From positions 80,912 to 144,911 of the forward strand of contig JAGOOP010000002.1 of NCBI GenBank assembly GCA_017992455.1: a stretch of DNA of 64,000 nt, in the 5' to 3' direction. The DNA comes from Candidatus Omnitrophota bacterium (lineage in GTDB: Bacteria; Omnitrophota; Gorgyraeia; Gygaellales; Profunditerraquicolaceae). A program made the translations under genes and the position numbers. Shown here piece by piece: positions 1 through 64,000 of this stretch; positions within the stretch are counted from its first letter, which is position 1, and each line of letters opens with the position of its first letter. The notes beneath the pieces were generated by a model. It saw only the letters and a program-made list of their open reading frames with translations. It had not been told where the DNA came from and did no database searches.

Positions 1-783
1 GTCCTGCAAGCACTCATCGATGATCCGGCTGCGGTCCTGCGCCTTTCCCGAGGCGACATAAATGCTCCGTGTGGGCCTGCCCCAGCGCTCCTCGAATATC
101 CTGCGATTCTTGACAAACAGCGTTTCGCGCTCTCCGGAGTCAAAGGTCGCATGTTCAGCGTGCCAAACGTACGCGTCCCGGGCTATCGCGCAGGTAAATC
201 CCGACGCGATCGCCCGGCGGCAAAAATCCGTATCCTCGAAATAACCGTCCGCATAAATTTCGTCAAGGACCCCGACCGCGCGGATAACCTCCCGTTTGAT
301 CAACATGCAGAAACCGACGCAGCCGGCGCATTCGGTATACCGACCCCGCTCCCGCGCGAGCGACCGCGCCACGTCCTCCGGCGTCTGCCCCGCGTGCGGA
401 TACAAGCCGAACGTCGTGGACATCGGATTAACGATCCCGATATGAGGCTGCGACTCCATAAGGCCGCACATCCTGTCAAGCCAGCCGGCGGTCACGACCG
501 TATCGTTGCTTAAAAGGCACACGGCGTCCCGGCTCGAGCGCCGCAGGCCTTCATTGGCCGCGCACAGATACCCTTGATTCCTTTCCAGGCGCACGATCTC
601 GATGGCCGCTTCAGGATGGCTGCATGCGTAGCGGCCGAGGAACGCGCGCGTCTCCTCGCCGCTGCCGTTATCAACGACGATAATCCTGTCGTAGGGCCTG
701 AAATGCCGAACGACGCTCTCCAGGCAATTACGGGTAAGATCGATCTTATCGTAAACGGTCAGGACGATATCGCAGGAGATCAT
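1..783 (-). CDS. Family-2 glycosyltransferase (3' end runs off the left edge of the window)
   Basis: Absent from the ORF track because it has no in-window stop. My own translation from the ATG at 783 reads MISCDIVLTVYDKIDLTRNCLESVVRHFRPYDRIIVVDNGSGEETRAFL...RNQGYLCAANEGLR...GYFEDTDFC, which is the GT-A/GT2 N-terminal signature. There is an ATGA overlap with the upstream GT9 gene. Confidence 0.8.
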   Translation of the reverse strand, partial: MISCDIVLTVYDKIDLTRNCLESVVRHFRPYDRIIVVDNGSGEETRAFLGRYACSHPEAAIEIVRLERNQGYLCAANEGLRRSSRDAVCLLSNDTVVTAGWLDRMCGLMESQPHIGIVNPMSTTFGLYPHAGQTPEDVARSLARERGRYTECAGCVGFCMLIKREVIRAVGVLDEIYADGYFEDTDFCRRAIASGFTCAIARDAYVWHAEHATFDSGERETLFVKNRRIFEERWGRPTRSIYVASGKAQDRSRIIDECLQD

Positions 784-1880
784 AATACCCCGTCCCCCCT
801 GAAAAGACCATCGACAGCGCGCATTACTTCATCCACTGTTATATCCAGAAGGCACTTCTTATCCAGCAGGCATTGCTGAAGCCTGAAGCCTCTGTAACAC
901 GGCCGGCACGGCATATCTTTCTTTAAAACCGCCGTGCGGCCTTTTTCGGGCGGATACGGGCCGTAAACCCGGTCGTCGACAGGGCCGAACAGCGCGACAA
1001 TCTTCTTTTTCAAGCCGTCTGCAAAACGCAAGGGGCCCGTATCATTGCCGATAAACAGCTCAGACCGGTCTACGAGGGCGACCATCTGGGGCAGTGTCGC
1101 ACTGCTGAATTCGAAAACATTCGACTTTGCGCGCACCCCATCGACAATACCCATGATTTCTTCTTTCTCCTTCGGCCCGGCGAACAAAAAAATAACGGCG
1201 TTATATTTTTCGACCAACCGGTCGATGACCGCGCTGAAGCACTCCGCGGGCCAGCGTTTGATATAGGCATCTTTGCCGAAAGCGTCGCCTCCCAAAGGCG
1301 CAATGCCGATGACCAAACGGTCTTCCCCTATCCCTCGCTGCTTGAAAAGATCAGTGGCCCACGCCCTGCTCGAGGGATCGACACGTACCTCAAGCCGTCT
1401 GTCAGCAACAGGTAGATCGACCAGTTGCAATAGATCGAGATAATATTCGGCCACATGCTTGTCCGTATATCCCGCGATGGACAGCCGCCGATTCAGGAAC
1501 AAACACCGGTTCCTGTAATCCAATCCCACCCGCCGCCTGATACCGGCCCACCAGGCAAAAAAACCGTACTGTGTATTCAGGGACAGATCAAAAGCGATAT
1601 CTATGCGCGCGGCCCGGATCGCGCGTATAAACGAACCCATCTTCGCCCACCATCGGATGAAGGACGATCTTTGAGCAGCGAGAAACTCGTCCCGCTCGTA
1701 GACAAAGACATCCGTTATCAACGGATCCGCGCGCATGACGGGCGCGGTCTTCTGGTTGCACAGATAATATATGCGCGCATCCGGCAGGCTTGCGTGCAGG
1801 GAACGCATGAGCGCCGTCGAAAAGATCACGTCCCCGATGCCGAACGGATTGATAATGAGGACCGCGTTTATTTTTGACAT
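780..1880 (-). CDS. Family-9 glycosyltransferase (ADP-heptose:LPS heptosyltransferase-like)
   Basis: 366 aa. N-terminus ILIINPFGIGDVIFSTALMRSL and C-terminal FIGNDTGPLRFA...KIVALFGP are typical GT9 blocks. ATG at 1880. Confidence 0.85.
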   Translation of the reverse strand: MSKINAVLIINPFGIGDVIFSTALMRSLHASLPDARIYYLCNQKTAPVMRADPLITDVFVYERDEFLAAQRSSFIRWWAKMGSFIRAIRAARIDIAFDLSLNTQYGFFAWWAGIRRRVGLDYRNRCLFLNRRLSIAGYTDKHVAEYYLDLLQLVDLPVADRRLEVRVDPSSRAWATDLFKQRGIGEDRLVIGIAPLGGDAFGKDAYIKRWPAECFSAVIDRLVEKYNAVIFLFAGPKEKEEIMGIVDGVRAKSNVFEFSSATLPQMVALVDRSELFIGNDTGPLRFADGLKKKIVALFGPVDDRVYGPYPPEKGRTAVLKKDMPCRPCYRGFRLQQCLLDKKCLLDITVDEVMRAVDGLFRGDGVL

Positions 1881-2374
1881 GTGCCCTTCGAACCGCCGCG
1901 CATGCGCGCATCCTTGACCGTTTTCTCAAAGAGCTCATCGATCTTATCGATATAATCATTGCGCTGCTGGTTTGCCAGATCAATGCGGCGTTTGATCCCG
2001 CCGATATACGACAGCGGGACATCTTTTCTCCTGGCCTCGTCTTCAAGATGCCAGAGTTCGAGGTTTTTCTGTGAAAGCCCCGCTATCGCCTCGCCGACCG
2101 CTTTGACGGGAAGTATACGGCCGATATCCGCGCGGGCGTTATAAAGCTTGAGTTTTTCATCCCGTATCTGTATTTTGCCCGATGCCGCCCTGGCGACAAA
2201 CAGATCGATCTCGCGCGTCAGAAGCCGCTTCTGATCATCAAGGATCCGCAGCTTCTCAAGAAGCTCGGCACGGGTGAATTTGCAGGCCTTGTCTGACTGC
2301 ATCTGCTCAATATGGAACCTGCGAATGTTCTTAATGGTCAATTTATCGACCAGACTTCCCAGTGTTTCAGCCAT
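1868..2374 (-). CDS. DUF4254-family protein (commonly found next to heptosyltransferases)
   Basis: I trimmed the 252-aa track ORF to the internal ATG at 2374 (MAETLGSLVDKLTIKNIR...). This start has AGGAGG 7-8 nt upstream and sits just after the stop of the upstream gene at 2380. It carries the LELWHLEDEARR motif characteristic of DUF4254. Confidence 0.7.
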   Translation of the reverse strand: MAETLGSLVDKLTIKNIRRFHIEQMQSDKACKFTRAELLEKLRILDDQKRLLTREIDLFVARAASGKIQIRDEKLKLYNARADIGRILPVKAVGEAIAGLSQKNLELWHLEDEARRKDVPLSYIGGIKRRIDLANQQRNDYIDKIDELFEKTVKDARMRGGSKGTCQK

Positions 2375-2379
2375 GTCGT

Positions 2380-3615
2380 TCACGCCTCCTTGGCAGCGGT
2401 ATCGTTGACAGGATATTCCGTTGAAAGCAGGTCGGCACTGATGCCCAGCAAAAACCAGAACAGGACCGCGGCCTGGACGCCGACCGTAATAAAAGAACCT
2501 GACAGGCATAAAAGTATGACGGCGAAGATGGCTATCGCCAGTCCCGCCGTAATGCCCGGGTTGACACCGATGCGGCGGCGCAAACGGCGGTACGCGATAA
2601 CGCAAAAAGTCACAAAGATCGCACAAAACGGCACTAAACCGAGCGAGCCCATTTCAGCGGCGACCTCAAGATAATTGTTATGCGCATGGCTGTGGATATA
2701 GGACTGGAACTCTTCGTAACCCTTGGGAGGTGTATAGAGAAATTCGAACATCCCCAGGCCAGCGCCCTTGACCGGATGCGCTTTATAGATGGATACGGCG
2801 GTCTCCATAAGGTTTACGCGGTCGCCGAGCGATGTCTCGGTCAAGCAATCCATCGCAAGCCTGACGCGGGGTAATATATATGCCGGCGCGCTCAGCAGGC
2901 TGAGGACGACAACGACGGCGCCGAGGGACAATCCGATCCGGTAGGACCTCGAAGTATAAAAGAAAACGAAGCTCGCGGCAAACGTAAAGAAAATCGCTAT
3001 CCAAACACCACGGGAGCCGTGCCAGATGAAAACAGGCAATAAAAGGGCGGCATTGACAAGACCGAAGATCCTGAACCAGCGGTGACGCTCAAAAAAAAGA
3101 ACGATATAGCTGAACGGCAGTACGAACGGCAGGAACGCGGACATATAGATGCCTTTGCCGAAAACGGTAAAGAGGCGGTACGGCCGGAATCGTATAAAAT
3201 CAGCGACCGCACCTGCCCCGATAAAAAAACCCATCGCCAGGAGCGCGTTCGCTATCGGGTAAAGACGCGTCGTCGATCCGCCGCAGAGCGTAAAACCGAT
3301 CGCGTAGAACAGCAAATAAATCGAATACCTCTGAAACAGGATCTGCTGGCTATGATAGGGATTCGAACTGAAGATGGTCGAAATAACGGCTGCAGTGAAG
3401 AACAGCAGCACCATGACGCTGACCCTTGATCGCAGCAGATTCAGGGAAACCCCTCCGAACGCGACCATCGTGATCCACAGGCCGATGGCGCTGAACTGGG
3501 CCGTTTTCGAGAGCATTTTGGAAAACGGCGAAACGACGACAAAGAAACAGAGCGCTGCCAGGAGGGCTTTCCCGAGGACGTTCGATGTAAGGCTCCTAAG
3601 ATCTTTTTTTATCAT
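2380..3615 (-). CDS. O-antigen ligase / Wzy_C-domain polytopic membrane protein
   Basis: 411 aa and about 10-12 hydrophobic spans. It has an extended loop with HSHAHNNYLEVAAEMGSLGLV, typical of the O-antigen ligase (PF04932) family. Confidence 0.75.
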   Translation of the reverse strand: MIKKDLRSLTSNVLGKALLAALCFFVVVSPFSKMLSKTAQFSAIGLWITMVAFGGVSLNLLRSRVSVMVLLFFTAAVISTIFSSNPYHSQQILFQRYSIYLLFYAIGFTLCGGSTTRLYPIANALLAMGFFIGAGAVADFIRFRPYRLFTVFGKGIYMSAFLPFVLPFSYIVLFFERHRWFRIFGLVNAALLLPVFIWHGSRGVWIAIFFTFAASFVFFYTSRSYRIGLSLGAVVVVLSLLSAPAYILPRVRLAMDCLTETSLGDRVNLMETAVSIYKAHPVKGAGLGMFEFLYTPPKGYEEFQSYIHSHAHNNYLEVAAEMGSLGLVPFCAIFVTFCVIAYRRLRRRIGVNPGITAGLAIAIFAVILLCLSGSFITVGVQAAVLFWFLLGISADLLSTEYPVNDTAAKEA

Positions 3616-5449
3616 AAGGTATGTAGGTAGGGACGAGTTCCCGGATCTTTTTTATCAGCATTCTCTCGTTCATCAGATTCGCCCACGTCTCAAGCTGTTT
3701 GACGCGCACCCGCAGCTTCTTCAAATCGAGGTCATCGGGCTGGACGATATGGATCTTATCATGCTGCGTGGTTTTGCCGAGCTCGACATCGAGGAACATC
3801 TCCTCCTCCAGCTTTTCTCCAGGCCTCAATCCGATGAATTTGATCGGAATGTCCTTTTCGGGGATCAAACCGGACAGGATGATAAGGTTCTTTGCCAGAT
3901 CCGCGATCCTGATCTGCTCTCCCATGTCGAGGATGAATATCTCTCCATTTTTCCCGAACGCACCCGCCTGCAGAACCAGTTCGGCAGCTTCCTGTCCGGT
4001 CATAAAATACCTCTTTGCCTCAGGGTGGGTGACCGTCACCGGCATGCCCTGCTCTATCTGGCGCTTAAAAAGAGGGATGACGCTTCCGTCCGAACCGAGG
4101 ACATTGCCGAATCGGACGGCGATAAAGCGCGTCGCGCTCTTGCGCGCTTTTGCCTGCAGGATCATCTCGGCGATCCGCTTCGACGCCCCCATGATGCTCG
4201 TCGGATTGACCGCTTTATCGGTCGAAATCAGGACGAACCGTTCTGCCCGGTAATGAGACGCGGCATAAATCAGGTTTCTGGTACCGATAATATTGTTCTT
4301 GACGGCTGCCCCAACGTTGCATTCCATGAGCGGCACATGTTTGTGCGCGGCTGCATGAAAAATGACCTGCGGACGGTACGTCGAGAAAACGTTTTTTAAC
4401 AGGCCTATCTCTTTGATGTCGCCGATGACGACCCTGATGTCGATTTCGGGATACCTGGATCTGAATTCCGCATCAAGGAAATACACGTTATTCTCGTTAT
4501 GATCGAAGAGGATGATCTGGCGGGGCATATAGGCGCAGATCTGGCGGCACAGAGCCGACCCGATCGACCCGCCTGCGCCGGTGACAAGCACCTTCTTCGC
4601 GCGAATATAGGACCGTATTCCCTCTTGGTCGACCTCCACGGTCTGACGGCCGAGAAGGTCCTCAGGATTGACTTCGCGCGGCTTGAGTTCAAGGTCGCCG
4701 TTGAGGATCTTCTGGAAACCCGGGATCATTTTAAGTTTGACATTCGGGATACGGCAATGGGTAAGAATATCGCGGATGACCTGCCCCCGGGCAGACGGGA
4801 TGGCGAATAAGATCTCGTCTACCGACAGCATTCCCACGACGGCCGGTATATCGAGCCGGTTGCCGAGGACCTTGACGCCATGTATCGTCGAATCGCGCTT
4901 GGCCGGATCGTCGTCAATAAAGCCGACGACGTTAAAGCCGAGACCGGGGTCCCGCCGGGCCTCTTTCAGCACCATGATCCCCGCCTGACCTGCGCCGATG
5001 ATCAGCACGCGGCGCTGTTTCAACGGGATCGACGGCCTCAGGTGTTCACGCAGGATACGGGTGACGATCCGTATGCCGCAGACGAGGATCGTACAAATGC
5101 TCCAGTCGAGCACGAAAATGGACCGGGGAAAGCCCTGCGCGCCGAATAAAAAAATGACACTCACGAGCAGCGCCAGCGACGCTATCGTATTGGCCTTGAG
5201 TATCTGCAGTACATCGCTGAGGCTTACGTACCTCCACAGGCCCAGGAATATGCCCGCTGTGTAAAAAAGAACGAATTTGATGACAAGAACCAGGGGAAGG
5301 GTCGTGCCTATGAGGCCGTAATATTGGTCCGGAATGGAAAACTCAAACCGCAGGTAATAGGCGAGCAGGTACGACGCGGCGATGATCACGATATGCGTGA
5401 CGATGATCAGCGTCCTGCGGTATTTATTAACAAGCTTCTTCAGGTTCAT
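3596..5449 (-). CDS. Membrane-anchored UDP-HexNAc 4,6-dehydratase (CapD/PglF/WbpM family)
   Basis: 617 aa. Four N-terminal TM segments are followed by two Rossmann regions (RVLIIGAGQAG; VLVTGAGGSIGSALCRQI) and then STDKAVNPTSIMGASKR. Confidence 0.9.
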   Translation of the reverse strand: MNLKKLVNKYRRTLIIVTHIVIIAASYLLAYYLRFEFSIPDQYYGLIGTTLPLVLVIKFVLFYTAGIFLGLWRYVSLSDVLQILKANTIASLALLVSVIFLFGAQGFPRSIFVLDWSICTILVCGIRIVTRILREHLRPSIPLKQRRVLIIGAGQAGIMVLKEARRDPGLGFNVVGFIDDDPAKRDSTIHGVKVLGNRLDIPAVVGMLSVDEILFAIPSARGQVIRDILTHCRIPNVKLKMIPGFQKILNGDLELKPREVNPEDLLGRQTVEVDQEGIRSYIRAKKVLVTGAGGSIGSALCRQICAYMPRQIILFDHNENNVYFLDAEFRSRYPEIDIRVVIGDIKEIGLLKNVFSTYRPQVIFHAAAHKHVPLMECNVGAAVKNNIIGTRNLIYAASHYRAERFVLISTDKAVNPTSIMGASKRIAEMILQAKARKSATRFIAVRFGNVLGSDGSVIPLFKRQIEQGMPVTVTHPEAKRYFMTGQEAAELVLQAGAFGKNGEIFILDMGEQIRIADLAKNLIILSGLIPEKDIPIKFIGLRPGEKLEEEMFLDVELGKTTQHDKIHIVQPDDLDLKKLRVRVKQLETWANLMNERMLIKKIRELVPTYIPYDKKRS

Positions 5450-6267
5450 ATCGGTTTGTCAGCCTTCACGAAAACCACCTTGTGCGTGGCGTCGGTTCTG
5501 TCGCACGGAATAGCCCGCGGTTCGGCGTACGGAACGCTTTCTCGCGAGATATCCTCGGGCATGGCGACCAGAGGCCCCATAAACACCCTCTTGAGAAACT
5601 CTTTTCCTTTCATCGTCCTGGGCATGACACGCATGCGTATCGCCGCCCTTTTCAGCCGGGAACAGGCCCTGCTTTTCAGCGACGGAGCCGGAACCGGGCA
5701 ATCTCCGAATACGCATACGCCCCGGAATCCTGCCGACCGCACCAGGAAGCAGAGTTCGGATGCGGAAAAATAACGGTAGCTGAACGGACTCGGGTTGAAA
5801 TCAGGGATTTCACGGTTTGCCGTGCACATAAGCAGCGTCCCGTTCGCGCGTAATACGCGCTTCGCCTCGGCGATGAACACCGCAGGCTCTTTGAGATAAT
5901 ACAATGCCTCGAATAACACCACCGTATCAAAGCTGGCGTCCTTATACGGTATCTCGTGCGCGTTTCCGTTCACCAGCATGATATTGCCGCGCCCCCCGTA
6001 TGTCCGCTGCGCGATCCGCAGCAAACCCATATCGATATCAAGGCCGCAGACCAGGCTCGCGTGCTTGGCAAAACATCCGAGCCCCTGTCCGGACCCGCAG
6101 GCTACTTCAAGGACCGGCCCGCCGCGCGCCAGTTCAGCAGCAAACCGGTAACGGGTATACATTCGCGCGATCTGCTCGCCGGACACCTTGGTACCGCTGA
6201 CTTCAGTGACCGACGCATAGTCTGTGTTATGCAATGTGTCTGATTTTTGAAAAGCCCGCGGCAACAT
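5446..6267 (-). CDS. Class-I SAM-dependent methyltransferase
   Basis: Motif I VLEVACGSGQGLG, then VVLFEALYYL. The start is ambiguous. The track ORF begins at a GTG at 6369 inside the upstream gene. I chose the ATG at 6267, which gives a 41-nt overlap; a TTG at 6234 is also possible. Confidence 0.75.
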   Translation of the reverse strand: MLPRAFQKSDTLHNTDYASVTEVSGTKVSGEQIARMYTRYRFAAELARGGPVLEVACGSGQGLGCFAKHASLVCGLDIDMGLLRIAQRTYGGRGNIMLVNGNAHEIPYKDASFDTVVLFEALYYLKEPAVFIAEAKRVLRANGTLLMCTANREIPDFNPSPFSYRYFSASELCFLVRSAGFRGVCVFGDCPVPAPSLKSRACSRLKRAAIRMRVMPRTMKGKEFLKRVFMGPLVAMPEDISRESVPYAEPRAIPCDRTDATHKVVFVKADKPI

Positions 6268-7405
6268 GGTCAAGGGTCTCTTTACTCTTGCAGAAACAAA
6301 ACCGGACTTTGTTCCTGCCTGCTTTTTTATCCGTCGCATAAAATGAGGAACCCGGCACAGTCGCAACACCTGTTGCCCGGATCAACTTCCTGCTGAATGA
6401 AACGTCGTTTAACGCCCTCAGGCGCCTCATGACGGCGTCGCATCCCGCCATGATGTAATAAGCTCCCCGGGGCATGATCGGGTAAAAACCGGTTTCCTGA
6501 AGCATGGCATAAAGCCGCGCCCGGGATTCGGCATACCGTTGTCTGAGAGCAGCGTAATATTCATCCGGAAGACGCAAGGCGCAGGCAGCGGCGTGCTGGA
6601 GCGGCGTCGGCGCTCCCACCGTAAGGAAATCGTGTACCTTCCTGATCCGTTTTGTGATCCGGGCGGGAGCTATTGCCCATCCCACCCTCCACCCTGTCAC
6701 CGAGTAGGTCTTGGATATGGAGTTGATGGTGACGGTCCGGCTCCTCATGCCCGGCAATGACGCGATGGAAACATGGCCGGCTCCGTCGTACACGATATGC
6801 TCGTATATCTCGTCGGTCACGGCGTAACAGTCATGCCGCACGCATAATCCGGCGATCTCAGAAAGCTCATCCCGGCTGAAAACCTTTCCCGTCGGGTTGT
6901 TCGGGGTATTGATGATGATCGCTTTGGTCTTGCCGGTAAAAGAACGGCGCAATTGCGCAGGGTCGTAACGCCAGTCGGGAGCGTGAAGCGTCACATACCG
7001 CGGCCTGGCACCGGACAGGATCGCGTCAGGCCCGTAATTCTCGTAAAACGGCTCAAAAACAATGACCTCATCCCCGGGGTTGATGATCGCCTTAAGCGTC
7101 GCGATCATTGCCTCAGTGGCTCCGCAGGTGACCGTGATATCTGACCCGGGATCGCACTCGATCCGATTGAACCGGGCCGCTTTCAAAGCTATGGCTTCCC
7201 GAAGCTCCGGCTCGCCGAATGTCACCGGATACTGGTTATGGTCTGCCAGGATCGCGCGCACCGCCGCTTCTTTGATGCGCTTATCCGCAGCAAAATCGGG
7301 AAAACCCTGCGACAGATTATAACCACCGGCGGCATCGCAGATCCGCGTCATCTCCCGGATAACGGATTCAGTGAAACGTTCGGTAACAGAGGAAAGTTTT
7401 TTCAT
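6227..7405 (-). CDS. PLP aminotransferase, class I/II (aspartate/kynurenine aminotransferase-like)
   Basis: 392 aa. Contains NLSQGFPDF, IIINTPNNPTGKVF and SISKTYSVTGWRVGW (PLP-lysine block). Confidence 0.85.
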   Translation of the reverse strand: MKKLSSVTERFTESVIREMTRICDAAGGYNLSQGFPDFAADKRIKEAAVRAILADHNQYPVTFGEPELREAIALKAARFNRIECDPGSDITVTCGATEAMIATLKAIINPGDEVIVFEPFYENYGPDAILSGARPRYVTLHAPDWRYDPAQLRRSFTGKTKAIIINTPNNPTGKVFSRDELSEIAGLCVRHDCYAVTDEIYEHIVYDGAGHVSIASLPGMRSRTVTINSISKTYSVTGWRVGWAIAPARITKRIRKVHDFLTVGAPTPLQHAAACALRLPDEYYAALRQRYAESRARLYAMLQETGFYPIMPRGAYYIMAGCDAVMRRLRALNDVSFSRKLIRATGVATVPGSSFYATDKKAGRNKVRFCFCKSKETLDHVAAGFSKIRHIA

Positions 7406-8517
7406 CGTCCCTTTTTGTAAAATTTCCTCACCGTTGAGATAACATAGTCGACTTCCGCGTCGGTCAACTCCGTATTCATGGGCAAAGAACAGACCTCTCT
7501 GCTGATGGCTTCCGTCTCGGGAAAACCCCTGTCCGCCAGCTTCAGGCCCGGATGTTTGTAATAGGGTTTGCGGAACTGGGTCAGGACCTCAACGCCGTTC
7601 GCCTTGAGAAAGTCGGAAAACTCGCTTCCACGGTCCGAGCGAACCGTATAATTCTGATACACGTGATCAAAGCCCTTCCTGTCGTAATGCGGCAGAACCA
7701 GGCCTTTAAGATCAGACAACGACTCCCGGTAACGCTGCGCGATCTTCTTTCGTTTCAGGATCCACGCCGGAAGATGCCTGAGTTTGACATCCAGAAAAGC
7801 CGCCTGGAGATTATCAAGAAGGCACGTGAACCCATGGCCGTGATATTCGCCCGTATCCCGGTCCTCGCCGTTATAGCGCATTCGGGTCGCGAATAAAGCT
7901 ACGTCAGGATCGTTCGTGGTGATCGCGCCTCCGTCGCCGTAACCGCCCAGGATCTTAAAAGGATAGAAGCTCCAGCACCCGGCATGCCCCCAGGAGCCTG
8001 CGCGCCTGGAGTCGATGCTCGATCCCAGGCTCTGGCACGCGTCCTCGATGACCTTGAGATCGTGCTTCTGCGCGATCTTCATGATCTTGGGCATATCGGC
8101 CATATATCCGCTTAAATGCACCGGGATAATGGCCTTTGTCCGCTCTGTGACAGCTTCTTCGATCCTGTTAACGTCAATATTGAAATCCCCGGACACATCC
8201 ACGAGCACGGGGACGGCTCCCGCATTGACCACAGCCGAACACGTCGCGACGAACGTGTGTGCCGGAACGATGACCTCGTCGCCCGGGCCTATCCCAAGTG
8301 CCCGGAGCGACATATGAAGGGCGTCATACCCGCTGTTCAAACCGACGGCATATTTTGTTCCGACGAAACGGGCAAGATGGGACTCGAACGACTTCAATTG
8401 TCCCCGGTCGATCAAATCTCCTTTGGACATGACATCGCGGTATGCGGCATCGATTTCCTTTCTGATCGACCGGTAATTTGCGGCTGGATCCACAAACCGC
8501 ACCCTGTATGTTTTCAT
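7402..8517 (-). CDS. DegT/DnrJ/EryC1/StrS-family sugar aminotransferase
   Basis: 371 aa. Contains LNSGYDALHMSLRALGIGPGDEVIVPAHTF and SFYPFKILGGYGDGGAITTND. ATGA overlaps on both sides. Confidence 0.9.
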   Translation of the reverse strand: MKTYRVRFVDPAANYRSIRKEIDAAYRDVMSKGDLIDRGQLKSFESHLARFVGTKYAVGLNSGYDALHMSLRALGIGPGDEVIVPAHTFVATCSAVVNAGAVPVLVDVSGDFNIDVNRIEEAVTERTKAIIPVHLSGYMADMPKIMKIAQKHDLKVIEDACQSLGSSIDSRRAGSWGHAGCWSFYPFKILGGYGDGGAITTNDPDVALFATRMRYNGEDRDTGEYHGHGFTCLLDNLQAAFLDVKLRHLPAWILKRKKIAQRYRESLSDLKGLVLPHYDRKGFDHVYQNYTVRSDRGSEFSDFLKANGVEVLTQFRKPYYKHPGLKLADRGFPETEAISREVCSLPMNTELTDAEVDYVISTVRKFYKKGR

Positions 8518-9509
8518 CGAATTCCTTTCCGCACCATCTGTTTCGCCTTCCGTACAATATGATCAGCGGCCGGGAAATAGACCTTTTCAAGAGTCCTGCT
8601 CGCCGGCGCAGGAACGTCCGGCAAAGCGATACGCCGGATGCCCGACACGAGCCCGCCGGGCAGGCGCTCAGAAACGCATGCCGAGATCTCTGCCGATACC
8701 CCGCAGGTCATCCAGCCGTTATCCACGACAAGAAGCCGCCGGGTCTTGCGTACCGAACGAACGACCGTCCGTATGTCCAGCGGCTTGACGCTTCGCAGAT
8801 CGATGACTTCCGCGGCGATCCCGTCTTCTTTCAGCATATCCGCAGCCGCCATCGCCTCCCCCACCATGAATGACAGGGCCGTGATCGTTATATCCCTGCC
8901 CGTCTTCTTCACCGCTGCGGCGCCGATCGGCACGCGGTACACTCCTGCAGGGATAAAACAAGAGGTATTATACAACCATCTGTCGTCAATGTAAACAACT
9001 GGATTATTATCCTCGATCGCCGATATCAGCAGCCCTTTTGCGTCATAGGCGTTCGAAGGCATGACGACCTTGAGCCCGGGGATATGCGCGAAGAGAGCGT
9101 GAAGCGCCTGGGAATGCTGCGCCGCCTGCTCTCCCCCCCTGTTCACGATAAGCCAGAAAACGACAGGCACGGGAGCGTTCCCGGCGAACATATAGTTCCA
9201 GTTCGCCGCCTCGTTAATGACCGGGTCCAGGCCGTACATGAGGAAATCCGTCCTCGGGTGCACGACAACCGGCCGCATGCCCGCGATAGCCGCTCCGACT
9301 GCGCTGCCGGTCACCGCATTCTCCGATACGGGAGTATCGATGACGCGGAGCGCGCCGTACCTGCTCAAAAGACCCTGCGTCGTATTCCCCACATACCAGG
9401 GGCTCTTCACACCCTGCCCGATGAGAAATACGTTCTCATCGCGTGCCATCATCAGGTCAAGGGCCTCATTGATGGCAAGGCTGAACGGCAGAATCCGGTC
9501 ATTCATCAT
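8514..9509 (-). CDS. ThDP-dependent 2-oxoacid dehydrogenase E1 component, beta subunit-like (transketolase C-terminal fold)
   Basis: 331 aa. Contains VFLIGQGV, RVIDTPVSENAVTGSAVGAAIAGMRPVV and EVIDLRSVKPLD. Confidence 0.85.
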   Translation of the reverse strand: MMNDRILPFSLAINEALDLMMARDENVFLIGQGVKSPWYVGNTTQGLLSRYGALRVIDTPVSENAVTGSAVGAAIAGMRPVVVHPRTDFLMYGLDPVINEAANWNYMFAGNAPVPVVFWLIVNRGGEQAAQHSQALHALFAHIPGLKVVMPSNAYDAKGLLISAIEDNNPVVYIDDRWLYNTSCFIPAGVYRVPIGAAAVKKTGRDITITALSFMVGEAMAAADMLKEDGIAAEVIDLRSVKPLDIRTVVRSVRKTRRLLVVDNGWMTCGVSAEISACVSERLPGGLVSGIRRIALPDVPAPASRTLEKVYFPAADHIVRKAKQMVRKGIR

Positions 9510-10485
9510 AAACGTGCTTTCTGAGCGTACGGGGCCCGGGGAAGGAGCTCGTCAATGCGAGTGCATGCGCTCGGGCGATCTCATTCATAACCCCCGATTC
9601 CAGCCCGGCAACGGCTTTTTCGCTCAACACACCGCTACCCGTCAGATACCGCCTCAAAAACAACACCGGGTCCTTCCTGCGCCACCGCTCGATCTCGGCG
9701 GGCGGACGGATATCGGTGTGAGCCCCCTGTACGTTATCATCGGGCCCCACATGTCCGTGCATGCGGTATGTCAGGAACTCCAGGAATACGGGACCCCGGC
9801 CGCTGCGGCACAACGATACTGCCTTCTTTGCCTTCGCCAGCACGGTAAATATGTTATTTCCGTCTGCCTGCCACGCCCTGGCCCCGAACGGACGGGCGAT
9901 TTTATAGATATCCTTTGAAACGCGGCACTCGCGTATCGGCATGTGCGTTGAATAAAGATTGTTCTCGCACACAAATATGACCGGCAGCCGTTTGAGAGCC
10001 GCAAGGTTCAGAGATTCGTACAAAACGCCTTCACCCGCCGCGCCGTCTCCGAAAAAGCTGACCGCGACACCGCTTTTACGGGCGATTTTCATCGCAAGGC
10101 CCGCTCCCACCGCAAGGGATATGGTGCCGGCGACAATGGGCGCGGACCCGAGCATGCCGGCTGATACATCCCGGAGATGCATGGAGCCGCCGCGCCCGCC
10201 CGCGCATCCGTCCCGGCGGCAATAGACCTCGGCTACGAGCTTGTTCAGATCCCCGCCTTTTGCGAGATAATGGCCGTGCGAACGGTGATTCCCGAATATA
10301 AGGTCATGCCTGGAAAGCGCGGCACACACTCCCACCGCGACAGCTTCCTGCCCCGTGCATAAATGCACGGGGCATCTGATGATGCCGCGCATGATGGGAC
10401 CGATAAAGCTTTCCTCGCATACGCGGATCCTGAACATGCTGCGGTACAGGCCCGCCGCATCCCTGTTTGACAAAATACGCTTCAT
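9499..10485 (-). CDS. ThDP-dependent 2-oxoacid dehydrogenase E1 component, alpha subunit-like
   Basis: 328 aa. Contains GQEAVAVGV, HRSHGHYLAKGG, GGRGGSMHL, the ThDP-binding GDGAAGEG...N motif and LPVIFVCENNLYS. Confidence 0.85.
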   Translation of the reverse strand: MKRILSNRDAAGLYRSMFRIRVCEESFIGPIMRGIIRCPVHLCTGQEAVAVGVCAALSRHDLIFGNHRSHGHYLAKGGDLNKLVAEVYCRRDGCAGGRGGSMHLRDVSAGMLGSAPIVAGTISLAVGAGLAMKIARKSGVAVSFFGDGAAGEGVLYESLNLAALKRLPVIFVCENNLYSTHMPIRECRVSKDIYKIARPFGARAWQADGNNIFTVLAKAKKAVSLCRSGRGPVFLEFLTYRMHGHVGPDDNVQGAHTDIRPPAEIERWRRKDPVLFLRRYLTGSGVLSEKAVAGLESGVMNEIARAHALALTSSFPGPRTLRKHVYDE

Positions 10486-11072
10486 TTTTTAATGATCTTG
10501 GCGATGGTCGAGATGATGATCGAGAAATCAACCGGAAGACTGCGTTCCCGTACATACTGCAGCTGAAGCCGGATCTTCTCCGGCCGAATCTTCTCCATGT
10601 ATGTCTTCTCAGGATCGATGCTGCCTGCCAGGATAACGCCTTCGTTTGAATTCCATAATGACGCCCAGTCGGTAATGCCGGGCCGGACGCTCAGTATCTT
10701 CTTTTCCTCCTCGGTGAACATATCCGTATAAAATGGCACCTCGGGCCGCGGCCCGACAAAGCTCATCTCTCCTTTCAGGACATTAAAGAGCTGCGGAAGT
10801 TCGTCCAGCTTGCAGGACCGCAGCTTCCTGCCGATCCGCGTTATCCGGGGATCATCATTGGCGCTCGAAGCTCCGCCGATCCTGTCGGCGTTGACCACCA
10901 TGGTCCTGAACTTGTGCATCCGGAACTTCGTTCCGCCCAAGCCGGTGCGTATCCCGTTGTACAGAACAGGCCCTCCGTCCTCGCGCTTGATAAGAAATGC
11001 GATGACCGCATACAGGGGCAGCAGCAGAAGAATACCGGCGCATGAAAACAAAATGTCGCATGTTCGTTTCAT
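10482..11072 (-). CDS. Small initiating phosphoglycosyl transferase (bacterial sugar transferase, PglC/WecA-unrelated type)
   Basis: 196 aa. A single re-entrant N-terminal helix is followed by KFRTM, DPRITRIGRKLR..KLDELPQLFNVLKGEMSFVGPRP. Confidence 0.9.
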   Translation of the reverse strand: MKRTCDILFSCAGILLLLPLYAVIAFLIKREDGGPVLYNGIRTGLGGTKFRMHKFRTMVVNADRIGGASSANDDPRITRIGRKLRSCKLDELPQLFNVLKGEMSFVGPRPEVPFYTDMFTEEEKKILSVRPGITDWASLWNSNEGVILAGSIDPEKTYMEKIRPEKIRLQLQYVRERSLPVDFSIIISTIAKIIKK

Positions 11073-11123
11073 AGGATCCTGACCATAGTGTATTATTATA
11101 CATTCAGTCCGGCATGAACGCCA

Positions 11124-12173
11124 CTACAATCTTGCCCCTGCGTTGCGGCGCAGGGACATACGAAAAAGATTGGACCAGAACTTCTGGCGGAGCATACAGC
11201 CGGCCAGACCGGCAAGAGAACCTGCGCCGTAGGAAACGTGAAGGCAAAAATAAACAAAAGGCATAAAAAAAATAAACCTCGGGTCCTTATGTTTTACGCT
11301 CAGCTGAAACGAAAAAAAGAAAGCGCATCCGGCGTATGCAAGCACAATGGCCAGAAGAACCCTCGGATCGCCTGATACTATCGATTGCACAAAGGAGATG
11401 AGAAGACCCGCAGTGAAGAAGAGCGGGACGAGATGACGCAGGGACACCGGCAGGAACACGCTGTATAGAAACGGCCTGATCGCCCAGACCCCGTTAACAA
11501 AATTATTCCTGATAAACCATACGACCTGCGTGTTCGGATAATATGTACACGTGATCTCCGGGACAAGAAGGATCTTCCCTCCCTGTTTCCGGAGCCTGAT
11601 GTTGAATTCCATATCCTGTCCGCGCTTGAGGCGCTCGTTGAAAAAACCAACCCTTTGGAACACGCTCCGCGGATAACATCCGCAGAAAACGGTATCCGTC
11701 TCCGTCGGGACCCTGACCCCCGTCCTAAAATCCGAGTTCCCGACGCCGAACCTGCTCGTTAATGCGCCGACGATCAGTGCCCCGGCCAGTCCTTTGTCAC
11801 GGGCCCGGGTCAACATCGTCCCGCCGACATTATCCGCCCTGTACTTATGGAGGTATCGAACGCATTTCGACACATAGTCCCGCTCATACGAGGCATGGGC
11901 ATCCATCCGTATGATGATCGTGCCGGCAGAAGCTCGTATGCCCACATTCAAAGCACAGGGGGTGATGCGCCGCGGATTGTCGATCATTCTGATATTATCG
12001 GAAGCGCGCGCGAATTCCGCGATGATCGCGCGTGTCCCGTCTGCGCTGCCCCCGTCGACAACGAGCACTTCGTAATCCTCACGGGGGAAGTCCTGTGCCA
12101 TGACCGACTCAAGACACGAGCGAATGAATTTTTCCTCATTCAGACAGGGGATGATTATTGAGACGTTCACCAT
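11124..12173 (-). CDS. Family-2 glycosyltransferase with C-terminal membrane spans
   Basis: 349 aa. Contains VSIIIPCLNEEKFIRSCLESV, VLVVDGGSADGT and RMDAH, with a hydrophobic C-terminal third. Confidence 0.85.
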   Translation of the reverse strand: MVNVSIIIPCLNEEKFIRSCLESVMAQDFPREDYEVLVVDGGSADGTRAIIAEFARASDNIRMIDNPRRITPCALNVGIRASAGTIIIRMDAHASYERDYVSKCVRYLHKYRADNVGGTMLTRARDKGLAGALIVGALTSRFGVGNSDFRTGVRVPTETDTVFCGCYPRSVFQRVGFFNERLKRGQDMEFNIRLRKQGGKILLVPEITCTYYPNTQVVWFIRNNFVNGVWAIRPFLYSVFLPVSLRHLVPLFFTAGLLISFVQSIVSGDPRVLLAIVLAYAGCAFFFSFQLSVKHKDPRFIFFMPFVYFCLHVSYGAGSLAGLAGCMLRQKFWSNLFRMSLRRNAGARL

Positions 12174-12175
12174 AT

Positions 12176-13324
12176 CTATTTCTTACTGCGGATATGCGCG
12201 ATTGACTTGACCGCGTAGTCGAACCCGTATCCCGCGAACATGATCAAAAACAATAATGCTGTATAGGATATCCTGAGACCGGCATCAACAAACGTCAGAC
12301 CCTGAAGGGCCATACTGAGCAAAAATACATAAAAAAACATTATGAAATAACGGTCATTCGTTTTTGCGGCCCTGACGAGCGCAATAAGAGACAATAGGTA
12401 TAACGGGATGACGTGCAACGCATAATAGATCTGGTGAACCCGTGACCAGAAGGGCGGGAAAACGTTTAAAAACTGATAGCACCTGAGAAAAAAGAGCCTG
12501 CTCGCTCTCGCTCCGCAATACAACAGATCGGTATGCCGGGAGTGATCGAACGCTTCTATGCTGCTCACCCCGGATATTTGCTCGTCGGTACCGAGGAAAA
12601 CGGTGCCGTCGAGATAAAAACCGTTCAATATCTCAAGGAGCTCCTTTCCCGCAGATAGAACGAACGCGAACGACAATACCGCGGCACCGAGCAGTAAAGC
12701 GATGCCCCAATGCCTGCCCGTGCGTATCAGGGCCCTGATAAAAGGGAAATAAAGCGGTATAAACAATACAACCGTATCGATCCTGGTCAATGTCAGGATA
12801 CCGAATAGAACCGGGAAGAGCGCCAGAAAAAGCGCGTGCCTGCCGTTGAAATACAGTCCCAGCAGTATATAGAACGAAACCAGGAACATTGCCCTGAAAA
12901 AAGAATCGGGAACAGCCATGGTGACCCACTGGATATTATCGAAAAAAAACAGGGACCCGCAGGTGACGATCAGCGCGACGCTCCGGTAAAAATAACGGCT
13001 GGACAAAATATGAAAAACAAGGACAAAAGACAGGACTGAAAACAGCATCTGAACCAGAATAAGGGCGTTTAAATTCCCGAGGCCCCAAAAAACATACACC
13101 CCTGCCACCAGCAGCACATAGCCCATATGGAACAGCTGGTATCCCGATATCCCCGGCGAAATCGTTTGCGCACCGGTGATCCAATTGATGAGCTGCCTGG
13201 CAAGCGGATCGTAGCGCACATGGAAATCAGTGGACACATTCGCACCGGTCTTTAGGTATAAAAGAACATGCGCCAGAACGGCGAATATGAGAACAAAGAG
13301 ATACTGCTTCCAGTATCTTCTCAT
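12176..13324 (-). CDS. Polytopic membrane protein (possible GT-C glycosyltransferase or polymerase)
   Basis: 382 aa and more than 9 hydrophobic spans. I recognise no soluble domain. The function is inferred from context only. Confidence 0.35.
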   Translation of the reverse strand: MRRYWKQYLFVLIFAVLAHVLLYLKTGANVSTDFHVRYDPLARQLINWITGAQTISPGISGYQLFHMGYVLLVAGVYVFWGLGNLNALILVQMLFSVLSFVLVFHILSSRYFYRSVALIVTCGSLFFFDNIQWVTMAVPDSFFRAMFLVSFYILLGLYFNGRHALFLALFPVLFGILTLTRIDTVVLFIPLYFPFIRALIRTGRHWGIALLLGAAVLSFAFVLSAGKELLEILNGFYLDGTVFLGTDEQISGVSSIEAFDHSRHTDLLYCGARASRLFFLRCYQFLNVFPPFWSRVHQIYYALHVIPLYLLSLIALVRAAKTNDRYFIMFFYVFLLSMALQGLTFVDAGLRISYTALLFLIMFAGYGFDYAVKSIAHIRSKK

Positions 13325-14031
13325 ACGGCCCGCTTTCGTAAAACGGCGATCAGGGACAGCCCCGCGGGCGGATGGAGGACCTTTTCCATGCGGGATACCA
13401 GCGGTATTAAAAGATTCATGAGTTCATAATTTTCATTGTAATGGACCTTCTGCCGCAGGATCCGCCCTTTCAAGAACCAGGCGAATGCCCCGATCAGGTT
13501 GAAATAATAGAGCCGCTCAACGGTAACGGGCAGGCCCGAGATCCTGTGCATCAGCATCGTTTTATCATACCTGCGATAATGGCCGTCCAGCCGGTCAAGG
13601 CTTCCGAAGTTCTGCCGGAGCGCTGGTACCAGAAGGCATACCGTACCGCCCGTCGGCAATACATCAACCATCCTGCTCAACGCCCCGCGGTCGTCATTGA
13701 GATGTTCGAGGATGTTCGAGCAAAACACGGTATCGATGCTTCGCGCCTTGAGGCCGCTGAACGCGTGAGGACCGGTTATGTCCAATCGGATAAATTCGAC
13801 GTTATCCAGATACCGGTACTCGGACTGCATCTCATGGATGATCTCGGGGTCCTCGTCGACGCCGAGATACAGTTCCCTATCTATCAACAGGTTCGTGAAA
13901 TTGCCGAGACCGCAGCCCAGATCTGCCACACGCGATCCGATGAACGGCCTGAACTGGGCGAACTGCCAGGCAAAATACGGCCTCGCAAGACGACGCCAGC
14001 GCCTGTAGAATTCAATATGCGATTCACTCAA
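13321..14031 (-). CDS. Class-I SAM-dependent methyltransferase
   Basis: 236 aa. Motif I VADLGCGLGNF, then VFCSNILEHL. The only available start is a TTG at 14031, giving an 8-nt overlap with the upstream gene. Confidence 0.8.
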   Translation of the reverse strand: MSESHIEFYRRWRRLARPYFAWQFAQFRPFIGSRVADLGCGLGNFTNLLIDRELYLGVDEDPEIIHEMQSEYRYLDNVEFIRLDITGPHAFSGLKARSIDTVFCSNILEHLNDDRGALSRMVDVLPTGGTVCLLVPALRQNFGSLDRLDGHYRRYDKTMLMHRISGLPVTVERLYYFNLIGAFAWFLKGRILRQKVHYNENYELMNLLIPLVSRMEKVLHPPAGLSLIAVLRKRAV

Positions 14032-15106
14032 AAGATGCCCCCGGGTTTATCAGGCCCGAATCCTTATAGTCTAACGGCAGTCTCGCGATATCGGTGCCAT
14101 AGCAGCCGGCATGCTCGATAAAATATGTATCTTCGGCGGCAATGCATACGGGATGGTATTTCTGAAAATACGGATGCCTCATCGCAACGGCACGGATATC
14201 CGGTAACGAAGCCGCACGAATATTACCGAACGATATATGGATGAACGGACACGGTAAAACGTCGCCGTACGGGGAGAGATAGCATTTTTCCTTAAAAGCC
14301 GGGCAGCCACGCACATGCCAGTTCGACTCGAAATCGGTCCGGACATGAGTATGTCTCGCCAACAAAGCGTTCAGAAACAAACGGTCATCTGCAGAAATCA
14401 AAAGGTCCCGGTTCCCCTTCCATTTTCCCGCCGGCACGGCGAGATTCAGGGATAGCACGGCGCACAATTCTTTTGACAGACCGATCATATTCGTAAAGTC
14501 TTCGGACCTGATATTCGAATGGGTCAACGTATAGGAAATAAGAACCCGCAAGCCCCGCGACTTTGCCAGCCGTATCGCTCCGACAGCCTTGTGCCATGAA
14601 CCGGGCTGCTGACGGAATGCGTCATGGGCCTGCGGCGTAACACTATCTAGGCTGACGCATAATATATCTCCTCCGGCATCGATGTACCTGGCGATGAATG
14701 TATCATCTATCAGCCACCCGTTCGTCTGGATCGATATGATATTCTCTCTCGGGCAGAATGCGGAGATTATCTCAAACAGCCGGGGATGCATAACAGGTTC
14801 TCCTCCGGTAAAGTGGAATACAATAACGCCCGCGGACATGGCATCTCGGGCGACCCTTTCATATTCAGGCAAAGTCAGGGGCTGCGCGCCTTTCTTTTTC
14901 AAGGCCTCTGCTGAACAATGGAGACAGCTGAAATTACAGGAATAACTCAATGCCACATCCATAAAACGAAGAGAAATCCTGCCTCTCCATCGAGCATTGA
15001 TAAAACCCTTTATAATCCGTTTAAACAGACGGGGTTTGCGTGCATTCAGGCCGCCTGCGATATACATATTTGTCAAAACCGTACATATCGACCTTAAAAA
15101 AAACAT
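14024..15106 (-). CDS. Radical SAM enzyme with C-terminal Cys-rich (SPASM/twitch-like) region
   Basis: 360 aa. CxxxCxxC appears as YSCNFSCLHC, followed by FTGGEPV. The C-terminus reads RGCPAFKEKCYLSPYGDVLPCPF. Confidence 0.8.
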   Translation of the reverse strand: MFFLRSICTVLTNMYIAGGLNARKPRLFKRIIKGFINARWRGRISLRFMDVALSYSCNFSCLHCSAEALKKKGAQPLTLPEYERVARDAMSAGVIVFHFTGGEPVMHPRLFEIISAFCPRENIISIQTNGWLIDDTFIARYIDAGGDILCVSLDSVTPQAHDAFRQQPGSWHKAVGAIRLAKSRGLRVLISYTLTHSNIRSEDFTNMIGLSKELCAVLSLNLAVPAGKWKGNRDLLISADDRLFLNALLARHTHVRTDFESNWHVRGCPAFKEKCYLSPYGDVLPCPFIHISFGNIRAASLPDIRAVAMRHPYFQKYHPVCIAAEDTYFIEHAGCYGTDIARLPLDYKDSGLINPGASFE

Positions 15107-15107
15107 A

Positions 15108-16073
15108 TTACGGGCCTTTCTTCCTGGCTAAAATCTGCATATTGGAGCTGCTTTTTGCGAAAACAACCTGAATCACATCAATAAAAGAAGCTATGACAAG
15201 CAAAAAAGGGTTTTGATAGTGAAAAAAAACGGCTAACCTTTCAAATCTGCGTTTCTCCGTGAGTACATTATGTATTGAATGTATCCAGAAAACCGGGCTC
15301 AACAGATGCTTACAGGTGACTATTTCGAACCCTTCCTCTACCAGCAGCCTGCACAAACTTGCCCTGTTGAAAAGATAAAAATGACGGGGGATATGATATC
15401 CTCCCCAGTATCTCCGCTTGAATAAAAAGAAATCCCAGCTGACGGTGTCAGGGGTTTCAAGGGATAATACCCCTCCGTTTTTAAGCATCGCATGTATCTT
15501 CCTGATAACCAGCCGGGGCTCGCGGGTATGCTCCAGCACCTGATGCATAAAGATCAGATCATATGCACGCGAATTCGATTTTAAATCATAATCTTCGAAA
15601 TCTCCGCTCGTGACATTGTATCCTTTCGACCGTGCAGCCGCGGCCGCAGTATCTGAAATTTCTATTCCTGAAAGATACACGGGCTGCGAAAAACTATGAC
15701 TCATAACGCTGAGCAGCCTGCCGTCTCCGCAGCCGAGATCATATATGGAGATGGGGCCTTTCGATTCTATGCAATCGGCACATACGCGTATTTTTCCCGA
15801 TTCTAATTTGTCGCGAAAATACTTCACAAAGCCGTTCTCATGCTTCGTCTCAGAATACGAATAATAATTAACAGGATATATGACAGAAACCGACTGACGA
15901 GCCGGCCTATCATCAAGATATATGAGGCCGCACCCGCCGCAGCGAACAAGACCGAATTCTTCGCGCGTGGTGCCATATTCAAAATCCCAGCCTGAGGCCA
16001 CGCGTTCACCGCTGCGCGATACGCCGCATACCGGGCATGCAACTCGTTCCCGTGCTATGAGAGAGAGAGGCAT
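15108..16073 (-). CDS. Class-I SAM methyltransferase with N-terminal zinc-ribbon
   Basis: 321 aa. Contains CPVCG...CGGCG, then IYDLGCGDGRLL and IFMHQVLEH. Confidence 0.8.
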   Translation of the reverse strand: MPLSLIARERVACPVCGVSRSGERVASGWDFEYGTTREEFGLVRCGGCGLIYLDDRPARQSVSVIYPVNYYSYSETKHENGFVKYFRDKLESGKIRVCADCIESKGPISIYDLGCGDGRLLSVMSHSFSQPVYLSGIEISDTAAAAARSKGYNVTSGDFEDYDLKSNSRAYDLIFMHQVLEHTREPRLVIRKIHAMLKNGGVLSLETPDTVSWDFFLFKRRYWGGYHIPRHFYLFNRASLCRLLVEEGFEIVTCKHLLSPVFWIHSIHNVLTEKRRFERLAVFFHYQNPFLLVIASFIDVIQVVFAKSSSNMQILARKKGP

Positions 16074-16075
16074 GA

Positions 16076-16846
16076 TTATATTTTCTCAATTTCGACCGTT
16101 AAAAACATTCCTATATACCGATTGAACCGGGACAGGCATGTTTCGATTTTTTTAAAGAACCCATACGAAAAATCCGGGGCTATCTGATTCATTGAGAATC
16201 CGCCGCTGAGAAGATATCGCAATGGCGTATGAATACGCATGCACGTTATCTTAAGGCACGGATACATGCGCAAAAACTTGTCCTTATCCCTGATGAATAT
16301 TATCCAGGGCAATGCGCTGTTTGCGCTAAACAGCGGGTTTTCCCCTTTTATGCACCAGTCAGCCTTATCGTCGTAGGTTTCATGATGAAAAAATCTCCAG
16401 ATGACACGGCTCAATACCGTGCTTGCCGGCTCGATCATCACTATCCTGCCCCCTCTGATCAACGAACGCTGCGCTTCCTGGAAAAAACCCTCCGCATCCT
16501 TGATATGATGGAGTACATCCAGCAGTAAAAACGCCTTTACCGACTCGTTCCTGAACGGCAGGTTAACCGCCGATAGGCATATATCAATATGCGGGAGCAG
16601 GATGATATCTGATGTCACAATGCAGGGCATTACTGCCTTGCTCATGCCGCCGCCGGTGCCTAATTCGACGCATCCCGTCCCGTCGCTATCATCGAGGGAC
16701 TTTTTAAGTTCCAGATACCAGTCCTGATAAAGCATTCTCAGGAACCGTTTCTTATTGAGAATGCGGATGTGCGACTCTGTACACTGACGGGCATTCGTTA
16801 AAAAAGTGCTCGCCCGCAGAATATCTGACACGGACCGTCTTTTCAT
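16076..16846 (-). CDS. Class-I SAM methyltransferase (divergent)
   Basis: 256 aa. Contains VELGTGGG, AFLLLDVLHHI and GGRIVMIEP. Confidence 0.65.
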   Translation of the reverse strand: MKRRSVSDILRASTFLTNARQCTESHIRILNKKRFLRMLYQDWYLELKKSLDDSDGTGCVELGTGGGMSKAVMPCIVTSDIILLPHIDICLSAVNLPFRNESVKAFLLLDVLHHIKDAEGFFQEAQRSLIRGGRIVMIEPASTVLSRVIWRFFHHETYDDKADWCIKGENPLFSANSALPWIIFIRDKDKFLRMYPCLKITCMRIHTPLRYLLSGGFSMNQIAPDFSYGFFKKIETCLSRFNRYIGMFLTVEIEKI

Positions 16847-17589
16847 TTCACCCCTGTAATAATAAGGGATCCGGCCACTTCCTTCAAGATGGGGACACGT
16901 TCAAACATGGCGCCGATCGATGCGACCGCCGTTATGAAATGCGGCGGAGTTGCCGGGTGAAGGAAATCGAACGGCGTAACGAAAACTCCGGTAAAACCCG
17001 CCTCCCGAAGCAACCGAAAAATTTTCCACCTGAAAAAAGCGGTCTCAGTCTCAGTGTTCTGAAGCTTTCTGCCTATAAAATGGATGTTCTTTTCAACCGC
17101 GATTTGAGGATTGCACATATTGGGCTCAAAAAAAACGATGCGCCCCCCCGGCCTCAATACTCGTTTGCATTCGCACAGCGCTTCGACAACAGGGATATGA
17201 TGCAGTATCGAGTTACCTATTATAGCATCAAATCGCGTGTCCGCATACGGCATGTTCGCCGCGTCTGCGACCAGGAAATCAACATTCCCGTACGAAGAAT
17301 ACCGACGGCAGGCCGTTTGCACAGAAATCGGAGAAATATCCGCACACTGCAGGTCAAGCCCGGGTATCAATTCCAGAATATATCGCGTCAGGGCGCCAGT
17401 GCCGCAGCCGATCTCAAGGACGGCCGGCCGGCTATACGCCGCAAGCACTTCGCGGATCAAACATGCACGCCTCCGGAGCCTTTGTACACCGGCAGGTGTT
17501 ACGCTCCCCCACCAGATATGCCCCGTCTCACGGGCAAGCTTGTCGAAATGGAGTTGTTCCGTTGCCTGATTTCGTTCTATTTTCTTCAT
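16843..17589 (-). CDS. Class-I SAM-dependent methyltransferase
   Basis: 248 aa. Contains VLEIGCGTGALT, AIIGNSILHH and GGRIVFFEP. Confidence 0.85.
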   Translation of the reverse strand: MKKIERNQATEQLHFDKLARETGHIWWGSVTPAGVQRLRRRACLIREVLAAYSRPAVLEIGCGTGALTRYILELIPGLDLQCADISPISVQTACRRYSSYGNVDFLVADAANMPYADTRFDAIIGNSILHHIPVVEALCECKRVLRPGGRIVFFEPNMCNPQIAVEKNIHFIGRKLQNTETETAFFRWKIFRLLREAGFTGVFVTPFDFLHPATPPHFITAVASIGAMFERVPILKEVAGSLIITGVK

Positions 17590-17597
17590 AGGCTGTA

Positions 17598-19010
17598 TTA
17601 AACGAATTTGAGTTTTCTGACCGCGATAAAAGTCATCCGTAAAAGCAACCAGCCGTGTTTAAACCTGCTGATCTGCGTTTCGCCGTATGTCCGCTGGCGG
17701 TATCTGACGGGTATTTGCGTTATCTTCAGGTTCAGTTTGGCAGCTCCGAAAATCAGGTCGAAATCTCCGAACGGGTCGAAATCTCCGAAAACAGACCGGT
17801 TTCGGGCGATCGATTCATAGTCCTGCCGCCACAAAGCCTTGGTGCCGCACAGCGTGTCCTTTATATGCTGGCCGAGCAGGAACGTAAATGCGCTGCTGAA
17901 GAATTTGTTCCCGATCAGGTTTAAAAAACGCATCGCCTGCTTTTCCATCTGATATACGAGTCGGGTTCCGATTATAAGCTCGCCTTTCCCGCGGACCAGA
18001 GCGTCGCGGAACTTCGGCATATCTTCCGGCGGCACGGTCAGATCCGCATCGAGTATGATGAGGATATCTCCGCGGGCCTGTCTGAACCCCGCGCGAACCG
18101 CATCTCCCTTGCCGATGCCGTTCTGCTCGATAACTCGTATGTTTTTCCCGGCATAAAGGTTTTGAACGCGGTAACACTCCTCCAGCGTGCCGTCGCGTGA
18201 ATGGCCTTCGACAAAAATGACCTCCGTATCAGCTCCCAGGTCCGGTAACCGGCGCACCGCTTCTTCGATATTGCCCTTTTCATTACGGCAGGGGATAATG
18301 ACCGAAACGGACGCATCGGGACTCGTCTGCCTCCTCCCTTCGGTTTTCGCGATAATCACGCTGTTGAGGGCGCATCGATGAAACAGCGGCAATCTCGCCA
18401 GGACGTGATTGATAAAATAGGCGACCAAGGGCAGATACAGCGGAAAAAGGAACACATCATCTTTCTTAACCACCTCGAACCCGTTCAGGTACAGGAGATT
18501 GGATATATCGCCGCAGGATAACCAGTGCTGCCGGGGGCGGCGCATCCGCAGCCTGAGGAATTCGGCCATCCTGAGTACAGGCTCCCAGAAATAATTGAAA
18601 TAGACGATGACGACCCGGGTGGCAGGCGTGCAGATGCGCCGAAGGCCCTGCATCGCAGTCTGCACGTCTTCGGCATAGCCGATCACGTTGACGAGGATGA
18701 TATAATCGAACGTTCCTGCCGTTCGAAGATCGTCAATATCGTCTACGTGGAACTCGATCCCCGAAAATGACGTCCGCGCACGCTCGACCATGGCCTCGCT
18801 GATATCCACCCCGATCTTCCGTGTCCCGTTCAACGCCGCGAGCAAATGGCCGGTTCCGCACCCTATCTGCAACACGGACGCATGCGCGGGAATGACCTGA
18901 TTCAAATATCGGGCAAGGTCCGCGTGATAATACCATCCCTTCCTGAGCCAATGCTGCCGTGTCGGCGCCGCGGCGTCGAAATACGCTTTTTTTTCGATTT
19001 TGTTAATCAT
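17598..19010 (-). CDS. Fusion protein: N-terminal class-I methyltransferase plus C-terminal family-2 glycosyltransferase (DPM1/polyprenyl-phosphate glycosyltransferase-like)
   Basis: 470 aa. The N-terminal part has VLQIGCGTGHLLAAL. The C-terminal part has VSVIIPCRNEKGNIEE, FVEGHSRDGT and ILDADLT. Confidence 0.8.
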   Translation of the reverse strand: MINKIEKKAYFDAAAPTRQHWLRKGWYYHADLARYLNQVIPAHASVLQIGCGTGHLLAALNGTRKIGVDISEAMVERARTSFSGIEFHVDDIDDLRTAGTFDYIILVNVIGYAEDVQTAMQGLRRICTPATRVVIVYFNYFWEPVLRMAEFLRLRMRRPRQHWLSCGDISNLLYLNGFEVVKKDDVFLFPLYLPLVAYFINHVLARLPLFHRCALNSVIIAKTEGRRQTSPDASVSVIIPCRNEKGNIEEAVRRLPDLGADTEVIFVEGHSRDGTLEECYRVQNLYAGKNIRVIEQNGIGKGDAVRAGFRQARGDILIILDADLTVPPEDMPKFRDALVRGKGELIIGTRLVYQMEKQAMRFLNLIGNKFFSSAFTFLLGQHIKDTLCGTKALWRQDYESIARNRSVFGDFDPFGDFDLIFGAAKLNLKITQIPVRYRQRTYGETQISRFKHGWLLLRMTFIAVRKLKFV

Positions 19011-20593
19011 CGCTCTTTGATCACTCCGTCCGGAGTATGTCTCAGGACCGTGATGATACGTTCATTCATGATGACTGCATCCGGGGGAATCTCGTCAAAC
19101 AAAAGAAACTGGCGCTCGAACGCGCGGCACAGCGGACTTCTCTGGTCAACGTAATATGAAACGATCCTTCCGGGAATATCCGTCATGTCGCTGACCGCCA
19201 CAATGGCGATCCGGTCTTTACGTCTCATCTCGTTCAATGCGGTAAAGTAGGGTTTCCACCACCGGGCGTACTCGCGCATATCGGCGTATTTCGCCCTCAA
19301 AAATATCGCGGCGGACAGCGAGTTCACGAGAAGGACTGATGCAAGCGCCACCGCGGCGGTGCGGGCACGCGACGAGCTGACCCTTCCGGCGAGAGATGAC
19401 ACGCAATATCCCGCAAAAAACGACGCGACAGCGAGATGGATAACATAGTAATGGTGCGCGGCGCGGTACATCACCAGCGGAGCAAGCGCTATGCACAATA
19501 CAAGGATTGCAAGCACGCGACGCCGCATATCAGGGTTTTGCTTCCAATACATGGCCAGACCGACAACGGAACAGACGAGATACGGAAGCGCGGCTGCATT
19601 AAAATGGCCGCGGAACGAACTGCGGCCGGGAAGCCACGCTTCCCATACGAAAAGGTCCAGAACGAACTGAAAAATATTTTCATACGCCGCCATGAAGGCC
19701 GAGACGATATTTGCGGCCACCCCCCTGCCCACGGCATAACTCGGGGTTCCGGGAGCGTAATTGAACCAATAATTGAAGAAATATGTCCAATCGACTTTTT
19801 GCCCTGCCAGGAAGAGAACGGTCAAAAAGGATACAAGAAAAAGCGCCGCCCCTTTCGCCTTGTCGCCCGCGGCGATCATGCGATGGCTCAGTATGTATCC
19901 AAGAATGAACACAGGCAGCGGAAGCGCGATCGCGATCTTCGTGAGAAGCGCCAGCGCAGCTGCGGACGCTGACAGAATAAGATATGCATACGATACCCCG
20001 CTGGCGCGATGGGTGCCGACATACCGGAACATAGCCCATAGGCTGAAAAACACAAAAAACACAAGCAGCGGTTCGGGGGATATCTTATTGAAATAATAGA
20101 GCACGATGCCCGTGGTCGCGTACGCGGCGATGGCGATCTGGGAACTTGTCTTGGTCAAATAAAAACGGGCGACCGAATACACCGCATAGAACGAAGCCAG
20201 ATAGCAGCACGTTATGAACAATTTGACAGCCAGGATGATCCAAAAGATATTCTTTGCCGCAAAAGCAGCGAAATCGACTGCCGGGCCGGAAAAAAAAGAC
20301 GCGATATGCATGAGGCGGCTTATCGCGTGTATGCAAAAGATCAACGGTATCCCCGGATGCCCGACAAAACCGGCATACCGGGACTCTGAAAACGTGATTC
20401 CCGCTCCGATATAAAAACCGTCGGGGTCCCAGTTGACGGGATACGTGACCCCGAACAGCGATATGGCCCAGTTCCCAAACAGGCCGTTAAAGCTGAATAA
20501 GAGCGAAAGCGACACGTAGATAAAGCTCAAAACCGGCCAGAAATAAGGGATACCGCCATCATCGTGTTCGCTTCGCGCCACAGGTACAGACAT
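19007..20593 (-). CDS. Polytopic membrane protein (possible GT-C / PMT-ArnT-like glycosyltransferase)
   Basis: I trimmed the track ORF to the ATG at 20593, which lies 1 nt after the upstream TAA. The protein is about 528 aa with at least 10 TM spans and a soluble C-terminal domain of about 100 aa. I cannot name the family. Confidence 0.35.
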   Translation of the reverse strand: MSVPVARSEHDDGGIPYFWPVLSFIYVSLSLLFSFNGLFGNWAISLFGVTYPVNWDPDGFYIGAGITFSESRYAGFVGHPGIPLIFCIHAISRLMHIASFFSGPAVDFAAFAAKNIFWIILAVKLFITCCYLASFYAVYSVARFYLTKTSSQIAIAAYATTGIVLYYFNKISPEPLLVFFVFFSLWAMFRYVGTHRASGVSYAYLILSASAAALALLTKIAIALPLPVFILGYILSHRMIAAGDKAKGAALFLVSFLTVLFLAGQKVDWTYFFNYWFNYAPGTPSYAVGRGVAANIVSAFMAAYENIFQFVLDLFVWEAWLPGRSSFRGHFNAAALPYLVCSVVGLAMYWKQNPDMRRRVLAILVLCIALAPLVMYRAAHHYYVIHLAVASFFAGYCVSSLAGRVSSSRARTAAVALASVLLVNSLSAAIFLRAKYADMREYARWWKPYFTALNEMRRKDRIAIVAVSDMTDIPGRIVSYYVDQRSPLCRAFERQFLLFDEIPPDAVIMNERIITVLRHTPDGVIKER

Positions 20594-20594
20594 C

Positions 20595-22475
20595 TTAATG
20601 CTTCCGCCTTTCGATACGGCGTTCGATCGCGGCATTGACCCTGGCATCGAGATCGCTGACAGCGGCGTTCATGGCTTCGGGGATCTGCCTTTTGATCACG
20701 CCTGAAACCTGTAAAATTTCATTCACGACCGTTTCGGTTATCCTGGGAAGTTCGCTCCGCAGGGCCTCGCGAAGCACAATAACGGACTTATCCACGGGGC
20801 TGCTGAGCACAGACTTGACCTGGAGCATCATTATCCCTGTCGTGATGATCATGAATACCCCCACAACAGAGCTGGCGATCAAGCTGATAAAAAAGGTCTT
20901 CAGGTAGGGATTTCCCCTGTTTTTGATCTTTGACCGGATCTCTACATACTTCGCGGTAAGCTCTTTTTCCAATTTATCATACGTGTCCGCATCGGGTCGC
21001 TCGGTCACGGTCATCGCTTCTTTTTCGAGGCAGATTCTTTCAAGTCCCGACTGAGCGACCTCAAGTGCCAGCTCATACTTCCCCTCGAGGGCAAGAAAGT
21101 TGATCGTATCGAAAAGCTTGCCGTATGCTTCTGATATGTTCTGCCGGGCGGTCATATGGTCTCCTTTTCGCTTGACAAAACGCCGGAGATCGATGGAAAA
21201 CTCCGGCATTTTGATGTGACTAGTGCGTCGTATCCCCACGAGCATGCCTGTCATGATCCAGAAGATCGGCCCGCTTTTACTGGTGACAAACGATTCCAGA
21301 CCAATACCCATGCTCAGATATGCTGCAAGAAGCGCGATGTAAAAAACCAGCGCTCTGCGGTTCGGACGCAGTGACCACGCAAATCCGAACAACATGAAGA
21401 ACCAGATCGCGGTGCCTGTGATTCCGAGAACGAGAAGATTCCGGGCATACTGGCTGTCATAGGCAGTCGTGAACCACACCCGGTCCATATTACTCTGGCC
21501 CGCGAGATATCCGGCGCCGGCGATCAATTCGCCCGGACCCTTTATCGCAGCGAACTTCGGGGCGATGTCGTAACGGTACCTCAAGACAGTCGATTCGATC
21601 GGATTGCGCAGGCGCCGAAGATCAAGGCCAAGGAACCTCCCCCCGAACACATGATGATATAAAAAAACAAGAATGACCCCGCCCGCGATCAGCACGGCCC
21701 ATCGGCGGCCAGCGCACAGCATCGAGGCCTTGCGCGGTACGGGGCAGTCCCTCACCGCATACAGCGCCGTCAAAAAAATGAGGCTCGCGAACGAAGTCGA
21801 TTTCGAGCCTGTTGCCAGGCAGTTTACCAACGAAATAACGATCAGCGCGTAGAGGATCACGCGTTCCCGCCTGGTACGGACAAGATCGAAGAACAAAAGA
21901 AATGCGGACATAAGCATCGCTCCGAAATAGACCTGACCCGACAGCGACGGAGAGTTCTCTACAAATTGCGCGCCTATGCCGTAGCCGCTCGGAACGCCCA
22001 TTGCCATATTGAATATGCCAGCTGCGGCGTTCGCAATGATCAGTCCCAGGATAACGGCCGCGGCCGCGCGGGTATGGCCCGCGGCAAAAAGATAATAAAA
22101 TAAAAGGAAAAAAAGGAAATACTGAAATTCCTTGCTCCAGAAGATGACGAACAGGAATCCGTGCCTCTCCTGCCCTGCAAGGACCCGCGCAAGCGACAAA
22201 AAAAACCCGTAAAAAAAATATATCAACGGAAGGACCGATTCCCGCCGGATGACGAGTTGTTTGCGATAAAGCTTGAATACAAGCAGTATCAGAATACCGA
22301 TCGATACGATATCTTCAAGCCGTATTTTCGCGCCGCTGCCCAGCTCGATCCGGGGAAAAAAGAATATGCCGATGAGCACCGATATGGCACCCAACACAAG
22401 GAGGGAATCACTCCGACTATACAGCTTGATCCTCTCCCGTATCATTTCTACGGAGCGTATGACGCGTATGTCCAT
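20595..22475 (-). CDS. O-antigen polymerase/ligase-like membrane protein with a C-terminal coiled-coil plus TM extension of about 200 aa
   Basis: 626 aa. The N-terminal roughly 410 aa are polytopic with a Wzy-like organisation. The C-terminal part is charged and helical (EKELTAKYVEIRSKIKNR), followed by one TM (FFISLIASSVVGVFMIITTGIMML) and a helical tail. Confidence 0.5.
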   Translation of the reverse strand: MDIRVIRSVEMIRERIKLYSRSDSLLVLGAISVLIGIFFFPRIELGSGAKIRLEDIVSIGILILLVFKLYRKQLVIRRESVLPLIYFFYGFFLSLARVLAGQERHGFLFVIFWSKEFQYFLFFLLFYYLFAAGHTRAAAAVILGLIIANAAAGIFNMAMGVPSGYGIGAQFVENSPSLSGQVYFGAMLMSAFLLFFDLVRTRRERVILYALIVISLVNCLATGSKSTSFASLIFLTALYAVRDCPVPRKASMLCAGRRWAVLIAGGVILVFLYHHVFGGRFLGLDLRRLRNPIESTVLRYRYDIAPKFAAIKGPGELIAGAGYLAGQSNMDRVWFTTAYDSQYARNLLVLGITGTAIWFFMLFGFAWSLRPNRRALVFYIALLAAYLSMGIGLESFVTSKSGPIFWIMTGMLVGIRRTSHIKMPEFSIDLRRFVKRKGDHMTARQNISEAYGKLFDTINFLALEGKYELALEVAQSGLERICLEKEAMTVTERPDADTYDKLEKELTAKYVEIRSKIKNRGNPYLKTFFISLIASSVVGVFMIITTGIMMLQVKSVLSSPVDKSVIVLREALRSELPRITETVVNEILQVSGVIKRQIPEAMNAAVSDLDARVNAAIERRIERRKH

Positions 22476-22482
22476 AAAGCGC

Positions 22483-23331
22483 TTAAAGGCTGTTGATGCG
22501 TCTTTTTAGGGATAATATGTACTGCCACCATTCATATCGCGATAAGAACGAATGCAGCTGTCTGCGAAACGGGAGCCTTCGCAATCCGGTGCGGGTAAAC
22601 AACCAGTCAGATTCTCGGATCGACAGCATCTGACTGAAACCTCCTGCTAATCTGTAATTCTTTCTGGTCTCAGGCCCTCCAACACGCTCTTTCTGTCCAT
22701 AGCGGGAGTGGGCGTAATCATGGTTCTGATGAACGACCGTAATAGCGTCGGTACAATCATAGATGGGCACGCCCATCCGTTTGACCCTCCACAGGACCCA
22801 GTTATCCCAACCCTGCCTGCCCACCGCGAAATCAGGCATGTCGATGCGCAGGTCCCGGGGGAATATCATGTAATCGATCCCGGAGTATCCGTGCAGCCTG
22901 CCGCTGCTTGTTATAAGCCGCCGCATCCGATCGGGCCACGCGCTGTCCTCAAAAGGGATATCCCGCCCCACGTCAAGGTCCCAGCGCCTGCCCACGCAAA
23001 AGAAACGCCCCTGCGCCAAACGCTTCAGCGCGCGCACCAGGTCCGGCAGGAGGATAATATCGGCGTTCGCGTACATAAGGATCGAGCGGCGCGCATTGCC
23101 GTGCGCAGACCGAAAAGCGGCGCTCACCAGCGGGGTGCCATGCTCATTTGTTTTTATATCCGGATAGTGGACCGCGCGGTAGTCGGCGGCGGCATTACTG
23201 ACGCCTGTTTCATTGCCGTAAAGCAAAATTTCGACATCGTCCCCGAGCGCGCGCCAGCTGCCGATCGCGTTCCGTTGAATCATGCCGGTCGAACCCGTAA
23301 ACGGCTTTGGAATCGAGAATATGGTAATCAT
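22483..23331 (-). CDS. Uncharacterised soluble protein, putative GT-A-like glycosyltransferase
   Basis: 282 aa. Contains IFSIPKPFTG...IQRNAIGSW...ILLYGNETG...LMYANADIILLPD...VGRRWDLD. I recognise this as a recurrent uncharacterised family in glycan loci. The function is unproven. Confidence 0.35.
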   Translation of the reverse strand: MITIFSIPKPFTGSTGMIQRNAIGSWRALGDDVEILLYGNETGVSNAAADYRAVHYPDIKTNEHGTPLVSAAFRSAHGNARRSILMYANADIILLPDLVRALKRLAQGRFFCVGRRWDLDVGRDIPFEDSAWPDRMRRLITSSGRLHGYSGIDYMIFPRDLRIDMPDFAVGRQGWDNWVLWRVKRMGVPIYDCTDAITVVHQNHDYAHSRYGQKERVGGPETRKNYRLAGGFSQMLSIRESDWLFTRTGLRRLPFRRQLHSFLSRYEWWQYILSLKRRINSL

Positions 23332-23336
23332 GCCGA

Positions 23337-23972
23337 TTATTTCACTGCTTCAAGGTTCAGGCTGATATGCCACCGGGCGCCGCACAGCGCTATCGTCCGC
23401 CCGGACCAATCGTCAAAATCATGATACGCTGCCGTTGCAGGATCCCATGGACGCACGTCCCGGAAACCGCTTTTGAACAGGGATTCCGTTAAATACCGCT
23501 CGTTGAACACAGACGCATGGAAATTGGCGGGATATCCCTGGCCGCCCATGAGCGGAGACACGATGTCCTCGATCCTTTTTCGCTCGCGATACATGCCAAC
23601 GATAACGTCGAAATCAGGGACCGAGAGCCGCAGGATACCGCCGTCCTTGAGGACCCTGCGCAAGTCTTTAAGCGTTGCGGGCAGGTCCGCGTAGGGCAGA
23701 TGCTCAAGAACATGACACGCGTAAATAAGATCGGCATGATCCGGCGGAAAAACACCTGCGCACTCCTGAATCGAATGGACATAGTGAATATGCCATCCCG
23801 GCCTGCTGTCCACGTTGATATATCTTTTATCCTGAAGATCCCCGCAGCCTACGTGGATCAAGACTTTACCGTCAGGGTTATCCGGTAATCTGCGCCTGAA
23901 GAATTTCCTCGCACAGGCGCCCGGCCCGAACAATATGAAGCCTTCGATCTTCTTCAGGATCTTGGTTAACAT
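23337..23972 (-). CDS. SAM-dependent methyltransferase (Methyltransf_11/23-like)
   Basis: Trimmed to the ATG at 23972, 2 nt after the upstream stop. Contains LIHVGCGD, YACHVLEHL and GGILRLSVPD. Confidence 0.65.
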   Translation of the reverse strand: MLTKILKKIEGFILFGPGACARKFFRRRLPDNPDGKVLIHVGCGDLQDKRYINVDSRPGWHIHYVHSIQECAGVFPPDHADLIYACHVLEHLPYADLPATLKDLRRVLKDGGILRLSVPDFDVIVGMYRERKRIEDIVSPLMGGQGYPANFHASVFNERYLTESLFKSGFRDVRPWDPATAAYHDFDDWSGRTIALCGARWHISLNLEAVK

Positions 23973-23974
23973 GA

Positions 23975-25438
23975 TCAGATGACCTTGATCTTCGTTACCG
24001 CATGAATGACTCTGACCGCACCGAAGAAAGTCAAGATATACAAGCATATGCCGGCAAGGACCGTCAGGATCAGATTAAGATTGTATACTGCCGGCGACAC
24101 AATGAGCAAGGCCATTACCGCCGCCGCGATGATGACCGCGATCACGAACCATAGAATGTGCCTGTTCAAAGGCTTTATCACGGTGCAAACCGCTGTTGCC
24201 CTGAAATAAAAATAAAGCATCACCAGATAGCTGATAACCGAAGAGAACGCTGCTCCGTAAAGGCTGTATTTCGGTATCAATATCAAGTTCAGGATAATAT
24301 TGGTGGCCGCGCCAGATATGGAAATGAAAAAGGTTTTTTTCTGTTGATTCGCGGCTACCAGCGCATTCCCGAAGGGACAACTCAAAAACGATAAACCGGA
24401 CATAAAGACAAGGATCTGCAAAACCATGACGGACGGATAGTAGGCGCTTCCGTAAAAGAACTGTATGATCTTGTCCGCAAGGATCGAGCCGACGACAACG
24501 ATTGGCGCAGCCAGAAATATCATAATTCCCATCTGATAATTCCAGGCATTCTGGAATCTCTCCCTCGATTCATGAGAAAACTTGCTTAAAATCGGTAGAA
24601 AATTCAACGTGATGATGCTTGCCGGCCCCGAAAGGAGATACACTATCTTAAGGCTGGCATTATACCATCCGGTCTGCGACATCTGTTTAAGATATCCCAT
24701 TATGATCGAATCGATATAGCTGTAAAGGACACCGGAAATAGAGGTTAACGCCAGCGGCCATGACATTGACAGGAATTTCATCCAGTCCGCCGGCTCAACA
24801 TTGAACCTTAGCGGTATGAATCTGGCGCTGAATATGAGAAATAGCAGTGATACGGAAAATAAGCCCGACAATAAATAAGCGTAGGAAATATTTTCCAGGG
24901 ATGGACGCGTGAAAATCACGAAGAATACAAACCCGACCATGGTCACGACTATGAATATATTAGACCAGGCCTCATATTCCATCCTCTGCTGCGCCCGCCA
25001 AAAGGCATAGAGGAGCTCCGGAAACTGCGTTATAAAAGAGAAAACGGCCAATACCCATATAACCCTGCGTATCCCGGGATCTGCAGTGATAAAAAATGAC
25101 GTGAGAAAAACCAGCACAAAAGTAGAGACGCCCAAAAAGACCTTGAGTGTGAATAAAGAGGAGAATTCCTTCTTGGCAACCTTCTCTTTGCTGAATTCTC
25201 TGGTTATTATCGAAGACAGGCCGAGGTCAAGAAAACTCACGAATATCGAAATAAAAGACAGCGCAAAGCTGAATTTGCCGTATTCCGCGGCCCCCAGGAC
25301 CCGGGCTAAATAAATTAACAAAACAGCCCTTATCGCCTTATTGAAGGCTTCAGACACGCTGATCCAAAATGAATTCTTGAATAAAACCTGCTTCAGGCTT
25401 ATGTTTTCAAACAAAACTATTTTAAGTTTTCTCAGCAT
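23975..25438 (-). CDS. wzx: Wzx-type flippase (MOP/polysaccharide biosynthesis protein family)
   Basis: About 487 aa with 12-14 TM spans and the typical N-terminus ...LKQVLFKNSFWISVSEAFNKAIRAVLLIYLARVLG. The track start at 25468 is a TTG. I chose the ATG at 25438. Confidence 0.8.
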   Translation of the reverse strand: MLRKLKIVLFENISLKQVLFKNSFWISVSEAFNKAIRAVLLIYLARVLGAAEYGKFSFALSFISIFVSFLDLGLSSIITREFSKEKVAKKEFSSLFTLKVFLGVSTFVLVFLTSFFITADPGIRRVIWVLAVFSFITQFPELLYAFWRAQQRMEYEAWSNIFIVVTMVGFVFFVIFTRPSLENISYAYLLSGLFSVSLLFLIFSARFIPLRFNVEPADWMKFLSMSWPLALTSISGVLYSYIDSIIMGYLKQMSQTGWYNASLKIVYLLSGPASIITLNFLPILSKFSHESRERFQNAWNYQMGIMIFLAAPIVVVGSILADKIIQFFYGSAYYPSVMVLQILVFMSGLSFLSCPFGNALVAANQQKKTFFISISGAATNIILNLILIPKYSLYGAAFSSVISYLVMLYFYFRATAVCTVIKPLNRHILWFVIAVIIAAAVMALLIVSPAVYNLNLILTVLAGICLYILTFFGAVRVIHAVTKIKVI

Positions 25439-26595
25439 ACGTCGTATTGCTCGTTTGCGTCTATCCAATCGATAAAGTTGTTTTCACAGGCCTTCTTTCC
25501 GGTTTCCACGTACATATCGTCTATGCATCCTATTTTATCAAGGCTGTCAAGATTACATAAATACGGGGCCTTAAGCGCTTCATCGTTCTCGAAAATCAGT
25601 CTCGGATCAGGCAGGTTTATCCCGATACATTTATAAAATACATACGAAGGGATACCCCGCGAGGCGGAATAGATCAAAGAGCTGGAGATGACGGCATAGC
25701 AGGCCCGCACGCGACCCGCGATAGATTCAAGATGCATCTGTGATGTCAAGCCGCCGGTATATACGTGAACCCTGGATGAATCCAATCCGGGCATGGCACG
25801 CCCCTTATCCTGAGGATGAGGCTTACAGATGAACTGACAATCTTTATAATGATCGAACAGGGCGTCGTAAAATCTCTTGAACATGACTACATTACTCTCG
25901 ATGGACAGATCACACCCGATAGAATCAAGCTGCCTGTCGCTGTATATGATGACTATATCCCCTCTGCCGGATAATCTGCCGCGCAGCGGGCGGTAAAAAA
26001 AGAATGTTTTGTTTGCCGCTGCGCCGTTACCGAATCCGCGCTCATCGCCGAAAGCGCTCAGAAAACCTATTATTCTGTCCCTCGGTTCTTTAAAGTAAAG
26101 AAAACTTGCCAGTTTGTGGCGCCAGACAAGATTGGTTCTCAACAGAAAAGAGTATAGTATACACATTAAACTTCCGGGAATGTCGATTTGACGGCCAAAG
26201 GCATAATCCTGACGAATAGCGACCAGTTCTTTGAATTTACTTTTACGCTTCAGCGCGGAAATGATAAGATTAACCGGCAGGTACGCAGAACAGTCGGATA
26301 TGACCGTGAACTTCATGATTTGATCCAATATCGGGTTTATCTGATCATCAAACTCTTTCAGAAATCGATGCGCCTTCATTAAACCCGAGAATAGATTGAA
26401 TTTATAATTCACGTCCGGCAGCATAATGATGCGATCGGCCTTGCCGACGCACAAATTTATCACTTCAGGATTGATATACGGATGACTGCAAATGATCAAG
26501 ACCGTCAAGTAACGACCGCGCGTCCTTTCCATTACCGCCATATAATCGTTCAAAGTGCCCGGGTGATATGTTATAAAAAATATGGCTTTTTTCAT
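25432..26595 (-). CDS. Uncharacterised GT-B-like protein with an xHP motif; candidate CMP-sugar (NulO) transferase
   Basis: 387 aa. Contains FICKPHPQDKG, then about 45 aa later VISSSLIYSASRGIPSYVF. I cannot assign a family. Confidence 0.35.
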   Translation of the reverse strand: MKKAIFFITYHPGTLNDYMAVMERTRGRYLTVLIICSHPYINPEVINLCVGKADRIIMLPDVNYKFNLFSGLMKAHRFLKEFDDQINPILDQIMKFTVISDCSAYLPVNLIISALKRKSKFKELVAIRQDYAFGRQIDIPGSLMCILYSFLLRTNLVWRHKLASFLYFKEPRDRIIGFLSAFGDERGFGNGAAANKTFFFYRPLRGRLSGRGDIVIIYSDRQLDSIGCDLSIESNVVMFKRFYDALFDHYKDCQFICKPHPQDKGRAMPGLDSSRVHVYTGGLTSQMHLESIAGRVRACYAVISSSLIYSASRGIPSYVFYKCIGINLPDPRLIFENDEALKAPYLCNLDSLDKIGCIDDMYVETGKKACENNFIDWIDANEQYDVC

Positions 26596-28278
26596 TTAAT
26601 CCACATTTACCACTGATTTATTATCGATCATCAAACGCGCAATACGATTCACGACTTTGTTATTTCTTATGAAATCCTCGTAATTTTTCAAAACATCCCA
26701 ATCGATACAGTGGCCGAGGAAGAAGACGTCATCCCGGATAAAAGGGATGCGGATGTTAGGGCGAAAATAGTAATGATAGGCATAACGCTCAATGAGGTCA
26801 TGGTTCTTGACCGGATAATCATATAACGGCGACGGATCCTCTAACAATCTGAAATATTCGTCCTTGGAACGTATTTTATATGCGGCGCCGATGTCCGCAT
26901 AATGAATATCGCCGCCGACCAGGACGGGTTTTTTAAAGTAAGAGTGTTCGAGCCCCACGGTTCCGTAGAAGGTTATGCCTATACATCCTTTCTCCATCAG
27001 ATCGTAACTGGTAAGCGGAATATCTTTCCCGATCATTGAAACGTTCTCAGGCAGGCTGGAGAACAATTTTTCTATCACGTCGGCTCCGCCGTGCTTGCCC
27101 TGCTCGAATATAGAATATTCAGCCGGATGCGGTTTAATGAACAAACAGGCGTCCTTCAGCCCGGCAAAATGCGCCACGGTCTCCTTTATCCACCCCAGAT
27201 GGTTATCGAAACACGAAGACGTGGCTTCTTCAAATCCCCTGTCCCATAATTGGTGCAGGTATATGACGAACCTGCGCTTGCCGGAATCGAGCATGCGTAA
27301 AAATTCATCGTCGCGGCCTTTTTTCTGCTCATAAAAGAACCGGTAATCAGCAGTCTTGCCCGACCTTTTCGTTTCCATAAAATCTCTTAATAATTTTTTC
27401 TGGTCAGCGGTCAACGCGACGTCCTTAACACGTTCCCAGACCTCTTTTGCAGGAACGTCATTAGGATCATCGGTCCAGCGCGGAAAATCGAAATAACCCA
27501 TTCCGGGATTCAATACCTTGCGATAGACATATACCGTCACCCCTTTTTTGCTGAGATATTCGGCAAAGGGACCCCAGGCCGCGTAACAGCCATGTAATGT
27601 AAAAATATGCGTCGGCCGCTCTTTTTTCAGGACATTCGAGGCCACTGTCGCCGTCATCATCGCCACGACAATGCTCTTACGCAATTTATCCAGATGCCGT
27701 TTATTATTGCGGTCAAAAATAAACTGAAAATTAAAAATGACCGAGTCGACCGCATGCCTGCCGACATTGACCCCCAAATACACATAACTCTCTAATTCGC
27801 GGTCATTCAGATCCCTGACTATCGCCTGTATCTTTTTTATTTCAGCTTTATCTATAAATTGATCAAAATAAATAAAATCATTGGCGTAGTTCCGTATATG
27901 GAACGGGCGCTGGGTATTGCAGGCACGGCAGATTATCCGGTCGGATATCCCTTTGGTAGCGCCGTCGCAGGACGGCAGACACCCGCCGCAAACAAGATTC
28001 TTGACGGTTGCGCCGTTAAAACGGAAGGCATCGGAGAAAACCTTTTCGAAAACCGCCAGATTACAGGCCGCATTCGTTCTGAGTCCGTATACGATTATTT
28101 TCGCCTTATGTGCGGCGGAGGCCGTCCGGGTTGCCCGGTAATCAGTAAACCCCCTGCGGTTAAAATAAGGCCTGATCTCGGCCAGTACCCTCATATTCCT
28201 GACGAGCGGAATATGTAATAAAGCATAGATAGCCCCGAAAGGCACAAGTTTTAAGAAATTCTTGAGATGTAGTTTCAT
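26596..28278 (-). CDS. Capsule-polysaccharide-biosynthesis (KpsS/LpsZ Capsule_synth)-like protein with an N-terminal Cys cluster
   Basis: 560 aa. Contains CGGCLPSCDG...CRAC, then FIKPHPAEY ... ITFYGTVGLEHSYFKKPVLVGG. Confidence 0.45.
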   Translation of the reverse strand: MKLHLKNFLKLVPFGAIYALLHIPLVRNMRVLAEIRPYFNRRGFTDYRATRTASAAHKAKIIVYGLRTNAACNLAVFEKVFSDAFRFNGATVKNLVCGGCLPSCDGATKGISDRIICRACNTQRPFHIRNYANDFIYFDQFIDKAEIKKIQAIVRDLNDRELESYVYLGVNVGRHAVDSVIFNFQFIFDRNNKRHLDKLRKSIVVAMMTATVASNVLKKERPTHIFTLHGCYAAWGPFAEYLSKKGVTVYVYRKVLNPGMGYFDFPRWTDDPNDVPAKEVWERVKDVALTADQKKLLRDFMETKRSGKTADYRFFYEQKKGRDDEFLRMLDSGKRRFVIYLHQLWDRGFEEATSSCFDNHLGWIKETVAHFAGLKDACLFIKPHPAEYSIFEQGKHGGADVIEKLFSSLPENVSMIGKDIPLTSYDLMEKGCIGITFYGTVGLEHSYFKKPVLVGGDIHYADIGAAYKIRSKDEYFRLLEDPSPLYDYPVKNHDLIERYAYHYYFRPNIRIPFIRDDVFFLGHCIDWDVLKNYEDFIRNNKVVNRIARLMIDNKSVVNVD

Positions 28279-29930
28279 TTCCTGTTTAATTCATGAGCCA
28301 GGCATCCCATATAGACCGAATTCGTGAATTTCCCGGCACGAAAGCACTCTTCCCTGATCAGCCCTTCTTTCTTGAATCCAACACGTTCGAACAGCTGGAT
28401 GGCCGCAATATTCTCTTGCTCCGTTCTCAAATAGACCTTATGCAGATTGAGCCTTGAGAAAGCATGATCTAATAACAGCCTCATGGCTTCGGCGGCAAAG
28501 CCTTTGCCATGGCTGTCTTTTTCACCCAATATTATGCCTAATTCGGCTTTGCGATAAAACCAGTCAATATTATGCAAGCCTAGATTCCCGATATGCCGAT
28601 CGCCTTTGCGGTCGATGATTGCCAGCACGATATCGTTCTCGCTTATCGTCATCTTGTCAAAAAAAGCCCGCATTCTTGCTTCGGAATTAGGGAAACTGCC
28701 GTTCTTCATGTACCTGGTGATGTCCTGGTCATTAAACCATTGAAAATAATCGCCGTTCAGGTCAGCAAGCTCAAGCCCCCGGAGATAACACTTTTCCCCG
28801 ATTAAAAAAGGATGGTGCAGTTTTTTATCCATCTTCCCCTCTTTGTTTATAAGATCAGATATCAATGTGTCGATCCGACGGCACGCATTGCCGTCAGATA
28901 AGAGCCAATCCGGGGCAGGCCGCATAAATCCGGAAGCGATCTCCCTGCGAATGCATAAATAAAGCTGCTGGGCGCACGTAATTATAGGGTAGCCTGCCTT
29001 TCGAGTCAATACATTTAAGTCTCTGCCCGGGACCAGATTCGGCTGAATGCTGAAAACGGGGATCCCCAGAGCTGCGGAAAAGATCAAAAGCGTGCTTGTC
29101 ATGCTCACGGCAAAATCGGAAATTATCAGGAGATCGTCAGGGTTCGCACGGTTCGTAAAAACAACCCCTTTCGCATCTTTCTTATTCAGGAAAGCAGACC
29201 TGCCGCGGGGATGCTCTTTAAAAACGGCTTTCAGGCGGATTTCACTGCGCAGGGATTTGATCGCATCGAAGAAAACAGGCAGAACATCCCTTTCATCATA
29301 GCCGAGATATTTATCCGGATAGAATTTTGATACCGGATGAGCATAGAATATAATGGCTATATCCTTCGGGCCGATCCCGTATTTTCTCCTCAGACGATCA
29401 CGGTAAGATTTCGTGCTTCTTCTTCTGCGTATTTTGTTCACGGCATCAAACTTGGGATGGCCGGTAATATGACATTTGTCGCACGGCACGCCTTCGGATA
29501 CCATTTCCGCCAGGGCTATTCGATCCATAACCGCTATTTTATCCGGAAGGAATCCGAAAGGATCGCCCGTAACAGGATCGTACAATCTGTCCGAATAATT
29601 CATCCAGGAATCTAAAATCGACAGCACGGGTATGGCATATTCTTTCCCCGCCTTGATCAAGCTATAATCAATATTGTTTTTTTCTCCAAGCAAACCCGTA
29701 ACAATGGCGTCTGGTCTGAACTTTTCAAGTATCGATCTGCATGACGCCGAACAATCCCCTGTAATTATTTTTTTGTCCGGAAGGAACTCATTATTGGCAA
29801 AAACAAGCGCGGCGTTCCTGCCGGCCATCGTAAATAAATTGTGCTTGTGTTTTTTTAAACGATTGATGACCGGCATAAGACAATCCGCGCCGCCCGCTTC
29901 GCTCGTTCCGAATAATACCTTATATCTCAT
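28275..29930 (-). CDS. Fusion protein: N-terminal GT-B-like domain with an xHP motif plus C-terminal GNAT (RimJ/RimL-type) N-acetyltransferase
   Basis: 551 aa. The N-terminal domain has FKEHPRGRS ... SMTSTLLIFSAALGIPVFS. The C-terminal roughly 170 aa read IGNLGLHNIDWFYRKAELGIILGEKDSHGKGFAAEAMRLLLDHAF...ENIAAIQLFERVGFKKEG. Confidence 0.6.
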   Translation of the reverse strand: MRYKVLFGTSEAGGADCLMPVINRLKKHKHNLFTMAGRNAALVFANNEFLPDKKIITGDCSASCRSILEKFRPDAIVTGLLGEKNNIDYSLIKAGKEYAIPVLSILDSWMNYSDRLYDPVTGDPFGFLPDKIAVMDRIALAEMVSEGVPCDKCHITGHPKFDAVNKIRRRRSTKSYRDRLRRKYGIGPKDIAIIFYAHPVSKFYPDKYLGYDERDVLPVFFDAIKSLRSEIRLKAVFKEHPRGRSAFLNKKDAKGVVFTNRANPDDLLIISDFAVSMTSTLLIFSAALGIPVFSIQPNLVPGRDLNVLTRKAGYPIITCAQQLYLCIRREIASGFMRPAPDWLLSDGNACRRIDTLISDLINKEGKMDKKLHHPFLIGEKCYLRGLELADLNGDYFQWFNDQDITRYMKNGSFPNSEARMRAFFDKMTISENDIVLAIIDRKGDRHIGNLGLHNIDWFYRKAELGIILGEKDSHGKGFAAEAMRLLLDHAFSRLNLHKVYLRTEQENIAAIQLFERVGFKKEGLIREECFRAGKFTNSVYMGCLAHELNRK

Positions 29931-31219
29931 ATTTCATTTCTCAGGCTCATTAATTCATCCCGGTGATCGATCACTTTCTGTATCGCATCGATCACAAGAT
30001 CCATGTCAGACTCAGTGTTCGGCCAGCGCACTAACGTTTCGATAAAAAAAGAGGTTTCTTCGGAAGCTTCGGCCTTTGGACAGATACCTCTGGAATATTT
30101 CGTTTTTCCGTAATACGGCGGTTTACATTCGCCGCTCTTACCGGCATATTCGGACATGTGCTGGTAAATCGGCAGATAATACAGCGGAGATCCCCAACGC
30201 GAAAAAACAGGAATACCCTCCGCACGGATAGCTTTGGCAAACAGGTCCAGGGGTATTCCGGCCTTAACAGCATCGTAAGACATATGATATAAATAATACA
30301 CGTGCGTACAATCATCGGCGACAAAAGGCGGTTCGATAAAATCAAAGGTCGCTCTTATCCGCTTTGATAAATACTGCGCCAGCCTTTGCCGCCATTCGTT
30401 GAGCATCTTCAGCTTATTCAGCTGATGATACCCGACAGCCGCTTCCATTTCGGTCATGCGCAGATTAAGCCCAAGGATATCGAGCTCAGGCCGGTGAAAG
30501 CCGGCTGTACAGTTCTCGCCGTGATTCCGCACAAGACGCAACCGAAAAGCAAGCTCTTCATCATTCGTAACAGCTATTCCGCCCTCGCCCGTCTGAATGG
30601 TTTTATGGCAATTGAGGCTGAATACCCCTATATCTTCTATGCAGCCGGCAAACCTGCCTTTATACAGGGCTCCGGGCGATTGCGCGTTGTCCCCCAATAC
30701 AAAAAGTTTATGTTTACGCGCGATCTCCATTATCGGGTCCATGTCTGCAGGATGGCCGGCAAGATGTACCACAAAAATTGCCTTTGTGCGGGATGTAATA
30801 TGCTGCTCAACCGATACAGGATCTATATTCATGGTCTGAGGATCGATATCGGCAAAAATCGGGATTGCATTGTTGAAAAGAATGGCGGTCCCTGTAGCGC
30901 ACATGGTCAGTGGCGGCAAGATAACTTCGTCCCCCGGACCTGCGCCGCATGCCGAAACAGCAGCCATCAGCGCGCAGGTTGCCGAGTTCATGCTTACGGC
31001 GAACTTGACGCCGAAATAATCCTCCCACGCCCGCTCGAGCTTTTTTACTTTCGCCCCCCCCAGGAAACCGTCATTCGCAGCGCCGAGATACGCCGAAAGT
31101 ACGCCGCTGTTCAACACTTCCATCACTTCTTTTTTTTCGTTGTCGTCTATCGTATTGTAGGCCGGGAATTTCTTGCTGATGACCGGTTTACCGCCCAATA
31201 GAGCCAATGCGCCTTTCAC
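29927..31219 (-). CDS. DegT/DnrJ/EryC1/StrS-family aminotransferase (long form)
   Basis: 430 aa. GTG start at 31219 with GGAGG 5-6 nt upstream. Contains MNSATCALMAAVSACGAGPGDEVILPP and NCHKTIQTGEGGIAVTND. Confidence 0.85.
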   Translation of the reverse strand: MKGALALLGGKPVISKKFPAYNTIDDNEKKEVMEVLNSGVLSAYLGAANDGFLGGAKVKKLERAWEDYFGVKFAVSMNSATCALMAAVSACGAGPGDEVILPPLTMCATGTAILFNNAIPIFADIDPQTMNIDPVSVEQHITSRTKAIFVVHLAGHPADMDPIMEIARKHKLFVLGDNAQSPGALYKGRFAGCIEDIGVFSLNCHKTIQTGEGGIAVTNDEELAFRLRLVRNHGENCTAGFHRPELDILGLNLRMTEMEAAVGYHQLNKLKMLNEWRQRLAQYLSKRIRATFDFIEPPFVADDCTHVYYLYHMSYDAVKAGIPLDLFAKAIRAEGIPVFSRWGSPLYYLPIYQHMSEYAGKSGECKPPYYGKTKYSRGICPKAEASEETSFFIETLVRWPNTESDMDLVIDAIQKVIDHRDELMSLRNEI

Positions 31220-31233
31220 GATGACCTCCGGCT

Positions 31234-32982
31234 TTATGACACCTTCTCCCAGGAACTCTGTCTTCTTAAAGACAATCGCAATTTAGCGATGATCTTAATC
31301 GCCTGCAATGCATCTTCTCCGGAACACCTGACCATACCTGAGCCTTCCAGGGCATCAGTCAGGTTGCTGACAGCGTTCACCATATATTCACCGCGCTTAA
31401 TGTTAAACGGCATTGCCTTCTGAAGTTTCAGCTCCTGTATGCCGCTTTCATAAAGGCTGCGTCCGCTTTTATAAAATTCCGCTATCCGGTCGTTATCCGC
31501 CAGCCGTATCCTTCCTTTACAGCCCATAATATCGATTTCCGTCGTGAAATGACACCGATAATCGCCGCAGGTCAAATGAACCGTGATCCCATTGCAAAAA
31601 TTCAATATTCCGGAAATATTCGTATCCCCCGTGTCCAAAACCCGGCTGCCGGTCGCAATGACACTTTTTACATCGCCGAAAAGGTATCTTAAAATATCGA
31701 TCGCATGTGAACCGCTGTTGAAAATACCCTTACTGTAATGGTACCGCACCAGAAAAACCCTGCCGATGATATTTTTCCGCAGATTTTCTTTAAGTCCCTG
31801 GTAAACGTCAGAATACCGCATCCAGTGATTCACGGCCAGGATCACATTTTTTTTAAGGCAAAGATTTATAGTCTGTTCACCCGTCCGTACATCCCTTACG
31901 AACGGCTTTTCGCACAATATGGCCTTAACTCCGTGTTTTACACATAGCCTGACTATGCTTGCATGCGAGTCAACGGGCGTACAGACCGAAACAATCTCGG
32001 GCTTCGTTGTTTTAAGCATTACCTCCGGATCGGAAAAAACAGCGTTTATACCCCACTTTTTTTTAAAAAGTATTCTTTTCAACGGATCGGGGTCGCAGCC
32101 GGCAACCAGATGCGTTTGAGACCAGCGCATATACGCCCCGCTATGCGTATTGACGCCGGCCATTTTTTTGTCAAGATCATACAGGGAGCCGATATTCCCC
32201 AGGCCGATGACCGCAGCGCTGTGCTTATTTTGCCTGATTCTATTGTTGATCTTCATTATCTGAGGATTCTTTTTAAGAAAACGGACTATATCCTCCCCTG
32301 TAAAAAATTCCCCTTTTCGCATAAAATGAACAAATATCTTATTGATAACAACCAGATCTTCTTTTGTATCCAGGCATATCCTGATGCCCGGCCCGGCTAT
32401 GGATCTGTCGGCGGCCAGCGTCGCTGATGTAAAATCGGGCCGGGTATAAAACGGCTCGGTGACATGCTGTCTCAGCCACGGATCGTCTGCCAATTTATCC
32501 GCCTTTTGCAGAGACCTGGTATAAAAAACCTCTACATCCAGGCCGTTGGGAAAGCTTAATGCCGCATCGGCATCCTTTCCCCATTGAAAATTCTTAACGT
32601 AATCTGTTTTCGAGGCAAGAAAAAACCTGACCATTTTATCTATGATGCCGGGATCGCTGAACGGGCAGTCACCGGTTAAATGTACAACGATATCTAATCC
32701 TGCGCTCCTGGCTGCACCCAGAACCCTGGAAAGGACATCTTCTTCGCTGCCGCGATATGACCGCACCTTAAGTCTGCGGGCTAACGCGCATATCGGGTCA
32801 TCGGTCTTATGAACGGTGGTCGCGATTACAATCTCCGATACCATATCCGACCTTTTAACCCTTCTGATAAGCCATTCCAGTAACGGCCTCTTCAGTACCG
32901 GGGCCATTACTTTTCCCGGGAAACGGCTCGATGTCATTCTCGCAACGACGACAGCGCCTATTTTTAATTTCTTCTCGGACAT
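31234..32982 (-). CDS. Fusion protein: SpsF-type cytidylyltransferase (N-terminal) plus Gfo/Idh/MocA oxidoreductase (C-terminal)
   Basis: 582 aa. The N-terminal part reads IGAVVVARMTSSRFPGKVMAPVLKRPLLEWLIRRV...LTGDCPF. The C-terminal part reads AAVIGLGNIGS...IVSVCTPVDSH...ILCEKPF. Confidence 0.8.
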   Translation of the reverse strand: MSEKKLKIGAVVVARMTSSRFPGKVMAPVLKRPLLEWLIRRVKRSDMVSEIVIATTVHKTDDPICALARRLKVRSYRGSEEDVLSRVLGAARSAGLDIVVHLTGDCPFSDPGIIDKMVRFFLASKTDYVKNFQWGKDADAALSFPNGLDVEVFYTRSLQKADKLADDPWLRQHVTEPFYTRPDFTSATLAADRSIAGPGIRICLDTKEDLVVINKIFVHFMRKGEFFTGEDIVRFLKKNPQIMKINNRIRQNKHSAAVIGLGNIGSLYDLDKKMAGVNTHSGAYMRWSQTHLVAGCDPDPLKRILFKKKWGINAVFSDPEVMLKTTKPEIVSVCTPVDSHASIVRLCVKHGVKAILCEKPFVRDVRTGEQTINLCLKKNVILAVNHWMRYSDVYQGLKENLRKNIIGRVFLVRYHYSKGIFNSGSHAIDILRYLFGDVKSVIATGSRVLDTGDTNISGILNFCNGITVHLTCGDYRCHFTTEIDIMGCKGRIRLADNDRIAEFYKSGRSLYESGIQELKLQKAMPFNIKRGEYMVNAVSNLTDALEGSGMVRCSGEDALQAIKIIAKLRLSLRRQSSWEKVS

Positions 32983-32984
32983 AT

Positions 32985-34394
32985 CTAAATATTGAGATAT
33001 TTATGCATCAACGGTTCATATCGCTGCATAAGCGGCAGCAGCTCTTCACGCGCCTCAAGGGCTCCTATATACATCATGCCGGACTTTTCCCGGTAATCCC
33101 ACCAGTCATGCACGCTCCAATCACGGCAATGATCAAGCCTGGCCACCAGATAAGAAAGCTCGTTCAACCGTGACCAGTCGAACGAGAGATCGTCTATAGC
33201 GTATTTTTTTTTGGCAATATCCCAGTATGGCGTTGCCGGAAACGGAGTAAGGATGGAATTCCCGCCGGTCTGGATCTTTTTTTTAGAGAAATTGTCAAGC
33301 ATCGCCTCGTATGTAATCTTGATATCGTCTTCTGTCTCATTTGGATGGCCTATGATAAAATTCCCGCCGGCTTTCATGCCGCAGCCGAAACAAATATCAA
33401 TGGCTTTTTGGTTCGCCTCAGGAGTGATCCTTTCCCCTTTGTATATATTCAGCATCCTGCGGGAAAAAGACTCGAATCCGAACAGTACGCATTTTACGTT
33501 CATGCTCTTTAAAACTCGTATGATCTCTTCACTGACGCAATCCACCCTTCCGTATACCACAAATTCAAGATCGTTTATCGTATCGTTATTGATGATCAAC
33601 TCGGCCATTTTTTTCAGCCGGTCCGGAAAAAGCATCATTATGTCATCACGAAATACCACGGTGCGGGCCGCTGGATTTTTATTTTTGAGAGCGACCAGAT
33701 CTGCCACTACCCATTCGGGAGAATGCAGCCTGACCTTTCGCTCCCACAGCAGATAATTTACGCAGAAATCGCAATCGTAAGGGCAACCCCTGATAGTGAA
33801 GACCGCGGCAGGGGCGCGATCCGTAAAATAGTCCCTGTTGAATGAAGGTATTATATCGATGTTCCGGATTAATGTCCGGGGAGGATTGGATTTAAGCTCG
33901 GCGTCTGACCAAAAAGAGATCCCTGCAACCCCGTTCAAATCGACCGGCGCAAACCGGCCCCGAGAGGCAAGATAACTCAATTCAAGCAGGGTCAGTTCTC
34001 CTTCCCCTCTTACACCGATGGCGCCCCTGGGCAGCGTCCTGCCAAGACAGGAAACATGCGCTCCTCCAAGCAGCAGTTTGCTCGAAGGCGAGAGCCCGGA
34101 TAATTTATCAATAACGTCGAGTGCTTCGTTATAAACAACCGACACCGAGGAAATCCCAATAAGGTCATATTTGTTTTTTTTAACCGAATCGAAAAAAACA
34201 TTCCTGTTGAGGGTCGTAAAAGTATCAACGCGTACTTTCCCGCCGCTGTATTTCTCTACGAAAGATTTCAGTGCGCCTATGCCAAGCCCGATATCCGGCC
34301 GGTCAACACCCGTTCTCACACATTGATACAGGGCCAGCTTGATCGTTCTCGGGAAACGATACTCCGGCACCTCGGCTGCGTCTTCCCTATTCAC
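32985..34394 (-). CDS. B12-binding-domain radical SAM enzyme (class-B rSAM, methylase-like)
   Basis: 469 aa. GTG start. The N-terminal part is a cobalamin-binding-like Rossmann region (YDLIGISSVSVVYNEALDVI). The rSAM motif is RGCPYDCDFC. Confidence 0.75.
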   Translation of the reverse strand: MNREDAAEVPEYRFPRTIKLALYQCVRTGVDRPDIGLGIGALKSFVEKYSGGKVRVDTFTTLNRNVFFDSVKKNKYDLIGISSVSVVYNEALDVIDKLSGLSPSSKLLLGGAHVSCLGRTLPRGAIGVRGEGELTLLELSYLASRGRFAPVDLNGVAGISFWSDAELKSNPPRTLIRNIDIIPSFNRDYFTDRAPAAVFTIRGCPYDCDFCVNYLLWERKVRLHSPEWVVADLVALKNKNPAARTVVFRDDIMMLFPDRLKKMAELIINNDTINDLEFVVYGRVDCVSEEIIRVLKSMNVKCVLFGFESFSRRMLNIYKGERITPEANQKAIDICFGCGMKAGGNFIIGHPNETEDDIKITYEAMLDNFSKKKIQTGGNSILTPFPATPYWDIAKKKYAIDDLSFDWSRLNELSYLVARLDHCRDWSVHDWWDYREKSGMMYIGALEAREELLPLMQRYEPLMHKYLNI

Positions 34395-35520
34395 ATTTAT
34401 GCTCTGTCTTTTTGATCAGGTTCATCAGGTTTCTATACTTGCCGCTTGATTGCATGCGCGGGTCTTTATTGTTTTTCATAAGATAGCCCGCATAATGCTT
34501 TGCCTGCCGTACAACGGCTTGCACTATATATTCCTTATAATCTTTCAGTATATTATACTCGTCCGACCATAAACAGTTGCAGCCGGAACAGATCGTGCCG
34601 TTCTTCTCTATTTGAGAATAATCGCGGTCTAAATGAGCCCGGCGGAAAGCTTTGCTCTTCTTATTATTCCACATCCGGCGCAATGACGTGTTCCTGACGT
34701 TGCCGAGTGACCAGCGCACATCGAAATCTACGGGACAAAGACAGACCTCTCCGTCCCAGTTGACCGTGATGTCCTCCCAGGGAACGCGACAGACCGGCCA
34801 TTTGCTTTGGGGCAGGGGCTTCTGCAGGGATTTAAGATCGATCTGGGCAGCTGTGCCGGCTTCATTCAGCATGGTCAGCAGCGGGTTCAGGAATACTTTA
34901 TCAACCGGCAATAAATACATGTTCTTCTCGAAGCGCTTTGCGTATTTTTTAAACTCGTCCGTCATTACGGCGGATATACAGACGTGAGTATAATGGCCGT
35001 TCTGTTCGTTCATTTTAAGAAAACCCAGGATATTGCGCAAAACCGTGTCGTATTTCGCCCTGACCCTGATCTTCTCGTATATCGTTTTCGATATGCCTTC
35101 AAAACTGAAAACAACCCTGTCGAGCTTCAAATGGATCAGATCACTCGCCAGGGCCCTGGTCATCCTTGTACCGTTCGTAAGCAATGAAACATGGCATCCG
35201 CTTTTTTTTGCATAAGCCACCATATCGACTATTCTGGGGTGGAGCAACGGCTCTCCCTGGACATCTAAAGTTATAGCGCATCCTATCGGTCCTATTTCAT
35301 CGATGACTTTTTTATAAACCTTCCACTCCATCAACCCCCGCGTGCGCTTCATTTGTTCCTGTATGCAATGTATACAACGCAGATTGCACAGATTCGTGGG
35401 CTCAATATGGACATGCTGCGGGAAGAACGGGGCTGTATCGCTGATGTGCTGTATATATTCGAATTGATCTAAATACCGTTTTACCTGCCGGTAAAAATTA
35501 TCCGGTGGTGCCTGTTTCAT
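34387..35520 (-). CDS. Radical SAM / SPASM-domain enzyme
   Basis: About 377 aa. ATG at 35520, in a TGATG junction with the upstream gene. Contains EPTNLCNLRCIHC. C-terminal Cys clusters read CRVPW...GEVCLCPVDF...GTICSGCNC. Confidence 0.8.
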   Translation of the reverse strand: MKQAPPDNFYRQVKRYLDQFEYIQHISDTAPFFPQHVHIEPTNLCNLRCIHCIQEQMKRTRGLMEWKVYKKVIDEIGPIGCAITLDVQGEPLLHPRIVDMVAYAKKSGCHVSLLTNGTRMTRALASDLIHLKLDRVVFSFEGISKTIYEKIRVRAKYDTVLRNILGFLKMNEQNGHYTHVCISAVMTDEFKKYAKRFEKNMYLLPVDKVFLNPLLTMLNEAGTAAQIDLKSLQKPLPQSKWPVCRVPWEDITVNWDGEVCLCPVDFDVRWSLGNVRNTSLRRMWNNKKSKAFRRAHLDRDYSQIEKNGTICSGCNCLWSDEYNILKDYKEYIVQAVVRQAKHYAGYLMKNNKDPRMQSSGKYRNLMNLIKKTEHKCE

Positions 35521-36833
35521 CAAAGATCTCCTTCCGTATCGGATTTATGGCGTTTGAAAACATTCTGCGGAGGCATCCCCGACAAATATTTCTTTATATT
35601 TCCGTCCTTAAGCGCTTTACAGCAAACACCGCAGGCAGCGTCGAAAGCAGCGAGGGTCTTCTTTATATCCTGGGGTGTATGGGAAAAGGACATGTACTGA
35701 AGGCCTCCGATAAGTACCCCCCTGCTGACCGTTTCCTGGAAAAACAGGCCTTTCAATTCGTTGTACTCGCTGCCGTCCGGGGCGACAAAATCGATCCAGA
35801 ACTTGGGGCTCAATCCTTTGACCTTGATCCATTGCCCCAGGCGATGTTCATCGACGAGCGCCTGGGTCCCGTTCTTGAGCAGGTCGCCCATCTTCCAGAA
35901 TCGGTCCTGCACCCGTTTCTGCCTCATCAAAGAGATCGTGGACCTCGCAGCCGCAAGGGACAGGGTTTCGCCGCCGTATGTGGTCGAGAAGAACATCCGG
36001 CAGGCCTCCTTCATGATCTGCCTCCTGCCCACGAGCACGGAGATCGGCAGCCCGTTTGCCATGCCCTTGCCAAAGGTCGCCAGATCAGGCGTGATGCCGT
36101 AATATTCCTGGGCGCCGCCAAGGGCAAGTCTGAAGCCTGTGACGATCTCGTCAAAAATCAGCACGGCGCCGTTTTTGCGCGCGATCTGCTTCACCCGTGC
36201 CAGAAAACCGGGCTGCGGAAGCTCCACCGATACCGGCTCCATGATGACCGCTGCGATCCTGCGGGGATGCTCGGCAAATATTTTTTCAAGCGACGCGGGA
36301 TCGTTGTACGTAAAGGGATGAATGAGTTCTTTCATCGCGCGGGGCACACCGAGATCGTGTTCGGTGCTGGCGATATACCAGTCATGCCACCCGTGATACC
36401 CGCAGACCGCAACGTGCTCCCTGCCGGTATAAATCCTGCTCAGCCGGACGGCGGCAGACGTCGCGTCGGCGCCGTTTTTTGCGAACCGCGACATATCGGC
36501 GCACGGGATACACTCCCGCAAAAGCTCAGCCACCTCGACCTCGAGAACATTCATCAACGAAAAAGTGCTGCCTTTCTTCATTTGGTCGCATACCGCCCTG
36601 ACCGTCGCGGGATAATTGTAGCCGAGCGTCACCGGCCCGAGCGCAAGCGGATAATCGATGTACTCATTCCCGTCGACATCCCAGACATGGCTCCCCTGGC
36701 CATGGTCGAGATATATCGGATACACGCCAAATGTGAACATGTTCGGGCCTTTCGACAGCGTTTGTGTCCCCCCGGGGATCACCGTGAGGGCGCGCTTCCA
36801 GTACGCAAACGATTTCGCCAGGGATCTTTTCAC
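35520..36833 (-). CDS. Class-III PLP aminotransferase (glutamate-1-semialdehyde 2,1-aminomutase-like)
   Basis: 437 aa. GTG start with AGGAGG about 8 nt upstream. Contains GYHGWHDWY and FDEIVTGFRLALGGAQEYYGITPDLATFGKGMANGLP. Confidence 0.85.
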   Translation of the reverse strand: MKRSLAKSFAYWKRALTVIPGGTQTLSKGPNMFTFGVYPIYLDHGQGSHVWDVDGNEYIDYPLALGPVTLGYNYPATVRAVCDQMKKGSTFSLMNVLEVEVAELLRECIPCADMSRFAKNGADATSAAVRLSRIYTGREHVAVCGYHGWHDWYIASTEHDLGVPRAMKELIHPFTYNDPASLEKIFAEHPRRIAAVIMEPVSVELPQPGFLARVKQIARKNGAVLIFDEIVTGFRLALGGAQEYYGITPDLATFGKGMANGLPISVLVGRRQIMKEACRMFFSTTYGGETLSLAAARSTISLMRQKRVQDRFWKMGDLLKNGTQALVDEHRLGQWIKVKGLSPKFWIDFVAPDGSEYNELKGLFFQETVSRGVLIGGLQYMSFSHTPQDIKKTLAAFDAACGVCCKALKDGNIKKYLSGMPPQNVFKRHKSDTEGDL

Positions 36834-36845
36834 GGCACGTGCCTC

Positions 36846-37592
36846 CTATTTATCATCGATATTATAATTTTCATTGCGCGCGCGCGCGGCATTAAGCGCC
36901 CGGATATCCGGATGTGAACGCACATACGATATGATATCGCCGAGCCCAAAAAGACGCCCGCGCGCGCCAAGATCCTGAATAATGCGCTCGACAACGGCAA
37001 AATCCTCGGGAGCGTCCACCGTTAAACGAAACGACGAAAGGTCTTCATCACACGGCACATTCTCGCACCTGAACGCTTCCGGATGTTCAGTCATGAAGCT
37101 CGTCACGTGCTCGCGCTGATACTTGAACGCGGCCTCTTTCCACGCGCGAGAGAGCGCGTCGAAGGTGAACGCCTCCACATCCATGCCGTCAGGATATGTC
37201 GGCGGGTTCGTATTGGACGTATAATCCGCCGTATTTTCAACCGCAGCCCGGACAACCCGTTCGATGACCGCCGGATCGATGAGAGGGCAATCCCCGGTGA
37301 TCCGCACGATCCAGCGGCACGGAAATGCGAGAGCCGCCTGATAATATCGGTCAAGCACATCGCCCTCAGAACCCCGGAAGCAGGGTATATCGGCGAGGCG
37401 GCAAAAATCCTCGATCTCGTCATCTGCCGGCTCGACTGTCGTAGCCACGACGACGCCGTCGATCCCGCGCGCGGATCGGACGCGTTGCACCAAATACCAT
37501 AAGAGCGGCCGTCCGTTCACGGGCCTGAGCACTTTGCGCGGCAGGCGCGTTGACCCCATGCGGGCCTGGATAACTGCAAGCACATCGATCAT
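36846..37592 (-). CDS. SpsF-type cytidylyltransferase (candidate CMP-NulO synthetase of the Pse-type module)
   Basis: 248 aa. Contains VLAVIQARMGSTRLPRKVLRPVNGRPLLWYLVQRV...ITGDCPLID. Confidence 0.8.
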   Translation of the reverse strand: MIDVLAVIQARMGSTRLPRKVLRPVNGRPLLWYLVQRVRSARGIDGVVVATTVEPADDEIEDFCRLADIPCFRGSEGDVLDRYYQAALAFPCRWIVRITGDCPLIDPAVIERVVRAAVENTADYTSNTNPPTYPDGMDVEAFTFDALSRAWKEAAFKYQREHVTSFMTEHPEAFRCENVPCDEDLSSFRLTVDAPEDFAVVERIIQDLGARGRLFGLGDIISYVRSHPDIRALNAARARNENYNIDDK

Positions 37593-38596
37593 TCCCAGTC
37601 TACCTTTACATGTTTCATGCGTTCGGAAGAACGGCGGGCCGCAAGAACGAGCCGCAGGACCTTGAGCGACAGGGACAGGGGGTTCACCGTCTCTCTGCGA
37701 ATGCGGATACAGTGTTCGAAGTGAAGAAGCTCCTCGATGTAACTCCGGCCGTATCCGGACCCCCGGGGCTCGCGCTCGATGCGCGGCCGCCTGCCCTTGA
37801 GTGACACGCGAATCTTCGCTTCACGTTCATCCCAGGCAATGGTGCCCCGTTCGCCGGCAATGACGCATCCGCGCGTGTACTCCCTGTTCAAATAATCCAG
37901 ATGGATCTCGCCGATAGCGCCGTCGTCAAAGCGGATAGTCACTGCGGCGTTATCTTCACAGGTCACCCGCAGCAGCCCCGACGTCGCTGCCATGGCCGAG
38001 ATCGACACGGGCTTGCCCGGCATCAAATCAAGCAGGTAATCGAACTCATGGACCGCATCGAGCATCACGCCGCCTCCCGATGATCCCGAAGCGCTGTACG
38101 TCTTTGTATAATCCCTGCCCGGCCGCCAGTCAGGGAGATACTGGCCGAAATAACACCGTATAGAAAAAACCCTGCCGACAAGGGCCGAAAGCTGTCTCAG
38201 CCGCTTGAGCCCGTACTGGAACCTCATATTGCATCCGACCATCGTGATCAGCTTCCGGACGGCCGCCTCGCGGCGCAGGAGGCCGATGCCGGCGATCTGA
38301 TGCGAAAGCGGCTTTTCTATGAACAGATGCATTCCCCGGCGCGCACACGCCAGAGCTGCCGGGATATGCGAATTCGTCGGGGTGCAGATAAGCGCCGCTC
38401 CGGCGCATTCGGCAGGCATCGCTTTCAGATCGCTGTAAACGCTCACGCCCGGAAAGATCCTTTTTACTTTTCTTCGGATCGATGGGGACGGATCGACGAC
38501 AACAACGCCGCGGCCCAGCGCGACCAGATTCCTGATATGGCGCCCGCCGATCGATCCGGCGCCGATAACCGCATACGTAAGCTTCGGTCCCGTCAT
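37589..38596 (-). CDS. Gfo/Idh/MocA-family NAD(P)-dependent oxidoreductase
   Basis: 335 aa. Contains YAVIGAGSIGGRHIRNL, LICTPTNSH and LFIEKPL. Confidence 0.85.
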   Translation of the reverse strand: MTGPKLTYAVIGAGSIGGRHIRNLVALGRGVVVVDPSPSIRRKVKRIFPGVSVYSDLKAMPAECAGAALICTPTNSHIPAALACARRGMHLFIEKPLSHQIAGIGLLRREAAVRKLITMVGCNMRFQYGLKRLRQLSALVGRVFSIRCYFGQYLPDWRPGRDYTKTYSASGSSGGGVMLDAVHEFDYLLDLMPGKPVSISAMAATSGLLRVTCEDNAAVTIRFDDGAIGEIHLDYLNREYTRGCVIAGERGTIAWDEREAKIRVSLKGRRPRIEREPRGSGYGRSYIEELLHFEHCIRIRRETVNPLSLSLKVLRLVLAARRSSERMKHVKVDWE

Positions 38597-39672
38597 CGCA
38601 CCATCCTCAAGGTGATCTGCCTGTCCGCCTTAACATCCTTCAACAGCCTTTTTCCGGTCAGCATGGCCAAGTCCCGCGGCCGCAGGCCGGTGCCGGGACG
38701 CTTTAAACACATATCGGACATCGTCAGGATATGGCCCTTCTTGAGGTTTTTCCCCGCGACGATCGAGCGGCGGAACATACGGCGCATCTTGACCTCGGTC
38801 GCTGACGGCCTGAGTGCGGGGCTGCCCATCATCTTTTCAAGCGCGCGGATCTGGCGCACCAGCATCGCGAATTCCGCCGGGTCTGACGACAGAAAATGGT
38901 CGGGGCCGCGCATGTTCCGGTCAAGCGTAAAATGTTTCTCGATCACCTTTGCGCCCAGGGCCACCGCGCCCAGCGCTGCCGTTATTCCCGGGGCATGGTC
39001 AGAATACCCGACGATGGCGCGCGTCCTGGCGGCAAGCGTCTTCATGCGCAGTAAATTGACCTCTTCCTCAGGGGCCGGATATACGGAAACGCAATGCAAA
39101 AAGATCGCGTCCCGACAGCGGCGCGCGCGCAATATCGCAAGCGCGTCGTCTATTTCCTCCTCATCGGCCATGCCCGTTGACAGGATCAGAGGCAGTCCCG
39201 TTCCGGCCGCATATTCGATCAAGGGCAGGTTGATGAGGTCTTCGGAACTCAGCTTAAGAGCGGGAACCCCGATCCTGCGCACGGCATCCGCGCTCTGCCG
39301 ATCGGCGACCGACGTAAGCGGCACGATCTTTTTCCTTCGACAATGGTCGAAGAGCGGCTTATGCCAACCCAGAGGCAGCTCCAGCCTCCGGAACATATCG
39401 AACATATTTTCCCGGACGGACCGGCCGCCTGCCTTATATTCATACACCAGGGACCTGTCAGCCAGGAATTCCCCCGTGCGGAAGGTCTGGAATTTGACGC
39501 AGTCTGCGCCGGAGGATGCCGCCGCATCGATCAATTTCCGCGCAATGCGCAGATCTCCGTTATGATTCACCCCGATCTCGGCGATGATAAAAACAGGATG
39601 GCCTTTTCCGATTGCCCTGTGCCCGATAAGAACGTTGCCGTTTAACTGTGCGTCGACCGCGCGCCCTGACAT
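38593..39672 (-). CDS. NeuB-family nonulosonic acid synthase with C-terminal SAF domain (PseI/LegI/NeuB-like)
   Basis: Trimmed to the ATG at 39672. Contains PVFIIAEIGVNHNGDL, VKFQTF, ILSTGM and GYSDH. The SAF-like tail reads RRSIVAGKNLKKGHILT..DMCLKRPGTGL. From motifs alone I cannot tell Pse, Leg and Neu specificity apart. Confidence 0.85.
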   Translation of the reverse strand: MSGRAVDAQLNGNVLIGHRAIGKGHPVFIIAEIGVNHNGDLRIARKLIDAAASSGADCVKFQTFRTGEFLADRSLVYEYKAGGRSVRENMFDMFRRLELPLGWHKPLFDHCRRKKIVPLTSVADRQSADAVRRIGVPALKLSSEDLINLPLIEYAAGTGLPLILSTGMADEEEIDDALAILRARRCRDAIFLHCVSVYPAPEEEVNLLRMKTLAARTRAIVGYSDHAPGITAALGAVALGAKVIEKHFTLDRNMRGPDHFLSSDPAEFAMLVRQIRALEKMMGSPALRPSATEVKMRRMFRRSIVAGKNLKKGHILTMSDMCLKRPGTGLRPRDLAMLTGKRLLKDVKADRQITLRMVR

Positions 39673-40400
39673 ATTTCTTCCCTCGTCACATTGCCCTGTA
39701 AACATATGTGCCTGCTCTCCGGCCCGTGATTGAACAATAGATCGACAAACGAAAGGTTCGGGACAAATCCGCCGTACTGCTGACTATACCGGGGATGATG
39801 GTAATCCTGAAAGACGACTTTGATGTTGTTCCGTTCGAACTTTGCCGTATCGATATAGTCCCTGCCGAATATGCCGGTCACCACGATATCAGCCTTATAC
39901 CGGGCGCCGTGTTCCAGGACAAGATCGGATTTGACGCCGATAAATCCTTCCTGCGAACCAATGACAAGCTTCGGTCTCAGATCGAACCATTCAAAGACCT
40001 GCTTCAGGATCGCGAGGTTCAGATCGGAGAGCCGTTTCCACTGCTTACCCAGATACAGCCATTCGAAGAACGGCTTATATTTGCCGAAGAACGGCGCGCG
40101 CGTATACGCCATCCGCAGACTCGCCCAGTGCACCGCCTGCCACCGAGACTTTTCGGCTACATGCTCTTGCCCCGAAATAAGGATATCCTGCAGCCTGTCG
40201 GAGGCCGAATGCTTCAGATCCACAGGGACGGTAAGCCAGATCGCTTTCCCCTGCGGCGATTTTATCATATTACGATTGTTCCAGTCCTGCGTCAGATACT
40301 GGACATCGTCCATAAAAACGAACACGTCGCAGAGACTCGCCTTATGGATCAATCCGAGCCACGGCAGGTACACAGGCTGATGGCCGCTGACAATGACCAT
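39642..40400 (-). CDS. WbqC-like family protein (function unknown, associated with O-antigen/NulO loci)
   Basis: 252 aa. Contains SGHQPVYLPWLGLIHKASLCDVFVFMDDVQY...DWNNRN. Confidence 0.75.
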   Translation of the reverse strand: MVIVSGHQPVYLPWLGLIHKASLCDVFVFMDDVQYLTQDWNNRNMIKSPQGKAIWLTVPVDLKHSASDRLQDILISGQEHVAEKSRWQAVHWASLRMAYTRAPFFGKYKPFFEWLYLGKQWKRLSDLNLAILKQVFEWFDLRPKLVIGSQEGFIGVKSDLVLEHGARYKADIVVTGIFGRDYIDTAKFERNNIKVVFQDYHHPRYSQQYGGFVPNLSFVDLLFNHGPESRHICLQGNVTREEICQGARSTHS

Positions 40401-40404
40401 ACCA

Positions 40405-41232
40405 TTAACCCCGTATAAGGGATAAAAAATTCAAAGCGAATATCCTCTTTTCAGCCGCCGCTCCCAGCTTCAATGCCCTGATAGAACGCAGGACCTGGCT
40501 TTGCCTGTGGCTGTGATTGAAAGGGAAATCAGATCCGAAAACGATCTTGCCCGCCAGGCCGGCGTCGATATTCAATTTTACCATTCTGATAGTGGCCGAT
40601 ACCGCGGTATCGAACCATACGTTGGCCAGGATTTCGGCCACAGGTGGATAAAGCGCATAGATGCCTGCCATGCCTCCGAGGTGAGCGGCCAGGATCCTCG
40701 TGTCGGGATGAGCAGCGGCCAGCTTGCACAGATGGCCGGCTGAGGAATCGGATATCTTGAAGGCATGGTCGACATGGACCATGAGGAATGCGCGCCGGTC
40801 ACGGACGAAATCCGCAAGATCATGGACAGCAGGATCGTCGAGAGAATATCCCTGCCATACCGGATTGATCTTGATGCCCGCCGCACCCGCGGCCAGACAT
40901 CGCTGCGCCTCGAGCTTCCACGCTTTTGCGCGCGGCTGTACCGAACAAACTGCCAGAAAATCGCGGTTCAGGCGCGACGCCTCGAGGATGAAATCGTTGT
41001 TCTCCCGGCATAACGCGGGGCTGCGCCAGGGCAAAGAGACTAACGCAGACCTGTCTATAGCCGACCGCCTCATGGATGCCACGATCATTTCCGGGCACGC
41101 AAGTCCCAGCGCATACGCGCCCTGCGGATGGCGGTACAAGGCATTCGAGATAAGCGCCTCCTGCAACGGGAGACGCACATTCGGGTCCCGCAGGCGGTCC
41201 GGAAGGCAGTATACATGGGCATCTATGATCAT
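40405..41232 (-). CDS. Amidohydrolase-2 (PF04909-like) metal-dependent hydrolase
   Basis: 275 aa. Starts MIIDAHVY, then VHVDH and a final FGSDFPF block, as in TIM-barrel amidohydrolases. Confidence 0.6.
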   Translation of the reverse strand: MIIDAHVYCLPDRLRDPNVRLPLQEALISNALYRHPQGAYALGLACPEMIVASMRRSAIDRSALVSLPWRSPALCRENNDFILEASRLNRDFLAVCSVQPRAKAWKLEAQRCLAAGAAGIKINPVWQGYSLDDPAVHDLADFVRDRRAFLMVHVDHAFKISDSSAGHLCKLAAAHPDTRILAAHLGGMAGIYALYPPVAEILANVWFDTAVSATIRMVKLNIDAGLAGKIVFGSDFPFNHSHRQSQVLRSIRALKLGAAAEKRIFALNFLSLIRG

Positions 41233-42947
41233 CGCGGTCGTTCCTTTGTCGCCAGGATGTAAACGCTGTGGGACTGCTCCGGCGCGCGCAGATCGCCCCG
41301 TACACGGGGCTCAAAGCCTCTGTATTCCCGGATATTTAATCCGGCAAGCGTAAATGCGCGGCTGATCTCGTCCTGCCGGAACCAATGATGGCCTCGTGCA
41401 GGGACAAATCGTGAAGACTTGAACTTATACCAATCCCGATTCTTTGTGGTCACAAAGACCTGTCCTCCCGGCTTGACTAATTCCGCCAGTCTGGCAACGG
41501 CTTTTTCAAGGGGTATGCCGCATTTCTGCAGAACGCCTATACACGTTACCAGGTCGAACGGATGCCCAGCTATCTCATCAAAGAAACTCCGGCATCTGAA
41601 CGCCACGCCACCTGTTTTGTACTTTCGATCGCGCGCATACCGCACAAGAGACGGGCTCAGGTCAATACCGAGAAAACGGCTGATACGGACTGACGCCTCT
41701 GCGACCCGAAGGAATTCGCCGGTCCCGCTGCCCACATCCACCCATGTGCTGACCTGACTCCAGTCGATCGCCTTCATGCCGATGAGAAACCGGTTCATCA
41801 TACCTTCAGAAGACCCCCATTTTACTTTCTCGAAGTCCTTCTTATTCGCCGCAGACCTCTCATATTCGTCTCTGACGCGGCCAGGCTCATAGGAATCGCA
41901 ATGATACCGGCGGATCAGCCGGCGAATTCCGTATGCAAGCCGGCGCCCCCCCTGCGCATCAAAGGTCCTGACCGAATTTCTGGTCAATGACTCGCGCAGG
42001 CGCCGCTCACGCGCCAACCTGCGGATCTTGCGCTTCAGGGCGCTGTCAGACGACAAACGGAAACTGCCCAGGATATACGCGCAACCGCGCCGTTGTAATT
42101 CAGACGCGAGCCTTCGCTGGTTGTCCGCCAATATGATCGCTGCCGTAGGAACACCCAGCACCGCGAGCTCGCAGGCGCTCACGCCCGCGCCGCTCAGGGC
42201 AATATCGGCACGACTCATGAGCCGAGAGATATGCTTTACGGAAGAATGAACGACGAAACGGCTTTCGCCCCTGACATAACGGCGGACCTGACCGCTGCCA
42301 GGGCATCCCGGGCCGCACATGATACGCACTTTTTTAAAAACGCCGATATCCTTAAGGATCCTCGCAAAACGAAGCGTCTGGCGCTCCGGATCGGTCCCTC
42401 CCATCATGACAAATACCTCGGATGCCCGGGCCCCCTTTTTGCGATATAAAGCGCGCTGTTTGATGAACTCTTTACGGAACGGGAAATACCTGTGGCCGAT
42501 AAAAGACTGCAGATGCTGCGCCCGAGGATACAGTGAGGCATCAGCGCCGAGATTGAAATTGATAACCCCTGCGACAGGGTATCGGGCTTTCTCCCCCTGG
42601 TCATCGATAGCCAGAACAGGCACGGTTGGGATGATCGTCCGCAGCGTCGAATAAAAGCGCCTGTTGAGAAGATATGAGTCGGTCAAAAGCAGCGCGGCAC
42701 GCTCATCCTTTAGGAAACGGGCCGTCTCCCTCGCCTCTAAGACGCCGCCACCGGTTCGCTTAAGGATATACGCTTTCTTTTTAGTAAAACGAGAAAAGAA
42801 AGGCATTGTCCGTCTGCTGATGATGTACTGAACGCTAAACCCGGGAAGGTCGGACAGAAACTCGGCGACGGTCAAAGACCGCACCAGATGTCCCAGACCG
42901 ATTGCCGTATAGCCGTCGACTCTGATGGCAACGAGGAATTTGTTCAT
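41229..42947 (-). CDS. pseG: Fusion protein: PseG-like UDP-sugar hydrolase (GT-B) plus C-terminal class-I methyltransferase
   Basis: Trimmed to the ATG at 42947 (ATGA overlap). The N-terminal part reads FLVAIRVDGYTAIGLGHLVRSLTVAEFL...MMGGTDPE...GAGVSACELAVLGVPTAAIILADNQ. The C-terminal part reads WVDVGSGTGEFL...TCIGVLQ...GGQVFVT. Confidence 0.75.
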   Translation of the reverse strand: MNKFLVAIRVDGYTAIGLGHLVRSLTVAEFLSDLPGFSVQYIISRRTMPFFSRFTKKKAYILKRTGGGVLEARETARFLKDERAALLLTDSYLLNRRFYSTLRTIIPTVPVLAIDDQGEKARYPVAGVINFNLGADASLYPRAQHLQSFIGHRYFPFRKEFIKQRALYRKKGARASEVFVMMGGTDPERQTLRFARILKDIGVFKKVRIMCGPGCPGSGQVRRYVRGESRFVVHSSVKHISRLMSRADIALSGAGVSACELAVLGVPTAAIILADNQRRLASELQRRGCAYILGSFRLSSDSALKRKIRRLARERRLRESLTRNSVRTFDAQGGRRLAYGIRRLIRRYHCDSYEPGRVRDEYERSAANKKDFEKVKWGSSEGMMNRFLIGMKAIDWSQVSTWVDVGSGTGEFLRVAEASVRISRFLGIDLSPSLVRYARDRKYKTGGVAFRCRSFFDEIAGHPFDLVTCIGVLQKCGIPLEKAVARLAELVKPGGQVFVTTKNRDWYKFKSSRFVPARGHHWFRQDEISRAFTLAGLNIREYRGFEPRVRGDLRAPEQSHSVYILATKERPR

Positions 42948-43732
42948 TCTCCCGACCCGTTCTTTCTCAAAACATTCTGCAGGCGCCCGCATAAGAGCGG
43001 ATCGCAGATGGCTGCCCTGCCGATACCCACCGACCCCGCTCCTGCGCGCAATACCCTGCACGCGCTGTCCTCGTCCGCGATCCCGCCGCTCGCAATGACA
43101 AAAGACGAGAAACGAGATATCTCATGTAACGCCTCAAGCCCCGGCGAACCCTGTTCCGAAGACCCGCAATCTATGTGAATAATGCATTCACCGGCACCGG
43201 TGATCACGCCGGCTGCCTGGACCGTGTCCGGCGTATCATGAACGCCTACCTTGAAGATGACAGGGACCTTGACCGAATAAATCATGGCACGGGCCCATGC
43301 CAGCAAATGTCCGTGATTGCGCCTTAGACACAATGCAGCGCTCGTACCTGTACTCGTGAAGACATCGTAGGTCGAATGCAGGCATACTGCGACGAACCGG
43401 GCGCCTGCGGCTTCAGCCGCCGCGCAGAAATCTGCCGTTTCGGAAATATCGACAGCGGCAACGCTCACCCCTACGGCTGCGCGGCTCTGACGCGCAGCGC
43501 GGATCTCATCCCGAAGGAATCCGCCGTAACCCCTGTCGCCCTGCACGATGAAAAAATCATCGGCATACGCCGCGGGCTTGTCCGGCGCGATGATGTATGT
43601 CCCGAGCATAACCAATGCTGCTCCGGCGCCGTGGCGTGCGCAAAAAGCCCCGTTGCCGTATCCGGCCAATTCCGAGAGGACGACCCCGTTACGGATCAGC
43701 TCATATGAAGAGCCGTGATCTATGCGAGCCAT
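42944..43732 (-). CDS. TIM-barrel protein of uncertain function (DUS/DHOD-like FMN-oxidoreductase fold suspected)
   Basis: 262 aa. Contains VPVIFKV, IHIDCGS and ASGGIADEDSACRVLRAGAGSVGIGRA, which resembles phosphate/FMN-binding barrel ends. The assignment is weak. Confidence 0.35.
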   Translation of the reverse strand: MARIDHGSSYELIRNGVVLSELAGYGNGAFCARHGAGAALVMLGTYIIAPDKPAAYADDFFIVQGDRGYGGFLRDEIRAARQSRAAVGVSVAAVDISETADFCAAAEAAGARFVAVCLHSTYDVFTSTGTSAALCLRRNHGHLLAWARAMIYSVKVPVIFKVGVHDTPDTVQAAGVITGAGECIIHIDCGSSEQGSPGLEALHEISRFSSFVIASGGIADEDSACRVLRAGAGSVGIGRAAICDPLLCGRLQNVLRKNGSGE

Positions 43733-44625
43733 TTATGGAACGTCACCGCATGGGCTCTATGGACCAGACCGGCCCCTGCGTAAAGCCTGTTCGCAGCCGT
43801 ATTATCGACCTGGGTGCCTACTTCGATATGATCCGCCTGCCCGGACATGGACTTCAGGAACGCGCTGAAAAGCTGCGCGGCGTAACCGCGCTGCCTGAAG
43901 CCAGGGTCAACAGCGATCTCCCAGAGATACCCGAGTTTGAAGCCCGCGGTATTCTTTAAAAAACCGTCCGTTTCGCCCAGAGCAAGCCCGACCAGCCTCC
44001 TGCCCGCGTACAATCCTATTTTTACTGATTCAGGCTTTGAGCACACATCCTCAAAAAGGCGGCTGTAGAACATCCGCGCCAGGCGCCGGGAGATCCTCGG
44101 ATCGTTATACATCCGGGAGTACACGAATATATCTTCAGCACGGCGAAAAAATTCTCGCGCCTCGCGGAGCGAAAATCGAGAAAACGACAATCCCCTGCGG
44201 GGAGCAACGCGGGCGGCGGCTGCCGCGGTACGCGGCCCGGAACCATATATGTTCATGACATCAACGATTCCCCACCCCCGGGAACAAAGCAGGCGAATCG
44301 GATACATATGTTCCATGCCGAAACGGAACACGGCAAGTTGCGCGCCGTCGGCCTTAAGCGCGCGTTCGACTTTTTCGATATGGCCGGCAAGGCCTGCGCG
44401 CGTTTCAGACCCGGAAAAGAAGATGTCGCTGACTTTATAGACGTTGATACCCAATACTGCGCTATCCCAGTCAAGACGGCAGTATCTGCACGCGAAACGC
44501 CCCGACCGCGATACGATCGCCTTGCAGCCGGCGGATCTGCGGTCCCGGGAGAATGCGTTCCAGAGAAGACTATCGAACGGGATAAAAGAATTCAGATATC
44601 TCTGGTAATTAAGATTCTGCATCAT
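43720..44625 (-). CDS. GNAT N-acetyltransferase with N-terminal extra domain (WecD-like architecture; occupies the PseH position)
   Basis: 301 aa. The C-terminal part reads YLWEIAVDPGFRQRGYAAQLFSAFL...NTAANRLYAGAGL. Confidence 0.65.
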   Translation of the reverse strand: MMQNLNYQRYLNSFIPFDSLLWNAFSRDRRSAGCKAIVSRSGRFACRYCRLDWDSAVLGINVYKVSDIFFSGSETRAGLAGHIEKVERALKADGAQLAVFRFGMEHMYPIRLLCSRGWGIVDVMNIYGSGPRTAAAAARVAPRRGLSFSRFSLREAREFFRRAEDIFVYSRMYNDPRISRRLARMFYSRLFEDVCSKPESVKIGLYAGRRLVGLALGETDGFLKNTAGFKLGYLWEIAVDPGFRQRGYAAQLFSAFLKSMSGQADHIEVGTQVDNTAANRLYAGAGLVHRAHAVTFHKWLA

Positions 44626-44633
44626 GGTGCCGG

Positions 44634-45320
44634 TTATTCTCGCGCGCGCATAAGATGGAACGCCTCAGCCGCGCAAAATCCCGACTGGGCACCCCTGACC
44701 TGCGAAAGGGCAGAGACAGCTTTCAGGCTGCGGGGATGCGGAAAAGGCTTTATTTCAGAGCCGTAGGCGCGCAACGCCCTGAGTTTGTATTGAACCGTCC
44801 GGGATATATCTTTGAAGACCGCGGGCCTGAAAACGTCAGATCGCCCCGGCACCGGCCATTCGGTTGACGAGGGTATTTCGCATGAAAGCAATTGTGCCGC
44901 GGAAGATCCTGCGAGCGGCCGGCAGGCAGTGAGCACTGCCCGGGCGGTCAGCGAATGATCGATGTTCAGGTCGCCGGCAAAATGAGTGAAAACAACGCCG
45001 GGACGCACGTCATCGACAACGCGCTCGATATTCTTCACAATCTCCAGCAACGGAACGGTATCCATCTGATTATCGGGATACGTTCCGAATGATACGATGC
45101 GCGCTCCCAGGACACGCGCCGCTGCTTCGGCCTGCCGTTTACGCGTCGAAAGTGCCTTTCTCAGGCGGGGCCCTGACAGATGCCGGGATGAGACACCGTC
45201 TGCAAGAAACAGAAAATGGCACCGCCTTCCTTCTTGAACCAGCCGCTTTACCGTTCCCCCGCACCCGAGCACTTCGTCATCGGGATGAGCGACAACAACG
45301 AGCACCGTGTCTTTCTTCAT
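44634..45320 (-). CDS. PIG-L/LmbE-family N-deacetylase
   Basis: 228 aa. Contains VLVVVAHPDDEVLGCGGT and NIDH. Confidence 0.85.
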   Translation of the reverse strand: MKKDTVLVVVAHPDDEVLGCGGTVKRLVQEGRRCHFLFLADGVSSRHLSGPRLRKALSTRKRQAEAAARVLGARIVSFGTYPDNQMDTVPLLEIVKNIERVVDDVRPGVVFTHFAGDLNIDHSLTARAVLTACRPLAGSSAAQLLSCEIPSSTEWPVPGRSDVFRPAVFKDISRTVQYKLRALRAYGSEIKPFPHPRSLKAVSALSQVRGAQSGFCAAEAFHLMRARE

Positions 45321-46480
45321 TTTTTCTTTCCTTTTGCAATAAATTCCGCCACCCGGATAAAGGTCCGTATGACCCTCCGCTGCTGGCTCGCGGTCAAGCC
45401 CGGATACAGCGGCAGGCTGATCTCCCGCGCGTAGAAATCCTCCGCTCCCGGAAAATCACTCCGCCGAAACCCGTACTTTCGGTAGAATGGATGAAGGTAC
45501 ACGGGTATATAATGTACCTGGACGCCGATCCCTTCGTTTCGCAAGGCGTCAAAGATCGCCCTGCGGCGCGCCGCACAGCTGTCTTTCAGGCGGACCGGAT
45601 ACAGATGATACGCGCATCGGTTGAAGCCGGTTTCACGCGGGATATCGACCCAGGGGCTGTTGTGAAATGCGCGGTCATAGACACGCGCAAGCATGCGCCG
45701 CCGGCGGATAAATCCGTCCAGTTGCCTCAACTGGGATATCCCAAGGGCTGCCTGAATATCGGTCATGCGGTAATTGAAACCCATCGTGCGCATCTCGTAA
45801 AACCATTCGCCGTGTTGGCGCGTGCGGCCGTCCCTGACAATACCGTGATTGCGCAAGGACAGAAGTTTATCATACAGCCCTCTGTTATTGGTCGTAACAG
45901 CGCCGCCTTCCCCGGTCGTGATCGCTTTGACCGGATGAAAACTGAATATCGTCATATCCGAATACCTGCATGAACCCACCGGCGCGCCCTCATAAACGGC
46001 GCCGAGAGCATGCGCCGCATCTTCGATGACGAGAGTTCGTGTACCGGCGACGATCGAACGTATCGTCCTCATGTCAGCCGACTGTCCGGCATAATGCACG
46101 GGGATGACAGCTTTCGTATTTCCCGCGAGTCGCCTGCGGATCTGATCCGCGACGATCAATGCCGTGTCGGGATGGACATCGCACAGAACCGGACTCGCGC
46201 CGCAATATACGCCGCAGTTCGCAGACGCCACAAACGTCACCGCAGCGGTGATCACCCGGTCTCGCGCGGTAACACCGGCAGCCAGACAGGCCAGATGAAG
46301 CGCCGCAGTCCCGTTGGAGCAACACACGGCGAAACGGGCGCCCGTGTACTCGGCCAGGGCGCGTTCGAAATCGCTGACCGCCGGCCCCTGCGTGAGCCAG
46401 TCCGACCTCAATACTTTCACGACCGCAGCGATATCGCTGCCGCCTATGGTCTGCCTGCCGTAGGGTATTCGTTTTTTCAT
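45317..46480 (-). CDS. pseC: UDP-4-amino-4,6-dideoxy-N-acetyl-beta-L-altrosamine transaminase (PseC-type DegT aminotransferase)
   Basis: Trimmed to the ATG at 46480 (ATGA overlap with pseB). Contains IPYGRQTIGGSDIAAVVKVLRSDWLTQGPAVSDFE, FSFHPVKAITTGEGGAVTTN and SLPLYPGL. Confidence 0.85.
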   Translation of the reverse strand: MKKRIPYGRQTIGGSDIAAVVKVLRSDWLTQGPAVSDFERALAEYTGARFAVCCSNGTAALHLACLAAGVTARDRVITAAVTFVASANCGVYCGASPVLCDVHPDTALIVADQIRRRLAGNTKAVIPVHYAGQSADMRTIRSIVAGTRTLVIEDAAHALGAVYEGAPVGSCRYSDMTIFSFHPVKAITTGEGGAVTTNNRGLYDKLLSLRNHGIVRDGRTRQHGEWFYEMRTMGFNYRMTDIQAALGISQLRQLDGFIRRRRMLARVYDRAFHNSPWVDIPRETGFNRCAYHLYPVRLKDSCAARRRAIFDALRNEGIGVQVHYIPVYLHPFYRKYGFRRSDFPGAEDFYAREISLPLYPGLTASQQRRVIRTFIRVAEFIAKGKKK

Positions 46481-47454
46481 ATGATTTTCATCATTTTTTT
46501 CAGATCGACCCCGGATAACCAACTCGTGTTGGCATCGCTCGAATACGTAAAGCCTTCGGGCAGGGTCTTTCCACCCTTCCAGTTCTCGACGTTCCACCAG
46601 GGATGCTCGGGTTCAACGACGAAGAACTCGCCGAATTCGAGCGCATGCCGTGATTCATCCTGGGTCAGCAGGGTTTCATGGATCTTTTCTCCCGGCCTTA
46701 TCCCGCTATAGGTGACCCTGCAATCCGGCGCAATGGCCTTTGCCAGATCGATCACCTTCATGCTCGGGATCTTAGGGACAAAAGTCTCCCCGCCCTTCAT
46801 CACCTCAATGCAGCGAATGACGAACTCCACGCCCTGCTCCAGAGTAAGCCAGAAGCGCGTCATGCGTTTATCCGTGACGGTGACAACGCCGGTTTTTTTC
46901 TGAGCGGCGAACAGCGGTATAACCGACCCGCGGCTGCCGATGACATTGCCGTAACGCACGCACGCCAGCCGCGTCTGCCGGTCACCGCCGACATATGAAT
47001 TGGCGGCGATAAAAAGTTTCTCCATGCACATCTTCGTCGATCCGTAGAGATTCACCGGGTTTACGGATTTATCCGTGCTGATCGCCATGACCTTATCGAC
47101 GTTATGATTGATCGCGGCATCGACAACGTTCTGGGCGCCGAGAATATTGGTTTTGATCGCCTCGAACGGATTATATTCGCACAGGGGCACGTGCTTGAGC
47201 GCGGCGGCATGGACAACGATATCAACCCCGTCCATGGCCCTTTCAAGCCTCTTTTCGTCCCGGATATCGCCGATAAAATAACGCAGGCGCCGGTTCCCAT
47301 GAAAGGCGCGCTCCATCTCCCACTGTTTAAGCTCGTCGCGGCTGAAAATCCTGATCACCTTCGGTTTGCACCTGTCCAGCATGATCTCGGTAAACTTCTG
47401 GCCGAACGACCCGGTGCCTCCGGTCAACAGAACGGTCTTCGTGCTCCAATTCAT
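46477..47454 (-). CDS. pseB: UDP-N-acetylglucosamine 4,6-dehydratase, inverting (PseB/FlaA1 type)
   Basis: 325 aa. AGGAGG upstream of the start. Contains LLTGGTGSFG, FSRDELKQ, FIGDIRD, HAAALKHVPLCEYNP, STDKSVNPVNLYGSTK and VRYGNVIGSRGSVIPLF. Confidence 0.9.
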   Translation of the reverse strand: MNWSTKTVLLTGGTGSFGQKFTEIMLDRCKPKVIRIFSRDELKQWEMERAFHGNRRLRYFIGDIRDEKRLERAMDGVDIVVHAAALKHVPLCEYNPFEAIKTNILGAQNVVDAAINHNVDKVMAISTDKSVNPVNLYGSTKMCMEKLFIAANSYVGGDRQTRLACVRYGNVIGSRGSVIPLFAAQKKTGVVTVTDKRMTRFWLTLEQGVEFVIRCIEVMKGGETFVPKIPSMKVIDLAKAIAPDCRVTYSGIRPGEKIHETLLTQDESRHALEFGEFFVVEPEHPWWNVENWKGGKTLPEGFTYSSDANTSWLSGVDLKKMMKII

Positions 47455-47512
47455 TTTTTCCTCCTGAATTCCGCTTCATGGGACGCCGGCATTGCGCGCC
47501 GGAGTCCGCGGA

Positions 47513-48340
47513 TTATATTGTCGGGATACGCTCATAACCTGTCGGCACGCCCCAGAATTCGCATGTCCGACACAGCGGTGCATCCGTTCTTCTGCCGGCA
47601 ATATGCTGCCGGATCATCGCCTGCCGTTTTTCTCCGTTCCATATGTCGATGAGCGGCGTCGCCGCACAATCGCCGATGATCCCGACCCCTTCGGGGTCGA
47701 ACCTGACGCATGCAGAAACCTTGCCGTCACGGCGTATGACCAGATGATTGAGCAGGTCAAGACATATGCCGATTTCGGGAACGGTGGGATGCTTCGTATA
47801 GTTAAAACTTCCCATCGGCGAATGCAGGATGCGGGTCGCGATAATGCAGCCGAATTTCCGATACGAGCTGATATCGACATTCCCCAGGCACCTGATGATC
47901 ACATTCGGTTTTCGGTCTCCTTTGATCTTAAGGAACCTGTCGATGACTTCGTATTGTTCCCGCGCTTCCTCGTCTTTTTCGAATGTCGAGATCGTCATCG
48001 TTTCAAGATTTCCGATAATGTCATCCGCGCGCTCGACAAGCAGTTTCCCGTTCGTATCGACGCACCGTATCTGCCTTTCGAACAACCGGGCTGCGTCCGC
48101 GAACCGCGGGTACAGGAGGGGCTCGCCGTTGTTATGGAGCTGGACGACGATGCCCGGCGGAAGCTGCGCGGCGATCGACTCTGCCAGGGAAAAATCCATA
48201 TCCCCGTATGAAAGGGCAAGACCGAGATATTCCCGGTCCACCTTCCTCCTGCCGCACATCCAGCAATTCTTATTACACCGGGAAGTCAGCTCCACATTCA
48301 CTGTGGTCAATCCGTTAAAACAGCGGGCCGCGGTCGTCAT
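47513..48340 (-). CDS. Radical SAM enzyme with C-terminal SPASM/twitch-like Cys motif
   Basis: 275 aa. Contains ELTSRCNKNCWMC. The C-terminus reads GKVSACV...GDC...PLCRTCEFWG. Confidence 0.8.
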   Translation of the reverse strand: MTTAARCFNGLTTVNVELTSRCNKNCWMCGRRKVDREYLGLALSYGDMDFSLAESIAAQLPPGIVVQLHNNGEPLLYPRFADAARLFERQIRCVDTNGKLLVERADDIIGNLETMTISTFEKDEEAREQYEVIDRFLKIKGDRKPNVIIRCLGNVDISSYRKFGCIIATRILHSPMGSFNYTKHPTVPEIGICLDLLNHLVIRRDGKVSACVRFDPEGVGIIGDCAATPLIDIWNGEKRQAMIRQHIAGRRTDAPLCRTCEFWGVPTGYERIPTI

Positions 48341-48352
48341 ATCGCCTCATGG

Positions 48353-49324
48353 TCATTTAAACGCATACGGAGTGGGAGCATCGATAGCGGAATTGCGCAG
48401 CTCCCCGTTAAAAGCCTTGATCTGTTTAACGATATCAACACCGACGTTCCTGCTCCAGCGGGAAATAAGCCTCCGGGTAACGCTCCCCATCCCGCGGCTG
48501 CCGATCGCAGCGCCGTTCAGACCCGTCACCGGCAACAGACAGAACGGAGTCCCGGTCATGAATGCCTCATCGGCGGTATAGACATCGTACGGCTCTATAT
48601 TCTTTTCGACACATCTGATCTTGAGCTGCCTGCAAATGGTAAAGATATATTCCCGGCTGATTCCCCGCAGAATATTCCTGCCTTCCGGAGATATGACAAC
48701 TCCGTCTTTGACGATGAAAAAATTGTCGCCCGTTCCTTCCGCGACGAAACCATCCGGGTCCAGAAGTAAGGGCCAATTATGATCGCCCTTGAACATCGAG
48801 GCTTCGATATTCGCCATCTGGTAGTGTATACGGCTGCGGTTCTTTATCTTGGGATCCAGCAAATACGCGGGGATCGCCCGCTGGGAGGTGATGACCGCAT
48901 TGATCCCCGTATCAAACAGGCGACCCATTCCCGCGACCGTCCATTTAAGCGGAAAGTCAGCGATCACGACCGTAGGCTCTAAAACCCCGTCGAACACCTG
49001 CGCGTAAATACCGAGGGGCCCGCGGCTGACATTGATCATGAGACGGTGTTCGTCGGTCGAAGAAAATACGGGATCGTTCCTCCGGACGGTCTCATTACAG
49101 GCGCGTTCCATCTGCGCGATGGTCATCTTCAGAGGTATGCGCAGGATCTTGATGCCCGTGTACAGCCGTTCAAGATGCTCACGGAGCCGGAACTGCTTTT
49201 TTCGAAAAGACCGGGTCATTTCGAATACCATGTCCCCGAACATCAGCGCCGAATCGAATATCGATATCCGGGCATCGGACTCCGGGACGAATCTGCCGTT
49301 CATATATACGAGCCTCTTCTTCAT
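48353..49324 (-). CDS. Fold-type-IV PLP aminotransferase (branched-chain / D-amino-acid aminotransferase family)
   Basis: Trimmed to the ATG at 49324 (ATGA overlap). Contains YMNGRFVPESDARISIFDSALMFGDMVFEMTR and EGTGDNFFIVKDGVV. Confidence 0.85.
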   Translation of the reverse strand: MKKRLVYMNGRFVPESDARISIFDSALMFGDMVFEMTRSFRKKQFRLREHLERLYTGIKILRIPLKMTIAQMERACNETVRRNDPVFSSTDEHRLMINVSRGPLGIYAQVFDGVLEPTVVIADFPLKWTVAGMGRLFDTGINAVITSQRAIPAYLLDPKIKNRSRIHYQMANIEASMFKGDHNWPLLLDPDGFVAEGTGDNFFIVKDGVVISPEGRNILRGISREYIFTICRQLKIRCVEKNIEPYDVYTADEAFMTGTPFCLLPVTGLNGAAIGSRGMGSVTRRLISRWSRNVGVDIVKQIKAFNGELRNSAIDAPTPYAFK

Positions 49325-50217
49325 CGATCCCCCTTTTGAAAACAGGCCGCGAGCGTATCGCAGCACCCGATGGACGCAAGCTGTTTTTCATATGCGTCGT
49401 GGAGCATAGCAGAATCAAGGAAACCCCATACGCTATGGCCGCCGGGCCTGCCGCGCGCGAGCCAGTAGAGATGATTCGACAGCGGGTAACGCTGGACCTG
49501 CTTTATATAGTCGACTTTCATGCCCGCCTGTTCCGCGAGCTTCCCGAGAGTCGGCGCAGTGAAAAGGAACAAATGGCAGCTCCAGTATGTAAATCGGGAA
49601 AACGGCTTATTTTGATACAGCGACAGAAGCGCGTCGTGAGCATGGGGCACTTCAACGACGATCCGGCCGCGCGGCGCCAGACGCCGCGACAGTTCCCGAA
49701 GGGTCCGGCGCGGATCGGGAAGATGTTCGAGCACATGAAATAAGGACACGACATCAAATTGCATCGTCCGGCTCCGTTCGGCCTCAAGCGCTTTCAGGTC
49801 AGGGTACACCGAGAGATTTTGCTCTCCGTAATGGCTTTGAAGGCGCTGTTCAGGCTCGATGCCGCAGGCCAGGCTGCATACGCGCCGCGCCTTTAACAAA
49901 AAACCCCCTGCCCCGCATCCGAAATCAAGCAGCGCCTTGCTGCGCAGGGACGATTCGTAAAATCGAAACCTCCGCTCATCATCGCATTCGGTTTCCCGCA
50001 GCCACGCGTCGACCGACGGCGCCGACGGGCCCTCGCCGTGCATGCGGGAATCAGCGTAAAATGTGCCATGGATATGGCTGGTATCGGACAGGTACACAAG
50101 GCCGCAGGCTGCGCATTCAAACACTTTAAGACGCGAACAATCTCTCACCTTTCCCGGAAGCGCCCTGCGGCGGCCCGAACCGCAGATATAGCACGTATGC
50201 CTGCTGCCCCTATTCAT
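49321..50217 (-). CDS. Class-I SAM methyltransferase with N-terminal zinc-ribbon
   Basis: Trimmed from the 406-aa track ORF to the ATG at 50217; the longer version runs through the neuB-like gene. Contains CYICG...CAACG, LLDFGCGAGGFLL and VVSLFHVLEHL. Confidence 0.8.
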   Translation of the reverse strand: MNRGSRHTCYICGSGRRRALPGKVRDCSRLKVFECAACGLVYLSDTSHIHGTFYADSRMHGEGPSAPSVDAWLRETECDDERRFRFYESSLRSKALLDFGCGAGGFLLKARRVCSLACGIEPEQRLQSHYGEQNLSVYPDLKALEAERSRTMQFDVVSLFHVLEHLPDPRRTLRELSRRLAPRGRIVVEVPHAHDALLSLYQNKPFSRFTYWSCHLFLFTAPTLGKLAEQAGMKVDYIKQVQRYPLSNHLYWLARGRPGGHSVWGFLDSAMLHDAYEKQLASIGCCDTLAACFQKGDR

Positions 50218-51058
50218 GAGATTCCCAGGGAATATGCGCCCGGAGTTTTTTTGCGATCGGGACCTCTTTTTCGTGGATCGATATCTTTCCATCTCCGATC
50301 GCCTTTTCGATCTTGCGGACAGCGCCGACAAGCATATAAAGGCCCATGGGCTCGATCGACGCTGCCTGATCGGACCCGTACATGGCGCGATCCAGAGTAA
50401 TATGCCGCTCCAAAGAGCTGATACCGAATGCCGCGGCAGCATATGAGACAGAAAGGCCCACCTCATGGCCGCTATATCCGACATCGCACTTATAGCGTTC
50501 ACGCAGCGTCGTGATGCATTTGAGATTCGCATCCTCGTCATCCATGGGATAGGTCGATTTGCAATGCATTAATTCAAAAGGGCATTTCGCCTGGCGAAAT
50601 ATCTCCACGGCCCGGTCGATATGCTTAAGCTCGCTCATCCCCGTGGAAATAAACGTGTGTTTTTTTTCCTGCGCCACTGCTTTCAGGAACGGCTCGTGGA
50701 CAAGCATCGCGGAAGCGACCTTATTGAACCGCGTGCCGTACGACTTGAGGAACTGAAGACTCTCCATGTCCCATGCGGACGCAAACCAGATCATGTTCTT
50801 TTCCCTGCAGTACCGGTCTAGCTCGTCGTATTCGGGCTTTCCGAACTCAAGCCCCTCCTTCTGCGCCCGCGTCGTCGTGCCCCATGGGCTCTGCCGCGGC
50901 GTATCGAGCACCTCTTTCGAATAAACCAGATTCACGGTCCTCTTCTGGAACTTCACGGCGTCACAGCCGGCGAAAACAGCGGCGTCAATGAGTTTCTTGG
51001 CAATATGCACGTCCCCGTTATGATTGATCCCGATCTCTGCAATTATAAAAATCGACAC
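50210..51058 (-). CDS. NeuB-family nonulosonic/ulosonic acid synthase, short form without SAF domain
   Basis: 282 aa. GTG start with AAGGAGG 7 nt upstream. Contains IFIIAEIGINHNGDV, VKFQKR, ISTGMS and GYSGHE. The protein ends right after the TIM barrel. Confidence 0.8.
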   Translation of the reverse strand: MSIFIIAEIGINHNGDVHIAKKLIDAAVFAGCDAVKFQKRTVNLVYSKEVLDTPRQSPWGTTTRAQKEGLEFGKPEYDELDRYCREKNMIWFASAWDMESLQFLKSYGTRFNKVASAMLVHEPFLKAVAQEKKHTFISTGMSELKHIDRAVEIFRQAKCPFELMHCKSTYPMDDEDANLKCITTLRERYKCDVGYSGHEVGLSVSYAAAAFGISSLERHITLDRAMYGSDQAASIEPMGLYMLVGAVRKIEKAIGDGKISIHEKEVPIAKKLRAHIPWESHE

Positions 51059-51062
51059 CCGA

Positions 51063-53765
<2,703 letters not shown>

Positions 53766-53884
53766 GCTTTTCTTTCGTGCGCACAGGCGAGCTTTTCGCT
53801 TTATTGCGCATTAATACCCGTTCGGCTGCAAGGGTATTATGATTAATTTTATGATTTTTTATTTTATCACAATTCTATTCTCTG
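53766..53884 (-). promoter_or_regulatory. AT-rich non-coding gap between the peptidase gene and gmd; candidate terminator/promoter region
   Basis: A 119-nt AT-rich non-coding gap, one of only three gaps over 100 nt in the window. It contains an 8-bp stem (53812-53819 / 53832-53839) and, on the minus strand, TTGTGA...TAAAAT-like hexamers with sub-optimal spacing. The evidence is weak. Confidence 0.3.
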
Positions 53885-55717
53885 TCAAGAGGTTAGGACA
53901 AATCGGGACAAAATTTCCTGCCTGATTTTAACCAGGGATCCAGGGCGCTCGATCAGGTCGGTCGCGCTCCAGGCATCGGAACAGAATCTTTGCATATACG
54001 CGTACGGCAGGAAGCCGTACCCTTGCTTCGCCCAGGCCTTTCCCCATGAATTCTTGAACGTGAACGAACCCTTGCCGTCATCATACCCGGTGATGCATAC
54101 CGCGTGGCCGCCGAGCGCTTCCTCGCCTTTTGCGGGCATGGGGATCATGCCGGTCCTTTCGACTGACTTAGTGAACCATGACTCATACACCAAGACCCCC
54201 GCAAGGAACGGCCCGTTCACATAAAGGCTGCGCTTCATCTCCGACAAAGACGAAAGTCTCGCATAGGCCTTGATCCGGTAGATCTTTGCTTTTGTGTCCG
54301 CGCCCTTTTTGTATTTGTCGGTCTGATAGGGCTTATACGGCCAGTAAGACTCAGGGCACACGCCGTGCTTAAGCAGCATTTTCATGGCAATGCGCGGATA
54401 CGTGCCTTCCTCGCCCGGAATGCCGTCGTATTGTTTGCACAGGCTGTACACATATCGGGGGGATAGAGACATGGTCTTCTTATATTCTTTCGTGTCCTCG
54501 TATTCCTTGACTCCGACAACGCTCGCGAACGCGACACAATTCCCGGAAATTAACACTTTGCCATTACGCCGCGTTACTAATAATGAATTGGGCACAGTTG
54601 CGCAATAAACCGTCCCCTTGTACGACTTCGTATAAATTTGTTTTTTTCTGTCTATAGATGACTGTGAAGTTCTCCATACGGAGACAACAAAACCGTTGCC
54701 GCAATTTTTAGCCCTTATCCATCTCCGGTTATATATCAATTTATCCCGCGCCGGCCTTATTCTGATAGAGGAGTTTTTTCCTGTTTTAAAAACCAATTCC
54801 TGCAAATCATCAGCCATTCTCTTACTGCGCGTATAATACCAAATTCGGCCATCATGCGTTTTATGACCATCTCCTAACATAAAAAAATCAAGAAAGACTT
54901 GGATTTGCGAGGTTGGAGCATTTTTGACAAAGTCTGGAATAAATTTATTGCGCGAACCATTCACGGAATATATTTTTAAAAAATTATATAACTCTTTATC
55001 GTAAACGATAAAATAGCCCTGTCTACTTGGTTGCTCCTTAAAATTAAAAGGCAGTTTTCTTATTAACGTGCAAACAGAATCATAATATTCTTTTTTAAAG
55101 CAGCATACTCCGACGCAATATCCATAACGCGATGATTTTCTTCTTCTCACCCAGCCATCAGACAAAAAAATACCCAGAAACTTAAAGAAATCATCACCGT
55201 TAACCATCTTATTCCCTATTTTTATTTTTTTTACATATTTGCCATCGAATTTATTAGGAGCACTCAACAATCCTGAATACCAGGTTAAATCCTTAATTTT
55301 AATAAATTCGTACCTGGACGACAAGACACAACCTATATTGTCAAATTTTCTTACAAACATTCTGTGATCGGGGGTCACAGCGAAATCAAGGTGCACATTG
55401 GAAGAACAGTATAAGTCGCCGTTAAACTCGTATGAATGCAATTGAGAGGACATTTCATATTCCAAGTTAAAAGTATTTGGGTTGATGGTTGCAAGTTCAT
55501 CTTTATAATTGATTGCAGGGAATAATTTCCAGCCATTTCTTGTCAAAATTTCAGTGTCTGCTGAATGACAGGTCCCTTCATCGCCCTGGTCCCGGACAGG
55601 GGTCATACTCCTGGTATAATCCACTTTGCCCGGGACCCGGATCTCCGGCAACACAAAACCCATGGGGATATCCCGCAGGTCAACCGGGTCTTTGCGGCAG
55701 CCGAGCGCATAGATCAT
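53885..55717 (-). CDS. Papain-family (C1) cysteine peptidase precursor interrupted by an intein (266-aa peptidase after excision of 344 aa)
   Basis: ATG at 55717 with AGGAG 7 nt upstream; the track ORF starts 17 codons earlier, inside the SemiSWEET gene. The N-extein ends ...VRDQGDEGT and the C-extein starts CVAFASVVG. The C-extein carries GGHAVCITGYDD and FKNSWGKAWAKQGYG (the His and Asn/Trp blocks of C1 peptidases). There is no signal peptide. Confidence 0.88.
   Translation of the reverse strand: MIYALGCRKDPVDLRDIPMGFVLPEIRVPGKVDYTRSMTPVRDQGDEGTCHSADTEILTRNGWKLFPAINYKDELATINPNTFNLEYEMSSQLHSYEFNGDLYCSSNVHLDFAVTPDHRMFVRKFDNIGCVLSSRYEFIKIKDLTWYSGLLSAPNKFDGKYVKKIKIGNKMVNGDDFFKFLGIFLSDGWVRRRKSSRYGYCVGVCCFKKEYYDSVCTLIRKLPFNFKEQPSRQGYFIVYDKELYNFLKIYSVNGSRNKFIPDFVKNAPTSQIQVFLDFFMLGDGHKTHDGRIWYYTRSKRMADDLQELVFKTGKNSSIRIRPARDKLIYNRRWIRAKNCGNGFVVSVWRTSQSSIDRKKQIYTKSYKGTVYCATVPNSLLVTRRNGKVLISGNCVAFASVVGVKEYEDTKEYKKTMSLSPRYVYSLCKQYDGIPGEEGTYPRIAMKMLLKHGVCPESYWPYKPYQTDKYKKGADTKAKIYRIKAYARLSSLSEMKRSLYVNGPFLAGVLVYESWFTKSVERTGMIPMPAKGEEALGGHAVCITGYDDGKGSFTFKNSWGKAWAKQGYGFLPYAYMQRFCSDAWSATDLIERPGSLVKIRQEILSRFVLTS
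54539..55570 (-). mobile_element. Intein (344 aa) with an embedded LAGLIDADG homing-endonuclease domain
   Basis: Cys1 codon TGT at 55570-55568. Block A is CHSADTEILTRNGW. Block B is VTPDHRMFV (TxxH). The LAGLIDADG motifs are FFKFLGIFLSDGWV and VFLDFFMLGDGHK. Block F/G is VYCATVPNSLLVTRRNGKVLISGN, ending with the Asn codon AAT at 54541-54539. It is followed by the +1 Cys codon (TGT) at 54538-54536. The DNA is visibly more AT-rich than the flanks. Confidence 0.85.
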
Positions 55718-55727
55718 GGCAGTACTC

Positions 55728-55982
55728 CTATTTTTTATAGCGAAAATACAGGATGAACGCAGCAGCAAGGACCAGGAGAGTCACGGTATTGGCGCTGATG
55801 ATGACGATGTTCTTCAGATGCACTCCGTACGACACCCACAGGGATATCCCCACCGCGAACTGGATGAGCGCGAGCAGGCTGATATCCTGCACTGACTTTG
55901 TCTTATATATCTTTATCACCTGCGGAACGAACCCGAACGACGTCAAAAGCGCTGCGCCAAACCCCACGATTTCCCAGTACAT
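55728..55982 (-). CDS. SemiSWEET (PQ-loop) sugar transporter, 3-TM half-transporter
   Basis: 84 aa with three TM helices and a PQ motif in TM1 (SFGFVPQVIKIYKTKSVQDIS). It closely resembles characterised bacterial SemiSWEETs. Confidence 0.88.
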   Translation of the reverse strand: MYWEIVGFGAALLTSFGFVPQVIKIYKTKSVQDISLLALIQFAVGISLWVSYGVHLKNIVIISANTVTLLVLAAAFILYFRYKK

Positions 55983-56000
55983 GCGATTCCCTTTCGTTTA

Positions 56001-57014
56001 TTAAAACGGTATGGTGACCCCTGCGTCGACGCTTCGTTCCCGCGCGGTCTTTTTCAAACGAATAAAAAGATCAGCGTCCAGCTTTGCGAGAAAGCGACGC
56101 GTGAATATAAGCCTGCCGCCCAGATCTTCTCCCTGCGCGCCGATCAGAGCGGCTTCCATGCGGTCCTTTTTGCTCACATCGAACCGGCAGCCGAATTCAA
56201 GCGAACACACCCTGCCTTTTTCATATTCCATTTCAAAGCTGGGCGCGAGCTTCCTGCCGATCTTCCACTGCCCGTACAGGCAAATGATCGTCGGATGGCC
56301 TTTCCTGCTTTGCCGCACGCCGGTTCCGAGCCGGTATTTTATAACGCCGGCTTGCGGATAAATATTCGGGGTTTCAAGATGCGCCCTGAGATCAAAGCGC
56401 GAAGCCGAGCCTTTTCGCAGAACATATGAGATCCTGTTCGATGCGCTGACCTGCCAGGAGCCGGTGAATTCGACAATCGATATGGTTTTATCCCTTCGCG
56501 CGAGATCATATTTTTCAGCGGTATAGGTTATCTGCTGGTTATCGTTGACCGACCACGTTCCCGAAAGCGTCAAAACGTCAGGCCGGTCTTTTTTCGCAAC
56601 AGAGAAAATGATGCGGTTTGCGTCATCCGAACCCCACGCACCGGTCAAACGCAGCAGCCGGCTGTGTATATTCCCTCTTGTATCGAGCGAACGGGATTCG
56701 AATATAAGCGCGTTCTCCTGGGCTGAAATAATCCTGCCGATTAAGGTAATACGGGATACGCCGGAAAGCGCTTCAGGCATGTATGACGCTTTGGAAACAG
56801 ATAATTGAAGGTCGTCCTGCCCGGTCAGCTTCCAGGAGCCGGTAAACGCGATCTTTGAAGGAAGGTTGTGAACCCAGCGCCACGCAGGCGGGCTGTTAAG
56901 CCAGTACTCAAGGCCATTGCCGGCGCTTACGCGGAACGCGCCGTTGACGTAGACAGTCTTGCCTGCGCGCGTAATGCGCAGGCGGTTGGTTTTGGGGTCT
57001 GATGAATATTTCAC
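56001..57014 (-). CDS. Uncharacterised repeat protein (five or more copies of a hydrophobic-x-[FL]-[TSY]-G-x-W ... N/D-x-[LI]-x-[FY] unit)
   Basis: 337 aa, GTG start. The repeats are KIAFTGSWKLTGQDDLQLSV, LLRLTGAWGSDDANRIIFSV, VLTLSGTWSVNDNQQITYTA, IVEFTGSWQVSASNRISYVL and IICLYGQWKIGRKLAPSFEM, plus a degenerate VNGAFRVSAGNGLEYWL. There is no signal peptide or TM span. Confidence 0.6.
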   Translation of the reverse strand: MKYSSDPKTNRLRITRAGKTVYVNGAFRVSAGNGLEYWLNSPPAWRWVHNLPSKIAFTGSWKLTGQDDLQLSVSKASYMPEALSGVSRITLIGRIISAQENALIFESRSLDTRGNIHSRLLRLTGAWGSDDANRIIFSVAKKDRPDVLTLSGTWSVNDNQQITYTAEKYDLARRDKTISIVEFTGSWQVSASNRISYVLRKGSASRFDLRAHLETPNIYPQAGVIKYRLGTGVRQSRKGHPTIICLYGQWKIGRKLAPSFEMEYEKGRVCSLEFGCRFDVSKKDRMEAALIGAQGEDLGGRLIFTRRFLAKLDADLFIRLKKTARERSVDAGVTIPF

Positions 57015-57036
57015 CGTGGCTGATACCTGATTATGA

Positions 57037-57999
57037 TCAGTGAACCGGCTCTGTGCGGATCGTGCGTTCGTCTATTTCCGACCTGAACCACGCAATAGTC
57101 CGCTTCAAACCATCGTCCAGGCTGACATGAGGCTCCCATTTCAAAAGCTTGCGCGCCTTTGAAAGGTCAGGCCTACGTTGTTTGGGGTCGTCTTTTGGAA
57201 GCGGCAAATACACGATCCTGGACCGCGACCGGGTCAGTTTAATGACTTTTTTTGCAAGTTCCAGCACCGTAAATTCATAGGTCGTGCCCAGATTCAAGGG
57301 TCCGGTATGCTTCGCTTTCATGAAGCGGCATATGCCTTCAACGAGATCGTCAACATAACAGAACGAGCGGGTATACGAACCCTTCCCGTACACCGTGAGA
57401 TCTTTGCCCGTCAACGCCTGATACACGAAGTTCGAAATAACGCGGCCGTCGTCAAAGCGCATGCGCGGGCCGTATGTGTTGAATATGCGCACCACCCGGA
57501 TGTCGATTCTATGCTCCCTCCAGTACGCAAAGGTCATCGCCTCTGCGGCGCGTTTGCTTTCGTCATAACAGGAGCGCTCGCCGATCGGGTTCACATGGCC
57601 CCAGTATGACTCCGGCTGCGGATTCACCTTCGGATCGCCGTAGACCTCGGATGTGGAAGCGAGAAAGAATTTCGCCTTTTTTTCTTTTGCGATGCCCAGG
57701 CATGTATGTGTGCCGAGCGTCCCGACCTTGACCGTTTTGATGGGGTTCTTGAGATAATCCTTCGGGGACGCGGGAGAAGCGAAATGCATGACCCAATCGA
57801 CCTTGCCGGGTATATACAGGGTCTTGGTGATATCGTGCTTGATCAGGCTGAATCGCTTATTGTTGTCCAGGTCACGGATATTGTCATAGCTTCCGGTGAT
57901 GAAATTGTCAACGCAGATAACGCGGTGGCCGTCTTTGAGGAACCTGCGGCACAGATGGGAACCGAGAAACCCTGCGCCTCCGGTCAGCAAAATATTCAT
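57037..57999 (-). CDS. uxs: UDP-glucuronate decarboxylase (UDP-xylose synthase)
   Basis: 320 aa. Contains [52 protein letters not shown] and DGRVISNF. Confidence 0.9.
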
Positions 58000-58050
58000 C
58001 GTATATCCTCTCCGTAAAGGATCGTTCTTTGTATCGCGAGCGCGATGCGC

Positions 58051-59358
58051 CTATGCATAGGCGCTGCCTCTGCCGATGCACTTGTACACGAACCCCGCGT
58101 CGATCATCTGCTGCGGGTCATAGATATTCCGTGCGTCGATGACGATGGGCTGGCGCAGAAGCTTTTTCATCTTTGCGAGGTCCAGCTTCCTGAATTCGTC
58201 CCACTCGGTCATGACCAGACAGCAATCCGCGCCTTTGCATGCGTCGTACGCGCTCTTGCACAAAGTAACGCCCGTAAGCGCCTGCTTTGCCTTTTCAAGC
58301 GCCTGAGGGTCATATGCCCTGATATTCGCGCCTTCATCCTTGAGCAATTTCACGATGTCGATGGCGATTGAATTCCTGATATCATCGGTAAGCGCTTTAA
58401 AACTGAGGCCGAGCACCGCGATCGTTTTGCCCTTGATGATCCAGAGCGCGTCTGCGACCTTTTTCATGATAAGTTTTTTCTGGTCGTGGTTGATCTTGCG
58501 CACCGCCTTGAGCAGATCGAAATTGTAGCCTTTGGTTTCGGCAAGATGGATGAACGCGTCGAGGTCCTTGGGAAAACAGTTGCCGCCGAATCCGGCGCCT
58601 GCGTTGAGGAACTGGCGTGCAATGCGCTTGTCAAACCCCATGCCCTCGGCGACCTTCTCCACGTCCGCGTTGACCCGCTCGCAGATATTGGCGACCGCGT
58701 TGATATACGAGATCTTGGTCGAAAGAAAGGAATTGCAAGCGTGCTTGATGATCTCCGCCGTGGTGATATTGGTCACCAGAAGCGGTGCCTTGATGGGCCG
58801 GTACAGGTCCCTCATGATCTTTTCCGCGCGCTTGCTTTCAACGCCTACGACGATCCGGTCCGGATGGAGCGTATCCTCGACCGCGTGGCCTTCGCGCAGG
58901 AACTCAGGGTTGGAGGCAACGTCGAAATCCCCCTTGCCTTTGGTGATCATCCTGACCGTGCGCTTGATCTTCTCGTGCGTTTCAGCCGGGACCGTGCTCT
59001 TTCCCACGATGACCTTGTATTCCGTCATGGCGCGGCCGATCTCGCTTGCGACGCGCTCGACCATGGAAAGGTCGGCGCCGCCGTCAGGCAAAGGCGGGGT
59101 GTTGACGCAGATAAATATCACCGTCGAGCCCTGCGCCGCGTCCTTGATGCTGTTCGAGAAGATCAGCCTTTTCGCTTTTTGATTCTTTCGCACCAGTTCT
59201 GCAAGGCCGGGTTCGAAAATGGGAATAATGCCTTTTTTCAGATTCTCGAGTTTTTTACGGTCATTGTCAACGCATATGATGCGATGGCCGAGTTCCGCAA
59301 GGCACGTCGCGGTCACAAGCCCGACGTATCCGGCTCCAATAACAGCTGCTTTCTGCAT
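58051..59358 (-). CDS. ugd: UDP-glucose 6-dehydrogenase
   Basis: Trimmed to the ATG at 59358 with AGGAGG at 59365-59370. Contains AAVIGAGYVGLVTATCLAELGH, GFGGNCFPKD and LGLSFKALTDDIRNS. Confidence 0.9.
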   Translation of the reverse strand: MQKAAVIGAGYVGLVTATCLAELGHRIICVDNDRKKLENLKKGIIPIFEPGLAELVRKNQKAKRLIFSNSIKDAAQGSTVIFICVNTPPLPDGGADLSMVERVASEIGRAMTEYKVIVGKSTVPAETHEKIKRTVRMITKGKGDFDVASNPEFLREGHAVEDTLHPDRIVVGVESKRAEKIMRDLYRPIKAPLLVTNITTAEIIKHACNSFLSTKISYINAVANICERVNADVEKVAEGMGFDKRIARQFLNAGAGFGGNCFPKDLDAFIHLAETKGYNFDLLKAVRKINHDQKKLIMKKVADALWIIKGKTIAVLGLSFKALTDDIRNSIAIDIVKLLKDEGANIRAYDPQALEKAKQALTGVTLCKSAYDACKGADCCLVMTEWDEFRKLDLAKMKKLLRQPIVIDARNIYDPQQMIDAGFVYKCIGRGSAYA

Positions 59359-59373
59359 GCAAGACCTCCTTAA

Positions 59374-59441
59374 AAACTTAGGGACGGTTCTCAAACTTAG
59401 GCAAACTTAGGGACGGTTCTCCAAACTTAGGGACGGTTCTC
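59374..59441. repeat. Tandem direct repeat array, 20-nt period: three full copies of AAACTTAGGGACGGTTCTC plus one truncated copy
   Basis: Full copies lie at 59374-59392, 59403-59421 and 59423-59441. A 9-nt partial copy lies at 59393-59401. The full copies are identical when read by eye. Confidence 0.9.
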
Positions 59442-59473
59442 GAAATCGAAATCCGAGAACCGTCCCTAAGTTT
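59423..59473 (-). terminator. Perfect 20-bp stem / 11-nt loop hairpin immediately after the manC stop (third direct copy paired with an inverted copy)
   Basis: The stem pairs 59423-59442 aaacttagggacggttctcg with 59454-59473 cgagaaccgtccctaagttt. The loop is aaatcgaaatc. There is no canonical U-tract after the stem, so terminator function is uncertain. Confidence 0.4.
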
Positions 59474-60855
59474 TACTTTCGTCCGAAATCGTCCTTCAAG
59501 CGCACGATATCGTCTTCTTCTAGATATTTTCCCGCCTGCACTTCAATGATCTTTAAAACCTGATTCTTTGACGGATTACAAAGCCGGTGCTTGCAGCCGA
59601 CCGGAATGTATGTGCTTTCGTTCGCGTCAAAAATAAAACTCTTCCTTCCCCTGACGATCTTTGCCGTTCCCTCGACCACAACCCAGTGCTCGCTGCGCTT
59701 TTTATGGTACTGCAGGCTCAATGCGCACCCCGGCTTGACCTCAACCTGCTTGACCTTGAACCCGTCGCCCATGTCAAGCACGGTATACGAGCCCCACGGC
59801 CGCTTCGCGGTCTTATGCACATAGTGTTCCTGGCGCCTGCGCGCTTTCAGATCGTCCACGACTTTCTTCACGTCCTCGGTCCGGTCCTTTTTCGTGATCA
59901 AAAGCGCGTCAGGTGTATCCACGATCACCAGATCGTCGAGCCCGATCGTCGCGATAAGCCGGTCCGAGCCGACAACGGTAATGTTTTTACTGCCGATATT
60001 GACGACGTCCGCTTTCATGACGTTGCCTGCCCTATCCTTGGGCAGGATCTCGTCCCATGCCTGCCATGAACCGAGGTCAGACCATCCCAGCCCCGTTGCC
60101 GCGATCATGGCCAGATCCTTTGTTTTCTCTAAGACGCCGTAATCGAACGAGATCGCCGGCATCTTTTTCCAGACCTTGACGATATCGCCGGCGGTCTGCA
60201 TGCGCGGCAGAATGGCATATATAGCGGGCAGGCATTTCTTATAGGCATTGAGAAAAGCCTTGCTCGATCCGACGAATATGCCGCCGTTCCAGTAATACCT
60301 GCCGCTTGCGACAAATCGCTTTGCCGTCGCGAGGTCAGGTTTCTCGGTAAAGCGCTTGACGGACAAGCCATTTCCCCGCTCGATATATCCGTAACCGGTC
60401 GCGGGCCGCGAGGGCGGGATCCCCAGGATCACCAGTGTATCGTCGCAAAGCGAAAAAGCCTTGCGCACCAGTTGCAGGAACCGTGCTTTATTCTTGATCA
60501 GATGATCGCACGGCAGAACGGCAATGCGGCCATACGGGTCGCGGCGGTGAATAAGCATGGCGCACACGCCGATCGAAGGCGCGGTGTTCCTGCCGTCAGG
60601 CTCGTAAATGATATTCTGTTCGGGGATACGGTGAGGCTTTACCAGTTCGGCTATCTGGCTGCGGTAGAGTTCGGATGTGGCGATAAAGATGTTCAGCGGC
60701 GGGATGAGCCGGCTGATGCGGATTATGGTCTGCTCAAAAAGGCTTTTGTCCTGATGAAGGGATAAGAACTGTTTTGGCTCGAGCGTCCTGCTCTGCGGCC
60801 AGAACCTGCTTCCCTGTCCGCCTGCCAGCAGCACAGCAAAATTATGGTTCGCCAT
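59473..60855 (-). CDS. manC: Mannose-1-phosphate guanylyltransferase / mannose-6-phosphate isomerase (bifunctional ManC/CpsB type)
   Basis: ATG at 60855; the track start at 60858 is a TTG. Contains FAVLLAGGQGSRFWP. The C-terminal cupin reads RPWGSYTVLD...QYHKKRSEHWVVVEGTA. Confidence 0.9.
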   Translation of the reverse strand: MANHNFAVLLAGGQGSRFWPQSRTLEPKQFLSLHQDKSLFEQTIIRISRLIPPLNIFIATSELYRSQIAELVKPHRIPEQNIIYEPDGRNTAPSIGVCAMLIHRRDPYGRIAVLPCDHLIKNKARFLQLVRKAFSLCDDTLVILGIPPSRPATGYGYIERGNGLSVKRFTEKPDLATAKRFVASGRYYWNGGIFVGSSKAFLNAYKKCLPAIYAILPRMQTAGDIVKVWKKMPAISFDYGVLEKTKDLAMIAATGLGWSDLGSWQAWDEILPKDRAGNVMKADVVNIGSKNITVVGSDRLIATIGLDDLVIVDTPDALLITKKDRTEDVKKVVDDLKARRRQEHYVHKTAKRPWGSYTVLDMGDGFKVKQVEVKPGCALSLQYHKKRSEHWVVVEGTAKIVRGRKSFIFDANESTYIPVGCKHRLCNPSKNQVLKIIEVQAGKYLEEDDIVRLKDDFGRK

Positions 60856-60866
60856 CAACCGTCCTT

Positions 60867-61211
60867 TCAGGAATTATTCAATGCCGCATAGCTGCCGCGA
60901 TCCAGCATAATAAGAGCGTTCAGCAGCAGAGCGTTATCCTCGAACCTCGGCGATGCTTCGGCATAAAGCCCGGCAAGAACTTCATTAAAACGCGCCAGTT
61001 CCCTGATACGTCCCGACTCGGTCTGCAGGCCGATCGTCAGCCACGTCAATTCGAGCGCCCGCTCATAGCAGCGTTTGGCCTCATCCGCGTCGGATTTCCC
61101 GATCCACACCCCTGCCCTGTTCAGTTCATTGGCGATCATAAGGACCTGGCTGGTGAACCCAAAGGATTGCCAGCGTTCAGGAGTCAGCGTCGAATGATAT
61201 TTAAGCGCCAT
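60867..61211 (-). CDS. Small helical hypothetical protein
   Basis: 114 aa (MALKYHSTLTPERWQSFGFTSQVLMIANELNRA...). I recognise no motif. It overlaps the upstream DUF5674-like gene by 11 nt. Confidence 0.5.
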   Translation of the reverse strand: MALKYHSTLTPERWQSFGFTSQVLMIANELNRAGVWIGKSDADEAKRCYERALELTWLTIGLQTESGRIRELARFNEVLAGLYAEASPRFEDNALLLNALIMLDRGSYAALNNS

Positions 61212-61548
61212 AGTCGACCAGCGTATCCATGAGGCCCGATATACGTTCCCGCACGCCCGCGTCGTTGACGACCATGCTTTTATTGCCCTGATGGGGACGG
61301 ATATTGATCAGCGACGTGTATTCGATAAAATCCGCGCGGGATTTATGGGGGTACAGATTGATACCCCACAGATCATCCTGGCAAGAGCCGTCTTTGATCA
61401 GCTCAGCTTCAAGGTCGGCGTGCAATTCAGCATCGAGCGCGAACACGCCCCTTTTAATGTCGATAACCGCCTTGCTCGCAGTTTCGAAATGGGTCAGGTA
61501 TTTCTCGATGATTTCCTGCTTGGTGATCCTGGTCCTGATGATATCCAT
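61201..61548 (-). CDS. DUF5674-like small protein
   Basis: 115 aa. Contains ALDAELHADLEAELIKDGSCQDDLWGINLYP...INIRPHQGNKSM. I recall this pattern as the DUF5674 family, with moderate certainty. Confidence 0.55.
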   Translation of the reverse strand: MDIIRTRITKQEIIEKYLTHFETASKAVIDIKRGVFALDAELHADLEAELIKDGSCQDDLWGINLYPHKSRADFIEYTSLINIRPHQGNKSMVVNDAGVRERISGLMDTLVDYGA

Positions 61549-61549
61549 A

Positions 61550-62716
61550 TTACGCGATAACTTTGAGGAACCGCCGGGATCCGATCTTCAGCACGCCTGA
61601 CGAGCTGATCCGGGCGTTGACGTCGATCACTTTTACGTTGTCGAATTCAATGCCGCCCTGCTGGATCAAGCGCCGGGCCTCGTTCTTGCTCTTGACCTGG
61701 CCGCCTGCCACCAGGATATCCACGATATTCGTTTCGCCGGATACCCTGTATTCCGCCATATCCTGCGGCAATTCCTTCGAGGCGAATACCCGGCTGAATT
61801 CCGCCGCGGCCTCGTCTGCGATCTGCGGAGAGTAATATTGCGCGATGATCGACTTTGCCAGGCGGACCTTGGCTTCCTTCGGATGCATGGCGTTGACCCC
61901 GTTGATATCGTCGTCGGTCAGGAGCGTATAATACTTGATCATGAGCTCATCGGATATGGACATGATCTTGCCGAACATATCCTGCGGCCGGTCGTTGATG
62001 GCTATGTAATTGCCCAGGGACTTGCTCATCTTGTTCACGCCGTCAGTGCCTTCCAGAAGCGGCATGGTGATGACGACCTGCGGCTCCTGGCCGAAATCCC
62101 TCTGCATCTCCCTGCCCTGGAGCAGATTGAATATCTGATCGGTGCCGCCGAGCTCGACGTCAGCGTGAAGAAAGACCGAATCATACCCCTGGAGTATCGG
62201 ATACATGAATTCCAGAAGGGAAACGTCCTGGTTGCTGTCGAGCCGTTTCTTGAAATCCTCGCGCTGGGCCATCTGCGCCACGGTCGCATGCATGGTAAGG
62301 CCAAGGAATCGCGCGACCGACATCTTCTCGAACCAATCGCTGTTGAAAACCACCTTGATCTTGTCGATATCCAGGACCTTGCTCACCTGCATCTGGTAGG
62401 TCTTTGCGTTCTTCCTGGCTTCTTCCTTGCTCAAAGTCTTGCGCACCACCGACCTGCCCGTCGGGTCTCCGATCTGCGCGGTAAAATCCCCGATCAGAAA
62501 ATACACCTCGTGGCCGAGGTCCTGGAACTGGCGCAGTTTCCTCAAAAGGACCGTATGGCCCACATGGATATCCGGCGCGGTCGGGTCAAAGCCGGCCTTC
62601 ACGCGCAGCGGCCGGTTCTCCTTGCGCGCTGCCTCCAGCTTCCTGGCCAGTTCCTCTTCGGAAACGATCCCCGCCGCCCCGCGCTTAATTACCTCGATCT
62701 GTTTTTGAATATCCAT
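61550..62716 (-). CDS. tyrS: Tyrosine--tRNA ligase
   Basis: 388 aa. HIGH-type motif [14 protein letters not shown] motif KMSKSLGN and a C-terminal S4-like domain ([21 protein letters not shown]). Confidence 0.92.
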
Positions 62717-62739
62717 AGACGCTTCTCTTTAAAGGGCTG

Positions 62740-62811
62740 AAAACGGGGTCAGAATTATTTATTTTCCCCGCGATCAGAATTATGGAAAATAAATAATTCT
62801 GACCCCGTTTT
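62740..62811 (-). terminator. 28-bp perfect inverted repeat with a 16-nt loop between rpsA and tyrS (probable rpsA terminator / regulatory hairpin)
   Basis: The left arm 62740-62767 is aaaacggggtcagaattatttattttcc. The right arm 62784-62811 is its exact reverse complement. The loop is ccgcgatcagaattat. The arms end in a TTTT/AAAA run on either strand. Confidence 0.5.
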
Positions 62812-62840
62812 TAGCCTTGTTTTAAGCTTCGTTTCCGGCT

Positions 62841-64000
62841 TTACAGCTTGGCGGAAAGGCCGATCTTGCCCTGGTCGACGTCGACTTTGATGATCTTGAC
62901 GCGGATCTTGTCGCCGGGTTTCAGCGCCTTGAGCCTGTCCTGCTCTATTTCGTTCGTGAACACGAGACCTTCGAGCTCCTCGTTGATCTTCACGAACACG
63001 CCGAAGTCCGTGATGCTGACCACCTCGGTCTCCAGCACGGTCTCAAGCGGGTATTTCTGCGCGATCTCGGGCCACGGGTTGGTCTGCAGCTGCTTCAGGC
63101 CGAGCGCGATACGCTGGTTCTGCGCGTCCACGGAGAGAATGGTCACATCGACCTTCTGCCCCTTTTTGAGCACGTCCTGAGGATTGGCGATCCTTCTCGT
63201 CCACGAAAGGTCCGAGATATGGATCATGCCTTCCAGGTTCGAATCGAGCTCCACGAACACGCCGTACTTGGTGAACGACTTGACCTTGCCGGAAACATGC
63301 GTGCCGGCAGGGAACTTCGCGTCAGCGTCGATCCACGGATTCTGCTCCATCTGTTTGATCGACAGCGCGATGCGGCGCGCGTCCTTGTCGACGGTCAGAA
63401 TGATCGCCTCGACCATATCGCCGATGGCATACACCTCTCCGGGATTATTGATCTTCTTGGTCCAGGAGATCTCCGAGATATGGATCAGCCCCTCGATCCC
63501 TTTCTCAAGCTCGACGAATACGCCGTAGGGAAGGATATTGACCACTTTGCCCTTGACCTGCGACCTGACGACGTATTTGTTCGCGATATCCTGCCACGGA
63601 TCAGGCAGGCGCTGTTTCAGGCCGAGCGATATCTTGCCCGATTCGCGGTCCATGTTCAAAAGCATGACCTCGATCTTATCCCCGACCGCGACGACCTCAG
63701 ACGGATGCGAGATCTTCGACCAGGACATGTCGGTGATATGCAGAAGCCCGTCCACGCCGCCCAGGTCGATGAACGCGCCGAAATCCGTGATCGCCTTCAC
63801 GTTGCCCGGGTAGATATTGCCGATCTTAAGCTCTTTCCAGATCCGCTCCCGCGCCTCTTCGCGCTCTTTCTGTATGGCCTCGCGGCGCGACAGGATGATC
63901 CCGTAGCGCAGCTTGTTGATCTTGATGATCTTGAACTTGAACGTGCGGCCGAGGATGTCCTTGTCCATCATGCCCTTGAACGCGGACAATGACGCGGGCA
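62841..64000 (-). CDS. rpsA: 30S ribosomal protein S1 (5' end beyond the right edge of the window)
   Basis: Repeated S1/OB domains (GNVKAITDFGAFIDLGGVDGLLHITDMSW; GKVVNILPYGVFVELEKGIEGLIHISEISW; GKVKSFTKYGVFVELDSNLEGMIHISDLSW; VVSITDFGVFVKI). The frame stays open to position 64000, and the track start at 63989 is a TTG Leu codon. Confidence 0.92.
   Translation of the reverse strand, partial: PASLSAFKGMMDKDILGRTFKFKIIKINKLRYGIILSRREAIQKEREEARERIWKELKIGNIYPGNVKAITDFGAFIDLGGVDGLLHITDMSWSKISHPSEVVAVGDKIEVMLLNMDRESGKISLGLKQRLPDPWQDIANKYVVRSQVKGKVVNILPYGVFVELEKGIEGLIHISEISWTKKINNPGEVYAIGDMVEAIILTVDKDARRIALSIKQMEQNPWIDADAKFPAGTHVSGKVKSFTKYGVFVELDSNLEGMIHISDLSWTRRIANPQDVLKKGQKVDVTILSVDAQNQRIALGLKQLQTNPWPEIAQKYPLETVLETEVVSITDFGVFVKINEELEGLVFTNEIEQDRLKALKPGDKIRVKIIKVDVDQGKIGLSAKL

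Follow-up and report, generated by a model that had tools for sequence, protein, structure and literature searches.

The window analysed here, a stretch of 64,000 nucleotides from a Candidatus Omnitrophica MAG, carries a surface-glycan locus of about 60 kb on one strand; all genes named below lie on the minus strand. Three of them overlap, at the coordinates given by the original prediction: a class-III (GSA-aminomutase-like) PLP aminotransferase gene (35520-36833, 437 aa), a twitch/SPASM radical SAM gene (34387-35520, 377 aa) and a B12-domain radical SAM gene (32985-34394, 469 aa, GTG start). At the first junction, GGAGATCTTTGATGAAA, the TGA of the aminotransferase gene overlaps the ATG of the SPASM gene (at 35520) by 1 nt (TGATG), with GGAGG about 8 nt upstream of that ATG; an alternative TTG start at 35523 gives a longer ORF of 378 aa (34387-35523). 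At the second, AAATGTGAATAGGG, the B12 gene begins with GTG within the SPASM gene, overlapping it by 8 nt. Pfam domains and motifs agree with the three gene identities first proposed, and since the HMM matches are strong and the operon is tightly packed (gene spacing −121 to +14 nt), the arrangement is not due to chance.

PseB, an inverting UDP-GlcNAc 4,6-dehydratase (46477-47454; TIGR03589, 482.8 bits, cut-off 407.75), and the aminotransferase PseC (45317-46597; TIGR03588, 508 bits, cut-off 423.5) both exceed their NCBIfam cut-offs. For this reason, the nonulosonic acid (NulO) locus that had been predicted is, judged by its genes, specifically a pseudaminic acid (Pse) locus, expected to make a heavily tailored Pse-type NulO. 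The PseC ORF overlaps PseB by 121 nt, so its true start is probably further downstream. Then come a PIG-L/LmbE-family de-N-acetylase (44634-45320; Pfam E 1.5e-27), a PseG-like UDP-sugar hydrolase fused to a class-I methyltransferase (41229-43061; TIGR03590, 150.3 bits against a cut-off of 153.55, plus methyltransferase domains), Amidohydro_2 (40405-41232) and WbqC-like (39642-40400) proteins assigned by Pfam, and a NeuB-family nonulosonic acid synthase with a SAF domain in the PseI role (38593-39705; Pfam NeuB E 2e-81), which stays below the NCBIfam cut-offs for both NeuB (359 bits, 400) and PseI (286 bits, 340). The cytidylyltransferase and oxidoreductase genes said to flank the trio are likewise present: a GFO/IDH/MocA oxidoreductase (37589-38596; Pfam) and an SpsF/PseF-like cytidylyltransferase (CTP_transf_3; 36846-37592; Pfam E 1.2e-33) precede it, and the radical SAM pair is followed directly by a CTP_transf_3-GFO/IDH/MocA fusion (31234-32982; Pfam). 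A DegT-family sugar aminotransferase, the second after PseC (29927-31219; Pfam E 2.5e-82; below the PseC and LegC cut-offs), is followed by a protein with an N-terminal domain of unassigned type and a C-terminal GNAT N-acetyltransferase domain (28275-29930; Acetyltransf_3 E 3.8e-26), whose similarity to PseH is weak (45.5 bits vs 93).

Like the PseB-PseC-PseH-PseG-PseI-PseF pathway of Campylobacter and Helicobacter, the window thus holds PseB and PseC equivalogs together with a PseG-like domain, a GNAT protein, a NeuB-family synthase and CTP_transf_3 in one operon. Unlike that pathway, its synthase and cytidylyltransferase score below the PseI and PseF cut-offs, and about ten extra genes are interleaved, namely PIG-L, WbqC, Amidohydro_2, GFO, the class-III aminotransferase, two radical SAM genes, the CTP/GFO fusion and the second DegT gene.

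The aminotransferase of the trio (Pfam Aminotran_3, E 6.5e-49) belongs to a different context from the two radical SAM enzymes. It scores 427 bits with NF004856 (cut-off 486) and only 255 bits with the HemL model TIGR00713, far below its cut-off of 527; among its solved non-HemL relatives, the sugar and polyketide transaminases reach 130-155 bits, though true GSA aminomutases are still the top matches at about 200 bits. The migration of an amino group suggested originally is therefore unlikely on these scores. In homologs with about 55% identity, the aminotransferase is joined to CTP_transf_3 in one protein, and sequence comparison identifies an oxidoreductase, a PseF-like cytidylyltransferase and a class-III aminotransferase as a widespread accessory module of Pse loci, which occurs without any radical SAM gene and often with the aminotransferase fused to the cytidylyltransferase. 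In loci L168 and L169, GFO homologs (41% identical) lie directly upstream of such fusions; loci L020 and L022 lack GFO and carry an aldo/keto reductase (AKR) directly upstream of the cytidylyltransferase-aminotransferase pair. Replacement of an NAD-dependent oxidoreductase by the radical SAM enzyme was considered, and these GFO-less loci speak against it: a conventional redox enzyme accompanies the aminotransferase in every case, to which the radical enzyme is an addition. Polar-flagellin glycosylation islands of Aeromonas group I have the order pseB-pseC-aldo/keto reductase-pseF-class III aminotransferase-pseG... (PMC7874193), the same insertion of oxidoreductase, PseF and class-III aminotransferase in a Pse locus, with its GFO version in L168, L169 and the window and its AKR version in L020 and L022. 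Unlike the window, the Aeromonas islands are without radical SAM genes.

Base composition divides the trio at the same place. The aminotransferase gene (GC 0.564, GC3 0.708) is the last of a higher-GC Pse block, and the GC break falls exactly at its junction with the SPASM gene, showing that two blocks of differing composition meet there; locus L170 (40% GC), with the same gene order, is uniform and has no such break. Because the aminotransferase module exists without radical SAM genes and composition changes at the junction, the trio is two modules rather than a single functional unit.

The pair keeps company with NulO genes in other genomes, a co-occurrence that now extends to relatives of both proteins. 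Neighbourhoods were counted in loci of at least 8 kb, one genome per species, with NeuB scored within 10 kb. Relatives of the SPASM protein with at least 38% identity had NeuB in 4 of 5 loci, and the fifth contains PseB and CTP_transf_3 besides aminotransferases; in the 30-38% identity band NeuB was present in 9/20, and below 30% in 12/40, against 0/43 for unrelated class-B radical SAM genes. The B12 clade is rare, with about six representative clusters above 440 bits before a plateau at or below 367 in an exhaustive profile search, and 7 of its 8 contexts are NulO loci (the window, L170, L003, L007, L088, L006 and the P0006 contig), the L006 member adjoining Maf and flagellin genes.

Gene order is conserved as well. 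L170 has an identical order of 17 genes, with the trio 71-76% identical; the order is CTP3-AT3-SPASM-B12-CTP/GFO in L171, CTP3-AT3-SPASM in the JGI contig and AKR-CTP3-AT3-SPASM in the Lachnospiraceae and Flavonifractor loci, so that the twitch gene directly follows the aminotransferase gene in distant phyla. The CTP_transf_3-GFO fusion stands beside SPASM homologs in L003, L008, L009, L010, L170, L171 and the JGI contig, and the DegT protein is 63-71% identical in L003, L008 and L009. PIG-L homologs (45-47% identical; L006, L007, L008, L011, L012, L088) recur beside radical SAM genes, the WbqC-like/Amidohydro_2 pair is kept with NeuB in L003, L007, L010, L011, L012 and L170, and the GNAT protein corresponds to two separate genes in L003. 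As two radical enzymes with no described role recur in such clusters of distant bacteria, they probably make a modified form of this surface sugar; a literature search found no paper linking radical SAM enzymes to nonulosonic acids. On this sequence evidence, we consider it reasonably probable that the pair tailors a Pse-type sugar by radical chemistry not described before.

The stage of that tailoring can be approached through gene fusions. For GFO, class-III aminotransferase and SPASM radical SAM alike, some lineage carries a fusion with a CTP_transf_3 domain, so these three tailoring types probably work when the sugar is activated with CMP or immediately afterwards. In NCBIfam TIGR04321 (spiro-SPASM, an uncharacterised spirochaete family), the cytidylyltransferase 36846-37592 matches the N-terminal part of the model and the SPASM protein the C-terminal part, which implies a natural fusion of the two functions, although neither window protein is a member at scores of 26 and 63 bits against a cut-off of 250. 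An earlier substrate, at the UDP-hexose stage and not CMP-Pse, is suggested by L007 and L088, where PseB and PseC enclose the B12 gene and the SPASM gene comes after PIG-L.

The SPASM protein matches Pfam Radical_SAM (E 4e-20) and SPASM (E 7e-15) and has the predicted CNLRCIHC motif, whereas the C-terminal cysteine clusters claimed for it resolve into four invariant residues among 30 relatives (C244, C262, C311, C314). These align with the C...C...CxxC of BtrN, and by sequence the protein is a BtrN-like twitch enzyme with one auxiliary cluster, not one with the 7-Cys SPASM motif. BtrN is also the best PDB match of the family profile (E 2.9e-18) and of an AF2 model (pLDDT 88.9, with N- and C-terminal helical extensions) in Foldseek (4m7t, E 1.9e-12), with DesII, SuiB, anSME and BlsE close behind. 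BtrN oxidises 2-deoxy-scyllo-inosamine in the butirosin pathway, between two transaminations, and the window SPASM gene is likewise flanked by two aminotransferase genes. Unlike BtrN, the protein has 377 aa rather than about 250, shares about 17% identity with it and stands in a different gene context; identity of the pair to any characterised radical SAM enzyme is 14-20%. By analogy, the BtrN likeness points to alcohol oxidation as a first guess.

The B12 enzyme passes the Pfam B12-binding cut-off (PF02310, 38.9 bits against 32.1), matches Radical_SAM (E 2e-15) and carries RGCPYDCDFC. It shares with the class-B enzymes an N-terminal Rossmann B12-type domain and a CxxxCxxC radical SAM core, and its confident AF2 model (pLDDT 91.2) superposes on MgmA, TsrM, OxsB, AprD4, CysS and TokK; cobalamin binding and methylation are here predicted. 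Unlike those enzymes, to which it is 16-20% identical, it reaches no NCBIfam family and belongs to a NulO-associated clade. The original step from class-B membership to methylation holds in that the fold is mostly one of methylases (4 of the 6 closest solved relatives, the C-methylase MgmA best) and fails in that AprD4 and OxsB are equally close; methylation is thus a plurality guess from the model.

In the reading we prefer, PseB, PseC, the PseG-like domain and the NeuB-family synthase supply the nine-carbon sugar, as their scores and synteny show. In the manner of BtrN, the twitch enzyme would use a 5'-deoxyadenosyl radical to take hydrogen from a carbinol position of the Pse skeleton (C4 or C8) or from the matching carbon of a UDP-hexose precursor; its auxiliary cluster would accept the electron, leaving a ketone. 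The class-III aminotransferase or the second DegT enzyme might then transaminate this ketone, with N-acetylation to follow, or it might be reduced again to give an epimer. This analogy is tentative. Equally provisional is the suggestion that the B12 enzyme might use methylcobalamin to methylate an unactivated carbon, either in the same sugar or in its N-acyl group; GenK and Fom3 are examples of C-methylation by cobalamin radical SAM enzymes, and the Fom3 substrate is CMP-linked. The product would be an extra-aminated and/or C-methylated Pse derivative not previously described. Oxidation followed by transamination of ulosonic or nucleotide sugars is known from KdnB/KdnA (Kdo8N) and WbpB/WbpE, where an oxidoreductase and an aminotransferase, with or without an acetyltransferase, turn a sugar hydroxyl into an (acetyl)amino group; unlike the window enzymes, these come from different families. 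To our knowledge, no radical SAM step occurs in those systems or in 8-amino NulO systems. An 8-amino NulO is present in the Flexibacter maritimus O-antigen (PMC3210612), so a triamino NulO is natural, known as a structure without a gene link.

Other outcomes of the radical chemistry are conceivable for each enzyme. The twitch enzyme might instead be a carbohydrate epimerase, returning hydrogen to the opposite face, or a DesII-like lyase eliminating a neighbouring amine; the Pse-type sugar would then emerge as a stereoisomer or in a deoxy form. An aminoglycoside sugar is epimerised by the radical SAM enzyme NeoN, which sets a precedent; Foldseek ranks DesII (E 1e-10) and the epimerase EpeE (E 3e-8) not far behind BtrN; and with an aldo/keto or GFO oxidoreductase already beside the aminotransferase a further dehydrogenase is not obviously needed. 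An extra cysteine, C181, is 97% conserved in the close clade, yet it is Ser in Firmicutes and Kordiimonas relatives; the invariant cysteines match the ligands of BtrN's auxiliary cluster, an electron sink in dehydrogenases, and profile and fold both rank BtrN first, which makes the epimerase or lyase unlikely. Somewhat less unlikely is that the B12 enzyme is no methyltransferase and instead acts on the sugar without cobalamin or by rearrangement, comparable to AprD4, a sugar 1,2-diol dehydratase solved with paromamine, or the ring contraction of OxsB. Both have Foldseek E-values in the methylase range, AprD4 is the second-best sequence match, NCBIfam similarities spread over cyclases, HpnJ and others, and the locus already has many class-I methyltransferases. 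The AprD4 match, however, covers the radical SAM core only, whereas the N-terminal domain aligns in sequence with the cobalamin domains of CysS and TokK.

Neither is the substrate necessarily Pse itself. The pair would act on another glycan component, an amino sugar of the repeat unit or an aminocyclitol made through the IolG-like GFO oxidoreductases, if its closeness to Pse genes merely reflected a shared locus. Both GFO proteins match inositol 2-dehydrogenase best (95 and 83 bits), the BtrN substrate is an aminocyclitol, L009 lacks NeuB within 10 kb, and the one exceptional B12-clade context, L172, is an amino-sugar locus (DegT, WecF-like transferase) with no visible NeuB. Such a role seems improbable, as the iolG scores lie far under the 355 cut-off, the SPASM gene adjoins PseF-like, aminotransferase or NeuB genes across phyla in otherwise differing loci, and several loci are compact flagellin-glycosylation islands with little besides Pse genes. 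That both proteins are peptide (RiPP) maturases placed in a glycan locus by chance is very improbable indeed. In NCBIfam, the B12 enzyme most resembles the RiPP enzyme ApyD, several SPASM matches are peptide maturases and SuiB is second in fold, but every score is far below its cut-off (93 vs 750 for ApyD, 106 vs 380), so that neither protein falls in an established non-glycan family, and the full 7-Cys motif typical of many maturases is absent. Gaps of at most 14 nt between genes from 20.6 to 47.5 kb leave no room for a small precursor ORF, all neighbours are sugar enzymes, and in other genomes it is NeuB/Pse genes that are conserved beside the pair, rather than peptide or transporter genes.

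Both additional radical SAM genes reported for the window are real and match SPASM. The one at 47513-48340 encodes a second twitch enzyme of BtrN size (275 aa; CNKNCWMC and C...C...CxxC), which is 22% identical to the SPASM protein of the trio and has the same invariant cysteines. The other (14024-15106; Pfam Radical_SAM and SPASM), a third SPASM-type enzyme that reaches no NCBIfam cut-off, has methyltransferase genes around it and belongs to the distal glycan part of the locus.

Almost every gene of the window is on the minus strand, and together these make up a single glycan locus, about 60 kb long, that contains the predicted gene trio. The trio's three open reading frames were found on that strand exactly where they had been placed, and encode a class-III aminotransferase (35520–36833; Aminotran_3, E 6.5e-49), an enzyme with Radical_SAM and SPASM domains (34387–35523, counted from an alternative TTG start; 34387–35520 otherwise) and an enzyme with B12-binding and Radical_SAM domains (32985–34394). 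As read from the sequence, the aminotransferase/SPASM junction GGAGATCTTTGATGAAA has the next ATG overlapped by the stop codon TGA, with a Shine-Dalgarno sequence upstream, and at the SPASM/B12 junction AAATGTGAATAG the B12 gene starts with a GTG 8 nt within the preceding gene. Members of the radical SAM superfamily carry CxxxCxxC in a partial TIM-barrel core matching PF04055; both proteins pass this model (57.7 and 73.1 bits vs 29.5), and their relatives keep the motifs CPYDCDFC and CNLRCIHC without exception. The flanking cytidylyltransferase and oxidoreductase genes, as well as the two additional radical SAM genes of the window, are likewise real. The observation behind the original prediction is confirmed, and its interpretation, namely C-methylation, epimerisation or amino-group migration in a sugar pathway, is partly supported.

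The locus begins with GDP-mannose genes and a short set of NeuB, CTP_transf_3 (a PseF/SpsF-like cytidylyltransferase) and a class-IV aminotransferase, followed by PseB, PseC, PIG-L, GNAT, a TIM-barrel protein, a PseG-like/methyltransferase protein, Amidohydro_2, WbqC, NeuB with a SAF domain, a GFO/IDH/MocA oxidoreductase (GFO), CTP_transf_3 and the trio. Thereafter come a CTP_transf_3–GFO fusion (31234–32982), DegT, a protein combining a domain of no known family with GNAT, two proteins of no assigned family, a Wzx flippase, methyltransferases, glycosyltransferases and the initiating transferase. PseB and PseC reach equivalog level in NCBIfam (482.8 bits vs a cut-off of 407.75, and 508 vs 423.5), and the PseG-like domain is borderline (150.3 vs 153.55); the locus is therefore of the pseudaminic-acid (Pse) type. 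The models for PseH (45.5 vs 93), PseF (26.7 vs 205.7), PseI (285.8 vs 340) and NeuB (358.6 vs 399.65) were not reached, and family-level domains for the PseG, PseH, PseI and PseF roles are all present. We describe this as a Pse-locus variant, new as such, whose twitch radical SAM enzyme is conserved and uncharacterised and has a rare partner with a B12 domain.

The SPASM subfamily proper, with two auxiliary 4Fe-4S clusters, is recognised by the 7-Cys motif CX9-15GX4C ... CX2CX5CX3C ... C. The full motif is absent from the SPASM enzyme, in which CX5CX3C was not found. Across 30 relatives the only invariant C-terminal cysteines are C244, C262, C311 and C314, spaced as C244-X12-G-X4-C262 and C311-X2-C314, with C316 conserved in 77%; all four are still invariant in a set enlarged by relatives from Firmicutes and alphaproteobacteria and by the window's second small radical SAM protein. 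They match one-to-one, in a HMMER alignment, the C...C...CxxC of BtrN, the four cysteines in an abridged SPASM domain that define the twitch subfamily with its one auxiliary cluster. BtrN is also the top PDB match of the family profile (E 2.9e-18) and the top Foldseek match of the AF2 model (pLDDT 88.9; E 1.9e-12), followed by SuiB, DesII, anSME and BlsE. Judged by profile and predicted fold, the enzyme is BtrN-like. An orthologue of BtrN would be expected in an aminoglycoside (2-deoxystreptamine) gene context and with close sequence similarity; here identity is about 17%, the context is Pse/NeuB, and no 2-DOI synthase occurs among the neighbouring genes. The twitch enzyme is distributed among Omnitrophota, Desulfovibrionaceae, Lachnospiraceae, Oscillospiraceae, alphaproteobacteria and others, and the SPASM family gives roughly 900 hits. 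Cultured bacteria among the carriers are Desulfonatronum thiosulfatophilum, whose orthologue (P0084) shares 50% identity, Lachnospiraceae strain X68 (L022), Kordiimonas laminariae and K. gwangyangensis (L042, L053). In an uncultured bacterium (L057, 4678–7709), three tandem SPASM-family paralogs, 23–30% identical to the window protein, are situated about 4 kb away from a NeuB homolog.

The B12 enzyme has the architecture of class B, a B12-binding Rossmann domain N-terminal to the radical SAM core (PF02310, 38.9 bits vs 32.1). Searched exhaustively with a profile, 1.84 billion representatives yielded six clusters at 443–706 bits and then a plateau at no more than 367 bits, and the clade is therefore rare. 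Scanning metagenomes with the B12 profile gained one true clade member (L088) and otherwise mostly unrelated class-B enzymes of 22–32% identity, which served as a negative control.

Gene neighbourhoods were compared to see whether the link to nonulosonic acids (NulO) recurs. Relatives of the B12 enzyme at 32–37% identity have the following contexts. In GCA_005801265.1 (L003/L004) the order is Amidohydro_2-WbqC-CTP_transf_3/GFO fusion-DegT-unknown-GNAT-SPASM-B12, with NeuB further along; L007 and L088 show PseB-B12-DegT-PIG-L-SPASM with NeuB-WbqC-Amidohydro_2 close by, and L006 shows PIG-L-B12-CTP_transf_3-SDR-Maf-flagellin. The contig carrying clade member P0006 has the B12 gene and then Amidohydro_2-WbqC-NeuB further along, and L172 has an amino-sugar context in which NeuB is not visible. 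Searching with the aminotransferase led to closer relatives, namely to L170, which preserves the 17-gene order of the window (trio 71–76% identical), to L171, with CTP_transf_3-aminotransferase-SPASM-B12-CTP_transf_3/GFO and a B12 enzyme only about 24–28% identical, and to a JGI contig with CTP_transf_3-aminotransferase-SPASM-formyltransferase-CTP_transf_3/GFO-DegT. When window proteins were searched by tblastn against 80 one-per-species genome loci picked by SPASM similarity, NeuB lay within 10 kb in 4/5 loci at a SPASM identity of 38% or more, in 9/20 at 30–38% and in 12/40 below 30%; the fifth locus of the closest class has PseB, CTP_transf_3 and aminotransferases. Near the unrelated class-B radical SAM genes of the metagenome scan, NeuB was found in 0/43. 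These counts speak against a lack of co-occurrence with NulO genes, which would have told against the original prediction. A strict pairing of the B12 and SPASM genes was rejected: the P0006 contig lacks SPASM in its visible 11 kb, which is interrupted by an IS element, and L172 lacks both SPASM and NeuB.

The trio itself resolves into two modules rather than one functional unit, since the aminotransferase module occurs without radical SAM genes and GC drops at its SPASM junction. Relatives of the aminotransferase number in the thousands, many at about 55% identity being fused to a CTP_transf_3 (SpsF-like) domain. Two loci with the fused form (L168, L169) are plain Pse islands, PseB-PseC-PseG-PseH-PseI-(methyltransferase)-GFO-[CTP_transf_3/aminotransferase], both without radical SAM genes and one of them adjoining flagellin genes. 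A like insertion, pseC-aldo/keto reductase-pseF-class III aminotransferase-pseG, is listed with function unknown in a survey of Aeromonas flagellin glycosylation islands (PMC7874193), and the aminotransferase is part of this PseF-associated module already noticed in the literature. A role as HemL, which would require scores above the TIGR00713 and NF000818 cut-offs, was rejected (254.6 vs 527.3 and 258.8 vs 398; glycan-gene context); the nearest NCBIfam model is NF004856 (427.5 vs 486). Among proteins P0243–P0308, SpsF/PseF-like cytidylyltransferases are fused to many of the "glutamate-1-semialdehyde aminomutase" homologs, in Pse islands near flagellin genes, and our literature search found no paper tying glutamate-1-semialdehyde enzymes to flagellin glycosylation. 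HemL-style annotation of the whole NF004856/PRK06209-type family is probably misleading. Pse loci commonly contain such "GSA-aminomutase" genes, which are PseF partners, often PseF-fused, and not heme enzymes.

Window GC falls right where the aminotransferase and SPASM genes meet, near 35520, from 0.53–0.60 (GC3 0.60–0.72) in the block from PseB to the aminotransferase to 0.45–0.50 (GC3 0.52–0.58) from SPASM to Wzx; the compositional break is listed for 23975–36833 vs 36846–47454. With the syntenic relative L170 (40% GC) uniform in composition, this sharp break suggests replacement of the distal half of the locus from a lower-GC donor.

What the two radical enzymes do has to be weighed against several alternatives. 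Peptide maturation would call for an adjoining precursor-peptide gene, together with a maturase-family match at equivalog level. Intergenic gaps from 20.6 to 47.5 kb span −121 to +14 nt, so that no precursor-peptide gene fits between the genes there, and all neighbours are sugar enzymes. The best NCBIfam scores are far under their cut-offs, 93 vs 750 bits for the B12 enzyme (ApyD) and 106 vs 380 for the SPASM enzyme (tungsten-enzyme maturase); neither a known non-glycan family nor a peptide gene was thus found, and the maturase reading was rejected. By analogy with BtrN and NeoA, the twitch enzyme was also considered as a substitute for the NAD-dependent GFO redox partner; GFO was indeed not found within 10 kb in Firmicutes CTP_transf_3-aminotransferase-SPASM loci, even at E 1e-3. 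The idea is nevertheless not supported: Pfam assignment of unassigned ORFs in L022 and L020 places an aldo/keto reductase immediately upstream of CTP_transf_3-aminotransferase, as in Aeromonas, so the aminotransferase keeps a conventional redox partner throughout, to which the radical enzyme is added. As for the reaction itself, the likeness to BtrN makes a dehydrogenase a tentative assignment that we rate slightly short of an even chance, its main rival being an epimerase or lyase reaction; C181 was rejected as the hydrogen donor of an epimerase, its conservation being confined to the close clade. The modelled B12 enzyme (pLDDT 91.2) matches the folds of MgmA, TsrM, OxsB, AprD4, CysS and TokK at 16–20% identity and may be a C-methylase, a reading we regard as possible rather than probable. 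The main rival is a non-methylating class-B reaction; AprD4 has the same fold and does not use cobalamin, but at the sequence level its match covers the core only, and the N-terminal domain aligns with the cobalamin domains of CysS and TokK.

Fusions to CTP_transf_3 are seen for GFO, the aminotransferase and a SPASM-type domain alike: the first in the window's own fusion gene, the second among relatives of the aminotransferase, the third in the NCBIfam spiro-SPASM model, whose N-terminal part is matched by the CTP_transf_3 protein and C-terminal part by the SPASM protein. These fusions suggest that all three may act at or just after CMP activation, although the gene order of L007 and L088 argues for the UDP-hexose stage instead. 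The order GFO-CTP_transf_3-aminotransferase-SPASM-B12-CTP_transf_3/GFO-DegT-GNAT fits a scheme in which hydroxyl groups are converted to (acetyl)amines in two rounds, with a BtrN-like radical oxidation placed between the transaminations, and methylation is added. A known 8-amino nonulosonic acid is that of Flexibacter maritimus (PMC3210612). Taken jointly, and with confidence that stops a little below the halfway mark, these may be the first radical SAM enzymes of NulO biosynthesis: the BtrN-like one would oxidise or epimerise a carbinol of a CMP- or UDP-bound Pse intermediate, and the rare, putatively cobalamin-dependent one would C-methylate the sugar or its N-acyl group. With two oxidoreductase/aminotransferase sets, the product would be a Pse derivative of undescribed kind, e.g., C-methylated and with three or four amino groups, which anaerobes of several phyla would display on their cell surface or flagella.

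Bacteria display pseudaminic and legionaminic acids on flagella, capsules and O-antigens, where these sugars influence motility as well as phage and immune recognition. To our knowledge, many "Pse derivatives" detected by mass spectrometry are structurally unsolved, and radical SAM carbohydrate chemistry has so far come mainly from aminoglycoside and nucleoside antibiotics. The conserved, putative radical SAM step, to which some loci add the rare B12 partner, offers concrete candidate genes for such derivatives and, if true, would extend this chemistry to primary cell-surface glycans. Our literature search found no paper combining radical SAM and nonulosonic acids, nor any on radical SAM with flagellin, glycan or cobalamin, and a paper on Leptospira NulO does not mention such genes; the sole related trace is MoaA/NifB/PqqE-type radical SAM genes, function unannotated, among the phase-variable genes of Campylobacter fetus.

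Several other features of the locus deserve mention, all on the minus strand. The WbqC-like and Amidohydro_2 genes (39642–41232) form a conserved pair adjoining the NeuB-family synthase, also in L003, L007, L010–L012 and L170; a literature search on WbqC found nothing functional. In a second ulosonic-acid-like module (47513–51764), CTP_transf_3 and a NeuB that is short and lacks SAF are accompanied by a methyltransferase, a class-IV aminotransferase and a twitch radical SAM protein of BtrN's size (275 aa); the module's NeuB and aminotransferase are 60% and 70% identical to L003 genes, which there accompany SIS, AP_endonuc_2 and SDR genes. At 6227–10485, a TPP-dependent E1 dehydrogenase alpha/beta pair adjoins DegT, a class I/II aminotransferase and the initiating Bac_transf gene, and this group, unusual for a glycan locus, may serve to make an acyl or branched substituent. 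Taken as longest ORFs, three genes run into their upstream neighbour by 117–330 nt (45317–46597/46477–47454, 41229–43061/42944–43732 and 49321–50541/50210–51058); PseC, the PseG-methyltransferase fusion and the 406-aa methyltransferase probably start further downstream than these coordinates show. Finally, where window GC is lowest (0.449), still within the glycan locus, a 627-aa ORF (53885–55768) pairs a LAGLIDADG_3 homing-endonuclease-like domain (residues 292–354) with a Peptidase_C1 domain of the papain family (409–584).

What the first reader, a model, noticed from the sequence alone, without database searches (positions are those of the whole stretch)
54539..55570. LAGLIDADG intein inserted exactly at the catalytic cysteine of a papain-family (C1) peptidase
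The peptidase motif stops at ...VRDQGDEGT and resumes 344 aa later at CVAFASVVG. Joined, the two parts read Q-G-D-E-G-T-C. This reproduces the six-residue spacing between the oxyanion-hole Gln and the nucleophile Cys in papain (Q19...C25). The His block (GGHAVCITGYDD) and Asn/Trp block (NSWGKAWAKQGYG) follow downstream.

The insert has all the intein hallmarks, read directly from the translation:
- Cys1 and block A (CHSADTEILT);
- block B TxxH (TPDH);
- two LAGLIDADG dodecapeptides that retain their acidic residues;
- block F/G ending in ...LISGN, followed by Cys+1.

The splicing +1 nucleophile is therefore the protease's own active-site Cys. The enzyme cannot be active before splicing, which would make this an intein-gated zymogen. 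The Cys1/Cys+1 pair would also allow redox-conditional splicing, but that is speculation. The penultimate residue is Gly rather than the usual His.

Classical intein hosts are replication, repair and nucleotide-metabolism proteins. As far as I know a C1 peptidase host is not a described insertion site.
Basis: partly seen in the sequence, partly recalled or inferred. Interest (0 to 1): 0.9.

Follow-up and report, generated by a model that had tools for sequence, protein, structure and literature searches.

The report
Intein splitting a papain-type protease's active site
A self-splicing, mobile protein insert (an intein carrying its own homing endonuclease) sits directly in front of the catalytic cysteine of a papain-family protease in an uncultured Omnitrophota bacterium, and hundreds of related copies at the same spot, mostly in phages, suggest a large host family for inteins that the literature I could search does not describe.

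Summary
Window 54539..55570 (- strand) is a 344-aa in-frame insert in a 610-aa gene (53885..55717).

**Host protein**
- Removing the insert gives a 266-aa protein that matches Pfam Peptidase_C1 continuously.
- The joined motif is identical to more than 100 insert-free Omnitrophota orthologues (DQGDEGT|CVAFAS). Two of these sit in the same gene neighbourhood.
- The residue after the insert aligns with Cys25 of papain-type enzymes.

**Insert**
- It is an intein with Cys1, TxxH, two LAGLIDADG motifs, terminal Asn and Cys+1.
- The AlphaFold model best matches solved endonuclease-containing inteins.
- It aligns end to end with a known mycobacteriophage intein.
- It is GC-poor (36% against 55% for the host gene) and under purifying selection.

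**Family**
- 117 related peptidases carry this intein at the same or the adjacent residue. All four that I examined in context lie on phage-like contigs.
- The penultimate Gly and a block-F Cys are signatures of this intein family. The experimentally spliced Bethlehem gp51 intein shares both.

**Verdict**
- This is a genuine intein of a known kind in a host protein I found described nowhere.
- "Intein-gated zymogen" holds only in the trivial sense. Regulated or redox-gated splicing is untested.
- Splicing itself is inferred, not shown.

The parts
53885..55717 (-). Complete precursor gene: 610-aa C1 peptidase interrupted by an intein (stop codon 53885..53887)
   Evidence: ORF list and translation. 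GGAG 8 nt upstream of the ATG. Identical protein on 12 metagenome contigs and in NCBI as HNQ50920.1 / MBP6919688.1, named 'C1 family peptidase / hypothetical protein', Candidatus Omnitrophota.
55571..55717 (-). N-extein, residues 1-49, ending ...VRDQGDEGT. Holds the oxyanion-hole Gln44 (55586..55588)
   Evidence: Gln44 is invariant in 111/111 aligned homologues. It aligns with the QG of cathepsin K.
54539..55570 (-). Intein, 344 aa (precursor residues 50-393): Hint splicing domain split by a LAGLIDADG homing-endonuclease domain
   Evidence: AF2 model pLDDT 90.7. Foldseek top PDB hits are TliVMA, PI-PfuI, PI-SceI and PI-PkoII inteins, E 1e-17 to 2e-11. LAGLIDADG_3 scores 29.4 bits against a cutoff of 22.5. 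End-to-end BLASTP alignment to the mycobacteriophage Cali gp3 intein, E 5e-30. GC 36% and GC3 37% against 55% and 70% in the exteins.
55529..55570 (-). Block A: Cys1-His-Ser-Ala-Asp-Thr-Glu-Ile-Leu-Thr... (Cys1 codon 55568..55570)
   Evidence: Position 1 is Cys in 100 and Ser in 11 of 111 homologues. The T-E-x-L-T motif is nearly invariant.
55343..55387 (-). Block B: DFAVTPDHRMFVRKF (Thr66, His69; Met71 at B:12)
   Evidence: Thr, His and Met are each invariant in 111/111.
55151..55192 (-). First LAGLIDADG motif, DFFKFLGIFLSDGW (catalytic Asp138 of the intein)
   Evidence: The acidic residue is kept in 104/111 homologues and the Gly is invariant. Aligns with the PI-PkoII and V-ATPase intein endonuclease domains.
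54863..54904 (-). Second LAGLIDADG motif, IQVFLDFFMLGDGH (catalytic Asp234 of the intein)
   Evidence: Asp is invariant in 111/111. Pfam LAGLIDADG_3 covers precursor residues 275-337.
54536..54616 (-). Blocks F and G plus the +1 residue: GTVYCATVPNSLLVTRRNGKVLISGN|C. Block-F Cys323 (54602..54604), terminal Asn344 (54539..54541), Cys+1, the protease nucleophile (54536..54538)
   Evidence: Cys323 111/111, penultimate Gly 110/111, Asn 111/111, following catalytic Cys 111/111. Cys+1 aligns with the catalytic Cys of cathepsin K and xylellain.
53888..54538 (-). C-extein, residues 394-610: the rest of the papain-fold domain, with catalytic His538 (54104..54106) and Asn556 (54050..54052)
   Evidence: PF00112 hit. 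Alignment to xylellain 3ois (E 9e-27) and cathepsins. Foldseek 3ois E 3e-14, rmsd 2.8 Å. His, Asn, Ser and Trp are at least 90% conserved.

Best explanation
Window 54539..55570 encodes a genuine, probably splicing-competent mobile intein. It has a Hint splicing domain and an in-frame LAGLIDADG homing endonuclease. It is inserted between Thr49 and the catalytic cysteine of a cytoplasmic-type papain-family (C1) peptidase of a Candidatus Omnitrophota bacterium.

**Proposed course (class 1 chemistry)**
1. The 610-aa precursor is translated. The intein separates the oxyanion-hole Gln44 from the nucleophile and sits in the active-site cleft, so the precursor is expected to be inactive.
2. Cys1 (precursor Cys50) makes an N-S acyl shift at the Thr49-Cys50 bond, helped by block B Thr66/His69.
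3. Cys+1 (Cys394), the future protease nucleophile, takes over the N-extein by transesterification.
4. Asn344 cyclises and releases the 344-aa intein.
5. An S-N shift leaves the 266-aa peptidase with the native Q-G-D-E-G-T-C-V-A-F motif.
6. The freed intein acts as a homing endonuclease on insert-free alleles of the conserved active-site DNA. This would explain its spread among very divergent papain-like peptidase genes of phages and cells.

**Shown:** the anatomy, the predicted fold, homology to known inteins, precise empty sites in orthologues, conservation and purifying selection, and the foreign base composition.

**Inferred:** that splicing and DNA cleavage actually occur, that the precursor is inactive, and the mechanistic class.
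For: **Boundaries and host**
- The boundaries are exact.
- The spliced product matches Peptidase_C1 profile positions 2-199 at 81.7 bits. The precursor matches only positions 24-199.
- Cys+1 aligns with Cys25 of papain-type enzymes.

**Empty sites**
- 862 homologues of the spliced sequence were found. The best 120 are all 245-286 aa. 113 of the 120 match the uninterrupted motif pattern, with DQGDEGTCVAFASVVG the commonest form.
- Two insert-free orthologues (87% and 82% identical) lie in the same gene order. The DNA alignment shows a clean 1032-bp in-frame insertion.
- In the 90%-identity clustering the window protein falls in a cluster represented by an insert-free 263-aa protein, which is 87% identical to the spliced product.

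**Intein identity**
- AF2 pLDDT is 90.7. The best PDB matches are endonuclease-bearing inteins.
- The insert aligns residue 1 to residue 1 and Asn to Asn with the mycobacteriophage Cali gp3 nucleotidyltransferase intein (E 5e-30).

**Selection**
- All splicing residues and both endonuclease acids are conserved in 111 homologues.
- The intein shows pN 0.16 against pS 0.72. The extein has dN/dS 0.12 against an insert-free orthologue.

**Mobility**
- GC3 is 37% in the intein and 70% in the exteins.
- Intein and extein identities are incongruent between alleles.

**Class**
- Position 1 is always a nucleophile (106 Cys, 11 Ser of 117), as expected for class 1.
- The Bethlehem gp51 intein also has a block-F Cys and a penultimate Gly. 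It splices completely, and G316H slows it (PMC5050341).
Against: - There is no experimental evidence of splicing or homing for this or any C1-peptidase allele.
- Pfam Hint / Intein_splicing models do not hit this sequence and hit only 3-4 of 79 homologues.
- Two residues that normally assist class 1 splicing are absent. The penultimate residue is Gly instead of His. Block F position 4 is Cys instead of Asp. By my own manual alignment of block F, there is also no block-F His.
- The AF2 model has low confidence exactly at the two junctions (residues 41-50 and 392-395).
- I could not read model coordinates, so I could not check active-site geometry.
Confidence: 0.85

Rival explanations
1. Same element, different chemistry. 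The invariant block-F cysteine (Cys323) is a catalytic nucleophile. It would act either as in class 3 inteins (first attack on the N-terminal junction, giving a block-F branched intermediate) or as a relay between Cys1 and Cys+1. That would make this a distinct mechanistic subclass with a Met-Cys-Gly signature instead of Trp-Cys-Thr.
For: - The block-F Cys is invariant in 111/111 copies, and B:12 Met is also invariant.
- The same Cys...Gly-Asn signature dominates related inteins in other host proteins: 104 of 123 copies matched by my pattern.
- The usual class 1 helpers (F:4 Asp, penultimate His) are missing.
- Class 3 inteins use exactly this position as the nucleophile (PMC2807308, PMC7664689).
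Against: - Position 1 is a nucleophile in 117/117 copies. Class 3 inteins typically lack one.
- The class 3 Trp (B:12) and Thr (G:5) are absent.
- Kelley et al. grouped the Bethlehem gp51 intein, which has the same signature, with class 1 inteins (PMC5050341).
Confidence: 0.12
2. The intein has been co-opted as a switch. Splicing would be conditional, for example blocked by a Cys1-Cys+1 or Cys1-Cys323 disulfide under oxidising conditions. The cell would then hold the peptidase as an intein-gated zymogen and activate it on demand.
For: - Three cysteines (Cys1, Cys323, Cys+1) would converge on the splicing centre, by analogy with other inteins. I have no model coordinates to check this.
- Disulfide-bonded precursor conformers were seen for a mutant of the related Bethlehem gp51 intein (PMC5050341).
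- A DnaB intein acting as an oxidative-stress sensor is published (PMC6195587, abstract).
- The Omnitrophota enzyme gave no Pfam hit to an I29-type propeptide.
Against: - More than 100 of the closest orthologues work without the intein. Only about seven Omnitrophota-type alleles carry it.
- The intein keeps intact endonuclease motifs.
- It has foreign base composition and a phylogeny incongruent with the exteins.
- These are all hallmarks of a selfish mobile element, not a domesticated regulator.
Confidence: 0.08
3. The insert is a decayed, non-splicing intein remnant and the gene is an inactivated peptidase pseudogene.
For: Canonical helper residues are missing (penultimate His, F:4 Asp). There is no Pfam Hint hit.
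Against: - The 610-codon frame is open in AT-rich DNA (p about 2e-12).
- Every splicing and endonuclease residue is conserved.
- Purifying selection acts on both the intein and the extein.
- The identical protein was recovered in at least four separate metagenome samples.
- The missing residues are missing in the whole family, including a copy proven to splice.
Confidence: 0.04

Closest known systems
Mycobacteriophage cluster C1 nucleotidyltransferase intein (e.g. Cali gp3; listed as 'NT' in Kelley et al. 2016, PMC5050341)
   Same: - It aligns over the full 344 aa, first residue to first residue and terminal Asn to terminal Asn (25% identity, E 5e-30).
- It shares C-x-x-D-T-E-x-L-T, T-P-x-H-R-M, block F V-C-x-T-V-P-N...L-V-T-R-R-N-G-K, two LAGLIDADG motifs and a Gly-Asn C-terminus.
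   Different: The host protein is a nucleotidyltransferase, not a peptidase. The +1 residue is Thr. Identity is only 25%.
Mycobacteriophage Bethlehem gp51 (RDF / metallophosphoesterase) intein, experimentally characterised
   Same: - It has Cys1, a block-F Cys (VWCLRVPNG), a penultimate Gly (LTGN|S) and a LAGLIDADG domain.
- It splices completely in a reporter. Changing Gly to His slows splicing (PMC5050341).
- This shows the unusual residues are compatible with efficient splicing.
   Different: Similarity is much weaker: local BLASTP E 2e-7 over the C-terminal 137 aa. B:12 is Val, not Met. The +1 residue is Ser. The host is different.
Structurally solved LAGLIDADG inteins: TliVMA / PhoVMA (7qsu, 7qss, 7qst), PI-PfuI (1dq3), PI-SceI (1vde, 1ef0), PI-PkoII (2cw7)
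   Same: The architecture is the same: Hint domain with an inserted LAGLIDADG endonuclease. Foldseek E 1e-17 to 2e-11, target-normalised TM up to 0.63. phmmer to PI-PkoII E 4e-7.
   Different: Sequence identity is 10-16%. Hosts are V-ATPase, RNR and DNA polymerase. These inteins have the canonical penultimate His (from my own knowledge, not tested here).
Xylellain (PDB 3ois) and papain / cathepsin K: the host enzyme family (MEROPS C1A)
   Same: The spliced product aligns over about 230 residues with xylellain (E 9e-27). The Gln, Cys, His and Asn-Ser-Trp blocks are in register. The fold match has rmsd 2.8 Å.
   Different: None of these enzymes is interrupted. Classical C1A enzymes are kept latent by a propeptide rather than by an insert in the active site (general knowledge).
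Class 3 inteins (e.g. mycobacteriophage Bethlehem DnaB, Mycobacterium DnaB1)
   Same: A cysteine at block F position 4. An apparent link to phages.
   Different: Class 3 inteins lack the position-1 nucleophile and carry Trp at B:12 and Thr at G:5 (PMC2807308, PMC7664689). Here these positions are Cys/Ser, Met and Gly.
Inteins in other proteases (chloroplast ClpP, archaeal LonB)
   Same: These are precedents for protease genes as intein hosts (PMC4760082).
   Different: They are unrelated protease folds. I did not examine their insertion sites. [quoted passage not shown]

Membership tests
Intein (Hint-domain protein-splicing element, class 1) | Nucleophile (Cys/Ser) as first residue, block A | tested here: met
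   Cys50 of the precursor is Cys1. Position 1 is Cys in 106 and Ser in 11 of 117 family members.
Intein (Hint-domain protein-splicing element, class 1) | Block B Thr-x-x-His | tested here: met
   T-P-D-H at intein residues 66-69. Both Thr and His are invariant in 111/111.
Intein (Hint-domain protein-splicing element, class 1) | C-terminal Asn followed by a Cys/Ser/Thr nucleophile at +1 | tested here: met
   ...S-G-N344 | C. Asn is 111/111. The +1 residue is Cys in 92 and Ser in 25 of 117.
Intein (Hint-domain protein-splicing element, class 1) | Penultimate His and block F Asp (usual helpers, not universal) | tested here: not met
   The penultimate residue is Gly (110/111). F:4 is Cys (111/111). 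Both features are shared with the experimentally spliced Bethlehem gp51 intein.
Intein (Hint-domain protein-splicing element, class 1) | Hint (horseshoe beta) fold flanking the endonuclease domain | tested here: met
   The AF2 model has pLDDT 90.7, with beta-strand N- and C-terminal parts around an alpha/beta core. The best PDB matches are whole inteins, E down to 1.3e-17. Sequence HMMs (Pfam Intein_splicing, Hint) miss this copy and hit 3-4 of 79 relatives.
Intein (Hint-domain protein-splicing element, class 1) | In-frame insert whose removal restores a continuous conserved host motif; insert-free orthologues exist | tested here: met
   The 120 best homologues of the spliced sequence are all uninterrupted, most reading DQGDEGTCVAFAS. 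Syntenic empty sites are L009 and L010.
Intein (Hint-domain protein-splicing element, class 1) | Demonstrated protein splicing (excised intein plus ligated exteins) | not testable with these tools
   Needs expression and mass spectrometry.
LAGLIDADG homing endonuclease | Two LAGLIDADG motifs, each ending in an acidic residue, in one chain | tested here: met
   FLGIFLSD138G and FMLGD234G. The acids are conserved in 104/111 and 111/111. Pfam LAGLIDADG_3 scores 29.4 bits against a cutoff of 22.5.
LAGLIDADG homing endonuclease | Site-specific cleavage of the insert-free allele | not testable with these tools
   Indirect support only: sporadic distribution, intein/extein incongruence and foreign GC.
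Peptidase family C1 (papain family) | Match to Pfam PF00112 above the curated cutoff | tested here: met
   The spliced product scores 81.7 bits against a cutoff of 20.7, over profile positions 2-199 of 220.
Peptidase family C1 (papain family) | Catalytic Gln / Cys / His / Asn in the papain register | tested here: met
   Gln44, Cys394 (six residues after Gln once spliced), His538 and Asn556 align with cathepsin K and xylellain. They are at least 90% conserved in 111 homologues.
Peptidase family C1 (papain family) | Proteolytic activity of the mature protein | not testable with these tools
   Needs an enzyme assay.
Class 3 inteins | No nucleophile at position 1, plus the Trp (B:12) - Cys (F:4) - Thr (G:5) triplet | tested here: not met
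   Position 1 is Cys/Ser. B:12 is Met (111/111). F:4 is Cys (met). G:5 is Gly (110/111). Only one of the four features is present.
Bacterial intein-like (BIL) domains | Hint domain without a +1 nucleophile and without a homing endonuclease; mainly cleavage rather than splicing | tested here: not met
   The +1 Cys and a full LAGLIDADG domain are present. BIL definition from PMC7664689.

The most novel reading that the evidence does not exclude
The position is not merely parasitic. Two readings remain open.
- The papain-type active site may help the intein. If the C-extein folds first, the Cys-His ion pair would make Cys+1 an unusually strong nucleophile for the transesterification step. This could compensate for the missing penultimate His and block-F Asp.
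- The three-cysteine centre (Cys1, Cys323, Cys+1) may make splicing dependent on redox state.

In either reading, phages and some bacteria would hold a cytoplasmic papain-like protease as a natural zymogen activated by protein splicing.
Probability: 0.1. Interest if true: 0.85.

Novelty: new member of a known kind. Interest (0 to 1): 0.6.

Why it matters
**Host range.** Inteins are known mainly from replication, repair, nucleotide-metabolism and phage packaging proteins. [quoted passage not shown] Here an intein sits directly before the catalytic nucleophile of a papain-family protease, and that nucleophile also serves as the splicing +1 residue. This is not a single case. I found 117 alleles at this residue or the adjacent one, mostly phage-borne by the contexts I checked. 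All are annotated only as "C1 family peptidase" or "hypothetical protein".

**Annotation.** Standard Hint HMMs miss this intein clade, so intein counts in phage and metagenome data are probably underestimates.

**Mechanism.** The clade's invariant block-F Cys and penultimate Gly deserve a mechanistic test.

**Application.** A protease that becomes active only after splicing is a natural template for conditionally activated proteases.

**Open debate.** It also gives a clean assay, protease activity, for the question of whether inteins can act as post-translational switches.

Tried and rejected
**Tests that gave nothing**
- Pfam and NCBIfam Hint / Intein_splicing models gave no hit on this sequence. 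NCBIfam gave only weak hits to intein-containing replication proteins.
- An Rfam scan of 53500..56200, run to exclude a group I/II intron or other RNA element, found nothing.
- No tRNA gene lies in the window.
- Six of the seven literature searches, on inteins in papain / C1 / cysteine peptidases, in Omnitrophota, and in intein catalogues, found nothing relevant. Targeted reading of three intein surveys also found nothing.

**Ideas considered and rejected**
- Class 3 intein: rejected because Trp, Thr and the missing position-1 nucleophile are not met.
- BIL domain: rejected (+1 Cys and an endonuclease are present).
- Assembly chimera: rejected (12 contigs, at least four samples).
- Pseudogene: rejected.

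**Things I could not do**
- The GTDB species-representative scan did not return the window's own genome. The best peptidase match was 37% identical, so the organism is assigned only from NCBI protein names.
- DNA for the closest intein-bearing allele, P0001, was unavailable. The intein dN/dS therefore rests on P0003 alone, with saturated dS.
- Model coordinates cannot be read, so I could not measure Cys1-Cys323-Cys+1 distances.
- I did not test for a signal peptide. "Cytoplasmic" is my reading of the N-terminus only.
Full report
**1. The observation**

The region lies in one long ORF on the minus strand, 53885..55768. The likely start is the ATG at 55717. It sits 8 nt after a GGAG and directly after the stop codon of the upstream gene, and it gives 610 aa.

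The protein reads ...VRDQGDEGT, then CHSADTEILT...LISGN, then CVAFASVVG.... The middle part is exactly 344 residues and maps to 54539..55570.

The insert is 36% G+C, against 54-60% for the two flanks. At third codon positions the values are 37% and 70%. With the insert's base composition, an open 344-codon frame has a chance probability of about 2e-12. The other five frames carry 12-37 stops each.

The identical protein is on 12 contigs, and the four places shown come from four different metagenome samples. In NCBI it is HNQ50920.1 / MBP6919688.1, named "C1 family peptidase" or "hypothetical protein" of a Candidatus Omnitrophota MAG. It is therefore a real feature of a real genome.

**2. The host protein**

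- The full precursor matches Pfam Peptidase_C1 only from profile position 24 onward (65.3 bits).
- With the 344 residues removed, the 266-aa product matches positions 2-199 continuously at 81.7 bits.
- Against solved structures, the spliced sequence aligns with xylellain (3ois, E 9e-27) and with cathepsins. The pairing is vrdQGdeGtCvaFas against vknQGqcGsCwaFss of cathepsin K.
- The residue after the insert is therefore the papain Cys25 equivalent. GGHAV pairs with the catalytic His block and KNSWG with the Asn block.
- The AlphaFold model of the precursor (111-sequence alignment, mean pLDDT 90.7) also matches xylellain at rmsd 2.8 Å.

**3. The insert is an intein**

- Pfam finds LAGLIDADG_3 above its cutoff, but no Hint or Intein_splicing model. 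That negative result is a property of this intein clade. Among 79 relatives, only 3 reach Intein_splicing and 1 reaches Hint_2.
- The fold evidence is clear. The best PDB matches of the model are whole endonuclease-bearing inteins: TliVMA 7qsu (E 1.3e-17), PhoVMA, PI-PfuI, PI-SceI and PI-PkoII.
- The predicted secondary structure is beta-strands, then an alpha/beta core, then beta-strands, as expected for a Hint domain split by an endonuclease.
- By sequence, the insert aligns from its first to its last residue with the intein of mycobacteriophage Cali gp3 nucleotidyltransferase (E 5e-30). That intein allele is listed by Kelley et al. (PMC5050341).

**4. Empty sites**

A search with the in-silico spliced protein found 862 homologues. 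The best 120 are all 245-286 aa, up to 87% identical, and several are named C1 family peptidase of Candidatus Omnitrophota. Of the 120, 113 match the uninterrupted motif pattern, with DQGDEGTCVAFASVVG the commonest form, and none is longer than 400 aa.

Two insert-free orthologues sit in the same gene order: ManC, UDP-glucose dehydrogenase, epimerase, a 337-aa ORF, an 84-aa PQ-loop protein, then the peptidase. The nucleotide alignment shows a clean 1032-bp in-frame insertion.

In the 90%-identity clustering the window protein falls in a cluster represented by an insert-free 263-aa protein, which is 87% identical to the spliced product. The same holds for another intein-bearing allele, P0004.

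**5. A large family, mostly phage-borne in the contexts checked**

The full protein finds 203 homologues. Nearly all are about 600 aa with the same insert. In 117 of them I could place both junctions:
- 81 have Cys1 with Cys+1, as here.
- 25 have the intein one residue upstream (...G | intein | S-C...), so that Ser is the +1 residue. These mostly form one intein clade.
- 11 have Ser1. These form one clade.

Contexts of four distant members are phage-like:
- L005 has a portal gene and many ORFans.
- L011 (contig of 137 kb) and L012 (contig of 209 kb) look like large phages. L012 also has an RNA-polymerase subunit with a second LAGLIDADG insert.
- L089 is an IMG/VR contig with virion-type neighbours.

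IMG/VR holds 268 relatives. Some spliced phage exteins match PHROG 16701, "peptidase". Species-representative genomes with intein-bearing peptidases include Omnitrophica UBA1562, Abditibacterium, Thaumarchaeota, Chloroflexia, Pseudonocardiaceae and the cultured Arthrobacter terricola JH1-1.

The six Omnitrophota inteins form one clade. Their nearest outgroup, P0007 / L089, is on a viral contig. Intein identities between alleles (64-82%) do not track extein identities (48-76%). Together with the low GC, this indicates horizontal movement.

**6. Family signature and selection**

In 111 aligned copies the following are invariant or nearly so:

| Position | Residue | Count |
|---|---|---|
| Position 1 | Cys / Ser | 100 / 11 |
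| B:7 | Thr | 111 |
| B:10 | His | 111 |
| B:12 | Met | 111 |
| Block F position 4 | Cys | 111 |
| Penultimate | Gly | 110 |
| Terminal | Asn | 111 |
| Catalytic Cys after the insert | Cys | 111 |
| First endonuclease acid | Asp/Glu | 104 |
| Second endonuclease acid | Asp | 111 |

Between the window and allele P0003, the intein has pN 0.16 against pS 0.72. The extein has dN/dS 0.12 against an insert-free orthologue. Both parts are under purifying selection.

The same clade occupies other hosts:
- a PurD-like ATP-grasp protein (my reading of the sequence) in many archaea and Saccharibacteria;
- GpA-type terminases;
- ThyX of Fervidibacter sacchari;
- a tape-measure protein;
- phage DNA polymerase I.

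An exhaustive phmmer search finds 10,078 representatives at E ≤ 1e-3 and 662 at E ≤ 1e-30. Their block F/G copies are again mostly Cys...Gly-Asn.

The Bethlehem gp51 intein has the same block-F Cys and penultimate Gly. It splices completely in a reporter, and restoring His slows it (PMC5050341).

**7. Mechanism**

Because position 1 is always a nucleophile, class 1 chemistry is the best reading:
1. N-S shift at Thr49-Cys50.
2. Transesterification to Cys394.
3. Cyclisation of Asn393.
4. S-N shift, yielding the 266-aa peptidase.

The freed intein then acts as a homing endonuclease.

Class 3 membership fails on three of its four defining features. The invariant block-F Cys is still unexplained, so I keep a class 3-like or relay role as the main rival.

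Precursor inactivity is an inference from geometry. Gln44 and Cys394 are separated by the insert, which sits at the N-terminus of the active-site helix.

**8. Is it a regulated zymogen?**

Nothing supports regulation. Most close orthologues lack the intein. The endonuclease motifs are intact. The composition is foreign. Intein and extein histories disagree. These are the marks of a selfish element.

Redox control is conceivable. Three cysteines could meet at the centre, disulfide-trapped conformers were reported for a mutant of the related gp51 intein, and a published DnaB intein acts as an oxidative-stress sensor (PMC6195587, abstract only). It remains speculation.

**9. Novelty**

No paper in the searchable library links an intein to a papain-family peptidase. 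The sources checked include two actinophage intein surveys, the Novikova survey, the Anaeramoeba survey and a 2023 survey of papain-family evolution.

Known protease hosts are ClpP and LonB. [quoted passage not shown] The library lacks most subscription journals, so prior description cannot be excluded.

I file this as a new member (a new host family and insertion site) of a known kind of element. Interest is moderate to high, not exceptional.

**10. Context**

The window is a one-strand cluster of nucleotide-sugar and surface-glycan genes, flanked by TyrRS and ribosomal protein S1. It has no tRNA genes, and Rfam finds no RNA-family match around the gene. The ten largest other ORFs scanned show no intein or LAGLIDADG domain.

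Noticed in passing
Homologues P0008-P0120 (no window coordinates); junction equivalent to window 54536..54541: The same intein family occupies two insertion points one residue apart in papain-like peptidases. In 92 of 117 it sits directly before the catalytic Cys (+1 Cys). In 25 of 117 it sits one residue upstream (...G|intein|S-C, +1 Ser). 20 of those 25 form one intein clade, so the intein appears to have slid by one codon.
   Followed up: partly
window 54602..54604 (Cys323 of the intein) and 55355..55357 (Met71): Block F position 4 is Cys and block B position 12 is Met in 111/111 copies, with a penultimate Gly in 110/111. The same Cys...Gly-Asn signature recurs in related inteins of other host proteins and in the experimentally spliced Bethlehem gp51 intein. 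Its role is unexplained.
   Followed up: partly
L019, L020, L024, L034, L051, L056 (match at about 3001-4065 in each): Many Nitrososphaerales, DPANN archaea and Saccharibacteria carry a close relative of this intein in what looks to me like a PurD-type ATP-grasp protein (junction ...STGEMG|CYD...CGN|T...). I did not confirm the host protein's identity with a family search.
   Followed up: no
L060, L063 (terminase), L075 (ThyX, Candidatus Fervidibacter sacchari PD1 chromosome), L072 (tape-measure-like protein): The same intein clade is in GpA-type large terminases, in ThyX of a cultured Fervidibacter strain, and in a long tape-measure-like protein. This shows repeated switching between host proteins.
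   Followed up: no
L012 13893..16934: The 209-kb phage-like contig that carries an intein-bearing peptidase also has an RNA polymerase Rpb1_5-domain gene with a LAGLIDADG_3 hit. This is probably a second intein in the same genome.
   Followed up: no
L039 (Arthrobacter terricola JH1-1, NZ_SMRU01000009.1) and L108 (IMG/VR UViG_2868057807_000004): A cultured actinobacterium carries an intact intein-bearing papain-like peptidase (NQGNTGS|CHDPETEILT...LISGN|CTANAA). A near-identical match sits on an IMG/VR viral contig, so this is probably a prophage. It offers an experimentally tractable system.
   Followed up: partly
window 56001..57014 and 55728..55982 (- strand): A 337-aa ORF with no Pfam match and an 84-aa PQ-loop / semiSWEET-like membrane protein always precede the peptidase in Omnitrophota contigs, whether or not the intein is present. 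This looks like a conserved three-gene unit of unknown function inside a nucleotide-sugar cluster.
   Followed up: no
window about 24000..36000: A 12-kb stretch of the glycan-synthesis cluster has 43-50% G+C, against about 55% elsewhere. It includes a flippase-like gene, a radical-SAM / B12 gene and two large ORFs without Pfam hits. It may be a horizontally exchanged serotype-type cassette.
   Followed up: no
window 54539..55570: PHROGs matches the intein's first 92 residues to positions 89-179 of the 866-position 'thymidylate synthase' profile phrog_85. That profile therefore appears to include an intein, an annotation trap for phage pipelines.
   Followed up: no
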